Shown: positions 1 to 41,368 of the stretch, piece by piece
Numbering within the stretch: position 1 is the first letter of the stretch
Layout of the letters: each line of letters starts with the position of its first letter
Source of the DNA: a virus
Taxonomy: Duplodnaviria; Heunggongvirae; Uroviricota; Caudoviricetes
IMG/VR virus record: IMGVR_UViG_2671180984_000033
Length of the DNA: 41,368 bases
Strand: one strand, 5' to 3'
Notes under the pieces: generated by a model
What the model was told of the DNA's origin: nothing
Databases searched by the model: none
Seen by the model: the letters and a program-made list of their open reading frames with translations, nothing else
Translations under genes and position numbers: made by a program

Positions 1-270
<270 letters not shown>

Positions 271-475
271 TTACCGTTAAATCATTTTAAAATCAGTAAG
301 TTGTATCGAGTTTGTATGCTTTACTGTCATTAACTTACTGTATGTTGATCCAGTGTATTTAACCTTGATAAACTCAGTCCAGCAACACAAAACCGCAACA
401 CATTGCATTTTGTCCCGTAGAAAAGACTTGTATGTGTGAGCTTGTTTTCTGCGCCTACGCAGATAAGGATTGAGA

Positions 476-1873
476 ATGCCGCGCACTGTAACACATAATC
501 CGGATAGCCCCAATAATGACGATGTTTTAGCCGCATCTGAAAAATGGGACGCCTGTAAACCCCCCTATACCAGCGCACACATGAAAATCTGTGTTGCTGC
601 CGCCAAAATCATCCTCGCTGCTTCCGGCGTGGCTCGCCGTTCCAAATACGAAAAAGAGAACTATCTCCGTATCGATTTCAGCAAAGCCGGTAAGGTTACA
701 TTTTACGCCGAGTTTCCAAAAAAGATGGGCCTCAAGGGTAAAAAGCTCGGCGAGTGGCCGGAGCTCGCTATCCAGCTGGCGCGCGAAAAAGCACTAGGTA
801 TGGCTGACGGTGGACTGCGGGCAGAGTCCGTACATGCAGCGCTGGAAATGTACCGGGATGACCTCAAAGCCAAAGTAGCCCGTCAGAAGCTGAGCCCGGA
901 CAGTTTCACAACCTACGGGGTGCGTATCGACCGGATTAAATCAACGTTCGGCGAGCGCGAGGTGTTCAGCGACGTAACATACAGTCGGCTGGTGGAAGTG
1001 CTGGACGAGTGGATCGCCACTCGCTCGAACAATAACGCCCTGGAGTTGTTTGCCGAGCTCCGTCGGTTCTGGAAGTTCTGCGCACCTACTCTTTGCAACG
1101 GCCGCAATGTTGCCGCCAGTCTGCCAGATGATTATGTTTCCTCCCGCGTACAGAAACCTACCCCCACACGGCTTTTTACCGATATTGAATCAATCGCCCG
1201 ACTCTGGCTCAATGTTGCTGCCTGCACCTCTGTACACCAGAAGAATGCTGTTCGCTTCATGATCATCACTGGTGTTCGTCCGATTAATGTCCATAACCTG
1301 CGCTGGGACTACGTTCACGAGGAGGCTGGTGAAATTGTTTATCCGGAAGGGGTTATCGGCATGCGAGGGGCTATGAAAACACAAAAGGCTTTCCGCCTGC
1401 CGATAACGCCTGAGATCCGGCGGATTATCGACGAGCAGAAAGCCTGGCGTGATTCAGTTCCTGAGTGCAACAGGGATTATGTATTTTTGCAGCCACGTGA
1501 TCCAATGCAGCCATTTTCAAAACGATCACTGGATAAGCTGGTGAAAACATACAGCCCGGACGGGGCTGTAAAAGGAATAAAACATGATGGGACTGTTAAA
1601 GGGAAAGACGGTGCATTTAATACGATGTGCCGTAAATTCCTTAAGAGCAATGTTATTGCCTTGATGAAGGAAAGAGGCTATTCCCGCTCAGACCGAAGGG
1701 AAATCAGCCTCCTTTGCCTTCACCACTCCAGCAAGTCAGATGACCCGATGGCAGAACATTACGACTTTTCTGATGAGATTTTACAGGAAGAGATTGCGTT
1801 GAAGCGCGAAGCTTTCGAGGCTCACGAGCGGAGCATACTTGCGCAGGTGGCATTGCTACGGCGGCGAGGTTAA
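476..1873 (+). CDS. Tyrosine-type phage integrase
   Basis: ORF track 470..1873 begins at TTG; the ATG at 476 has an AAGGA Shine-Dalgarno about 6 nt upstream. C-terminal HH...Y region and its position at the prophage end fit an integrase. Confidence 0.8.
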   Translation: MPRTVTHNPDSPNNDDVLAASEKWDACKPPYTSAHMKICVAAAKIILAASGVARRSKYEKENYLRIDFSKAGKVTFYAEFPKKMGLKGKKLGEWPELAIQLAREKALGMADGGLRAESVHAALEMYRDDLKAKVARQKLSPDSFTTYGVRIDRIKSTFGEREVFSDVTYSRLVEVLDEWIATRSNNNALELFAELRRFWKFCAPTLCNGRNVAASLPDDYVSSRVQKPTPTRLFTDIESIARLWLNVAACTSVHQKNAVRFMIITGVRPINVHNLRWDYVHEEAGEIVYPEGVIGMRGAMKTQKAFRLPITPEIRRIIDEQKAWRDSVPECNRDYVFLQPRDPMQPFSKRSLDKLVKTYSPDGAVKGIKHDGTVKGKDGAFNTMCRKFLKSNVIALMKERGYSRSDRREISLLCLHHSSKSDDPMAEHYDFSDEILQEEIALKREAFEAHERSILAQVALLRRRG

Positions 1874-2070
1874 TACTGGCTGCGACATTTTTGAATAAAA
1901 GCGTCGACATTTCGGCGCTCATAACGAACTACTTTTGCACTGAAACGAATTGGTGCCAGGATAGCCCGATGACGATGCTTAATATTCCACTCACATAGCG
2001 TTTTCTGTGTAATACCTAACTTTTGGCATACTTCATCCGGGGTGAGTAAATCGTCGGGTTTCTCGCTCAT
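1870..2070 (-). CDS. AlpA-like helix-turn-helix protein (putative excisionase or regulator)
   Basis: 66-aa ORF, LTPDEVCQKLGITQKTLCEW resembles AlpA/Xis-type HTH; last gene of the leftward operon, next to int. Confidence 0.6.
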   Translation of the reverse strand: MSEKPDDLLTPDEVCQKLGITQKTLCEWNIKHRHRAILAPIRFSAKVVRYERRNVDAFIQKCRSQY

Positions 2071-3458
2071 GCTATACCTCTCTTTTTCATGGCATCGAGC
2101 AGGATGTCCTGCACTGTTCGTTTTGAGTTGCGCCGCTCCATCACCATTTCGTCCATAGTGTCGGCAGCAATAATGTGGTGAATAAATACCGGACGATTGT
2201 GTCCGGCCTGTATCTGTCTGGTTGGGCCGATACGTTCAATAATTTGCTGATATTGCTCCAGGTCCCACCAGTGTGAGAAAAATACCAGTATATTTCCGCC
2301 GTCCTGCATGTTCAGACCGTGGCCCGCGCTGGCTGGGTGTGCAAAGAGAACAGGAATCTTTCCGGAATTCCAGTCACGTAGTGTCTGTGGATCCTGGTCG
2401 AGGTGACGACCGCGAGGAAATGCTTTAAGCAAGCGTTCAAGATCGTGTTTCCAGTGATAAGCAACCAGCACAGGTGCGCCAGCTGCTTCGGTCAGTATGC
2501 TGTCCAGCGCCTGTAGTTTGGTGTCATGCAGTTCTGACCAACTTCCGGTGTCATCTGTGTATACTGCGCCGCTGGCGATTTGCAGACACTTCAGTGTCTT
2601 TGCCGCGGCGTTCGGTGCTTCGATGCCTTCGCCATTCAGCTCGAGGTACATTTCCTTTTCCATTTCACGATACTGCTGACGGGCCTTCGGCGGCATATCC
2701 ACGCGGATTACGTTATGGATGGGGTCTTTGATATCGAACCAGTCGGCCGCATCCAGCGAGAGGGTCACATCGGCTAACGCTCGCTGTATTTCACCCTGTG
2801 AGTGAGCAAAAGGCTCCAGTTTGGTCCAGCTCTGCCCCGGAAACTGTATCGATTTGAACCAGCGTGAGGTAAACGCGCCGTAAGTGCGCCCGAGACGTTG
2901 CCCCTGGTCCACAAACCACGATTGTCCCCACAAATCTACCAGGCCGTTCGGTGCTGGCGTACCGGTGAGATTTATCCAGCGCCGGACATACTTGTGCGCC
3001 ACTTTGCCCAGCGCCGCCGCGCGCTTACCACCACCTCGCAGCCGGAAGGATTTTAGCCGGGTGCTTTCATCTGGAATGACAGTACCGAACGGCCATCGTT
3101 CTCCCAATTCTTCAACCAGCCAGACAAGGTTATCGTAGTTGATTGTGAACACGCTCGCGTTGCTGTTCGCCAGCGCTGTAGAGCGCGCTTTGGCGTTACC
3201 GATGATCGGCTGTACCTCAATATTACGCAGATGCCCCCATTTAACAGCTTCATCAGGCCAAGTGCTTGCTGCAACGCGTAGCGGCGCGAGGACCAGCGCG
3301 GGGCGTGTTTCTGCTCCAGCCATGAAAAGATCTTCCAGCGTGGTGAGTGTCGCTACGGTTTTACCCATCCCCATCCCTGCCCAGATGTTGCCGCGCAGGG
3401 GCTCGATTTGATGATTGATGATGAGATCTTGGTAGGGACGTGGTTTAAAAGTTATCAT
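2067..3458 (-). CDS. SNF2/DEAD-like ATP-dependent helicase
   Basis: N-terminal PRPYQ motif and Walker A GMGMGKT; 463 aa. Confidence 0.7.
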   Translation of the reverse strand: MITFKPRPYQDLIINHQIEPLRGNIWAGMGMGKTVATLTTLEDLFMAGAETRPALVLAPLRVAASTWPDEAVKWGHLRNIEVQPIIGNAKARSTALANSNASVFTINYDNLVWLVEELGERWPFGTVIPDESTRLKSFRLRGGGKRAAALGKVAHKYVRRWINLTGTPAPNGLVDLWGQSWFVDQGQRLGRTYGAFTSRWFKSIQFPGQSWTKLEPFAHSQGEIQRALADVTLSLDAADWFDIKDPIHNVIRVDMPPKARQQYREMEKEMYLELNGEGIEAPNAAAKTLKCLQIASGAVYTDDTGSWSELHDTKLQALDSILTEAAGAPVLVAYHWKHDLERLLKAFPRGRHLDQDPQTLRDWNSGKIPVLFAHPASAGHGLNMQDGGNILVFFSHWWDLEQYQQIIERIGPTRQIQAGHNRPVFIHHIIAADTMDEMVMERRNSKRTVQDILLDAMKKRGIA

Positions 3459-3481
3459 GAAGAAAATCCCTGATTAGAAAG

Positions 3482-4084
3482 GTGCTCTTGAACATCATGA
3501 ATGTAAAAGATTTATCAATTACAACGGTTCTCTTGGCCGCCCTTTATTTTATGGCTTTTTCTTTTTACAAAGGGTACAGCTCATTTTATGGATTCCCTGT
3601 AAGTTTTATTTCTATTGGGATTGAGGAAATAGTTAAATTTTCTGTTATTGCATTAGGACTTTTGTGCACCTTAGTCGCTTTGCTGCATATTGATACTGAA
3701 GAGAAGAATATTCCATGGTGGGTGTATTTATTTTTCTTCATTTTGGCCTCTTTGCTTTCATACTGGACAATGTATTTATATGGCGGTAGCTCATACCTTT
3801 ATGAAAAATCCATAAGGGATGTGGCTACCCAAGCAATACTGTTGGGATTTATTAGCCCTATCAGTGTCAGGGCAGTATCTGTTTTTATTAGGAATGAATT
3901 TAGAATAAAAAACAAAACTCATGGGGTTATGCTTTTTATATCTATAGCAATGCTTCCTTCAGTCCTTGGGTGGGCATGGGCATACTTATCAGATGAGCCT
4001 CTTTTTTATTCTAAAAAATATGATGCTTATATTATCGAAAGCTATAACGGAAAATTTGTCTTGGGGAACTGTAAAAAAAAATAG
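3482..4084 (+). CDS. Multi-pass membrane protein of unknown function (accessory gene)
   Basis: About 200 aa with several hydrophobic segments; visibly AT-rich island on the opposite strand to its neighbours. The likely ATG start is at 3497 (track start 3482 is GTG). Confidence 0.5.
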   Translation: MLLNIMNVKDLSITTVLLAALYFMAFSFYKGYSSFYGFPVSFISIGIEEIVKFSVIALGLLCTLVALLHIDTEEKNIPWWVYLFFFILASLLSYWTMYLYGGSSYLYEKSIRDVATQAILLGFISPISVRAVSVFIRNEFRIKNKTHGVMLFISIAMLPSVLGWAWAYLSDEPLFYSKKYDAYIIESYNGKFVLGNCKKK

Positions 4085-4213
4085 CTCTGAATTTATGAGT
4101 GTCGAAGGAATTGAGGGGAAATTAATTCCTGTAAGCATAAAAGAAACACAACAACTAAAAGTATGTTTTTTAAAAGCTTCTAAGCTCAAGAAAAATCGCT
4201 CAGAATGATTGTC

Positions 4214-4510
4214 TCACAATATCCCCTCTAAATTTTTGCTATCCAGTACTACCACGGTAAAGCCTAGCTTTCGCAGACGTTCATGCTCGCGCAACTGGTC
4301 AGGCCGTGGTGGCTTGCCGGGAGATTTACATTCAACGAAAACGAGACGGCCGCCGGGTAGCAGAACAATGCGATCTGGTACCGAGCGGCGACCAGGTGAT
4401 ATGAACTTAAAGGCGACCCCACCAGCCTTTTTCACTTCGGCGACGAGATGCTTCTCGATTAGGTTTTCACGTTCATAGGACATCTGAATCCCACTCTTCA
4501 AAAAGCACAT
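4214..4510 (-). CDS. VRR-NUC domain nuclease
   Basis: 98-aa ORF with the D...E.K-type core (VVLDSKN, FVECKSPGK) typical of phage VRR-NUC proteins. Confidence 0.65.
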   Translation of the reverse strand: MCFLKSGIQMSYERENLIEKHLVAEVKKAGGVAFKFISPGRRSVPDRIVLLPGGRLVFVECKSPGKPPRPDQLREHERLRKLGFTVVVLDSKNLEGIL

Positions 4511-4772
4511 TCAATTCCAGTTTCTCTGCCAACGCGTTTTCTGCACGTGCGCCGGCAGAGTACTCCCACTCTTTGAGCATATAAATCGTATCGGCACAGC
4601 GAAGCATTGCGAGGCAGATGTCCATGTACTGAGCCTGTGTCAAACTATTGGGTAAAGTTGCGGGGTTAAGCACAACATATCCCTTGTCCGTTAGCCTCTT
4701 TGCTGCGGAATGAAAGGCCGGGCGGTTAAATTGCTCGTAACCGCTCATTGGCCCGGCAACGTAAACGATCAT
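4473..4772 (-). CDS. DUF4406 / nucleoside 2-deoxyribosyltransferase-like protein
   Basis: 99 aa, N-terminal MIVYVAGPMSG motif as recalled for this family; overlaps neighbours in an operon. Confidence 0.45.
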   Translation of the reverse strand: MIVYVAGPMSGYEQFNRPAFHSAAKRLTDKGYVVLNPATLPNSLTQAQYMDICLAMLRCADTIYMLKEWEYSAGARAENALAEKLELNVLFEEWDSDVL

Positions 4773-4984
4773 TCTTCGACCGCCTTACGCTTTTCACGCA
4801 TATTCTGCATCAGGCAAAAATCAGATCTGCGTTCACTCCATTCCTGATTCAGTTCGTGATGTGATTCGCGGTTGGCTTTTGCCCAGACCTCCGCTGCCCG
4901 GTCATATTCGCCGGATTGTTCAAGTCGCAAAGCTTCCCTTGCAGCCCTGTAATAAAGTGGATTGTCCCGGTATTTAAATGACAT
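4769..4984 (-). CDS. Hypothetical small phage protein
   Basis: 71-aa ORF tightly packed between the polymerase and DUF4406-like genes. Confidence 0.4.
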   Translation of the reverse strand: MSFKYRDNPLYYRAAREALRLEQSGEYDRAAEVWAKANRESHHELNQEWSERRSDFCLMQNMREKRKAVEE

Positions 4985-4989
4985 AGGAG

Positions 4990-7053
4990 TTAATCCTTAC
5001 GGTAGTGGTACGCCTCAAAACCGCCAGCGTTCAGTGGGATATCGGGCGCCCATTCGGGGTTAGTGGAGAGAAGTGCGGAAAGCGCTTTATCGTTGAAATC
5101 TTCTGTGTCAGGTGCTTCGGTGATCACCTCGTCGTGTACCGTCAGCACAATGCTGTAACCGGCATCTTCGATAAGCGGCATGTTTCCGGCCAGAATGTCG
5201 CGGGCGGCCGCCTGGGTGATGTTCTCCACCAGCTTTCCGCCGTAGGTTTTGAGTCGTTGCCATTTACGCGAATAAGAGTTAACCCCCATGTAGGTGATAT
5301 TCCCTTTTTCGATAACCGGAGACGGGTAGCATACAGCGCGTCCGGATGGTAGCTGTATGCGCAGCCACGCGCCATCGCGGCGGATTTTAAGATAACCGCA
5401 ATACAATGTTTTTTGCGGTGTGGCGATTGCAGTGCGGACGGTGCGCTCCAGTTCGTACCAGAAATCACAGGTCGCGGGATGCGCCCGGCGCCAGAGACGT
5501 TTAAGTGAGTCGCAGGCGATAAATACCCGTTCAGAAAGCCCGTAGGTTGACTTGCGTTTAACCGATTCGTCGTACCAGCTTTTCGCCTCGCGGATAACAT
5601 CGCGGGGAATGTTTGGTAGTGCGGCGTTCGCCAGCTCGTCGAGATCGAGACCGTAAACCAGTGCAAAAGTGATGAAGGCCGACACACCACCACCATAACC
5701 CAGACCGAGTTCCATGACTTTACCGATCTGACGCATGTGTTTATCAACATCATCTGGTGCAATATCGAAAGCTTTTGCATACGCCAGTTTATATAAGTCC
5801 GGACCCGTTCCGGCGTCGTACTCTCTGAATGCATTCAGTTTCCATTCTTCTCCTGCCAGCCATGCCAGCATACGGCCTTCAATGTTCGACAAGTCACTTA
5901 CCACCAGTTTTTTGCCTGTTGGCGCGATAATGCAGCCACGTAACGCTGAACTGGTTAGTTCCATGATATTGTCAAACAGCAGGTCTGCACATCCGGCTTT
6001 CAGTGCTTCGATGCCTTCGTCTATTTGTTCCTGTTTTAGTGAAGGGCGGGGAAGATTCTGGGGCTGGAATAGCCGTCCGGCCCAACGACCGGTACGTGAC
6101 GCCCCGCAGAACTGTAGCGTACCGCGTAAGCGCCCGTCGTGGCTTACGCCTTTCATCAGTGCCTTGTATTTACTGGTGCTGGTAGTACTGGCCTGCAGTC
6201 GGATAGCCAGCAGTTCTTTCACGGCAGATGGTAAATCGGGGTCGGCAATACGACGTTCCAGAGTACTGCGTTGCATGTCTGGTAGCTCCACACCGTAGGA
6301 TTCAACAATGTGCTTAATCAACGCGTCTCGTTGTGTGGCTGCCTGCACTTCGCCATCAGTCATTTCCTGTGTACGCTTTGCCAGGCGCTTTTGCTCCTGG
6401 TCTACCGCTTCGATCGCAGCGCGCGCGAGTTGCATGTCCATGCAGACGCCCCGGTCGTTGATCTGCTGATCACGATGCCAGAGCGCCAGCTCTGTCCCCT
6501 GATAATTCCACTTCGGCAGACGTTTATAGACTTCGCGCATTGCCTCGATATCCAGTCCGGCGTAAGCAACAAAGCGCCGCCATTCTTCCGGGTGGGTTTT
6601 GCTGGTGGCACGGCGCAGTTTGCTGTTTTTCGGGCGGGGCTTACAGAACAGCTGGATCAGCGCTTTACCTTCTTTGTCCTTCGCTTTGTCTTGCGGGACG
6701 CCGAGTATTTCGCAGAGTTCCCCCAGAGACCCCGGGAGACCGTGCGCCAGCGCCTGCACCATTGTGTCGCGCCAACGTTCGACTGGCGGTGCCAGGCGCG
6801 GCATTGCATAACGCAGGACGGTGCGGTCGAAGTGAGAGTTATGAAAATAAAGCAGGGTTTCAGGGTCTGCGATTGCTTCGTATAAGCCGTGTGGAATACC
6901 ACCACCGGCAGTGATATCCCACACGTTTACTGGCCCGTCGTTGATAGCCCATGCGAAAAGCATCACTTCAACGCCTTCGGCATACGCATGGGTACCGTTC
7001 GTAATAGGGATTTCGCAATAGGTTTCCAGGTCGCCCCATAGTATATTGGACAT
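4990..7053 (-). CDS. Family A DNA polymerase (phage polA-like)
   Basis: 687 aa; contains LTVHDEV (motif C-like) and an N-terminal exonuclease-like region. Confidence 0.8.
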
Positions 7054-7114
7054 AAAATATCCTCATATGGTATATGGTTAAATGCTAGATATCATGAATT
7101 AAAGGAGACAACTA

Positions 7115-7804
7115 ATGACTGTGGGTAATAAGAGACAGCCTAATGGATTACCTGAATATTATTGTCACCGTGGTAACGACATAAAAGATGCGATAGTTCG
7201 GGATTTTATTATTCAGCCTGTTGCACACCTGAAACTTATTACTGGACAAACTAAAACCAGTTATTCCGGTTATCCGTTAACCGATCAGTACTATTGTTTT
7301 TCATTTAAAAAACGCTCTGATGAAAATTGTACAGGGGCTTTTTTCTGTGGTAGAGATGTTGCAAAGGATTTCATTCGGCGTATCGGTTGTACAGAGCTGC
7401 CGTTATTTAATCCTATGAAATCGGATACCAGTGCAGCAATAGAACGTTCCGGTTCTGGCTCAGGTAGTTCTGGTATTACTGTCAAGCCAAATGCTGACAA
7501 AAAGCTATTTATAGACGCAGCTCGTCTGTTAATGACGCTGTGGGATTCAACAAGTAAGGGACAAACCCCACTGGCGTCGGTTCTTAATGAAGCAATTTCT
7601 GGTGGTATAGATAAACCTCCAGAAATTAGACATGTAGTGGCGGTTAATACAATGTTGGGTAACACAAAAAATACTTTAACTGGTTTGCTGGATAAAGCAA
7701 GAGCGAAGTATCCTGATGTGTTATTCAGAGATTTTGATTTCACGCCTCTTAACGAGATTGTAAAACGTTCAAAATCATATAATAAGCATCCCCCTTGTTA
7801 TTGA
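7115..7804 (+). CDS. Two-domain Cys-rich protein of unknown function (accessory gene)
   Basis: 229 aa; AAGGAG Shine-Dalgarno 8 nt before the ATG; N-terminal domain with CH...C...C...C, a SGSGSGSSG linker, then a C-terminal domain; opposite strand to the replication operon. Confidence 0.5.
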   Translation: MTVGNKRQPNGLPEYYCHRGNDIKDAIVRDFIIQPVAHLKLITGQTKTSYSGYPLTDQYYCFSFKKRSDENCTGAFFCGRDVAKDFIRRIGCTELPLFNPMKSDTSAAIERSGSGSGSSGITVKPNADKKLFIDAARLLMTLWDSTSKGQTPLASVLNEAISGGIDKPPEIRHVVAVNTMLGNTKNTLTGLLDKARAKYPDVLFRDFDFTPLNEIVKRSKSYNKHPPCY

Positions 7805-8469
7805 GTATCAGACACTGTATTGGTAGGAAGGCCTATCATTTCATTTAATGTCTCTCGATGTACTGCTGGTGCTAAAGGGACTGGCGGTGCGTCTGTTGGA
7901 AGCAGTTCTTTAGCTTCGGGCCATACATCCAGTAATTGTTTTACTGTCCGAACTTTATTTAGAGCCGCGCTGACGTTCTGTATGATTTCGGTTTCATCAC
8001 TTTTAATTTGTGTGTAGAGAGCATCAAAGCTATAAAACTCCGTTACCAGAGGATCTTCGCCAAGTAGAGTAAATTCTGCAGGTGTTATTTTATTAATATG
8101 CTCGGGGGCTCCTGATTCATAACCTCTGTAGTTGCCATTGAAATAAATGTTTGCTCTGGCTCCAGCCAGATTGAGATATATGCAGCAATCTTTTCGAATT
8201 AAAGAACTATTGTTTTTTAATGCTTCGGGGACTTTTGATACCAGTGTTTCTATTTTTTTTATATTTTTTAATATTTCAGCTTCTTTCTCTACGCCCCCGA
8301 TAGCTGCAAGCCGAACACGTTCGGCCCATTCAACACGAGCAGCTCGTAGTGCTGATTTACGTTTGGGGATACCCGCTTTCTCAAGTGCGTTATTGATGAT
8401 TTGAGTTTTAAGGTGATTAGTTAATACGGGCTGTGACATTATTCTTTCCCTCATGAGATACCCCAGCAC
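7798..8469 (-). CDS. Hypothetical phage protein
   Basis: ORF in the leftward operon; track start is GTG, and an internal ATG (MSQPV..., near 8439) has a better AGGGAAAG Shine-Dalgarno. Confidence 0.5.
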   Translation of the reverse strand: MLGYLMRERIMSQPVLTNHLKTQIINNALEKAGIPKRKSALRAARVEWAERVRLAAIGGVEKEAEILKNIKKIETLVSKVPEALKNNSSLIRKDCCIYLNLAGARANIYFNGNYRGYESGAPEHINKITPAEFTLLGEDPLVTEFYSFDALYTQIKSDETEIIQNVSAALNKVRTVKQLLDVWPEAKELLPTDAPPVPLAPAVHRETLNEMIGLPTNTVSDTQ

Positions 8470-8490
8470 GTAGCTGGGGGATGAATATTT

Positions 8491-9039
8491 TTAAATCAGT
8501 GCTTCAGCATCAGCACCTTCGCTGATATCGTCGAAATCGTCAGCGCTTGCCACTCCGCCGCCAGCGAATGCATCGCCGTCTCGCAGGAACTGGACTCCGC
8601 CGAGTGAGGCATTAATGCGTTTACCGAAATTATTGTCCTGTGCCCAGATATCGATAACGGCGTTTACATAGCACCCTGCATAGGGACGTCCATCAGCCTG
8701 AATTAGTGGCGAACGATCGCGATCAAGAACAGCTGGGCGCGCTTTGTTAGCAGCGTTCAGGAAGAAATTGCCGGGAAAGCCTTCATACTCTGCTTTTTCA
8801 TCACCATCATGCAGGCACAGATTGAGTTTTTTCTCCAGCTGGTTATAAATGGACTCCCACTTCTCCCCCCATTTTTCCTTCGCTACCTGCTTCATAGCTT
8901 TACGGATTTCTTCCAGTTGTGGGTGTTTGGGAGACATTAAAAATACTGCGGAGAAACGCGGATCGCCTTCGCCGTTTACAGTTTTAGCTTCAAACAGAGA
9001 CGGGAAGGCCAGACGAACATTGTTCAGCTTCAGTTTCAT
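8491..9039 (-). CDS. DUF2815-like phage single-strand DNA-binding protein
   Basis: 182 aa with an acidic C-terminal tail (DDFDDISEGADAEALI); sits beside a DUF2800-like gene as in known phage replication modules. Confidence 0.55.
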   Translation of the reverse strand: MKLKLNNVRLAFPSLFEAKTVNGEGDPRFSAVFLMSPKHPQLEEIRKAMKQVAKEKWGEKWESIYNQLEKKLNLCLHDGDEKAEYEGFPGNFFLNAANKARPAVLDRDRSPLIQADGRPYAGCYVNAVIDIWAQDNNFGKRINASLGGVQFLRDGDAFAGGGVASADDFDDISEGADAEALI

Positions 9040-9054
9040 GGGGATTTCCTTAAA

Positions 9055-10356
9055 TCAGATGAGGTCTGCGGTTAGCGTATCGTCGGATACGTCGTCGAAA
9101 TCATTTACAGGGTTGATATTGAGTGCGGGGCGTGGGTCTGACTCGGGAACGACGGTGGGTTTACCATCAGCTCGTGTTATCAGTGCCTCGACTTTTGACC
9201 AACGGCGCGGACTGGCCTTTTTGATAAGTTTTTCGGCTTTTGTGGGACTAATAAGTTTAAAGTCGAATACTTCTTCAGTTTTGTACCTGAACTGGTCCTT
9301 CAGAAGGGCGCGAGCTGCCTCTTCGTCACTCCAGGCCCGGTTACCTTGTTTTTCTGTTACCAGTTTAAACCCCGGTACCGGATGTCCGGCATTGAGTTCA
9401 TTGTGAACCCGGTCCCGTACTGCCTTTAGCCAGGATTCAATAAAGTCGGCCTGGCTATAGATCTCTGCAAGCTGCTCAATGGTTAACAGAGGTACACGTG
9501 CGCTGGCATTGGTGATTATTTCGCTGACAGGCTTTGTCAGATCTTCAAAATCGCTGGCCGCTGTTTGTAAATGCTGCATTTTCTGGGCAGTGCAAATAGC
9601 TTTTGCTTTACAGAAGCGGCACTGTTTTTCTCCAGGTATGAAGTTTTCCAGAGGTAGTGTCTCAATGACTTCGCATTCAGCAATATTGAGAACAAGGATC
9701 GCACTGGTTGCGGCCTTCTGTGCCCGTTCACCGAAAGACTGAAGTTCCTGTACGGTTAACGACCATTCTGAAACGTGGTTGAGCCTTGGCTGGTGAATAA
9801 ATAATCTTACAGTCTCAAAGTCATACAGCATGCTGAATTGTTCGAGCGCACCCAGAGCATACAGTTGTAGTTGCTCATTTTGTTCTGCATCAATGCGGAC
9901 ACCTTTGCCATATTTCAGGTCGTGGATTTGTAATTCGCTACCAGCAATGATTATTCCGTCGGCAGTTCCGAAAGATTCTTCCACACCCGTTATATGTGAG
10001 AAATCAACACGTTGTTCAACCAATAGTTCATTATTCTGTGCAAGAGTCCAGACCGTATCAACATACCGGCCAACGGCTTCGACCATTTCATCATCCACCT
10101 GTGGGCCAGATGTATCATCAGGATTTTCGCGAAGGGGGTATGAGCCGAGAAACATAGAAACATTGCATCCGGCGTAGTGTTCCGGGTGGCTTTGCCTGTT
10201 TCGTAGAACTTTTTCAGCAAGCGCGTGCGCTGCAGTGCCCTCGATTGCAAAAGTTGTTTCTTTATCCGGTTGTGTGGCCTCCAGCGCCAGACTTCCTGGG
10301 CAGCGCATCCATCGATGCGCTGATGATGGAGAAAGTTGTGCATGAACGTCTGGCAT
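9055..10356 (-). CDS. DUF2800-like PD-(D/E)XK nuclease (Cas4-like fold)
   Basis: 433 aa; N-terminal [15 protein letters not shown] signature; cysteine cluster near the C-terminus. Confidence 0.6.
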
Positions 10357-10358
10357 GA

Positions 10359-11261
10359 TTAACCCTCCAGTGCTTTTTCAGCCAGGGTGATTACTTCAGC
10401 GAGATTTTCATCCGTTACTTCACCAAGTTTCCTGGCTCCCTGTTTTTCCAGAATTGCAATAGCTTCTGCCCGGTAACCCCCTTTTGCTAACTGGAGGATC
10501 AACCCTTCAGCTTGTTTGCGTAGTGCCGCGAAATCAATTGTATGGTCATCTTTGGCGTCATTATTCTGGCTGGAATTTGCTGCGTCTCTGCGTGCAAATT
10601 CTTCCTGCAGCTGAAGGTACTCAACACGGTTGATCTCGATATGGCCTTTTTTCAGCATCTCGTTCAACTTGCGTAAGGTGTGGAGTTCACTGGCTGCTGT
10701 GCCGGATACATTTTTGACGTAAAACGGCCCCGTGCGTTCTCCATCCTTGTTACTGGCCTTTTTCGGCTTAACTTCATCACGCCCATCCGCAGGTGCATCA
10801 AGTAGCTGCTCGGCAAAAGCACGTCGCTCGCCGATGGTTGGCAGGTCGTCCCAGAACTTAAGGATGTTACGGGACAGGTCCAGGAGAGCAGGTTTAAGCA
10901 GCGCCCTGGCTCGTTTGACGCCCTGCAATGCGCTGTCGAGAGCATCAATCTGAACAACTCGTTTATCGCCTTCAGCATCACGGTAGGCAACAGCACGTTG
11001 CAGCATGTCTTCTGTGATAGGGGTGGCTACCGGGTAGAAACCAGCCAGTGCGATAACGTCGCTGAACTCCAGATCATCCAGTGTCATTGCCGCTGACATA
11101 TTTTCAGTTTCAGTTGCTGTATCCCGACATTCCTGCACTCGTGAAATCGTGTCAGGATGCATAACAATGCCTGATGCCATTGTGCGGATAAGACGTTCAA
11201 GCAGCGCATTATGTTGTGCCAGAAGTTGATTATTAAGTTCTAGACTGGTTTCTAAACTCAT
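10359..11261 (-). CDS. Hypothetical phage early protein
   Basis: 300-aa ORF in the leftward operon, acidic and helix-rich. Confidence 0.45.
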
Positions 11262-11440
11262 ACTGTGGTCCTCGCTACAAGGAGAATGAAAGTGATGATC
11301 AGACCGAGCGCAGTGGCAACGGCCAGACCGGTCATCAAATCGAAGTTTTTACGGCGATAACGGAGAACATCGCGCCCCGTCAGTCGATGGATGTGTTCAG
11401 GTTTCATCGGTTGTATTCCTTTTTTCATATCGGGGAGCAC
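11258..11440 (-). CDS. Small membrane protein (first gene of the leftward early operon)
   Basis: 60 aa, Arg-rich N-terminal half and one C-terminal hydrophobic helix (LAVATALGLIITFILLV); 4-nt overlap with the next gene. Confidence 0.4.
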   Translation of the reverse strand: MLPDMKKGIQPMKPEHIHRLTGRDVLRYRRKNFDLMTGLAVATALGLIITFILLVARTTV

Positions 11441-11465
11441 GCTGTTGCGAGTGCGCTTTCAGACA

Positions 11466-11492
11466 TAAAAAAGCCCGTCACGTGAGGCGGGC
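11466..11492 (-). terminator. Intrinsic terminator-like hairpin on the minus strand, upstream of the leftward operon
   Basis: Minus-strand GCCCGCC-TCACGTGA-CGGGC followed by TTTTTT. Confidence 0.45.
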
Positions 11493-11631
11493 AAAGACTA
11501 CACACAGCAATTACATGGATATCATCGAGTGCCTGCTTTTAACCACATCAGGCGAGGTGGTTCTCCTTGTACCCCTACAGTGAGAAATCGTCTAATATCT
11601 CTTCACCCCTACAGTTTGAGAGAGATTAGAT

Positions 11632-12201
11632 ATGTCTGAAGAAAAAGGAATTCTTTCCCGGATAACTGAATCGTTATCCGGCGTGGGAGGAGCAATTAAA
11701 AGCGCGGTTGGAGCAGCAAGAGAGATTCAGAATCTGACTGTCGACTATGCAGTTAAAGAGAAGACGCACATCTTACTCGATAAGCTAATGGATGTTCAGA
11801 TGCAGCAAATGTCGCTTCAGGAGCTGCTGATTGCGGCTAAGGAGAAAATTGTTGAACTGGAAAATGAGAAAGTAAAGCAAGAGAACTGGGCCGCTGAAGC
11901 GGCGAGCTATGAACTTTACCAGCCTATGCGGGGTACTCTGGTCTATCGCAGCAAGCTTTCTGCAGATGCTGACCAATCTCCGGTTTATATTTGTCCCAAT
12001 TGCTACGAGCAAAAGAGAAAATCTATATTGCAAGCGGAAGGTCTGGTTACTAAGCCAGGCCTTGGGCGAGCCGTTAATATGGTTTGTTCGTACTGTAGGG
12101 CTTCCTATCTGTTCAACCGAAATGCTTTAGAAGCCCGACTGCCTTCTGAAGATGAAAATCCGGGGAAGGCAATCACGGATTACGATCCTTACAACCAGTA
12201 A
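11632..12201 (+). CDS. Coiled-coil / zinc-ribbon protein of unknown function (accessory gene)
   Basis: 189 aa; ICPNCY...VCSYCRAS pair of CxxC motifs; convergent with the repressor. Confidence 0.5.
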   Translation: MSEEKGILSRITESLSGVGGAIKSAVGAAREIQNLTVDYAVKEKTHILLDKLMDVQMQQMSLQELLIAAKEKIVELENEKVKQENWAAEAASYELYQPMRGTLVYRSKLSADADQSPVYICPNCYEQKRKSILQAEGLVTKPGLGRAVNMVCSYCRASYLFNRNALEARLPSEDENPGKAITDYDPYNQ

Positions 12202-12251
12202 TTTCTTTAAGCATGGGTACCCTTCCGGCCACCCAGAGTTAAAGGAACTAA

Positions 12252-12278
12252 GCGCCCCATCGTCGGGGCGTTTCAACT
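12252..12278 (+). terminator. Putative intrinsic terminator after the zinc-ribbon gene
   Basis: CGCCCC-ATCGTC-GGGGCG hairpin followed by TTTCAACTT. Confidence 0.45.
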
Positions 12279-12520
12279 TGCGTGACTTATCAGTTCGTCG
12301 CGGTGTTGTCCTCTACGCTTACCGTACGCATACGGACTCGGCGCTTACCTCGATCCCATCGGGTGCCATTTCATTTTGCCAGGAGTACTGCGGCTTACCT
12401 GTCACGCGGTTCAGTTTGTTAAAGAGCTGGTATTAAAAAACGCATTAATTATGCGATATCGTATTTATATGCATTATGGGATTTTGTGTCAATACGAAAA
12501 TGAATTATTTTGCAAATAAG

Positions 12521-12547
12521 AAAACCGCCCTTGTGGAGAGCGGTTTG
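12521..12547 (-). terminator. Intrinsic terminator downstream of the repressor gene
   Basis: Minus strand AAACCGC-TCTCCACAAGG-GCGGTTT followed by TCTTATTT. Confidence 0.55.
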
Positions 12548-12576
12548 ATCAGAAGTAAGTTATCAGACTGTAAAGG

Positions 12577-13251
12577 TTAGTACATGCGTAGCGCGGATTT
12601 GGCGATCCCCGCCACGTAATGGATTTTTTCAATGTTTTCGCGTGGTACTCTGACTGGTGGATGATCTTCATTTACAGACATTAGATGGAACAGGCCATCG
12701 CGTTCGAACAAGAAGGTTTTAACCATGACCTCACCGTCCCGGGTAACCACAAGTACTTCATCACCAGGAGTGTAGTCGTGGTTGGGTTCGACGATTACGA
12801 ACTCACCCTCTTTGATTCTAGGCATCATTGAATCACCAACACATTTCAGGGCGTATGCATCTTCATCCTTTGTCGGCCAGTATATGAAACCATCACTGCT
12901 ACCTACTGAATATTGGGTGTCGCTCCAAAGTCCTCCAACGCCTAGCTGAGTGTTTCCCAAAACAGGTACTTTATTAAACCTAAGAGAAATATACGTTTTT
13001 ATACCTGTCGCGTCCTCTTTCTCCATTTCTTGAAGGCTCCTTTCTGCCAGGTCTATTGGTGACACGTGGAAGTAGTCGGCGATCTGCTTTAACGTTGCGT
13101 ATTTCGGATCTTTCACCTCTCCTGATACCAGCCTGTGTAGCGTTGGTTGGTTCAGTTGTAACCGACGTGCCAGCTCAGTTATCGAGCTTATCTTGGCTTT
13201 GTCCATCAGGTACTTGATGTTTTGAGAAAGGATATCGGTAGTATCAATCAT
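12577..13251 (-). CDS. cI-type repressor (HTH plus S24 LexA-like peptidase domain)
   Basis: N-terminal HTH (ITELARRLQLNQPTLHRLVSG) and C-terminal GDSM serine-protease motif; divergent from a cro-like gene. Confidence 0.85.
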   Translation of the reverse strand: MIDTTDILSQNIKYLMDKAKISSITELARRLQLNQPTLHRLVSGEVKDPKYATLKQIADYFHVSPIDLAERSLQEMEKEDATGIKTYISLRFNKVPVLGNTQLGVGGLWSDTQYSVGSSDGFIYWPTKDEDAYALKCVGDSMMPRIKEGEFVIVEPNHDYTPGDEVLVVTRDGEVMVKTFLFERDGLFHLMSVNEDHPPVRVPRENIEKIHYVAGIAKSALRMY

Positions 13252-13392
13252 TTGGATTCATCCATGTTGTATACAGGGACGGTGATTATGCGTTATCGGA
13301 TATTTTAATCCAGGATGATATAGAATTGCCGTATTGCTGAATAATCCGTTTTCGTATAAATTTGCGCTATAGACGAAAGTGGAGACTTAAAT
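13252..13392. promoter_or_regulatory. Divergent immunity promoter/operator region between the repressor and cro-like genes
   Basis: 141-bp AT-rich intergenic region with GGAT/ATCC half-site repeats, TTGCTG and TATAAA hexamers, and a GGAG Shine-Dalgarno before cro. Confidence 0.55.
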
Positions 13393-13593
13393 ATGTCCGG
13401 ACTAACACCACAAGAGATGGTCAAAAGCTTGATTGATTCAGGGTATACCCAAAACCAAATTGCCGAAATTGCAGGCGTGAAGCAGTCTTCTATTAGTCGG
13501 CTTCTCACCGGGGTTCATTCTGACCCTCGCTTTTCTACAGTACGTGCGATAGAAAAGCTTTTTCAGGAAGTGACAGCTAGACAAAAGGCGTAA
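13393..13593 (+). CDS. Cro-like HTH regulator
   Basis: 66 aa with HTH (QNQIAEIAGVKQSSISRL); divergent from the repressor. Confidence 0.7.
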   Translation: MSGLTPQEMVKSLIDSGYTQNQIAEIAGVKQSSISRLLTGVHSDPRFSTVRAIEKLFQEVTARQKA

Positions 13594-13596
13594 CCC

Positions 13597-15858
13597 ATGT
13601 CTGATAACAAACCATGGGGAGCTACGCCCGATGAGTGGTTCCACTTCGATCTGGTGTTGGGGATGACAGACAGGCTTTTACCTGTGGTGTCCAATCCCTG
13701 TGCAGAACTGTCGCCTAATAGCAAGCTGTCTCATAATTTCGGCAAAACCCCCAGTCGCTACAATGGCCAACGTAAGGTTGTTGGTATCCCCGACTGGGCT
13801 AACTATGTTGTTACGGAAAACGATTTTGCCCGGTGGTCGAACGAACCCGATTACGGTATTTGCGTTCGTACTGGCGACGGGGTGGTGGCTCTGGACTGCG
13901 ATATCAATGACGCCGGGATGCAGGAGATCGTACGCAATATTATCCTGTCATGCCTGGGGGAACTTCCGCCACGTCGCTGGCGGGCTGACAGTCATAAATG
14001 CCTGTACCTGATTGCTGTTGATGGCGACTACCGTAAACGTGGTCACCGCCTGGAAGGCGAAAACAAACAAATAGAGCTGCTCGCTAAGGGCCAGCAGTTT
14101 GTGGCTTGTGGTACCCATCCGGCAGGCGAACGTATTCAGTGGGACTGCGGTCTGCCCGGCGAACCTCTGAAAATTACATCTGAACAGCTCGAAAGCCTGT
14201 GGCAGCGTCTGGCGGATAACTTACCCGTGAAAGACAGCTATACCGCAGGTGCAGGACGTCAGCGTGATCTTTCCTGTGTTGATCCTTCCGCGACAGATGA
14301 TGTCGCCGACTGGCTTGACGCGAACGGGTGGACTCTGTCAGTCAGCTCTGATGGTTCCCGCAATCTGAAACCGTTTCGGGATGAGTCAGAATACAGCAAC
14401 GGTTGCAGCGAAACATCCATTAAGTATTTCCCAAAAGGGACGGGGGGATTTGAACAGGGACATTTTAAAAGCATGCACAACACCGATGCGGGGCTTACTG
14501 ATGCCGACTGGCTGGAAGGCTACGGCTATACGCAATCCCTGTTCGAAGATCTCACGGTGGTTGAAGATGGCGATAAGCCTGAATTTACCGATATTAATAC
14601 AGATATGACAGCTCATTTTCTGGAACGCTTTATCTACGTCATCGAGGGTGACCAGGTATGTGATCTTAGCCGACCGCCATATCAGTGCATGATGGATATG
14701 AAGTCGTTCAAAAACCTGATGGCGCCTTACCAGTTCCCGCCAGAAGGGAAAGGGCAACCAACTCCCGCAACCAAACGGTGGATAGAGCATCGGCATAAGA
14801 AGATTGCTGAGACGACAGGCTATAAGCCCGGTGCGGGACGTATTATCGAGCGTTTCGACGGGCGGTTTGAGATAAACGAATTTTATATGCCTGAGCATCC
14901 ACGTACAGCGGATACAAGTAAGGTGTCCACGTTCCTTAATCATATGGCGTATCTGGTACCTGATGCCTGGCAGCGCGAGTTTTTCATCGCCCGTCTGGGG
15001 TGGATGGTTCAGCGTCCGGAGCGTCGATGCCCGATTTCTATTCTGCATGTGGCTACCGCACATGGTACGGGCAGAGGATGGGTCAGCCAGTTAATGGAGC
15101 GCGTGCTTGGTCCGTGGAACTGTGCTCGTACTCGCATGAAGATCCTGTGCGATAACCAGTTCCATGACTATCTGTACAATACGCTTCTATGCACCATTGA
15201 CGAGGTGCGCGAAAATGATAAGCGGTATGAGGTGAACGATAAGATCCGTGACGTGCTGACAGAACCACGGTTTGAAGTGAACCGCAAATATGGCAGCAAA
15301 AAAACGATGGATATATACACCGGCTTTCTGTTCTACACCAACCACTTTGATGCGCTGGCGCTGCCAGAGGAAGACCGACGTATCGCTGTGCTGGGGGGCC
15401 CTGACTTCGCCGCAACTGAAGAGCATTACGCCAGCCTGTACGGTGCGCTAAGCGACAGCGACTTTATCGCCCAGGTGTACTGGTATCTGATGGGCGTTGA
15501 CCTGTCTCGCTTTAACTGGCAGCGCGCCCCCGAGACGAAAGAACGCCTTCTGATGATTGAAAGCAATAAGAGCGATGTGGAGGCTGCTCTTATTGAAATC
15601 CTGGATAATCCGCCTGTGCCAGCAATGACTTATCAACAAATTGTTAACGCAATACTGGCAGAAGCAGGAATGGATGTAGAAATTAACCAGAAGCATATTA
15701 CTCGCATTTTGAAAGAAAGAACAAAGCGGGAACCCGTACGCGTAAAAATTGACGGGTTTGTATATAGGATTTGGATTCTTGTAAAAAATAACGATTTCAG
15801 CAACGAAGAATTGCGCGAAATATATAAATCTTGCGAAATTTTGCAATCTGGATTGTAA
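13597..15858 (+). CDS. Putative replication primase (primase-polymerase-like N-terminal domain)
   Basis: 753 aa; VVALDCDIND (DxD) and ACGTHPAG resemble archaeo-eukaryotic primase motifs; immediately followed by the inverted-repeat array. No canonical Walker A seen. Confidence 0.55.
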   Translation: MSDNKPWGATPDEWFHFDLVLGMTDRLLPVVSNPCAELSPNSKLSHNFGKTPSRYNGQRKVVGIPDWANYVVTENDFARWSNEPDYGICVRTGDGVVALDCDINDAGMQEIVRNIILSCLGELPPRRWRADSHKCLYLIAVDGDYRKRGHRLEGENKQIELLAKGQQFVACGTHPAGERIQWDCGLPGEPLKITSEQLESLWQRLADNLPVKDSYTAGAGRQRDLSCVDPSATDDVADWLDANGWTLSVSSDGSRNLKPFRDESEYSNGCSETSIKYFPKGTGGFEQGHFKSMHNTDAGLTDADWLEGYGYTQSLFEDLTVVEDGDKPEFTDINTDMTAHFLERFIYVIEGDQVCDLSRPPYQCMMDMKSFKNLMAPYQFPPEGKGQPTPATKRWIEHRHKKIAETTGYKPGAGRIIERFDGRFEINEFYMPEHPRTADTSKVSTFLNHMAYLVPDAWQREFFIARLGWMVQRPERRCPISILHVATAHGTGRGWVSQLMERVLGPWNCARTRMKILCDNQFHDYLYNTLLCTIDEVRENDKRYEVNDKIRDVLTEPRFEVNRKYGSKKTMDIYTGFLFYTNHFDALALPEEDRRIAVLGGPDFAATEEHYASLYGALSDSDFIAQVYWYLMGVDLSRFNWQRAPETKERLLMIESNKSDVEAALIEILDNPPVPAMTYQQIVNAILAEAGMDVEINQKHITRILKERTKREPVRVKIDGFVYRIWILVKNNDFSNEELREIYKSCEILQSGL

Positions 15859-15860
15859 AA

Positions 15861-16128
15861 AGGTGACGGCTAGGTGACGGCAAAACGCTTAAGCGTCACC
15901 TTAAAAAGTATATATAAAACAATGGGAAATGTGCTAAAGGTGACAGGTGACGGCAGAATTTAAAACTATATACGCGAGAGTGTGTATTTTAGGTATTATA
16001 CGATCGCTTATATATAGAGAACTAAAATCAACCGTCACCTGTCACCTAAAACATCTTCAGGCCTTATATGGCGCGCTTTGCAGCAGGTGACGGATATGTA
16101 ATTACGCGTCACCTAGCCGTCACCCGGA
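15861..16128. repeat. Nested inverted-repeat array of GGTGAC(G/A)G boxes around an AT-rich core (putative origin of replication)
   Basis: Eleven GGTGAC copies: forward-oriented at about 15862, 15873, 15939 and 15946, reverse-oriented at about 16032, 16039, 16107 and 16118, plus singles near 15893 and 16086, flanking an AT-rich centre (about 15960-16025). Confidence 0.6.
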
Positions 16129-16173
16129 AATTAACTTGAAAAAATTAGCAAATAACTAAATGAGGATACGACG

Positions 16174-16464
16174 ATGTCAAAGATATTCCGCCAATGTATG
16201 CCTTACGGTATCCGCAAAACAGCTGAGGGGGCTTGGGAAGCATTCAACAGAGACTACCAGCCCTTAGGGGAGGCTTTTTTCTTCAAAAGAGCACTAACGC
16301 AGGCCACTCGAGATGTGTTGGCGCCACCGCCGGTAACTCAGCGCGACGACTGTGTATGGCTGTATAGCGATATCGAGCACCCGATGCACTCTGAGGCTTA
16401 CTGGAAAGCGTATTGCCAGCGGCTTAAACATCTTTCTAACCTCAAAATGAAAGATGAACGGTAA
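16174..16464 (+). CDS. Hypothetical phage protein
   Basis: 96-aa ORF with GAGGA Shine-Dalgarno, between the origin-like region and Q. Confidence 0.45.
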   Translation: MSKIFRQCMPYGIRKTAEGAWEAFNRDYQPLGEAFFFKRALTQATRDVLAPPPVTQRDDCVWLYSDIEHPMHSEAYWKAYCQRLKHLSNLKMKDER

Positions 16465-16489
16465 GTAGCAAAACGTAGAGGTCAGAGCT

Positions 16490-16912
16490 ATGCGTGATAT
16501 TCGACTGGTTTTAGAGCGATGGGGGGGCTGGGCTGCGAGCGAAGGTTGCAGTGTCTACTATCCACCTGTTTCCGCTGGATTTAAGAATCTGCTACCTGCA
16601 ACGCAAGCCGGGCGGCTGAAGTGCAGTGACAATGACGGTCTGATCATCAGCTCTGCTATGAACTGCCTGAAGAAAAAAGATCCGTACCTGTGTACGCTCC
16701 TTGAGTGGCATTACATCCAGGCGATGCCTGTGAGGGCTATGGGTGTGAAGCTCGGCGTATCACACACTCAAGTTCTGAAGAGGCTCCAGGCTGCAGAGGG
16801 ATTTATCGACGGCTGCCTGGCTATGCTGGACGTGGTTCTGGAAATGGATCAAGCAGTTCAGTCAAAGCCTAAGGCTATCAGGACTTTGCGAAGGAGCTGC
16901 CCGGCGGCATAA
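16490..16912 (+). CDS. Late-gene antitermination protein Q-like
   Basis: N-terminal MRDIRLVLERWGGWAA resembles lambdoid Q-family proteins as I recall them; sits just upstream of the lysis cassette. Confidence 0.65.
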   Translation: MRDIRLVLERWGGWAASEGCSVYYPPVSAGFKNLLPATQAGRLKCSDNDGLIISSAMNCLKKKDPYLCTLLEWHYIQAMPVRAMGVKLGVSHTQVLKRLQAAEGFIDGCLAMLDVVLEMDQAVQSKPKAIRTLRRSCPAA

Positions 16913-17066
16913 TATCCAGTAATCAATCACGTAAGGGAATCAGATGGTATTCAGGATTGCCGTAAACACCTGACGGCTTCAGGTATCAAGGTAAGATAAA
17001 AAATAGTTGTGGAATTCCAAAAAGCCGATTAGCCTGATATCTGTTGAAAACAGTTCATCACGAAGA

Positions 17067-17090
17067 GGCTCCCGCAAGGGGGCCTTTTTT
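17067..17090 (+). terminator. Intrinsic terminator in the late leader (tR'-like)
   Basis: GGCTCCC-GCAA-GGGGGCC hairpin with GNRA-type loop followed by TTTTTT. Confidence 0.6.
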
Positions 17091-17320
17091 AATGCTCTAT
17101 TCTCAGTAAAAGTTAATAAAACAGGGTTTTCGTCGCGAAAAAACGCTATGCAGTTTTTGCCCTTTTTTATGCACCTTTTATTCACTCGAATTTCGTCATT
17201 TTGAACCACTTAAGTTGATTAAATAGGCCTTTCATCGCAAATCTATTGCGAGCGGGGATCGTGTGGTTCCTATAACGTACATTATGTTAAATAACTTCCT
17301 TTTTTAACAAATTTAACAAG

Positions 17321-17343
17321 GTTCGCTATGGCGAACTTTTTTT
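17321..17343 (+). terminator. Second intrinsic terminator upstream of the holin gene
   Basis: GTTCGC-TATG-GCGAAC hairpin followed by TTTTTTT. Confidence 0.55.
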
Positions 17344-17444
17344 GTATTCAGGGCCCACCGAAGGACGGCTCATAACCCAATCCTACGGGCGTATACGCAG
17401 GGCCCGCCTTTCAACAACACCCCGTAATGGCGGAGGTGGGAAGT

Positions 17445-17786
17445 ATGAAAATGCACAATGCTCCTCATTCCTGGCCTGACTTACTGGAACTCTTACAAAG
17501 TTGGTGGCGTGGAGATACGCCGTTGGGCGCAGTGGTTATGTCAATTGTTATGGCTGGTTTGCGCATTGCCTATTTTGGCGGTGGCGGCGGCTGGAAACGA
17601 AAAACGCTTGAGATTTTGCTCTGTGGTGCTCTGACGCTGACCTTTGCATCCGCTCTTGAGTATGTTGGATGGCCTAAATCGCTTTCTGTTGCCATTGGTG
17701 GTGGTGTTGGGCTGATCGGTGTCGATGCTATTCGTGGGGCTGCAATGCGAGTAATCGGTAACAAGTTTGGTGGCTCTAAGGAGTAA
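17445..17786 (+). CDS. Holin with dual-start motif
   Basis: Hydrophobic helices; ORF opens at 17427, but the GGAGGTGGGAAGT upstream of ATG-AAA-ATG (17445, 17451) looks like the real ribosome-binding site, giving an M-K-M dual start. Confidence 0.7.
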   Translation: MKMHNAPHSWPDLLELLQSWWRGDTPLGAVVMSIVMAGLRIAYFGGGGGWKRKTLEILLCGALTLTFASALEYVGWPKSLSVAIGGGVGLIGVDAIRGAAMRVIGNKFGGSKE

Positions 17787-17789
17787 TTC

Positions 17790-18266
17790 ATGCAGACACT
17801 AAATTCCCAACGTAAAGCTTTCCTGGATATGGTGGCATGGTCAGAAGGAACGGATAACGGGCGACAACCGACACGTAATCACGGTTATGACGTTATCGTC
17901 GGAGGTGAGTTGTTCACTGATTACTCCGATCACCCTCGCAAACTTGTCACGCTCAACCCGAAGCTTAAATCAACAGCTGCAGGCCGGTATCAGCTTCTTT
18001 CACGCTGGTGGGATGCCTACCGCAAGCAGCTTGGCCTGAAAGATTTTTCGCCAGAAAGTCAGGATGCTGTGGCGCTGCAGCAGATTAAAGAGCGTGGCGC
18101 TTTACCGATGATTGACCGTGGAGATATTCGTCAGGCAATCGACCGTTGCAGCAATATCTGGGCGTCGTTACCTGGTGCAGGTTACGGTCAGTATGAACAT
18201 AAAATCGGTGACCTGATTTCCAGGTTTAAAGATGCTGGTGGGGTGGTAAATGAAGCTGACTTATAA
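17790..18266 (+). CDS. R: Endolysin, lambda R-type lytic transglycosylase
   Basis: 158 aa nearly identical over most of its length to lambda R as I recall it (QRKAFLDM.AWSEGTDNGRQ.TRNHGYDVIVGGELFTDYSDHPRKLVTLNPKLKST). Confidence 0.9.
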   Translation: MQTLNSQRKAFLDMVAWSEGTDNGRQPTRNHGYDVIVGGELFTDYSDHPRKLVTLNPKLKSTAAGRYQLLSRWWDAYRKQLGLKDFSPESQDAVALQQIKERGALPMIDRGDIRQAIDRCSNIWASLPGAGYGQYEHKIGDLISRFKDAGGVVNEADL

Positions 18267-18774
18267 GATTGTCATCGCGGCATTTTTCTTCTCTGTCTTT
18301 GGGGCGCTCGTCTGGTCTGCAAACCATTACCACAGCAAGTATCAGGCAGAAAAGTTGCGGGCTGATAAAGCGGAAGGTGAAGCTGAATATCAAGGGAAAG
18401 TGATAGCTAATCAGGCATTAAACTTCAATCGTTTTAACCAGATAGCAGAAAACGCAAGCCGATTAAATTCTCTGGTCGACATCGATCACGAGAAGACAGT
18501 CATCAAATACCGTGAGGTTCTGCTCCGTGAAAAGAACTGTGATTTCCCTGTTCCTGTTGATATTGCTGTCGGGTTGCTCAACTACGCGAACCGTTTACGC
18601 GCCAGCGCATTGCACGCCGATTCCGGGGACATTGACTCAGCCGGTGATCGTGCCACTACCACCAGAACGTTGACATATTGCCAGGCTGTTCTGTGGATTA
18701 ACCCATTGTTGGCAGCCATCGAGAAGGCGAATAACCAGTTGGCTGGTGTCCGACAAATAGAACAGTCCCGGTAA
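18250..18774 (+). CDS. Rz: Rz-like inner-membrane spanin
   Basis: N-terminal transmembrane helix then coiled-coil region; SANHYH motif similar to lambda Rz; overlaps the end of R. Confidence 0.7.
   Translation: MKLTYKIVIAAFFFSVFGALVWSANHYHSKYQAEKLRADKAEGEAEYQGKVIANQALNFNRFNQIAENASRLNSLVDIDHEKTVIKYREVLLREKNCDFPVPVDIAVGLLNYANRLRASALHADSGDIDSAGDRATTTRTLTYCQAVLWINPLLAAIEKANNQLAGVRQIEQSR
18527..18673 (+). CDS. Rz1-like outer-membrane lipoprotein spanin, embedded in the +1 frame of Rz
   Basis: My translation from a GTG start gives VKRTVISLFLLILLSGC (signal peptide with lipobox) then a Pro-rich segment ending PLPPER; not in the ORF track because it is under 60 aa. Confidence 0.5.
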   Translation: MKRTVISLFLLILLSGCSTTRTVYAPAHCTPIPGTLTQPVIVPLPPER

Positions 18775-18835
18775 TAGCATTACAGAAGCTCTTCCTGGAG
18801 GGGCTTCGATAATGACCTGATAACTGGAAAATAAA

Positions 18836-19408
18836 ATGACTAAGAAGCTGAAAGCAAAACACGAGGTGTTTTGTCGCGAGTTTCTTGTCGATCTGAATGC
18901 TACACAAGCAGCTATTCGCGCAGGCTACGCCTCCAGGCGAGCACATGTTACGGGGGCTGAACTATACGGTAAACCTGAGATACGCGCCCGTATTAACGAG
19001 CTAAAGCAGGAGCGTATTGATCAACTGGGCATTGATGCGAATTATGTGCTGATGCGACTGGTTGAGATCGACAGGCTCGATGTGGCTGACATCCTGGAGG
19101 ACGATTTAAGTATTAAGCCTCTGTCTGCGTGGCCGGAATCGTGGCGTCGGTACCTGAGTGGATTTAACCTCGCTGAAATGTTTGAGGGGCGAGGAGATGA
19201 CAGAGAAATGGTCGGGATCCTTAAAAAGATTAAGTGGCCTGATAAGGTTAAAAACCTTGAGTTGCTTGGGCGTCATGTTTCTGTTCAGGCGTTTAAAGAC
19301 AATGTCAAAAATGAAGTGACTGGCGCTGATGGAGGACCAGTCAGAACAGAAATTACCAACTTAACGCCGGAGCAGGCTGCAGAGGCGTATAGAAAAATGA
19401 TGGGCTAA
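18836..19408 (+). CDS. Terminase small subunit
   Basis: N-terminal [24 protein letters not shown] matches the usual terminase small-subunit signature; directly upstream of the large subunit. Confidence 0.8.
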
Positions 19409-19410
19409 GT

Positions 19411-21033
19411 ATGCCGTTACCATTCCCCTTCGATTTTAAACATCCTGATTACCAGATGGTTTTTGAATGGCGGATGGAACGCTTACAGCGCATTCGCCAG
19501 AACCCTGAAATATTGCCAGCACTAAAACAGTTTTACCGAACCAACCCGGCTCAGTTCATCATCGACTGGGGCATGACAACGGACCCGCGTAATATTGATT
19601 ATGGCCTGCCGGTGACCATTCCGTTTTTACTCTTCCCTAAGCAGGAGGAGTGGATCCACTGGATTATGGAACGCTGGGGCAATCGGGAGAATGGTATTAC
19701 CGAAAAATCCCGTGAAATGGGGCTCAGTTGGACCGCGATCGGACTGGCCTGCTCGCTTTGTCTCTTCAACAAAGAAATGGTTATCGGTTTCGGCTCCCGT
19801 AAAGAGGAATACGTCGACAGCACCGGTGACCCGAAAGCATTGTTCTGGAAGGCGCGCAAGTTCGTGGAAACACTGCCTGTAGAGTTTCGCGGTTCGTGGA
19901 GCGAGAAGAAGCACGCGCCATATATGCGTGTTGAGTTTCCTGAAACTGGTGCCGTTATCAAAGGCGAGGCTGGCGATAATATTGGTCGTGGTGACCGTAC
20001 CACGCTTTATCTGGTTGATGAGGCTGCATTCCTTCAGCGTCCTCTGCTGATTGATGCGGCGTTGTCACAAACGACGCGTTGCCGTATCGACCTGAGTTCA
20101 GTTAACGGCATGGCTAACCCGTTCGCTCAGAAGCGTCATGGCGGGAAGATACCGGTATTCACATTCCACTGGCGGGATGATCCTCGCAAGGATGAAGAGT
20201 GGTATCGCAGGGAATGCGAGAAAATCGATAATCCGGTGGTGGTGGCACAGGAACTTGATCTGAACTACAGCGCATCAGCGGAAGGCGTCCTGATTCCATC
20301 CGAATGGGTACAGGCTGCCGTTGATGCGCATATCAAACTGGGTATCCAGCCAACAGGCAAACGACTTGGCGCGATGGATGTCGCCGACGAAGGCAGGGAC
20401 AAAAATGCCTTTTCCACCCGTCATGGCTTCCTCCTGGAAAATGTGCGGGAATGGTCCGGTGTGGGCAGCGACATTTATCAGTCCGTCGAGAAGGTTTTCG
20501 GCTTTTGCGAACAGGACAACCTCGAAGAGTTTCGCTTTGACGAGGACGGGCTGGGCGCTGGCGTTCGCGGCGATGCACGCGCTATCAACGAACTGCGTAA
20601 CGCTGCGCGTCGACCGTCAATACTTGCCACACCGTTTCGAGGTAGTGGCGCGGTATTTGATCCGGATGATGAAGCTGTTCGCGGGGACAACGGGCAAGCC
20701 GCACGTCTGAACAAGGACTTCTTCGCTAACGCCAAAGCCCAGAGCTGGTGGCGGTTACGTAAACTTTTTCAGAATACCTGGCGCGCCGTGGTTGAAGGTA
20801 TGGCTTACAACCCGGACGAAATCATCTCAATCAGCAGTAGCATGGCACTCAAAGATAAACTCATCATCGAGCTTTCGCAGCCGACCTATTCCATTAATGG
20901 TGTGGGGAAAATAGTTATTGATAAACAGCCTGATGGAACCCGATCGCCAAACCTTGCCGACTCGGTGATGATCAACTATGCCCCAATGAATTCAGCCCTG
21001 AACATCTGGGAGCTGCTAGGGAGACAGGCCTGA
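19411..21033 (+). CDS. Terminase large subunit
   Basis: 540 aa with ATPase and nuclease-like regions (LYLVDEAAF); position between small terminase and portal. Confidence 0.8.
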
Positions 21034-22499
21034 TGGCACGAAACAAACAAGCCCTGCGGCGAACTGCGCAGGCCACAGCTGATGGTTATGAGAATTTTAT
21101 TGCCCGCGTAGGGATGCAGACACCTAACCAGCACTCAGCATCCACCTACCGGGCTAATTTCACCAGTCGTAACCGCATGCTGGTGGAATGGTCCTATCGT
21201 TCGTCCTGGATCATCGGCGAAGCGGTCGATGCTATCCCGGATGATATGACCCGCAAAGGCATTCGCATCACTTCGGAAATTGATGCAAAAGATCGCGGCA
21301 TTCTCGAATCACAACTGGATGAGTTGCAAATCTGGGATGCGCTGAATGACGTGCTGAAATGGTCGCGCCTCTACGGCGGCGCGGTGGGTTTCATCATGAT
21401 TGAGGGGCAGGCACCAATGACCCCGCTGCGACCCGAAACCATCGGTAAGGGCAAGTTTAAGGGGATTCTCCCGCTCGACCGCTGGATGATTGACCCGGTA
21501 CTGACCCGCCGCATTAAAGATATGGGGCCGGACCTGGGTAAACCTGAGTTTTACGATGTGGTGACCACAGCAACGGGAATTCCTGCCTGGCGCATTCATC
21601 ACAGTCGACTGATTCGCTTTGATGGCGTCACGCTGCCATTTCAGCAGAAGATGACCGAGAACGAATGGGGAATGTCGGTTGTAGAGCGTATCTGGGATCG
21701 TCTTACCGCGTTCGACAGCGCTACTGTCGGCGCGGCGCAGCTGGTCTACAAGGCGCATCTGCGTACCTACAGCGTGGAGAAGCTACGTGAGCTTATCGCA
21801 CTTGGTGGTCCTGCGTATGAAGCGTTGCTGAAGAATATCGACCTGATTCGACAGTTCCAGAGTAATGAAGGCATGACGCTCATGGACTCGCGGGATAAGT
21901 TTGAAACCCATCAGTACAGCTTCAGTGGTCTGGATGACATCCTTTCGCAGTTTGCAGAACAGATTAGTGGCGCTGTTGGTATCCCACTGGTGAGGTTGTT
22001 CGGACAGTCCCCGAAAGGATTTTCTACCGGTGATGCAGACCTTGCCAACTATTACGACCGGGTAAGCTCGTTACAGGAGAGGCGTTTACGTCTTCCGGTG
22101 CGGCGGATACTGGACATCATGCATCGTTCGGAGCTTGGCAAGCCGCTGCCGGACGATTTCACGTTTGAGTTTAACCCGCTCTGGCAAATGTCTGATGTCG
22201 ATCGCTCAACGGTGGCGTTAAACACTACCAACGCAATCAGTACGGCGCTGGGTGATGGTCTGATGACACTGAAAGCCGCTATGACTGATTTGCGCGAAAA
22301 TTCTGACGTAACCGGCATCGGGGCATCCATTACCGACGAGGACATCGAGAATGCCGAAGATGAAGCGCCGCCCGGCATCGGCGAACCTGATGACGAACCG
22401 CAGGAACCGTCAGGCGGAAATCCGCTATCGAACCAGCCTACGCAGGATAGCGCGGGCGGTCGGAGACATCGTAAATGGTCGCTACGATGGTTCAAATGA
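21033..22499 (+). CDS. Portal protein
   Basis: 488 aa immediately after the terminase with 1-nt overlap; acidic C-terminal tail. Confidence 0.65.
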   Translation: MARNKQALRRTAQATADGYENFIARVGMQTPNQHSASTYRANFTSRNRMLVEWSYRSSWIIGEAVDAIPDDMTRKGIRITSEIDAKDRGILESQLDELQIWDALNDVLKWSRLYGGAVGFIMIEGQAPMTPLRPETIGKGKFKGILPLDRWMIDPVLTRRIKDMGPDLGKPEFYDVVTTATGIPAWRIHHSRLIRFDGVTLPFQQKMTENEWGMSVVERIWDRLTAFDSATVGAAQLVYKAHLRTYSVEKLRELIALGGPAYEALLKNIDLIRQFQSNEGMTLMDSRDKFETHQYSFSGLDDILSQFAEQISGAVGIPLVRLFGQSPKGFSTGDADLANYYDRVSSLQERRLRLPVRRILDIMHRSELGKPLPDDFTFEFNPLWQMSDVDRSTVALNTTNAISTALGDGLMTLKAAMTDLRENSDVTGIGASITDEDIENAEDEAPPGIGEPDDEPQEPSGGNPLSNQPTQDSAGGRRHRKWSLRWFK

Positions 22500-23124
22500 C
22501 AGTATCACGGAAATTATTGAGGCGCTGGAACGCTACAGTGAAATCATCACCCCCTGGGCGACAAAGGTCGCGGAAAACTTTACTGCGGACCTAACCCGGC
22601 AGAACGAGAAAGTTTGGCGGCAACACAGCAAGAACATCAGTCGCGAGCTCCGCAATCTTGTGGAAAGCGCTCCTGTGGGCCAGGTGATGCAATCCATCAT
22701 CGCCGAACAGGTCAAGTACATCAAATCGCTCCCCCTCGAGGCGGCTGACAGGGTGTACGACATCCAGAATCGGGCGATAGAAGCTGTTGTGACCGGTGGG
22801 AGAGCAGAACATTTTGCTAAAGAAATAGCCGCATCGGGTGATATAGCAAAGTCCAGAGCTGACCTGATTGCCCGTACTGAACTTGGACGTGCAACCGGCG
22901 CGCTGGATCAGGCGCGTGCGCTGTCAATTGGTTCGAATGGTTATATCTGGCGTACAGCCGAAGATGGTGACGTCAGGCATTCTCATCGGGAAATGGAAGG
23001 TAAATTTGTCGAATGGGGCAAACCTCCAACGCTTGACGGCATGACCGGTCACGCTGGCGAGCTCCCGAATTGTCGCTGTTATAAAGAAATCGTTTTTCCC
23101 ACCTCCCAATCTTATCCCGCCTGA
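22351..23124 (+). CDS. Head morphogenesis protein (Mu F / SPP1 gp7-like)
   Basis: C-terminal WRT.EDG.VR.SH....G...E motif typical of this family; no in-frame start exists downstream of the portal stop, so the ORF overlaps the portal 3' end. Confidence 0.65.
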   Translation: MPKMKRRPASANLMTNRRNRQAEIRYRTSLRRIARAVGDIVNGRYDGSNDSITEIIEALERYSEIITPWATKVAENFTADLTRQNEKVWRQHSKNISRELRNLVESAPVGQVMQSIIAEQVKYIKSLPLEAADRVYDIQNRAIEAVVTGGRAEHFAKEIAASGDIAKSRADLIARTELGRATGALDQARALSIGSNGYIWRTAEDGDVRHSHREMEGKFVEWGKPPTLDGMTGHAGELPNCRCYKEIVFPTSQSYPA

Positions 23125-23138
23125 ATCGCAGGTAACAC

Positions 23139-24359
23139 ATGAAATATTTTTTCAATACCCGGCTGGGGGAAACCCGCTATCAGCTGGCTGACGGCTCGTT
23201 GCTGTGCAGAGACGTGCCGATAGGACGAACAGGTAAGCAGCTCTATGGTGCTGATGACTTGCCAAAACTGAAACCCGATAAGTTCGGTGAAATAGTCGTC
23301 ACGCGTTCTCCTGAGCAGGTATTCCATCCGGCCACGCTTGCCTCATTCGAAGGGATGAGCATCACGATTCTGCATCCTGAAGATGAAAACGGGAATGTGC
23401 GGCTGGTAAATCCCGAGAACTGGAAAGAGCTTGCTGTCGGGCACCTCCAGAATGTCCGGCGCGGGACGGGTGAGCAGTCTGATTTGATGCTGGCTGACCT
23501 TATCGTCAAAGACGAAAACGCCATTCAGCTTATCGAAGATGGCCTGCGCGAAGTGTCGTGCGGCTATGACGCGGAGTACGAGCAGACCGAGCCAGGTAAA
23601 GCTGAGCAGGTCGATATTACCGGAAACCATGTGGCTCTTGTCCCTAAAGGCAGAGCCGGAAATCGTTGTGCAATTGGAGACAGAGACACAATGGCAAATC
23701 AAAAGAAAAACTGGTGGAACCGCATGCGTGCGGCCATCAAGACAGGAGATGCCGACACCATGAACGAACTGGTGGAGTCGGCTCCCGCATCGGTTACAGG
23801 AGATGAGGGGGATTTGCCGCAGGGCGTTAATCTCAATATCAACCTGTCCCCGCAGCAACCACTACCGGACAAAGCACCAGAGATGGATGGAGGTCCAACC
23901 GGCGACAGTGATGATGACCTCAAAACATTACTGAAAGCCCTGCTGGCTAAGCTGGAAGGAAATGCCACGGGCGATAACGATAATAAGCCTGACGATAATC
24001 CGACCGGTGACGGCGAGGACGATGAAGAGGAAACCACGATTACTGGTGACTCAGCCTGGCGTGCCGAAGTTATCGTTCCGGGTATCGATCTGAGCCGTAA
24101 GATGAAACCGACCGAGTTCAAACGCGAGGTTCTGGCTTCCGCAGATAAAAAGCTGGTTCGCCAGATCGTCGGTGATGCGGATATCCGCAAATTGCCGAAA
24201 CAATCGGTCGACATGGCGTTTAATGCCGTGTCTGAGATTGCCAAAGGGCGAAACACCCGCGCCACCACCGGCGATGCACAGCGCCCAAACATGGGCATGA
24301 CCAGTATCGCTTCCCTGAACAAACAAAACGCTGAATTCTGGGCAAACCGTAAAGGGTAA
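23139..24359 (+). CDS. Putative head scaffold/protease-like protein (DUF2213-like)
   Basis: 406 aa with a long acidic Gly/Asp/Glu-rich middle; lies between the morphogenesis and capsid genes. Confidence 0.45.
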   Translation: MKYFFNTRLGETRYQLADGSLLCRDVPIGRTGKQLYGADDLPKLKPDKFGEIVVTRSPEQVFHPATLASFEGMSITILHPEDENGNVRLVNPENWKELAVGHLQNVRRGTGEQSDLMLADLIVKDENAIQLIEDGLREVSCGYDAEYEQTEPGKAEQVDITGNHVALVPKGRAGNRCAIGDRDTMANQKKNWWNRMRAAIKTGDADTMNELVESAPASVTGDEGDLPQGVNLNINLSPQQPLPDKAPEMDGGPTGDSDDDLKTLLKALLAKLEGNATGDNDNKPDDNPTGDGEDDEEETTITGDSAWRAEVIVPGIDLSRKMKPTEFKREVLASADKKLVRQIVGDADIRKLPKQSVDMAFNAVSEIAKGRNTRATTGDAQRPNMGMTSIASLNKQNAEFWANRKG

Positions 24360-24362
24360 AAA

Positions 24363-24869
24363 ATGAAAAATGTATTTCTGTACCGGATGCCTGTTGGCAT
24401 TGCCGGGGCTGTCTCTCGCCCGCAGGACTTAACCGTCGAACCGGTGGTCCTTAAATCCGATGACGCCTTCGCTGCCTATGGGCTGGCTGGTAAATACGAT
24501 GATGACGGTTTTTTCGTGCCGCTGGCAGATGGTGATACCGCAGACAAGGTGAAGGGGATCTACGTGCGCCCTTATCCGACCACGTCGCAGCCGGACATGG
24601 TTCGCCAGGTGGGAACAGGCAAGAACTTCCCTGGCGACGCCATGAAGCGTGGCTACGTGACTGTTAATCTCGGTTCTGATTTTGATGCCAGCACCATCAA
24701 AAAAGGCGACCCGGTATACGTTGTCGTCTCCACTGATGAATCCATCAAAGTGCCGCTGGGTGGATTCATGTCCACGTCAGTCAGTGGCAAAAATGTGATG
24801 CTGACCAACGCTGAATTCACAGGTGCCGGTGATGCTGACGGCAATGCAGAAATTTCCTGGAAGATTTAA
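24363..24869 (+). CDS. Head structural protein (possible decoration protein)
   Basis: 168-aa ORF immediately upstream of the major capsid gene. Confidence 0.4.
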   Translation: MKNVFLYRMPVGIAGAVSRPQDLTVEPVVLKSDDAFAAYGLAGKYDDDGFFVPLADGDTADKVKGIYVRPYPTTSQPDMVRQVGTGKNFPGDAMKRGYVTVNLGSDFDASTIKKGDPVYVVVSTDESIKVPLGGFMSTSVSGKNVMLTNAEFTGAGDADGNAEISWKI

Positions 24870-24880
24870 GGAACAGACGA

Positions 24881-25822
24881 ATGATTACTTTTGATCAGGC
24901 AACCGTTGACAGCTCTGGTGCCTTTCTCATCGGGGAGCTGGAGCGACTCGACCAGACGCTGAACCTGCCACTGGTGGGGTACACCTGGACCCGCGATATT
25001 CAGTTGCGTGAAGATGTCTCTATCGCAGATGACATTTCCAGCTGGACGAATACCAGCTTCGCCGCTGCGGGTACTGGTGCAAATCCGAATGGCAAAAACT
25101 GGGTAGGCAAAGACTCAACCGCTATTGCTGGCGTGAACGTGGATATCGGCAAATCCGGTAACCCGCTGAACCTGTGGGGGATGGAACTTGGCTGGACGGT
25201 CATAGAATTGCAGGCTGCTCAGCAGGTCGGACGCCCGATCGATACGCAGAAGTATGACGGGATGCAACTGAAATGGCAGATGGATAACGATGAACAGGTG
25301 TATGTTGGCGATTCCGCATTAAACCTGAAAGGTCTTGTTACCCTGGACGGTGTGCCTGTCAACAACGCTGCCAAAACGTGGGCAACCTCAACACCGGACG
25401 AAATCCGCGCAAGCATTAACCAGGTGCTGTCTGATGCGTGGGCCGCTTCCGGTTACTCTGTGGTTCCGCGTGATTTGCTGATCCCGCCTGAGCAGTTTGC
25501 TCTGTTGTCCAGCATCATCGTTTCATCTGCGGGTAACCAGTCCCTGTTGACGTATCTTCAGACCAACACCATCAGCTATCACCAGAACGGTGTTCCGCTG
25601 AATATCCGCGCGGTTAAATGGCTGAAAGGCCGTGGTGTGGGGAAAAAGGATCGCATGGTTGCGTACACCAACGATAAAAAATACGTCCGCTACCCGCTGG
25701 TTCCGCTTCAGAGCGTGCCGGTGCAGTATCGCGGTCTGTATCAGATCGTCACTTACTACGGCAAGCTGGGTGCGGTTGAGCCAGTGTACAAAGAAACCAT
25801 TTCGTACGTTGATGGCATTTAA
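24881..25822 (+). CDS. Major capsid protein
   Basis: 313-aa ORF in the capsid position of the head module. Confidence 0.6.
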   Translation: MITFDQATVDSSGAFLIGELERLDQTLNLPLVGYTWTRDIQLREDVSIADDISSWTNTSFAAAGTGANPNGKNWVGKDSTAIAGVNVDIGKSGNPLNLWGMELGWTVIELQAAQQVGRPIDTQKYDGMQLKWQMDNDEQVYVGDSALNLKGLVTLDGVPVNNAAKTWATSTPDEIRASINQVLSDAWAASGYSVVPRDLLIPPEQFALLSSIIVSSAGNQSLLTYLQTNTISYHQNGVPLNIRAVKWLKGRGVGKKDRMVAYTNDKKYVRYPLVPLQSVPVQYRGLYQIVTYYGKLGAVEPVYKETISYVDGI

Positions 25823-25864
25823 CAGCCACATGGCCCCCTGGCGGGGGCCATTAAGGATGACCCG

Positions 25865-26086
25865 ATGGCAAAAAATAATGCAGTAATACACGTACATACC
25901 CCGTTTGTGCTCACGCTTCCCGACGGTTCACGGCGCGAGTTTGTTAAAGGCAGTCATGCTGTGGAGGAAGACGTTGCCACGCACTGGTTCACTCGTGCGC
26001 ACGCAGAAGTATCCGTTGGCAAAGCCACAGATGCACGTAACGAGGTAAAAAATGCCAAAGAATCAAAGTCTGCCAGCGGTAAGTGA
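25865..26086 (+). CDS. Hypothetical small head-module protein
   Basis: 73-aa ORF after the capsid gene. Confidence 0.35.
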
Positions 26087-26459
26087 TTTTCGCCGCGACT
26101 TCCCGCAGTTTGCTGACCCTGCCAAATATCCCGAAGCGCAAATCCAGTTTCGTCTGAATCTGGCCGATGAACTGCTGAGTGAAAACGTCACCGGCAAAAA
26201 GTTGTTTCCGTACTTTGCCGGATTGTTCGTTGCGCACTACATGACGCTCTGGGCGGCAGACAGCCGGGCGATGCTGGCTGGTGGTCCGGGCGGTTCAACC
26301 AATGGTGTTCAGTCCTCAAAGTCCGTTGACAAGGTAAGCGTCAGCTATGACACCAGCGCGACGCTGAATCCTGATGCAGGTTTCTGGAATAACACCCGAT
26401 ATGGCGCTGAATTTTATCAGTTGATCACGATGTTCGGTGCAGGCGGTCGCCAGCTATGA
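26052..26459 (+). CDS. Head-tail connector/adaptor protein
   Basis: 135-aa ORF in the neck-gene position. Confidence 0.45.
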
Positions 26460-27010
26460 GTTTCAAAAGCGGTGTAACAACGAGGGTGGATAACGCTAAG
26501 GCCATTCTGGATGCGCTCAGGTCGTTAACCAAAAAAGATGTGCTGGTCGGCATCCCTTCGGAAGACAGCGAGCGGGATGATGTTCCGTTTGGTAATGCGG
26601 GCATCGGTTACCTCAACGAATACGGCTCACCAGAGCAGAACATCCCGCCACGACCTCACCTGGTCCCCGGCGTTAAATCGGCAGAAGAGCAGACGGTGCC
26701 GCAGCTCAAAGCCGCGGCGCAGGCTGCTCTTGATGGTAATGCTGCGGGAGCAGAACGCGCACTCAACCGTGCCGGAACGCTGGCCGTTAATGGCGTCAGG
26801 CGTTACATGACCATTACCGGCTTTACGCCGCTTGCTGACAGTACTGTTGAAGCCCGGGCTCGTCGGGGGCGCAAGGGGGCAACACTGGAACTTGCCCGGC
26901 GTGCTGCTGGCGAATCTCCGGGAACCGAACTGGCGAAACCATTAATTGATACCGGGCAATATCGCAGAGCTATTACCCATGTTGTGAGGGATAAAAATGC
27001 CGACTCTTGA
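26456..27010 (+). CDS. Head completion / neck protein
   Basis: 184-aa ORF, overlapping starts in the neck block. Confidence 0.4.
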
Positions 27011-27386
27011 TGTAACAGATGTGCTTTTTGACCCCGATTTTTGCGACTTCAATTTGTGGGTAACACGCCGTGTGCAAACGGTGGATGAGGACGGGATCGG
27101 CAGAGACAGCGAAGTTAAAAAGCAGTTTGCCGGAGTCGTAACTGTTGATCGCTCTCTGGAAAACCGTCGTATGCAGGCCGGGCAGGTAATCAGCGGTGCA
27201 ATTCTGATTGTGACGACTGAGCGACTGACGCAGGGACAGACTGGCCGTGATGCCGATATCGTGACGTATCAGGGCCGTGATTATCGTGTGACCTTCGTCG
27301 ACCCGTATACAGCTTATGGGGCCGGATTCGTTCAGGCGCATTGTGAGTTGATGCCGTTTGATGGGGGAACTCCGGTTGAGCAATAA
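26997..27386 (+). CDS. Neck / tail completion protein
   Basis: 129-aa ORF in the neck block. Confidence 0.4.
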   Translation: MPTLDVTDVLFDPDFCDFNLWVTRRVQTVDEDGIGRDSEVKKQFAGVVTVDRSLENRRMQAGQVISGAILIVTTERLTQGQTGRDADIVTYQGRDYRVTFVDPYTAYGAGFVQAHCELMPFDGGTPVEQ

Positions 27387-27924
27387 CACCAGTACAGAGC
27401 GCGGATGGTTAATACCAACCAGTGGCGATCCGGATTATGACGAAGCGCTCGACAGGCTGTTAAGCCAGTGGATGCGTAACGTTTCCGGTCTGTCTGCCGG
27501 GATGGTTCGCCCGCGCTGGCAGAAAGAGCAGCCGCCACTGCTACCGGCTGAAACGAACTGGTGTGCGTTTGGGGTTATCGGATGGTCAGGTGATGACAGT
27601 CCGGCATTCACCAGACAGACCGATGATGGCTCTCAGCTCTGGCGGCATGAAACGATTGAGTGTATGGCTTCGTTTTATGGTCCGGCGGGGATGGTGTATG
27701 CGTCCCGGTTTCGTGACGGTATATCTGTACCGCAGAACAATGCAGCACTGAATGCGCTGGGGCTGTCTCTTGGCGATTACACAGGTCTGACTCCCTTCCC
27801 TGAACTTATTAATCAGCAATGGGTCCGCCGCTACGATATGACGGTGCGTCTGCGCCGGAAGGTTGTGCGCGAGTACGGTATTAAATCGCTGGTGGAAGCA
27901 CCAGTCATCTTTTTCGGAGATTAA
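27358..27924 (+). CDS. Tail completion / sheath terminator-like protein
   Basis: 188-aa ORF immediately before the sheath gene. Confidence 0.4.
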   Translation: MMGELRLSNNTSTERGWLIPTSGDPDYDEALDRLLSQWMRNVSGLSAGMVRPRWQKEQPPLLPAETNWCAFGVIGWSGDDSPAFTRQTDDGSQLWRHETIECMASFYGPAGMVYASRFRDGISVPQNNAALNALGLSLGDYTGLTPFPELINQQWVRRYDMTVRLRRKVVREYGIKSLVEAPVIFFGD

Positions 27925-27927
27925 GCT

Positions 27928-29073
27928 ATGGCACAGGGCTTGCCTGTATCAAACGTTGTTAATGTTGATGTGATCATGTCGCCGCGTGCAGCATCAGGGC
28001 GAAATTTTGGTGCATTACTCATTCTCGGCCCGTCCACAATCATTCCGGTAAGTGAGCGCATTCGCCGTTATTCTGCCGCGGAAGATATTGGAAAAGATTT
28101 TGGCGTGGAATCACCAGAATATAAGGCTGCGCAGGTGTTTTTCTCACAATCACCGAAACCTCAGGAGGTTTTTGTTGGTCGTTGGGTGAAAACGAAGGGA
28201 GACAGCGAACAGGCCACGCCTGAGACGCTGGAGCAGGCTGTGAATGCCATGCTCGATTATACTTCATGGTATGGGCTGGGGATTGCAGACGATGCAGATA
28301 TTCCGGATGCAGACTGGCTGAAAGTGGCTGCGGCGATCGAATCCTCTTCTGTAAGCCGTATTCTGGCGATTACGACAAGCGATGAGAAATGCCTGCAGAC
28401 TGCATCCAGAGATGATTTGGCATCAAAACTGAAAACCGCCGGATATTCACGCAGTTTTATTCAATATTCATCGGGTAATAAATACGCTGCGTTATCTGCA
28501 TTTGGCCGGGCATTCACGGTTAATTTCAATGGCAGTAATACCGCGATTACGCTCAAGTTTAAGCAGGAGCCGGGTGTCGGGTATGAAACACTGACAGTCA
28601 GCCAGGCATCGGCACTTGATGCAAAAAACTGCAATGTATTTGTGTACTACCAGAATGATACGGCTATCCTCCAGCAGGGAGTGATGGCTAACGGCGATTT
28701 CTTTGATGAACGTCACGGCCTGGACTGGTTACAGAATTATGTGCAGACCAACCTCTATAACCTGCTTTATACCAGCACCACGAAAGTTCCCCAGACTGAA
28801 GCCGGTATTACCCGACTGTTATCAAATGTTGAAAAATCACTGGATCAGGCCGTTCAGAATGGACTGATTGCTCCGGGCGTATGGAACGGGGGCGACCTTG
28901 GTCAGCTGTCATCAGGTGACACACTGCCCAAAGGTTATTACGTATACGCCCAGCCGCTGGATGAACAGGCACAATCAGAACGTGAAGCCCGTAAGGCTCC
29001 GGTGATTCAGGCTGCAATAAAACTTGCAGGCGCGGTTCATTACGCTGACGTACAGATTAACGTTGTTCGCTAA
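27928..29073 (+). CDS. Tail sheath protein (DUF3383-like)
   Basis: 381 aa, followed by a tube-like gene and a chaperone-tape measure pair. Confidence 0.55.
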
Positions 29074-29083
29074 GGGGAAGTGA

Positions 29084-29524
29084 ATGTCTACCTATTCTTT
29101 TATGGATGTCACTGCGACGCTGACCGGGCCGACCGGTTCGATTGACCTCGGGTACAGTTCTGCAAGTTCTGAAGAGGGGATTGTGGTTGCGATGGGCGGT
29201 CCTAAAAACACCATGACCATCGGTGCTGATGGCGAAGTGATGCACAGTCTCCATGCAGATAAAAGCGGGACGATTACCGTTAACCTTCTGAAGACATCAC
29301 CGACAAATAAAAAATTGTCGCTGGCGTATAACGCACAGAGCCAGTCTTCTGCCACATGGGGGAATAACGTTATCGTGATCCGCAACAAGGTCAGCGGCGA
29401 CATCATCACGGCACGCAGTGTTGCGTTCCAGAAACAACCGGATAACGCCAACGCTAAAACCGGTAATACGATGCCGTGGGTGTTTGACTGCGGCAAGATT
29501 GACCAGGTTCTCGGGGAGTTTTAA
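29084..29524 (+). CDS. Tail tube protein (DUF3277-like)
   Basis: 146-aa ORF between sheath and chaperone. Confidence 0.55.
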   Translation: MSTYSFMDVTATLTGPTGSIDLGYSSASSEEGIVVAMGGPKNTMTIGADGEVMHSLHADKSGTITVNLLKTSPTNKKLSLAYNAQSQSSATWGNNVIVIRNKVSGDIITARSVAFQKQPDNANAKTGNTMPWVFDCGKIDQVLGEF

Positions 29525-29527
29525 TAC

Positions 29528-29980
29528 ATGGAATTCGAAATCAAAGGCGTGAAATATCGCGCGGCAAAACTCAACGTTTTTGACCAGCTGAAAGTGACCC
29601 GCAAACTTCTGCCGGTACTGGCGGGAATGATGTCAGATTTCGGGAGCATTCGCTCCCGTTTGCCTGCTGATGGCAAAATTGACACCGTGAAATTCGAACA
29701 GTTAAAACCGGTGTTTGAAACCATGCTCCCGCGTATCGCTGAGGAACTGTCTTCCCTGACCGAAGATGACACCGATGCGATTATTCATCCCTGTCTTGCG
29801 GTGGTATCGCGGCGTCATATGGACGGATGGGTGCCGGTATTTACCCAGGGCGAACTGATGTTTGATGATATTGACTTGCTGGTCATGCTGCAGCTGGTGG
29901 CGCGGGTGGTCGCCGATTCGCTGGGAAATTTTTTGCCTACACCCCTTACCAGCACGACGCAGAGCCTGCAACAGGGCTGA
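29528..29980 (+). CDS. Tail assembly chaperone
   Basis: 150-aa ORF directly upstream of the tape measure gene, with a slippery run near its 3' end. Confidence 0.6.
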   Translation: MEFEIKGVKYRAAKLNVFDQLKVTRKLLPVLAGMMSDFGSIRSRLPADGKIDTVKFEQLKPVFETMLPRIAEELSSLTEDDTDAIIHPCLAVVSRRHMDGWVPVFTQGELMFDDIDLLVMLQLVARVVADSLGNFLPTPLTSTTQSLQQG

Positions 29981-30177
29981 TGTTTAACAGCCTGCCGGAC
30001 GGGCTGTCCTACCTTCTCAATCCGGTTGACGCCGGGTTAATTCCTTATACATCACTTAAAGATGGCTCTGTCGATTTGTACGACATTGCTCTCTTGAATG
30101 ACCATCTGGCGGTAAAAGCGGATAACCAGCGGCGCATTGAGAAATGGAGAGAGGATAATGAACGCCGAGACTATTAA
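29528..30177 (+). CDS. Predicted -1 frameshift extension product of the tail assembly chaperone
   Basis: CTGGGAAATTTTTTGCC at about 29921-29937; the -1 frame stays open from there through ORF 29980..30177. Confidence 0.4.
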
Positions 30178-32164
30178 AGATTTCCTCGTCTCGCTTGGCT
30201 TCAGTGTGGATGATGCAGGAGCGAAAAAGTTCGGTTCTGTCCTCGCCGGTACAACTGCAAATGTCATCAAAATGGGGCTGGCCGTCGAAGGAGCTGCGCT
30301 GTCCGTGGTGGCTTTCACGGCTAAGATCGCCTCTGGTCTGGATAATCTTTACTGGGCGTCACAGCGCACCGGCGCGACAGTCCAGGGAATTCAGTCTATT
30401 GGCTATGCGGTTTCGCAGGTTGGCGGCAGCGTGGACGCTGCGCGATCTTCTCTGGAAAACCTCTCCCGGTTTATTCGTAACAATCCCGGAGCAGAAGGCT
30501 TTCTGAATCGCCTGGGCGTACAGACCCGTGATGCCAGCGGTAACATGCGTGACATGGCCGCTATCTTTACGGGCGTTGGACAGAAACTCAGCAGCATGCC
30601 GTATTACCGGGCTAACCAGTATGCGCAGATGCTGGGCATTGACGAAAATACCCTGATGGCTATGCGTCGCGGAGTGGGGCAGTTCAGCGCTCAGTATTCA
30701 GAAATGGTGAAAGCGATCGGATTTAATGCCGATCAGGCTGCCTTATCGTCAAACCGGTTTATGACCTCGCTGAAATCGCTCGGTGAAATGGCCGGGATGG
30801 CGCGGGACAAAATCGGATCGAATCTTGCGGACGGACTGGCGGGGCAGATTGATAACCTGCGCAAAAAGATAATTGAAAATTTTCCCAAAATTGAAGTCAC
30901 CATCACAAAGGTCATAAAGGGGATCCTCTGGCTGGGTGAGATAGTCGGGCGGGTTGCATTTCGGATAGTCGATGGTGTCGGAGATATCATCGAGTGGTGG
31001 GGGAAACTGGATGCCGAAACGAAAAACCTGATAGAGGTTATCGGCGGTCTGGTTGTCGCCATGCGGATACTTAACTCTACTTTCTGGATGTCACCTATAG
31101 GGCTGATTACCGGTCTGATCGTGGCTCTCGGTCTCTTGTGGGAAGACTACAAAACATGGAAAGAAGGCGGTAACAGTCTTATCGACTGGGAAAAATGGCA
31201 ACCGGCAATAGATAAAGCGAAGGATGCGATCACCTGGCTTCGTGATCACTTTCTGGAACTAAAAGATGGTGTTGGCGGCTGGCAAAATGCACTGGAAATC
31301 ATCGGTACATTCATCGCGGGTGTCTGGGTATCCAAGGTTCTGGGGGCTTTCGGAAAAATATCAGGTTTACCGGTCCCACCCTGGCTTAAATTGTGGGCGC
31401 TTTACGCGGGCTATATTGTTAGTGACAGAGAAAATATTGCTGATAGCGCAAAATCTTCACTGAGGTATACGAAGCGAATTATCGGCGACACGCTGGCTGC
31501 TATTGGTATAAAAACAGATATCGGACGCAGGGATGTCAGTGAGGTCCGTGAATGGCCTGCGTGGATGGACTGGTTGCACGGGGGACCCGGTAAAGTTATC
31601 CGGCAGGGACAGAGTAACGGTGTAGTGCATGGCTCCAATGTCCAGCCCGACATCCCCGGCGGCGGCACTCTTGCTGATCGCAACAATAACCCCGGGAACA
31701 TTCGCCCGGTGAGCGGTAAAGGGTTCCGTTTTTTCGAATCAGCGCTTGAGGGCTGGGAGGCGATGAAAAACCAGCTCATGCGTTACTTTACCGGGAAAAC
31801 AACCGGACGGGCATTACAGACTATTCAGGATATTGTCAGTACCTGGGCCCCGGCAGGTGATAACAACGATCCGAAAAAGTATGCACAGGATGTTGCGAAA
31901 TGGATGGGAGTATCACCGAATGCAATATTGAATCTTACAGATCCCCGGACTATGGGAGCATTGATGCAGTCGATGGCGCGCAAAGAAGGTTATTCAAACT
32001 GGAACAGCCCGCTGGCGTATAAGGTCGCCGCTGGCAGCCTTAACCAGCAGACTGTTATAAATGTTCATGGAGTTAACAACCCTCAGGAGGCGGCTAATCT
32101 GATCGCTGACAAGCAGGGGGCTGTAAATGCCAGGGCGGTACAGCAATTGAAAGGACCTGCGTAA
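30158..32164 (+). CDS. Tail tape measure protein
   Basis: Long helix-rich protein with hydrophobic central segments; track start 30137 is TTG, while ATG 30158 has a GAGAGGA Shine-Dalgarno. Confidence 0.75.
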   Translation: MNAETIKDFLVSLGFSVDDAGAKKFGSVLAGTTANVIKMGLAVEGAALSVVAFTAKIASGLDNLYWASQRTGATVQGIQSIGYAVSQVGGSVDAARSSLENLSRFIRNNPGAEGFLNRLGVQTRDASGNMRDMAAIFTGVGQKLSSMPYYRANQYAQMLGIDENTLMAMRRGVGQFSAQYSEMVKAIGFNADQAALSSNRFMTSLKSLGEMAGMARDKIGSNLADGLAGQIDNLRKKIIENFPKIEVTITKVIKGILWLGEIVGRVAFRIVDGVGDIIEWWGKLDAETKNLIEVIGGLVVAMRILNSTFWMSPIGLITGLIVALGLLWEDYKTWKEGGNSLIDWEKWQPAIDKAKDAITWLRDHFLELKDGVGGWQNALEIIGTFIAGVWVSKVLGAFGKISGLPVPPWLKLWALYAGYIVSDRENIADSAKSSLRYTKRIIGDTLAAIGIKTDIGRRDVSEVREWPAWMDWLHGGPGKVIRQGQSNGVVHGSNVQPDIPGGGTLADRNNNPGNIRPVSGKGFRFFESALEGWEAMKNQLMRYFTGKTTGRALQTIQDIVSTWAPAGDNNDPKKYAQDVAKWMGVSPNAILNLTDPRTMGALMQSMARKEGYSNWNSPLAYKVAAGSLNQQTVINVHGVNNPQEAANLIADKQGAVNARAVQQLKGPA

Positions 32165-32814
32165 TGGACTTTTTATCTGTTTTACTGCAGCAGCGAACCC
32201 GCTCAATAGGAATCATTATTCCTGATGTGGTTATTACCGAAAAGCACACTGACGCCCTGGAAATTACGGAACATCCTGTTGAACAGCCCACGAATGCTGG
32301 TGCCAGTGGTGAGGGCGCTGGTTATATATCAGAACACGCATTCAGGCGCCCTTCTGAGGTTGTGATGGAAACCGGTTTTTCCGGAGGCGGATCGCTGCTT
32401 GATTTTGCCAGTAACCTGACGGCTACCAGTTTACTGGGGCTGAGCCCGAAAGAACTGTATCAGGAACTGCTTAACCTGCAGCGGAATCGTATTCCTTTCG
32501 ATGTGACAACCGGCAAGCGTATTTACAACAATATGTTGATAAAAACGCTGGAGGTCACGACCGATAAGAGTAGTGAAAATGTGCTTCTGGCGACGCTTAC
32601 CCTCAGGGAAGTAATTATTACCTCCACGCAGTCAGTCAGGGTTGCCCCGAAAAACAATATGACCGAGGGAGTCGGAACGTCTGCTGTGCAGAATACAGGC
32701 ACCAAAACAACCGTGTCACCGAATAATTCCATTCTGAAATCGCTGCCACAGATGGCGCAAGAAGGTATCTCCACTGTTGATGGGTATTTGAGCAATTTAT
32801 TTCTGGGAAGATGA
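32164..32814 (+). CDS. Tail/baseplate protein
   Basis: 216-aa ORF immediately after the tape measure gene. Confidence 0.45.
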   Translation: MDFLSVLLQQRTRSIGIIIPDVVITEKHTDALEITEHPVEQPTNAGASGEGAGYISEHAFRRPSEVVMETGFSGGGSLLDFASNLTATSLLGLSPKELYQELLNLQRNRIPFDVTTGKRIYNNMLIKTLEVTTDKSSENVLLATLTLREVIITSTQSVRVAPKNNMTEGVGTSAVQNTGTKTTVSPNNSILKSLPQMAQEGISTVDGYLSNLFLGR

Positions 32815-32817
32815 TTC

Positions 32818-33120
32818 ATGAAAGCCGTAGAAATCCCACTGGTTGCTGACAATCAGACTTTTGCCACCACAATTAACGGTTCGGTTTATCACCTGTCTGT
32901 CATCTGGCGAGGAGAGTACTGGGTTCTGGATCTTGCTGACAGCAATGGTTCCGCCATTATATCAGGTATACCGATGATTACGGGGGCTGACCTGCTGGCA
33001 CAGTATCGATATATGGATCTGGGTTTTTCTCTGGTGGTGCTTTGCGACGTGGCAGGGCAGGAGAGTCCGACGCAATTCGGTCTTGGAACGCTCTCACACC
33101 TCTATGTTTTCACGGAGTAA
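32818..33120 (+). CDS. Small tail/baseplate protein
   Basis: 100-aa ORF in the baseplate block. Confidence 0.45.
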   Translation: MKAVEIPLVADNQTFATTINGSVYHLSVIWRGEYWVLDLADSNGSAIISGIPMITGADLLAQYRYMDLGFSLVVLCDVAGQESPTQFGLGTLSHLYVFTE

Positions 33121-33122
33121 CA

Positions 33123-34154
33123 ATGTCGAAAAACTGGATGCGTCACTTTGAATTATTGCTTGTTGATGATAAGGGCGACGGGATAAAAATTTCTGAGCTT
33201 AAAGTCACTTTCAATATTCAGAAAATGCCTGCGACCATATTTAATGGATTCGTTGGGAATTTTAAGGTTTATAACCTGTCCCCTACCACTCAGAACCGGA
33301 TTATGCAGAAGGAGTTTTCGCGTATACAGGTTATTGCCGGATACAAGGGGCAACCGGATGCAGCAGGTAATTATCCTGATGAAAACGTTGGCATGATATT
33401 CAATGGAGATATCCGTTTTACTGTCACTGGTAAAGATAATGCCACAGACAGTTGGATCATATTGCAGTGTATTGACAGTTGGGAAGGCCACCTGAACGCA
33501 AGTGTGAAAACCACAGTGGCAGCTGGCTGGAAGTACAGCGATCTTTTCAGTCTGGGTATGAAATCATTCGAACCATATGGCATCGAATCCGGCGCAGTTC
33601 CTGACATGCCTGAAACGGTATTTCCCCGAGGCCGCGTTGTTTATCAAAACACATCAAGGTTGATGAATCATATCGCAGGGCAGTGTAAAGCTAACTGGTG
33701 GTATGAAAATAATCTGGTAAATATTGTTCCTGAAGATAAATATATTGGTGTTGCTACGGTGTTGAATGCTAACACCGGGCTTATCGGTATGCCACAGCAG
33801 ACGATGGGAGCTGGCGTAAATGTCAGATGTCTGATTAATCCAAATATTAAGCTGGGTGGACTTATTCGTCTGGATCAGGCATCCGTATACCGTGCCTCTT
33901 TGAGTAATGACCAGGTAGCGAAATCGCCAGCACGACTGGATGAGTCTGAAAGCGACGGTAATCTCTACGTTAACGGTCTGCCAGGCATGTCACAGCCTGC
34001 CAGTATTAATACTGACGGTGATTACATTGTGGGCAGCATTGATTATACTGGCGACACCCGAGGGCAGGCGTGGTATATGGACCTGCTTTGCCTGGCTAAA
34101 GGTGGCAAAGAATTGCTTAACTCGAAAGGGATTGATGCGGCGAAATACACATGA
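33123..34154 (+). CDS. Baseplate hub-like protein
   Basis: ATG at 33123 directly after the previous stop (track start 33042 overlaps the upstream gene). Confidence 0.45.
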   Translation: MSKNWMRHFELLLVDDKGDGIKISELKVTFNIQKMPATIFNGFVGNFKVYNLSPTTQNRIMQKEFSRIQVIAGYKGQPDAAGNYPDENVGMIFNGDIRFTVTGKDNATDSWIILQCIDSWEGHLNASVKTTVAAGWKYSDLFSLGMKSFEPYGIESGAVPDMPETVFPRGRVVYQNTSRLMNHIAGQCKANWWYENNLVNIVPEDKYIGVATVLNANTGLIGMPQQTMGAGVNVRCLINPNIKLGGLIRLDQASVYRASLSNDQVAKSPARLDESESDGNLYVNGLPGMSQPASINTDGDYIVGSIDYTGDTRGQAWYMDLLCLAKGGKELLNSKGIDAAKYT

Positions 34155-34486
34155 AAAGACCATTGTTGACAGTTTTACTTGTCTGTATCTCCTTCATTTC
34201 CTTTGCTGATACCGGTTGCGGACCATTTACGATCAACTGGAAAGCGCAAGACGGACTTGCAAGGATTAATGGACAGAAACCGGAGACACAGAAAATCATC
34301 TTTCTCAAACAGGAAGGTGATTATGACAATGTGAACATCCAATGGATGATTCCGGGTAATGGGCGTTGGTTAGGGATGGATTTTGTGGCCAGAAATGGCA
34401 AGCCGATCCTCAACGTTGAAGTTATCCGCAAAAATATGGACGACCCTCGGGAGTTCTGGACGTATGATTGCCGGAAGGTGAAGTGA
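34151..34486 (+). CDS. Small secreted protein (accessory gene)
   Basis: 111 aa; N-terminal signal peptide (MKRPLLTVLLVCISFISFA); start overlaps the upstream stop (ATGA); lower GC than the tail genes. Confidence 0.5.
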   Translation: MKRPLLTVLLVCISFISFADTGCGPFTINWKAQDGLARINGQKPETQKIIFLKQEGDYDNVNIQWMIPGNGRWLGMDFVARNGKPILNVEVIRKNMDDPREFWTYDCRKVK

Positions 34487-34575
34487 GTTTGACGTTGTTT
34501 AGACAACCAGACAATTGGTGTTAAACTGCGTAGGTATTACCATTTCCAGACCAAAGATGAAAGCTAGCGTCGAAC

Positions 34576-35376
34576 ATGCAACCAAAAACACAAAAATCCA
34601 GGGATATTAAAACAGTTAATCGGGTTGTTATGACCCTGCGACCTTACTTGTGTTTTGAGCAGGATATTACCGTTTTTGTTAAAGAACGAACTGCTAAGCA
34701 GATCGAAGAGATTCAGGACCCGGGGCTAAAATGCTCTGCATTATCCTTTTTCTACTTCACCCTAGGAGATATCGAGCGCGGTAAATATTATGCGGAAGAA
34801 ATGTTGAGATATCTACCTACAGATACTGTCGCATGGAGGAACTATAATCTGGGTTTGTTCTGGTGCAGTGGAGCAGTCGAGGCTTTAAATGTGGCTAAGC
34901 GTGGATTCGATGCTACCAGTAGCCCAATTTTGGCTTGTGACGCATATTACTATTCATCTTCAGTTGCGGATTTTTCATGCTTTCTGGAAATGCGCGAGTT
35001 CCTTTTGCGTACAGAAATGTATGAGAAATTCATAGAGCAAGACCGGGAGTCAGATATGTTGCGGAGTCTGGAGTATGCAAATATAGCCAGTCGGTACAAC
35101 AAAGAGGATGTGATTAAAAATATCTCAGCTTTGATGTATGAAAAACTGGATTTGGTGCAAAAACTGAACTCTGCAGTCCGTCTGCTTGATGTTACTGAGG
35201 ACGGTGAAGATCCAGAGCTTATTTTTGAAATGTATGTAAACAATGCTGATGCAGCAACATGCGCAGCCATGAATGTTGAGCTTATTTCAGCTCGCGTGCG
35301 TTCTGGATTAACTGACTGGAGTGTAGGAGGCGTTTATGTCGCTCATAATAAAGAGGACATGTTGCAATGCCAGTAA
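34576..35376 (+). CDS. Hypothetical protein, first gene of an overlapping pair (accessory cassette)
   Basis: 266 aa, helical, with no tail-protein character; preceded by an 89-bp gap; low GC. Confidence 0.5.
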   Translation: MQPKTQKSRDIKTVNRVVMTLRPYLCFEQDITVFVKERTAKQIEEIQDPGLKCSALSFFYFTLGDIERGKYYAEEMLRYLPTDTVAWRNYNLGLFWCSGAVEALNVAKRGFDATSSPILACDAYYYSSSVADFSCFLEMREFLLRTEMYEKFIEQDRESDMLRSLEYANIASRYNKEDVIKNISALMYEKLDLVQKLNSAVRLLDVTEDGEDPELIFEMYVNNADAATCAAMNVELISARVRSGLTDWSVGGVYVAHNKEDMLQCQ

Positions 35377-35747
35377 CACCAAGGGATTTTCTTGCCATGG
35401 CTTCTGATGCACCTGTTTCTGATGAAATGCTTAATCGAAATGCTGTTAGCAGGGCGTATTATTCCAGCTATTTACATGTTAATGAAAAAGTGACTGCTTT
35501 GAATTTGCCGCTTCCCAAAGTAAATGGCGGTGTACACGCCCGTTTGATCAGTGGTCTGAATAATGGGGCGTACAGTGACTTAAATAACGGAATAAGTCAT
35601 GATGCGCAGCTTGAAATTGCAGGGTTACTTAGTTTGTCAAAGCAGCTCAGAACAAAGGCTGATTATAAGTTACACATGACTATCAATAACACGGATAAAG
35701 CCACAGCGATAGCGAATGCTAAAGCGGTCTTTGAATTGCTTCCATAG
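35367..35747 (+). CDS. Hypothetical protein, second gene of the overlapping pair
   Basis: 126 aa; 10-nt overlap with the upstream ORF; followed by a strong terminator. Confidence 0.5.
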   Translation: MPVTPRDFLAMASDAPVSDEMLNRNAVSRAYYSSYLHVNEKVTALNLPLPKVNGGVHARLISGLNNGAYSDLNNGISHDAQLEIAGLLSLSKQLRTKADYKLHMTINNTDKATAIANAKAVFELLP

Positions 35748-35773
35748 CCATGGAAAGAACATTAGCCACATTA

Positions 35774-35803
35774 AACCCGCCTTCGAGCGGGTTTTTTGCT
35801 TTT
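35774..35803 (+). terminator. Intrinsic terminator closing the accessory cassette
   Basis: AACCCGC-CTTCGA-GCGGGTT hairpin followed by TTTTTTGCTTTTT. Confidence 0.6.
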
Positions 35804-35816
35804 TGGAGACATATGA

Positions 35817-36569
35817 ATGCCCGTTTCTTTAAGCGCTCAACTTGGTAGCAAAGAACAGGCCGATGTAAGACTTGCTGGTTCTGTCATGTCGACGCTGCGC
35901 GTTTCTATGCCTGGCATCGTCCAGTCATTTGATCCGGACACGGTAACGGTAGTTGTTCAACCAGCGATTAAAGGCTATGAGCCGGACTCAAATGGAATCA
36001 ACCAGTCGACGATATTACCCTTGCTGGTGGATGTGCCAGTGGTATTCCCGCGCGGCGGAGGATGCACGCTAACGTTCCCAGTTAAAGCCGGTGATGAATG
36101 TTTGGTGATTTTTGCCGATCGTTGTATTGATTTCTGGTGGCAGAGTGGCGGGATACAGGAGTCGGTCGATGATCGAATGCATGATTTATCGGATGCGTTT
36201 TGTATTGTCGGTCCCCAGTCGCAGGCAAGGAAGATTAGCGGTATTAATACCAGTGCCACACAGTTGCGTAGTGACGACGGCAGCACCTATTTTGAGCTTA
36301 ATCCTGATACCCGGAAAATTAAAATTGTCGCTCCGGGGGGGCTTGATGTGGTTGCCCCCCTGGCTGATTTTTCTGAGAAAGTAACCATTCATGGCCTGTT
36401 AACCTGGATGGGGGGCATGGTGGGGTCTGTTGTTTCTGGTGTGGCTTCAAAAATCACTGGTGCTGTTGAGTTTTTGGGTAGCGTGAAGGCTAACGGCAAG
36501 CCAATCGATGATACGCACACTCATGGTGGTGTTCAGCGCGGTGGAAGCAATACCGACGGAGTAAACTGA
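35817..36569 (+). CDS. Baseplate spike protein (gpV / Mu gp45-like)
   Basis: 250 aa; C-terminal THTHGG HxH motif typical of spike apex metal sites. Confidence 0.6.
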   Translation: MPVSLSAQLGSKEQADVRLAGSVMSTLRVSMPGIVQSFDPDTVTVVVQPAIKGYEPDSNGINQSTILPLLVDVPVVFPRGGGCTLTFPVKAGDECLVIFADRCIDFWWQSGGIQESVDDRMHDLSDAFCIVGPQSQARKISGINTSATQLRSDDGSTYFELNPDTRKIKIVAPGGLDVVAPLADFSEKVTIHGLLTWMGGMVGSVVSGVASKITGAVEFLGSVKANGKPIDDTHTHGGVQRGGSNTDGVN

Positions 36570-36922
36570 TGCGATACAGACGTGAAGACGCCGATGGCGA
36601 TTACACCTTTGGCAGCGGTGATGACACCTGGCTGATTAACTCACCGGAGGCCGTGGCGCAGGCGGTAAAAACGCGATTTGAATTGTGGTATGGGCAATGG
36701 TTTCTCGACACCACCGAAGGGACCCCGTGGATCCAGTCTGTGCTCGGTAAGCAGAAGCCGGAAACCTACAACCTGGCGATCCGTAAGCGCATCCTCGAAA
36801 CGCGGGGCGTTAAATCAATCCTCTCTTTCAATACGACGGTGGATACCACGACCCGACGTGTCATGTTTTCCGCTGAAATCGACACTCTCTATGGAATAAC
36901 GACTGTTAAATCGGAGGCGTAA
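36569..36922 (+). CDS. Baseplate protein (gpW / gp25-like)
   Basis: 117-aa ORF in the conserved position after the spike. Confidence 0.55.
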   Translation: MRYRREDADGDYTFGSGDDTWLINSPEAVAQAVKTRFELWYGQWFLDTTEGTPWIQSVLGKQKPETYNLAIRKRILETRGVKSILSFNTTVDTTTRRVMFSAEIDTLYGITTVKSEA

Positions 36923-38121
36923 TGGCTCTGAACCTTGATTCTCTCGGTTTATCTGCAAAGGTAACCGCGGAGGGGATCAGTGCGCCTGATTATCAGACGA
37001 TACTCAGCACCCTGATTAGCTATTTTCAGCAGATTTATGGCAGTGATGCCTACCTCGAACCGGATAGTAAAGACGGCCAGATGGTGGCTCTGATGGCGCT
37101 GGCGATTCATGATGCCAATAATACTGCGATAACTGTCTACAACTGTTTTTCACCGGCAACCGGCTATGGGGCCGCACTGACCAGTAACGTGAAAATAAAT
37201 GGTATTTCACGTAAAGGCGCGACGAATTCTACGGTTGATTTGCTTCTTACAGGAACTGCCGGAACAACCATCATTAATGGCAGCGTGAAAGACAGTAATA
37301 GTGTGATATGGCGTTTGCCTGCTTCAGTGGTGGTCGGCGTGGATGGTACAGTGATGGCGACCGCAACATGTTCCGTCAGTGGTGCAGTGGCGGCGCTGGC
37401 TGGAACTATCACTGAAATTAATACGCCAACCCGTGGCTGGGTTTCGGTAACTAATCCTGCTGCGGCTACTGTTGGCTCTCCGGCAGAAACTGATGCGGAG
37501 TTACGTATCCGCCAGTCGCAAAGTGTTGCGTTGCCATCAATAACCCCATTTGAAGCACTGGATGGTGCTGTTTCTAATGTTACCGGTGTAACCCGCCACA
37601 AACTCTATGAAAACGATACTGGTTCGGAGGACGGTAACGGGTTACCGCCACACTCTGTTGCTGTAGTTGTGGATGGCGGTGATGTGATGGATATTGCTCA
37701 GGCTATCAGAGGGAATAAAGGCCAGGGGACAGCCACTCACGGTACAACATCCGTTACGGTTCCGGATAAATACGGCAATCCCCATGTAATCAAATTCTCG
37801 CGTTCCAGTGATGTGCCTGTTTATGCCCGGATTAAATTAAAAGTTTTTACGGGTTATACCTCACAGATAGGGCAGCAGATCCAGCAGGCTATTTCCGACT
37901 ATATCAATAGTCTGATGATTGGTGATTCGGTCCTTTTAAGTCGCATTTACTCACCGGCGAATCTTGGCGTGGTGAGTGGCGGGAATGCACGCTATTACGA
38001 TATTCAGGAACTGACGATTGGGAAATCTCCGGGGGCTTTGTCGTCATCAAACATTGATATCAGATACAACGAATCTGCGTCCTGTACCCCGGAAAATATC
38101 GTTATAACGGTGGAGTCATGA
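36922..38121 (+). CDS. Baseplate J-like protein
   Basis: 399-aa ORF following the gpW-like gene. Confidence 0.6.
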   Translation: MALNLDSLGLSAKVTAEGISAPDYQTILSTLISYFQQIYGSDAYLEPDSKDGQMVALMALAIHDANNTAITVYNCFSPATGYGAALTSNVKINGISRKGATNSTVDLLLTGTAGTTIINGSVKDSNSVIWRLPASVVVGVDGTVMATATCSVSGAVAALAGTITEINTPTRGWVSVTNPAAATVGSPAETDAELRIRQSQSVALPSITPFEALDGAVSNVTGVTRHKLYENDTGSEDGNGLPPHSVAVVVDGGDVMDIAQAIRGNKGQGTATHGTTSVTVPDKYGNPHVIKFSRSSDVPVYARIKLKVFTGYTSQIGQQIQQAISDYINSLMIGDSVLLSRIYSPANLGVVSGGNARYYDIQELTIGKSPGALSSSNIDIRYNESASCTPENIVITVES

Positions 38122-38798
38122 GCAAATACACCGAACTAATCACGAACTACCACGCCACCAAACCTAAATTTCTTGCACATGTTGATCTGATGACCCGGCC
38201 GCTTATTGATGTTGCGGCGGCCACCAGAGGGCTGATTACTGCATTTGATATTGACTCTGCGGTTGGTGTGCAACTTGACATTCTGGGATTGTGGATCGGA
38301 CGTAGCCGTGTTGTCAGCCAGCCTATCTCAGGTGTTTATTTCAGCTGGGATACCGACGGGCTTGGATATGATCAGGGTGTATGGCAGGGACCATACGATC
38401 CTGATTCCGGATACATGTACCTCAGCGATGAAACTTATCGTGTCATCCTTAAAGCGAAGATTGCGATTAATAACTGGGACGGACGGAATGATTCGCTTCC
38501 GGCAATTCTTGACGCGGCAACAGCAGGATCCGGGCTGCGAATGCAGATAGTCGATAACCAGGACATGACGATATCGGTCTGGGTCTTTCCTGATACTGAT
38601 ATTTCAGATGTATCGCGTGAGTTAATTGCTGCAATTAAACAGGGATATCTCACAGTAAAAGCCGCTGGGGTGTGGGCGGGTGGCATTGAAACGCCTTCGG
38701 TGGAAACCCCATCGGAAGGTTCAAAATTTTTTGGTTTTGATATGGATAACGAATTTATCAGTGGTTTTGATGTAGGGGCATGGGGAGTATTACTCTGA
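38118..38798 (+). CDS. Tail protein (gpI-like)
   Basis: 226-aa ORF between the J-like gene and the tail fibre. Confidence 0.5.
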
Positions 38799-39646
38799 TG
38801 GCAAAAAATGACTTTAAAGCATTCGCAACGGGTAAAAATGCCAATGTTATGTCGCAGGAGGAATGGGAAGCGTTGCCTGCGCTTTTATCCGGATTTACAG
38901 CAGGGAAAGCCTCCAGTGCGCAAGTCAATAAGGTTATTCGGCAGGCCAGCTTTATTGCTGCAGCTCTGGCCCAGTTTGTAAGTGATAAAACGCAACGGGA
39001 TGTGCTTGATAATGGTGATCTGCCCGGTTTTGTTGAATTGCTGGGATCGGGGTTTGCTGTTGAATACCTGAGCCGCAAGAATCCGTTTGGCGATATCAAA
39101 TCGGATGGCACGGTGAAAATGGCTCTCGAAAACCTTGGTTTAGGAGAAGGCTCAGCATTGCCTGTTGGCGTACCTGTTCCGTGGCCCTCAGCCACTCCGC
39201 CAACAGGCTGGCTAAAATGCAACGGAGCAGCTTTTTCTGCTGAAGAATACCCGGAACTGGCAAAGGCTTACCCGACAAATAAATTGCCTGATTTACGTGG
39301 TGAGTTTATTCGTGGCTGGGATGACGGACGTGGTATGGATACGGGGAGGGCAATATTATCAGCTCAGGGCGATGCCATACGTAATATCTATGGTGAGTTC
39401 AGAACTGTAAACACTGAAAATTATTCAATATGGGAAACAGTAGGCTCGTTTAAGGGGGCCATAGTGCCATTGAGTCCCTCTACAAACAATAGTTATTTCT
39501 CCTTAACCAGAAGTATGGTGACAGAAAGAGCAGACGGCGCTGTTTACCCAAAAGTGATTGGCCTTGATGCTTCAAGAATTGTTCCAACTGCAAACGAAAA
39601 CCGTCCTCGTAACATTGCCTTTAATTATATCGTGAGGGCTGCCTGA
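38780..39646 (+). CDS. Tail fibre protein (constant N-terminal part plus currently expressed variable C-terminus)
   Basis: C-terminal [17 protein letters not shown] motif characteristic of Mu/P1/e14-type fibre tips; contains a crossover-site-like sequence at its LGLGE codons. Confidence 0.75.
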
Positions 39647-40251
39647 TGAATAAAGCGGTATTAAATAACGAACTCATTGCTATAAAAGCGGGAGACATTA
39701 CCATTTATAATTATGATGGTGAAACGCGGGAATATATTTCCACATCAACTGAATATCTTGCTGTGGGTGTCGGTATCCCGGCATGTTCCTGTTTAGATGC
39801 TCCTGGCTCATATAAAGCTGGTTATGCAATCTGCCGTTCTGCAGATTTTAACTCATGGGAATATGTGCCAGACCATCGCGGTGAAGTTGTCTATAACACC
39901 GAAACGGGAGAATCAAAAGAAATCACAGCTCCGGGTGATTACCCTGAAAATACAACCACTATCGTCCCGTTAACGCCATACGATAAATGGGATGGTGAGA
40001 AATGGGTGACAGATACTGAGGCACAGCATAATGCCGCAGTAGACGCGGCAGAAGCACAGCGCCAGTCACTGATTGATGCAGCAATGGCTTCCATCAGTCT
40101 GATTCAGCTGAAATTACAGGCCAGACGTAAACTGACGCAGGCAGAAACAACCCGACTAAACGCTGTGCTGGATTACATTGACGCGGTGATGGCAACGGAT
40201 ACCAGCACCGCGCCGGTGGTTATCTGGCCAGTTCCTCCTGAGACGGTTTAA
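39646..40251 (+). CDS. Tail fibre assembly protein
   Basis: 201-aa ORF immediately after the fibre gene. Confidence 0.7.
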   Translation: MNKAVLNNELIAIKAGDITIYNYDGETREYISTSTEYLAVGVGIPACSCLDAPGSYKAGYAICRSADFNSWEYVPDHRGEVVYNTETGESKEITAPGDYPENTTTIVPLTPYDKWDGEKWVTDTEAQHNAAVDAAEAQRQSLIDAAMASISLIQLKLQARRKLTQAETTRLNAVLDYIDAVMATDTSTAPVVIWPVPPETV

Positions 40252-40441
40252 TCTCAATCAGAATGGGTTCGCCCTTCTCGTTAACAGATATTTCCATTCC
40301 TTCAGGGATTTCAGATGCAGTAAAAAACCAGTTATCTTCTGGTAATTCAACAGCCCCGGTCACGTCATGAAGACCGGGGATTACTTCAGTCAAAGTAACA
40401 GGATTAAACAGGCGCACAATAAACCCTCCAGGAAAAAGCAT
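40220..40441 (-). CDS. Alternative tail fibre assembly protein in inverted orientation (short)
   Basis: 73-aa minus-strand ORF downstream of the alternative fibre C-terminus, inside the invertible segment. Confidence 0.45.
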   Translation of the reverse strand: MLFPGGFIVRLFNPVTLTEVIPGLHDVTGAVELPEDNWFFTASEIPEGMEISVNEKGEPILIEIKPSQEELAR

Positions 40442-40787
40442 TTATTGATGGTGTTCCGTCGTACATCTGGCAGCGGACATAAAAACCGGTATTAGTGACC
40501 TGGTCATCCACGATCATTGAAACGTGAACGTTATTAGATGTGCCCCCATAATCCGTTCCTATTCTTTCCGCTATGCTGATAAAACGTGAAAGCTTAGGTA
40601 GCGCAATAGGATAAACGACTTTAGCCAGTCCATTATTATTAGAACCACCCGTCCCAAAGACTTCTATTGCACCATCTGACCAGCGTATCCATGCACCATT
40701 GGCATTAGCTCCTCGCTGAATGACATATCTGGCTTCTCCCAAACCAACGTTTATGAAAATGCAGAAATAACGAGCAAATGGCATCAT
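40404..40787 (-). CDS. Alternative tail fibre C-terminal variable segment (inverted, currently not fused)
   Basis: Minus-strand ORF carrying GLGE at the crossover-like site, matching ENLGLGE in the plus-strand fibre; residues upstream of the site are probably not a real N-terminus. Confidence 0.55.
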   Translation of the reverse strand: MMPFARYFCIFINVGLGEARYVIQRGANANGAWIRWSDGAIEVFGTGGSNNNGLAKVVYPIALPKLSRFISIAERIGTDYGGTSNNVHVSMIVDDQVTNTGFYVRCQMYDGTPSINAFSWRVYCAPV

Positions 40788-40813
40788 TCCTGCTTTTGTC
40801 AGGGAGATCTACC

Positions 40814-41368
40814 ATGCTTATTGGCTATGTACGTGTGTCAACAAATGACCAGAACACAGATCTACAACGTAATGCGCTGAACTGTGCAGGATGCGAGCTG
40901 ATTTTTGAAGACAAGATAAGCGGTACAAAGTCCGAAAGGCCGGGGCTGAAAAAACTGCTCAGGACATTATCGGCAGGTGACACTCTGGTTGTCTGGAAGC
41001 TGGATCGGCTGGGGCGTAGTATGCGGCATCTGGTCATTCTGGTTGAGGAGTTGCGCGAACGTGGCGTTAATTTTCGCAGCCTGACGGATGCTATTGATAC
41101 CAGCACACCGATGGGGCGTTTTTTCTTTCATGTGATGGGGGCCCTGGCTGAAATGGAACGAGAACTGATTGTTGAACGAACAAAAGCTGGACTGGAGGCT
41201 GCTCGCGCACAGGGACGAATTGGTGGACGTCGTCCCAAACTTACACCAGAACAATGGGCGCAGGCCGGGCGATTAATTGCATCAGGAGTTCCTCGCCTGA
41301 AGGTAGCGATCATCTATGATGTTGGCATATCGACTTTGTATAAGAGGTTTCCGGTGGGAGATAAATGA
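40814..41368 (+). CDS. Serine DNA invertase, Gin/Pin/Hin family
   Basis: MLIGYVRVSTNDQNTDLQRNAL...LVVWKLDRLGRSM...FRSLTD closely matches Gin/Pin as I recall them; ATG 40814 has an AGGGAG Shine-Dalgarno (track start 40778 is upstream in frame). Confidence 0.9.
   Translation: MLIGYVRVSTNDQNTDLQRNALNCAGCELIFEDKISGTKSERPGLKKLLRTLSAGDTLVVWKLDRLGRSMRHLVILVEELRERGVNFRSLTDAIDTSTPMGRFFFHVMGALAEMERELIVERTKAGLEAARAQGRIGGRRPKLTPEQWAQAGRLIASGVPRLKVAIIYDVGISTLYKRFPVGDK

Follow-up and report, generated by a model that had tools for sequence, protein, structure and literature searches.

A two-gene cassette encoding a HEPN-fold protein and a TPR-like partner in a variable cargo slot of an E. coli prophage baseplate module

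The window analysed here, the whole 41,368-nucleotide stretch of the IMG/VR record IMGVR_UViG_2671180984_000033, is 100% identical to E. coli EH2252. All features described below are on the plus strand. The baseplate hub gene at 33042-34154 (phrog_196 baseplate hub, E=2.7e-80; Pfam E217_GP41, E=2e-7) is an annotated CDS in EH2252, with its start placed at about 33123 by RefSeq, and forms the left structural flank of a cargo slot. It is followed by p111 (34151-34486; 111 aa; phrog_3443, E=6e-42), which is resident at the first position of the slot, overlaps the hub stop by 4 nt and has a product with a signal peptide at the N-terminus. After an intergenic gap of 89 bp (34487-34575), two genes with ATG start codons were found, gene A (34576-35376; 266 aa) and gene B (35367-35747; 126 aa), whose reading frames share 10 nt and whose products are both annotated as 'hypothetical protein' in the RefSeq entry of EH2252. 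An intrinsic terminator (35773-35804; AAACCCGCC-TTCGAG-CGGGTTT plus a T-run) lies about 13 nt upstream of the start codon of the membrane-puncturing spike gene (35817-36569), the right structural flank, which was recognized by its Pfam spike N-terminal domain (E=1.4e-43), an Apex motif and the RefSeq annotation. The hairpin of the terminator (35773-35794) has a stem of 8 bp including five GC pairs and is directly followed by TTTGCTTTTT. The sizes of the two frames, their overlap and the upstream gap agree with an earlier note on this DNA made from the letters alone. The same note had described the order of hub and spike as broken by two ORFs; cargo does interrupt the structural block, but a third non-hub ORF, p111, had been overlooked.

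The cassette has a GC content of 42.1% (GC3 40% and 37%), compared to 44.9% for the hub gene, 44.9% for p111, 50.5% for the spike gene and 52% for the structural block. Thus, the visibly lower GC claimed for the two genes is clear against the downstream genes, but amounts to only about three points against the genes immediately upstream. Within the 89-bp gap, a sigma-70-like match was detected at 34500-34527 (TAGACA-16-TAAACT with an extended -10 TG, 9/12 positions), a candidate moron promoter. However, the whole 2.2-kb region contains seven such matches versus 4.2 +/- 2.1 in shuffled sequences, so that this site alone is not significant. Moreover, the region upstream of A is not conserved across divergent homologous cassettes, in which no shared promoter was found. 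The promoter suspected earlier in this gap therefore has a matching site, though a weak and unconserved one, and it is conceivable that A and B are expressed only late, together with the tail operon. An Rfam search of positions 34000-36000 gave no match. Antitermination by Q, reading through the slot terminator, was also considered for this prophage and is unsupported, since no Q gene is annotated in it; only a Serratia relative was seen to have one.

To place the cassette, 83 related hub-spike loci were surveyed. The hub gene directly adjoins the spike gene in about 22 of them, p111 stands alone between the two in four, and 57 carry cargo of 0.4-3.3 kb. This cargo falls into 66 ORF clusters, more than half of which lack any annotation, confirming that the content of the junction varies across related prophages. 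p111 is found in most of the relatives with cargo and is missing where hub and spike adjoin. The same type of terminator hairpin precedes the spike gene in nearly all cargo-bearing loci, irrespective of the cargo, and also in the loci with p111 only. Hence, the strong terminator seen in the earlier analysis is real, but it is the conserved right border of the slot and not an element specific to the cassette. The order in this E217/Pam3-type myovirus prophage of E. coli is hub, p111, cargo, terminator, spike. While the flanking spike family is present in 309 of 5,426 complete E. coli genomes, the cassette occurs in five of the same 5,426. A and B are accessory cargo and not parts of the tail.

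Several genes found in this slot in relatives of the prophage belong to known defence or toxin-antitoxin (TA) systems, namely PD-Lambda-1 (E=5e-83), Mrr_cat/PDC-S02, PDC-S42, Phd together with Doc, and YafO. This company, which bears out the TA- or defence-like layout proposed for the two genes, is no more than suggestive of a defence role of A and B by association. Other cargo comprises a P22-type antirepressor and secreted small proteins. A C1-type pair appeared abundant in the index (1,485 blocks), yet it was present in only two of the 5,426 complete E. coli genomes. The slot resembles phage morons and the prophage defence hotspots (PMC9122126) known, for example, from P2 and P4 in being a variable accessory locus amid conserved phage genes, with foreign GC, its own terminator and cargo in which defence genes mix with TA genes. 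By contrast, the P2/P4 hotspots belong to another phage lineage and occupy another position, whereas this slot lies between hub and spike of the E217/Pam3-type baseplate module. Our literature search found no paper describing it there.

To characterize the pair itself, 74 unique homologous loci were compared, and residue and identity statistics were calculated from 47 diverse pairs. A and B are strictly linked: of 80 viral contigs in which a B-like gene occurs, it is immediately preceded by an A-like ORF in about 72. The two genes overlap by 1-20 nt in 67 of the 74 unique pairs, a terminator follows the pair in 66 of the 74, and the GC content is below that of the flanks in 71 of 72 pairs, with a mean difference of 9.3 points. 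The layout of the pair is thus not a matter of chance. Across the 47 pairs, A diverges faster than B (mean identity 21% versus 33%), and the distances among A proteins and among B proteins correlate closely (r=0.92; Mantel 0/2000); such co-divergence is expected for any two tightly linked genes. Homologues of A have about 245-275 aa and a median pI of 4.9, those of B are neutral to basic (median pI 7.8). Co-oriented, coupled genes with an acidic partner upstream of a neutral or basic one are the arrangement of type II-like TA loci, and in their sequence profiles A appears antitoxin-like and B toxin-like.

The pair is not confined to the hub-spike junction. It lies between lysis and terminase genes at one locus (L148), after DUF6246 in sipho-type tail clusters at two others (L140, L178), in a nin-like region of Klebsiella phage Chronis (gp57/58) and after the tape-measure gene of Acinetobacter phage B1251. 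A Nitrospinae locus (L175) is the sole context outside phages. Chronis and the Acinetobacter Vieuvirus were isolated by lytic propagation; prophages carrying the pair occur in E. coli, Klebsiella, Enterobacter, Serratia and Acinetobacter baumannii. The module is mobile: phages of Enterobacterales and Acinetobacter carry it at several different sites. Yersinia phage YP3, a further candidate for an isolated carrier, was discarded: its record is rearranged, its B gene is an orphan and truncated, and its 'virion structural protein' is a duplicated plug gene and not A. No single system in PADLOC-DB v2 was matched by both A and B, distant A-like and B-like proteins behaved in the same way, and the accessions of A and B were not found in the parts of the DefensePredictor supplements that were consulted. 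The term 'undescribed system' used in the earlier note is appropriate insofar as no library model or paper covering the pair was found, but the HEPN type of B is a known one.

An AF2 model of B (pLDDT 93) gave 2hsb (AF_0298) as the best Foldseek match (probability 1.0, TM 0.69) at a sequence identity of only 15%; HepT toxins came next and most of the other top-ranked matches were HEPN toxins. A PDB profile search returned 9xbd, a 'HEPN domain-containing protein' (E=9e-4), with SRAYY, the histidine and LR..DY aligned. In PADLOC, the sole match of B was HEPN_IX (E=2e-6), which is partial and covers only residues 18-65. A Pfam search with B itself yielded no match, and its distant relatives, the most remote profile matches, contain PF05168 or are named UPF0332 in IMG. 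As modelled, B is a HEPN four-helix up-and-down bundle, in line with the HEPN-type relationship suspected before.

The residues held responsible for this relationship were different ones. The earlier note had pointed to SRAYYSSYLH (residues 28-37) and RTKADYKLH (residues 95-103, followed by H104) and had found them loosely reminiscent of HEPN-type R-x(4-6)-H proteins, with an R-to-H spacing of 7 outside the canonical range (R95-x7-H104). This motif is wrong, since H104 is not conserved and reads H, N, S, D, R or E even in close homologues; H37 in the first stretch is likewise not conserved. By contrast, E20, R24, S28, Y31, Y32, H57, R95, D99 and Y100 are invariant (100%) in the 47 pairs, at a mean identity of 33%. 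A canonical Rx4-6H motif is absent from B: the motif position reads R95-T-K-A-D-Y100, with Tyr100 in the place of the canonical histidine, and the only nearby histidine is the variable H104 (x8). In the model, H57 is located in an insert (residues 45-77) between the helices 20-44 and 78-100. In AF0298-like HEPN-T proteins, the motif arginine is kept, the motif histidine is lost and an alternative, strongly conserved histidine resides in the insert that separates helix 2 from helix 3 (PMC3710099). Judged from the conservation of R95 and H57 in all 47 homologues, the constellation H57 plus R95-x3-D99-Y100 is such an AF0298-like alternative HEPN site, and B is predicted to be an RNase with His57 and Arg95 in its active site.

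Protein A is acidic (pI 4.8). Its larger part (about residues 1-198) is made up of TPR-like helical repeats, and an orphan domain of beta-beta-alpha-beta topology follows at the C-terminus (about residues 200-257). Its fold is a TPR-like helical-hairpin solenoid, even though the family models are far from recognizing it: the best TPR model, TPR_MalT, reached E=0.17 and 11.5 bits versus a cut-off of 45, and PDB profile matches to designed TPR proteins had E values of at least 0.007. The C-terminal domain used alone as a profile query found no match, and neither did A in PADLOC. We also considered whether A is a cryptic MNT nucleotidyltransferase. No match to NTase families was obtained in Pfam or NCBIfam, a conserved Gly/Ser/Asp constellation is missing, and no conserved polar or catalytic residues are present among the 47 pairs, so that, together with the TPR-like fold and the orphan domain, this assignment was rejected. 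A is a TPR-like protein of a previously unnamed family. Profile and structure searches have thus given a HEPN fold for B and a repeat protein with an orphan domain for A.

Compared to known systems, B shares with the AF0298-like HEPN-T proteins (UPF0332/COG2250 type, 2hsb) the fold, the retained arginine, the lost motif histidine and the second histidine, corresponding to H57. These proteins are the toxin half of many MNT-HEPN dyads, whereas the partner of B is a protein of about 250-275 aa with a TPR-like region and an orphan domain. HepT/MntA (type VII, e.g. SO_3166/SO_3165 of Shewanella) is similar to A-B in its layout, with the gene of a small HEPN toxin downstream of its overlapping neutralising partner. 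However, HepT/MntA is characterized by the RX4HXY motif, including the AMPylated tyrosine, and by the MNT signature (G[GS]...DxD); the former is lacking in B and the latter in A. With no MNT beside B, neutralisation by AMPylation lacks a basis.

The HEPN protein of type IX retrons (Retron-Kva2) also lacks Rx4-6H and uses a conserved histidine and arginine located at its dimer interface. Toxic by itself, it cleaves rRNA and tRNA, H64 and R122 are required for both toxicity and defence, and a partner protein wraps the HEPN protein as an antitoxin (preprint 10.64898/2026.07.14.738597). The neighbours of B are hub, p111, A and spike; a reverse transcriptase, an msDNA-coding ncRNA and a winged-helix partner were not found near it. 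As neither reverse transcriptase nor ncRNA is present at the locus, A-B was rejected as a member of the retrons. HepS of Gifsy-1 (Salmonella) and Tha/Ith of S. aureus phages are further examples of HEPN RNases carried as prophage accessory genes. Both abort infections by other phages and are triggered by phage tail proteins, Tha having a cognate small inhibitor, Ith (PMC13043305, PMC11087260). Unlike B, they are single, larger proteins with a canonical Rx4H, built-in sensor regions and other genome positions, and no sequence relationship to B was detected. Links between HEPN nucleases and helical-repeat proteins in conflict systems have been reported for AbiU2, which occurs with a Sel1-repeat gene, and for LA2681, which is either fused to TPR or shares an operon with it (PMC3710099), but both have kept Rx4-6H. 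The AbiU2 models in PADLOC matched neither A nor B. AbiV, which has an RNA antitoxin and a motif of its own, was rejected as well.

Taken together, A-B is probably a mobile TA-like or abortive-infection moron with B for its toxin and A for the inhibitor or the sensor, and the interpretation given in the earlier note is partly supported. A would be translated just before B through translational coupling. B, presumably a dimer as other HEPN enzymes, would use a site formed by His57 and Arg95 with E20, R24 and D99 nearby. In the fashion of type II antitoxins, A may bind the HEPN dimer and occlude its RNA cleft, and might in addition act as a sensor on which the release of B depends. When a second phage infects, or when A is lost or titrated, B would be set free and could then cleave tRNA or rRNA, resulting in cell arrest and thereby in abortive infection or prophage addiction. 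Several points stand against this moron reading. The canonical Rx4-6H is absent from B, and part of the AF0298-type HEPN proteins might bind without catalysis. Neither Pfam, NCBIfam nor the model shows in A the DNA-binding domain (HTH, RHH or AbrB) that type II antitoxins typically have. The candidate promoter is weak and unconserved, and the slot also holds cargo unrelated to defence.

It is tempting to go further, though we regard this as a tentative idea that may well not hold: A-B could represent an unrecognised, widely spread two-component abortive-infection family, in which a TPR-like sensor-inhibitor restrains a His/Arg HEPN RNase and releases it on recognising an incoming phage protein, and the junction of hub, p111, cargo, terminator and spike could be an undescribed defence hotspot of E217/Pam3-type prophages whose unannotated cargo (clusters C6+C3, C2, C5, C11 with YafO, C13 with RNNLFH, C16, C17 and C22) comprises further candidate systems. 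If confirmed, a non-enzymatic repeat protein would be a new type of HEPN toxin regulator beside the MNT AMPylase, the RNA antitoxin and the retron complex, and B would be a second, independent functional case of a non-canonical HEPN site made of histidine and arginine. The slot, bounded by conserved hub and p111 on one side and terminator and spike on the other and holding the validated PD-Lambda-1, is a practical resource for discovery. Due to the presence of the module in prophages of clinically relevant hosts from E. coli to A. baumannii, it could, if confirmed, also affect the host range in phage therapy.

A plain addiction pair, which stabilises the prophage or propagates itself by post-segregational killing and does not exclude phages, would have the same anatomy, i.e. 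overlapping genes, the first of them encoding the acidic partner, and a HEPN site that does not vary. It would also fit the classical TA pairs Phd/Doc and YafO in the same slot and the non-phage chromosomal context of L175. We nevertheless hold it to be rather unlikely, as the pair resides overwhelmingly in accessory slots of temperate phages beside validated defence genes, and A, with its size of 245-275 aa and its repeat-type interaction domain, resembles a sensor more than the usual labile antitoxin. A role in defence is by now established for many TA systems, and the addiction and defence readings are therefore compatible.

A function that benefits the phage in lytic growth, such as counter-defence or remodelling of host RNA, with B as a regulated RNase or RNA/nucleotide binder and A as its specificity factor, is improbable. 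The position of A-B inside the late tail operon, whose orientation they share, an internal promoter that is only a candidate, and the occurrence in lytically propagated phages would suit it. On the other hand, morons expressed in the lysogen typically show what is seen here, namely a patchy occurrence in a single phage lineage, low GC and a terminator of their own, and the slot is shared with genes for defence and TA rather than with known anti-defence genes.

There is little to suggest that B is a catalytically inert HEPN-fold adaptor, in which case the pair would not be toxic, or the real effector would be A, possibly by way of the domain at its C-terminus. It is true that the canonical motif is missing and that HEPN domains in nucleotidyltransferases also serve as non-catalytic binding modules (PMC3710099). 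Against an adaptor stands the full conservation of nine residues, His, Arg, Asp and Tyr among them, at the low overall identity of B, and catalysis by the HEPN protein of type IX retrons depends on the same kind of histidine-arginine site (preprint 10.64898/2026.07.14.738597). Against an effector role of A stands its lack of conserved polar residues and of any enzyme-like fold match. Finally, that A and B are virion or assembly components, for instance a TPR-like chaperone for the hub-spike complex, is highly improbable and largely refuted by distribution: as the earlier note had judged, neither protein looks like a part of the virion, since the pair is missing from the great majority of phages with the same hub and spike, where unrelated genes take its place, it also occurs at non-tail sites and at a non-phage locus, and its composition is foreign to its surroundings.

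The chromosome segment of E. coli EH2252 matches the window at 100% identity. It begins in host genes (rseB to yfhL) and continues into a prophage with a contractile tail of the E217/Pam3 type, whose tail genes include DUF3383 sheath, DUF3277 tube, tape measure, Dit-like, plug, hub, spike, sheath initiator, baseplate J and fibres. Between hub and spike lie gene A (34576-35376, plus strand, 266 aa) and gene B (35367-35747, plus strand, 126 aa), both hypothetical in RefSeq and overlapping by 10 nt. ORF calls and inspection of the hairpin confirmed the layout described in the earlier note, i.e. two overlapping genes preceded by an 89-bp gap (34487-34575) and followed by an intrinsic terminator with an 8-bp GC-rich hairpin and a T-run (35773-35804). 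In the gap, a single weak match to a sigma-70-like site (34500-34527, -10 extended) is a candidate promoter. For a 106-aa antisense ORF inside gene A (34950-35270, minus strand), no evidence of gene status was found. The reduced GC content of the cassette (42.1%) holds against the spike gene (50.5%) and the structural block (52%), while the contrast with the genes immediately upstream, hub and p111 (44.9% each), is small. p111 (34151-34486), an ORF absent from the note, starts 4 nt within the end of hub and encodes a 111-aa signal-peptide protein matching phrog_3443.

The cassette DNA occurs in five of 5,426 complete E. coli genomes, the flanking spike family in 309. According to the RefSeq annotation, the junction of other spike-family genomes contains Phd/YefM and Doc, DUF4282, or TPR and thioredoxin-domain proteins. 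To compare the junction across related prophages, as had been suggested, 80 spike-protein loci from other species were fetched and hub, p111 and spike were located in each. Hub directly abuts spike in about 22 loci and four contain p111 without further cargo, while 57 carry cargo of 0.4-3.3 kb after p111 (seven of them directly after hub), comprising 66 ORF clusters. Representatives of the cargo matched PD-Lambda-1 (E=5e-83), Mrr_cat nucleases/PDC-S02, PDC-S42, Phd and Doc, the YafO toxin, a P22-type antirepressor and a ClpP-like protease. Due to this variety, which includes known toxin-antitoxin (TA) and defence families, the junction is a hotspot for morons (phage accessory genes) or defence genes, and the cassette seen to interrupt the baseplate block is one allele of it, albeit the commonest single cargo when counted by locus in the species sample. 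The slot is newly recognized here; an incomplete literature search found no description of it. p111 is present in most cargo-bearing relatives and missing where hub abuts spike. p111 could act as a moron at the surface or in the periplasm; secreted, paralogue-like ORFs (clusters C7, C27 and C63) are extra cargo in some loci.

Almost every cargo-bearing locus, irrespective of its cargo, has a hairpin of the type AACCCGC-loop-GCGGGTTTTTT within the tail operon, 10-25 nt ahead of the spike start codon. The hairpin was also detected in the p111-only loci and is absent where hub abuts spike (loci compared: the window and L010-L089). Thus, the strong terminator exists as proposed but belongs to the slot and not to the cassette. 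The hairpin may also be a recombination anchor for cargo exchange. No Q antiterminator is annotated in this prophage, though the terminator directly precedes spike.

Distant B-like genes in the same slot (L041, L053, L059, L012, L072) are each preceded by a gene for a 243-263-aa protein. The relationship of these proteins to A was established with an A profile (E of 1e-6 to 1e-7 for P0029 and P0032 in a search of 1.84 billion proteins), and local HMM scores agreed. Of 80 viral contigs retrieved through the B alignment, about 72 have an A-superfamily ORF immediately upstream of B. The two genes overlap by 1-20 nt in 67 of 74 unique pairs and are followed by a terminator in 66; their GC content is below that of the flanks in 71 of 72, on average by 9.3 points. 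A-A and B-B distances are correlated (r=0.92, Mantel 0/2000) which, since any two linked genes would correlate, reflects co-inheritance without partner swapping and is no proof of contact. The pair also occurs in sipho-type tail clusters, where it follows DUF6246 (L140, L178), next to a T7-like terminase (L130), in L148 with lysozyme/spanin genes on one side and HNH/terminase genes on the other, and on a Nitrospinae metagenome contig, flanked by a PAS histidine kinase and by metabolic genes (L175). Intact A-like and B-like genes were found in the nin-like early region of Klebsiella phage vB_Kpn_Chronis (gp57/gp58, L181 2267-3423) and, in Acinetobacter phage YMC/09/02/B1251 (orf440/450, L182 2178-3315), right behind the tape-measure gene. 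Both phages are isolated and propagatable, and thus ready experimental handles. The many insertion sites, including the non-phage context of L175, characterize the pair as an autonomous, mobile two-gene module. In Yersinia phage YP3 (L180, PV092592.1 29093-36473), two near-identical baseplate plug gene copies precede an orphan, C-terminally shortened B homologue, which is directly followed by a baseplate J gene; A, spike and sheath initiator are missing there, and the record looks rearranged or misassembled.

Protein B revealed no Pfam match. It did match phrog_5176, a family of unknown function (E=2e-22), and there was a weak match to PADLOC HEPN_IX (residues 18-65, E=2e-6). Judging by its name and by what is published on retrons, the latter model appears to represent the type IX retron HEPN effector. 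When nine homologues were combined into a profile, it found the solved "HEPN domain-containing protein" 9xbd (E=9e-4), with SRAYY, the His and LR..DY aligned. The AF2 model, a helical bundle (pLDDT 93), has its best PDB match in AF_0298 (2hsb; probability 1.0, TM 0.69); the HepT toxins known from HEPN-MNT systems come next. A wider profile search yielded 115 clusters, most from Enterobacterales and some named UPF0332 or HEPN by their sources; the most distant ones carry PF05168. The HEPN character suspected in the earlier note is thereby upheld, its R-x7-H motif (R95/H104) is not, because position 104 is H, N, S, D, R or E even among close homologues. Invariant in 47 pairs (mean identity 33%) are E20, R24, S28, Y31, Y32, H57, R95, D99 and Y100. 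Y100 takes the exact position of the Rx4H His, and H57 lies in an insert between the helices 20-44 and 78-100. B therefore has the fold and belongs to the AF0298-like subfamily of HEPN proteins, and lacks the canonical motif. In AF0298-like HEPN-T proteins the motif retains its Arg but lacks its His, and another conserved His, located N-terminal to it, has been proposed as an alternative active site (PMC3710099), exactly the pattern of H57 and R95. According to a July 2026 preprint, the HEPN effector of type IX retrons, likewise devoid of Rx4-6H, cleaves rRNA and tRNA, requires H64 and R122 at its dimer interface for both toxicity and defence, and is attenuated by a partner protein wrapped around it (10.64898/2026.07.14.738597). 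This sets an experimental precedent, from a different system, for a His and Arg HEPN site as a working RNase. The invariant Tyr100 could be catalytic, structural or a modification site, as in the Y-to-F variant structure 9xbc.

A has no match in Pfam, NCBIfam or PADLOC, and its similarity to TPR stays below threshold. Its family is tiny: 5.8 billion proteins contained six clusters at 90% identity, and a profile retrieved 17 representatives from 1.84 billion. The AF2 model (pLDDT 85) gave a helical-hairpin repeat (residues 1-198) and a small beta-beta-alpha-beta domain (about 200-257). Across 47 homologues no residue is conserved to at least 90%; the proteins are uniformly acidic (pI 4.6-6.0, net charge -11 here) and diverge faster than B (mean identity 21% versus 33%). 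A is therefore neither an MNT nor another recognizable enzyme, and looks like a binding protein. It is the obligately linked upstream partner of B, translationally coupled and non-catalytic.

The pair is accessory, includes a HEPN fold and resides among defence and TA genes. It is rather probable that it acts in a TA-like or abortive infection (Abi) manner, a reading that covers anti-phage activity as well as mere addiction. B would dimerize and cleave cellular RNA, while A would bind B and block its cleft like an antitoxin; the repeat domain of A may recognize a phage product, in which case infection would release B. Functionally closest are the WH protein of Retron-Kva2, which is wrapped around its HEPN, the Tha/Ith pair of S. 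aureus prophages and HepS of Gifsy-1. A lytic-cycle function benefiting the phage is a lesser alternative in view of the neighbouring cargo. So is an inert HEPN adaptor; the alternative catalytic constellation of B is intact and under strong purifying selection. A structural or chaperone role is essentially excluded by the distribution. The pair differs from HepT/MntA (type VII) by lacking MNT and RX4HXY, and from type IX retrons in that neither an RT nor an ncRNA is present; no system in PADLOC was matched. Associations of HEPN with TPR/Sel1 proteins are known from comparative genomics (AbiU2, LA2681), but for motif-bearing HEPN families (PMC3710099). The incomplete literature search yielded no paper on the pair. 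We classify it as a HEPN module of putative toxin function whose partner represents a new family and whose location is a newly recognized prophage hotspot.

Other cargo of the slot deserves mention. An ORF of 170-173 aa with the motif R-N-N-L-F-H, sole cargo in Escherichia phage vB_EcoM-611R5 (L003 4232-4744) and in L011 (5342-5863), has no Pfam or PADLOC match and, judging by its motif, may be a different, canonical HEPN cargo. Recurrent clusters are C6+C3 (a 143-aa protein and a coiled-coil/TM protein), C2 (reverse strand), C5, C11 (upstream of the YafO toxin, no match in the family-library scan), C16, C17 and C22, all candidates for further accessory or defence functions (L046, L049, L055, L057, L058 (Photorhabdus); L025, L051, L052, L069; L006/L008; L013/L043; L040/L072).

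Elsewhere in the prophage, a DNA polymerase, a DEAD-box helicase and VRR-NUC are among the products of the replication module. An IS1 transposase adjoining a truncated Nmad5-family gene lies between this module and the lysis module (about 16200-17150; L179 24223-25163), so the prophage may be defective. A PinE/Gin-type invertase beside opposed tail-fibre-assembly gene fragments (39646-41368) probably marks an invertible host-range segment.

Follow-up and report, generated by a model that had tools for sequence, protein, structure and literature searches.

A DNA inversion switch of the Din family (Gin/Cin/Pin/Hin) and of the e14 P-segment type very probably lies at the right-hand end of the temperate, apparently complete myovirus prophage contained in the 41,368-nt stretch of DNA analysed here (the window); through it, virions with two receptor specificities would be produced. 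The initial annotation had predicted switching by inversion of a segment of about 1.6 kb, and this was borne out by the finding that identical DNA is present in both orientations in public genomes (assemblies L020 and L023).

The switch is of the known e14 P-segment/Mu G-segment kind and is textbook biology; two of its genes already bear the names pinE and tfaE in RefSeq. Its value is chiefly for annotation, since the segment accounts for the differences between assemblies of this prophage at this place and for the presence in the databases of 'hypothetical' proteins of 127, 183 and 226 aa. It also leads to the prediction that the prophage releases particles of two receptor specificities.

Crossover sites and the two fibre arms

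Two dyad-imperfect 26-bp sites with the AAACC-NN-GGTTT core of the Din family lie in inverted orientation at 39123–39148 (left, pixL-like, inside the fibre gene; CTCTCGAAAACC-TT-GGTTTAGGAGAA) and 40734–40759 (right, pixR-like; TTCTCCCAAACC-AA-CGTTTATGAAAA, or TTTTCATAAACG-TT-GGTTTGGGAGAA on the opposite strand). The two agree at 20 of their 26 positions, have the same central dinucleotide (TT) when read in the same sense, and both arms encode GLGE. The pair ranked first among the inverted repeats of 38700–41368. Searching all 41,368 bases with the 26-bp consensus TTCTCNNAAACCNNGGTTTNNGAGAA and up to three mismatches revealed these two sites only, with no match in any of 100 shuffled sequences (chance expectation 0); the common inner arm TTGGTTTRGGAGAAG gave the same two matches in the window and the same outcome in the shuffles. 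A multi-inversion system (Min- or shufflon-like) was rejected because the window has two sites only. Comparison with the actual site sequences of Mu, P1 and e14 revealed full identity to its e14 counterpart for the right site and, for the left one, a single difference from e14, A instead of G at 39143. The idea that this A disables the left site was also rejected, given that Mu gix and P1 cixL (inner half of cixL, GGTTTAAGAGAA) likewise carry A at the matching position and that the marker has crossed over.

The constant 5′ part of the tail-fibre gene (Sc; 38798–39136, plus strand, residues 1–113, in both the ORF list and the RefSeq CDS) ends with codon 113 (CTT), which takes in the left site's central TT. 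The invertible segment spans 39135–40747 and is 1,613 bp in length including both central dinucleotides. In the present orientation, the constant part runs on into Sv (39137–39646, plus strand), the C-terminus (residues 114–282) of a 282-aa fibre, which contains a Pfam Collar domain (E = 2e-15) and is 58.7% identical to e14 stfE. Sv is followed by the gene for its tail-fibre assembly chaperone, Tfa (39646–40251, plus strand, 201 aa; Pfam Caudo_TAP, E = 3.5e-28), which is 88.9% identical to e14 TfaE and is named tfaE in RefSeq. The minus strand carries an alternative fibre C-terminus, Sv′ (40404–40745, 113 aa from GLGE), of the gp53-like C-terminal fold family (PHROG 2557, E = 5.5e-15; Pfam Gp53-like_C at E = 5.7e-4, which is under the curated cutoff), and a small ORF. 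As the segment now lies, Sv′ is without the constant part and its ORF (40404–40787) runs out to an ATG at 40787. In silico inversion at the central dinucleotides joined the constant part and the alternative tip in one continuous frame, yielding a 226-aa fibre; a constant 5′ part outside the segment is thus combined in frame with alternative 3′ parts, each with its own accessory gene. The inverted crossover-like sites and the fibre C-terminus plus assembly protein on each strand had been put forward in the initial annotation, and both stand; neither of the outcomes that it had named as refuting, a single orientation and a broken reading frame, was observed. Because the Sv and Sv′ tips have unrelated folds (Collar and gp53-like C), the two are likely to recognize different receptors.

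The invertase and a putative enhancer

The gene downstream of the segment, pin (40814–41368, plus strand; pinE in RefSeq), encodes a serine DNA invertase of 184 aa. Its start is the ATG at 40814, not 40778, and its stop codon is the exact end of the window. The resemblance to Gin/Pin invertases seen earlier was confirmed: Pin is 95.1% identical to PinE of E. coli K-12 e14, 76.6% to Mu Gin and about 81% to Cin, and it matches the Gin structure 3uj3 over residues 1–181 (E = 6e-93). Its layout is that of the small serine recombinases: the catalytic domain (Pfam Resolvase, E = 9e-52), with Ser9 within YVRVSTNDQ, is N-terminal and a helix-turn-helix (HTH_7) is C-terminal. Residues H106 and M114 are wild-type.

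Nucleotides 19–90 of the invertase gene (40832–40903) are homologous to the annotated recombinational (Fis) enhancer of P1 cin and align without gaps to that feature, the identity being 70/72 to pinE, 55/72 to cin and 54/72 to gin. Two G-N13-C cores, with their centres at 40842 and 40891 and thus 49 bp apart, are found at distances of 95 and 144 bp from the middle of the right site, in a conserved stretch that is coding, so that protein constraint alone could conserve it. The native spacing of the Hin enhancer is about 100 bp (PMC3798978). From this alignment, 40832–40903 may act as the enhancer of the switch. A simple promoter and terminator scan of 38700–41368 gave no convincing sigma-70 promoter for pin; it returned fewer promoter-like sites than shuffled sequences did and was uninformative.

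The short Tfa-like gene of the alternative arm

The partner of the alternative tip is a short Tfa-like gene (40220–40417, minus strand). In the ORF list the small ORF spans 40220–40441, but the GTG at 40417 is the most likely start, because the RefSeq annotation and the starts of homologues agree on it and a GGAGG Shine-Dalgarno sequence lies 7 nt upstream; the product is therefore 65 aa, not 73 aa. The start of the gene overlaps the stop of Sv′, and its 3′ end overlaps that of tfa by 32 nt. The protein matches the PHROG 5400 profile at positions 1–66 of 145 and aligns to the N-terminal half only of Tfa proteins of 128–139 aa, ending where the C-terminal helical region begins. A Pfam search with the 65/73-aa ORF gave no match, and neither Pfam nor the alignments revealed the conserved C-terminal helical Caudo_TAP region. 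Since it has no Pfam match and only the N-terminal half is homologous, we did not place the ORF in Caudo_TAP; judged by these alignments, the protein is a relative of the N-terminal domain of Tfa, not a member of that family.

Such a protein could mean that the alternate orientation is degenerate, i.e., that flipping, where it occurs, yields a non-functional fibre because its chaperone is a truncated remnant without the conserved C-terminal Caudo_TAP domain. The initial annotation had suspected partial degeneracy of this kind from the 73-aa ORF. The half-length match to Tfa and to PHROG 5400 and the lack of a Pfam match agree with this idea, and the domain that it lacks, conserved at the C-terminus of Tfa proteins, is the part believed to bring about trimerisation (PMC9608196, summarising work on Mu Tfa). 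Nevertheless, we consider degeneracy unlikely. All 92 of the 92 homologue clusters, found in Escherichia, Enterobacter and Salmonella and ranging down to 63% identity, are short as well (43–90 aa). Five diverged copies of the gene end within about four codons of one another and have a pN of 0.14–0.26 versus a pS of 0.55–0.86 (dN/dS 0.07–0.21), and 15 positions are invariant in 36 sequences of the short protein. AlphaFold predicted a confident, compact fold for the 65-aa protein (pLDDT 87). In two P2-like prophages (L017 and L018), the short gene occupies the chaperone slot directly behind an expressed 460-aa fibre gene. The good Shine-Dalgarno sequence and the start that overlaps the Sv′ stop also speak against a remnant. 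Both arms of the segment are under selection, and by its substitution pattern the short ORF is conserved under purifying selection rather than decayed, so the earlier suspicion of degeneracy was not upheld.

We tentatively suggest, as one possibility, that the 65-aa gene encodes a natural minimal fibre chaperone or accessory protein that consists of the variable fibre-binding N-domain of Tfa only, without the conserved C-terminal domain. If the 65-aa protein suffices for the small gp53-like tip, the conserved Tfa domain would be dispensable for some fibres.

Proposed mechanism and role of the switch

In the Din-family inversion that we favour, Pin dimers would bind both 26-bp sites, and, as homology to the Hin, Gin and Cin systems leads one to expect, an enhancer within the first ~90 nt of pin, bound by Fis, would join the sites in an invertasome. 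Cleavage by the tetramer at the central TT of each site, staggered by 2 nt, would be followed by rotation through 180 degrees and religation, inverting 39135–40747. For the P segment of e14, inversion by PinE has been demonstrated experimentally (PMC12529663; PMC4272514). Because the tail-fibre operon would be transcribed from upstream together with the baseplate genes, only the arm adjoining the constant part (residues 1–113) would be expressed at any one time: the present orientation would give the 282-aa Collar-domain fibre and the 201-aa Tfa, and the inverted one the 226-aa fibre with the gp53-like tip and the 65-aa Tfa-like protein. As the two arms would be expressed alternately, a population of lysogens would release virions with two receptor specificities, a form of host-range bet-hedging.

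The switch might, additionally or instead, serve the host, with the distal-arm ORF being expressed in the lysogen as a free receptor-binding tip that masks receptors from other phages. Inversion of the e14 P segment is reported to create StfE2, which blocks adsorption of T2 (Kirigo et al., 2025; PMC12529663), and the distal arm here has the same leader (MMPFARYFCIFINVGLGE), with ATGs at 40787 and 40784. Starting from an ATG of its own, the ORF on this promoter-distal arm encodes 127 aa now and 183 aa once inverted, and both forms are present verbatim in public annotations. However, the leader is merely a read-through of the crossover site and the region upstream of pin, the Shine-Dalgarno spacing is poor, promoter-like matches on the minus strand are at or under chance, and the tip shares only 24% identity with that of StfP. 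Given that the prophage looks intact from integrase to tail, a host-range role in the virion is the simple reading, and a role for the host seems distinctly unlikely.

Both orientations in public genomes

Assembly L020 is identical to the window as presented (0/5223 mismatches), whereas the reverse complement of L023, an E. coli assembly, is identical, base for base, to the window inverted in silico (0/5238 mismatches). In L023, the one-base A/G marker is swapped between the sites as predicted, and the flanking marker bases limit the crossover to 39135–39141, so that the segment is found both ways round with the exchange at the site centre. Two further pairs differ by a precise inversion only: strains 97-3250 and 00_3230, which carry an orthologous prophage (otherwise 0/8375 mismatches), and clonal chicken isolates with the cassette in a P2-like prophage (otherwise 0/8133 mismatches). 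Among public contigs, the exact 226-aa chimera is found on 340 and the 282-aa fibre as it stands here on 180, and complete E. coli genomes with the cassette have the two orientations in about equal number (12 vs 13).

These data also bear on the idea that this strain has a frozen switch, the public orientations being old, separately inherited states. In its favour, the exact window is found in only one complete RefSeq genome (EH2252), and related prophages have a truncated invertase. A frozen switch is nonetheless highly improbable. Pin is full length, has the catalytic Ser9 and is 95% identical to active PinE, and both sites are intact; moreover, the assemblies of opposite orientation are identical at all other bases over 5.2–8.4 kb, which requires a very recent inversion, and the clonal isolates have genomes of equal length that differ in orientation alone.

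That the inverted repeats recombine by the general, RecA-dependent route and without Pin has next to no chance of being correct. The 15 bp of near-identity that the arms have in common would speak for it, but they are far too short for an efficient RecA substrate. The exchange maps to a 7-bp interval that includes a canonical Din site's central dinucleotide, the cognate invertase adjoins the segment, and in pinE single and pinE pinQ double mutants the e14 segment is locked (PMC12529663).

Relatives with a truncated invertase also show both orientations; a Pin-type enzyme acting in trans, as PinQ does on e14, would fit this observation.

Comparison with known inversion systems

The closest known system is the e14 P segment, to which the invertase and the sites are orthologous (PGAP names pinE and tfaE). 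The gene order is the same, namely the constant part, Sv, Tfa, converging Tfa′ and Sv′, and pin reading away from the segment, and besides the Tfa and Sv arms the constant part is similar over its final 23 residues (91% identity). Unlike e14, in which the segment is about 1.8 kb, the segment here is 1.61 kb, and the second arm is different, with the gp53-like tip far from that of StfP and the 65-aa protein in place of the 137-aa TfaP. Baseplate and fibre N-terminus belong to another type, DUF2612/Wedge1 plus J/gp47 here as against P2-like ymfQ/jayE in e14, and the carrier is an apparently complete prophage, whereas e14 is a remnant (a cryptic prophage of E. coli K-12).

The Mu G segment has in common with the present one the mechanism, the gene order (Sc, Sv-U, U′-Sv′, gin), the level of invertase identity given above and the AAACC-NN-GGTTT core of the sites. 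It differs in its size of about 3 kb, its 34-bp perfect repeats (the sites here are imperfect) and its two full-length chaperones of about 175 aa, one of the two here being only 65 aa. The C segment of P1/P7 is alike in its invertase and in the gap-free alignment of the cin enhancer with pin, but it is about 4.2 kb in length and is abutted by the 3′ end of cin, whereas here it is the 5′ end of pin that abuts the segment.

P2-like prophages, for example in strains DG342-2 and DG341-1 and phage S164, carry the same cassette in both orientations, joined to a constant part of the P2 H type; their Tfa is 100% identical to the one here and they have the same 65-aa gene. Their homology to the window starts at the left crossover site, and what sets them apart is a different constant fibre part, another outer half of the left site and another invertase allele, of 188 aa. 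The whole cassette has been exchanged between unrelated tail types, with the crossover site as the boundary.

Orientation of the segment

The fibre gene (38798–39646, + strand), which encodes 282 aa with a Collar domain in the C-terminal part, is followed directly by the gene for a tail-fibre assembly chaperone (Tfa; 39646–40251, + strand, 201 aa, Caudo_TAP). The − strand carries an alternative tip, Sv′ (40404–40745, counted from GLGE), with a weak gp53-like C-terminal match and, after it, a small Tfa-like ORF. The left crossover site (39123–39148) reads CTCTCGAAAACC-TT-GGTTTAGGAGAA directly, and the right one (40734–40759) reads TTTTCATAAACG-TT-GGTTTGGGAGAA as its reverse complement. The two match at 20 of 26 positions, have the central TT in common and rank first among the inverted repeats of the region; they are the inverted pair of crossover-like sites noticed in the initial annotation. 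The 26-bp Din-type consensus (≤3 mismatches) matched only these sites in the whole 41-kb window and nothing in 100 shuffles, and a search with the inner arm common to both sites had the same outcome; taken together, these searches give exactly two sites, so nothing points to a shufflon-like system with multiple sites.

Both orientations are real. This is based on four lines of evidence, of which the match between identical alleles is the strongest. Two public assemblies carrying the cassette, L020 and L023, were retrieved via the window's own Tfa. L020 was identical to the window as it stands (0/5223 mismatches), whereas the reverse complement of L023 was identical to the window inverted in silico (36131–41368; 0/5238 mismatches), a computational equivalent of the proposed junction PCR that reveals both orientations of the same allele. 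In L023, the single marker base of the inner half-sites (A left, G right) had swapped sides while the outer halves had not moved, indicating that the exchange is confined to TTGGTTT (39135–39141) around the central dinucleotide. Among complete E. coli genomes, the inverted 2.67-kb stretch aligned collinearly in one piece (for instance in DX6, at 100% coverage), with 13 records containing the inverted form and 12 the as-is form at ≥80% coverage in one place. An orthologue of the prophage, with 94% identity, occupies the same attachment site in strains 97-3250 and 00_3230, and a precise inversion is the sole difference between the two strains' copies (0 mismatches in 8,375 bp after inverting one copy at the site centres). 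Likewise, chicken isolates that are clonal and have genomes of the same length carry the cassette in a P2-like prophage, in opposite orientations (0 mismatches in 8,133 bp).

Flipping 39135–40747 in silico joined fibre residues 1–113 to GLGEARYVIQRG..., giving an uninterrupted 226-aa fibre with the small ORF directly downstream, so that the reading frame continues across the junction, the check that the initial annotation had proposed. The crossover TT falls in codon L113, and the inner half-site of either arm encodes G114–E117. This predicted 226-aa chimera is present verbatim on 340 public contigs and the 282-aa form on 180; the distal ORF of 183 aa that inversion should create also occurs in public sequences. 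On the promoter-distal side, the fibre tip forms an ORF that has an ATG of its own (− strand start, 40784–40787) and shares the leader MMPFARYFCIFINV with e14 stfE. The e14 chimera StfE2, the counterpart of this distal-arm ORF, is reported to block adsorption of phage T2 (2025 paper, PMC12529663).

Invertase and mechanism

The downstream gene pin (40814–41368, + strand, 184 aa, Resolvase and HTH_7) is the Gin/Pin-like invertase that had been claimed: its product is 95.1% identical to PinE of the K-12 e14 element, 76.6% to Mu Gin and approximately 81% to P1 Cin, matches the Gin crystal structure chain (E=6e-93) and keeps Ser9, H106 and M114. In P1, an enhancer is annotated at nt 19–90 of cin. 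The pin stretch 40832–40903 aligns ungapped to it (identities of 70/72 to pinE, 55/72 to cin and 54/72 to gin) and contains two G-N13-C cores, whose distances from the right-site centre are 95 and 144 bp; in the native Hin system the spacing is about 100 bp (PMC3798978). As the conserved catalytic N-terminus is encoded by the same stretch, we can only infer the function of this DNA and refer to it as a putative recombinational enhancer.

Standard Pin-mediated inversion is the best-supported reading. It would swap the tip-plus-accessory pair placed behind the constant fibre part, probably with the assistance of Fis, and would thereby yield two virion types. In e14, PinE, as well as PinQ in trans, inverts the P segment, and both orientations are present in cultures (PMC12529663; PMC4272514). 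Some closely related prophages have a shortened invertase of 267–315 bp (L003 and L004, 5115–5381; L012, 4826–5140). Both orientations were found among these relatives in otherwise identical DNA, which points either to another host Pin-type enzyme acting in trans or to truncation after the last flip; the two explanations fit equally well.

The small Tfa-like ORF

The initial annotation of an invertible tail-fibre segment of the Mu G/e14 P type was correct in observation and interpretation except for one remark, that the − strand ORF, then given as 73 aa, might mean a partly degenerate alternate orientation. Its likely start is the GTG at 40417, which overlaps the Sv′ stop, has GGAGG 7 nt upstream and gives 65 aa. 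The ORF is not the product of recent decay. Its 92 homologue clusters, which come from Escherichia, Enterobacter and Salmonella and reach down to 63% identity, all fall within 43–90 aa in length. In five diverged copies, the stop codons lie within a few codons of one another, with pN of 0.14–0.26 against pS of 0.55–0.86 (dN/dS 0.07–0.21 where computable), and 15 positions are invariant across 36 sequences. Moreover, the small gene occupies the chaperone slot in two P2-like prophages (L017 and L018), directly after an expressed fibre gene of 460 aa whose tip has a weak, sub-threshold gp53-like match.

The protein shows 34% identity to residues 1–61 of a Caudo_TAP protein (128 aa) from Cronobacter phage JK004 and spans positions 1–66 of the 145 in the PHROG 5400 profile. 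It stops where the Tfa C-terminal helical region starts, and is thus the counterpart of the Tfa N-terminal half only. AlphaFold gave a confident small beta-rich fold (pLDDT 87), for which a structure search found no structural match. According to the summary of a Mu Tfa study in PMC9608196, the variable N-domain of Tfa is the part that binds the fibre, and trimerisation is driven by the conserved C-domain; given these roles, the 65-aa protein would be an N-domain-only Tfa relative and a putative chaperone.

Relationship to known systems and the host prophage

The region has the testable defining features of Din (Gin/Cin/Pin/Hin) inversion systems and is orthologous to the e14 P region. The e14 sites (from the MG1655 record) equal those of the window apart from a single inner position, which is G in e14 and A in the window, as also in Mu gix and P1 cixL. 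The e14 segment is longer (approximately 1.8 kb versus 1.61 kb), and its second arm differs: the window has a different gp53-like tip there, and the 65-aa gene where e14 has the 137-aa TfaP. The fibre N-terminus and baseplate type also differ. The same cassette, with a 100% identical 201-aa Tfa, stands behind P2-type fibres in P2-like prophages, and matches to P2-like, HK97-like and Klebsiella prophages start at query 425–436, i.e., the left crossover site (window 39124–39132). As a whole, the cassette appears to pass from one tail type to another, unrelated one, with the crossover site as boundary, an example of the known modular exchange of fibre cassettes. Nothing in the region departs from the known kind.

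The window is 100% identical to an E. coli EH2252 prophage integrated beside yfhH, in which RefSeq already names tfaE and pinE. In the rest of the window, an integrase and replication genes are followed by a CI-like repressor and by head and tail genes; with this gene set the prophage looks complete. Window 470–15858 is the replication module of a self-replicating temperate phage, encoding an integrase (TTG start), an SNF2-type helicase, a family-A DNA polymerase, a DUF2800/PD-(D/E)XK nuclease, a Prim-Pol/DUF5906 protein and a CI-like S24 repressor. Positions 2067–25000 are 98% identical to the records vB_EcoM-611R5, 606R2 and 689R2; the P segment of 611R5 has cassettes unlike those of the window despite this identity elsewhere. 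The 611R5 record (ON470588.1; L012, 6869–7586), deposited as a 'complete phage genome', terminates in the host gene yfhH and hence appears to be a prophage region including host flank. Among the tail and baseplate genes, 34576–35747 holds an overlapping gene pair (266 and 126 aa), neither of which had a Pfam match; the 126-aa gene matched PHROG 5176 (unknown function; E=2e-22) and, weakly, PADLOC HEPN_IX (E=2e-6). The related prophages of DX6, 97-3250 and 00_3230 have a DUF4282 gene in this slot instead, which looks like a variable moron slot that in the window possibly holds a defence or toxin pair.
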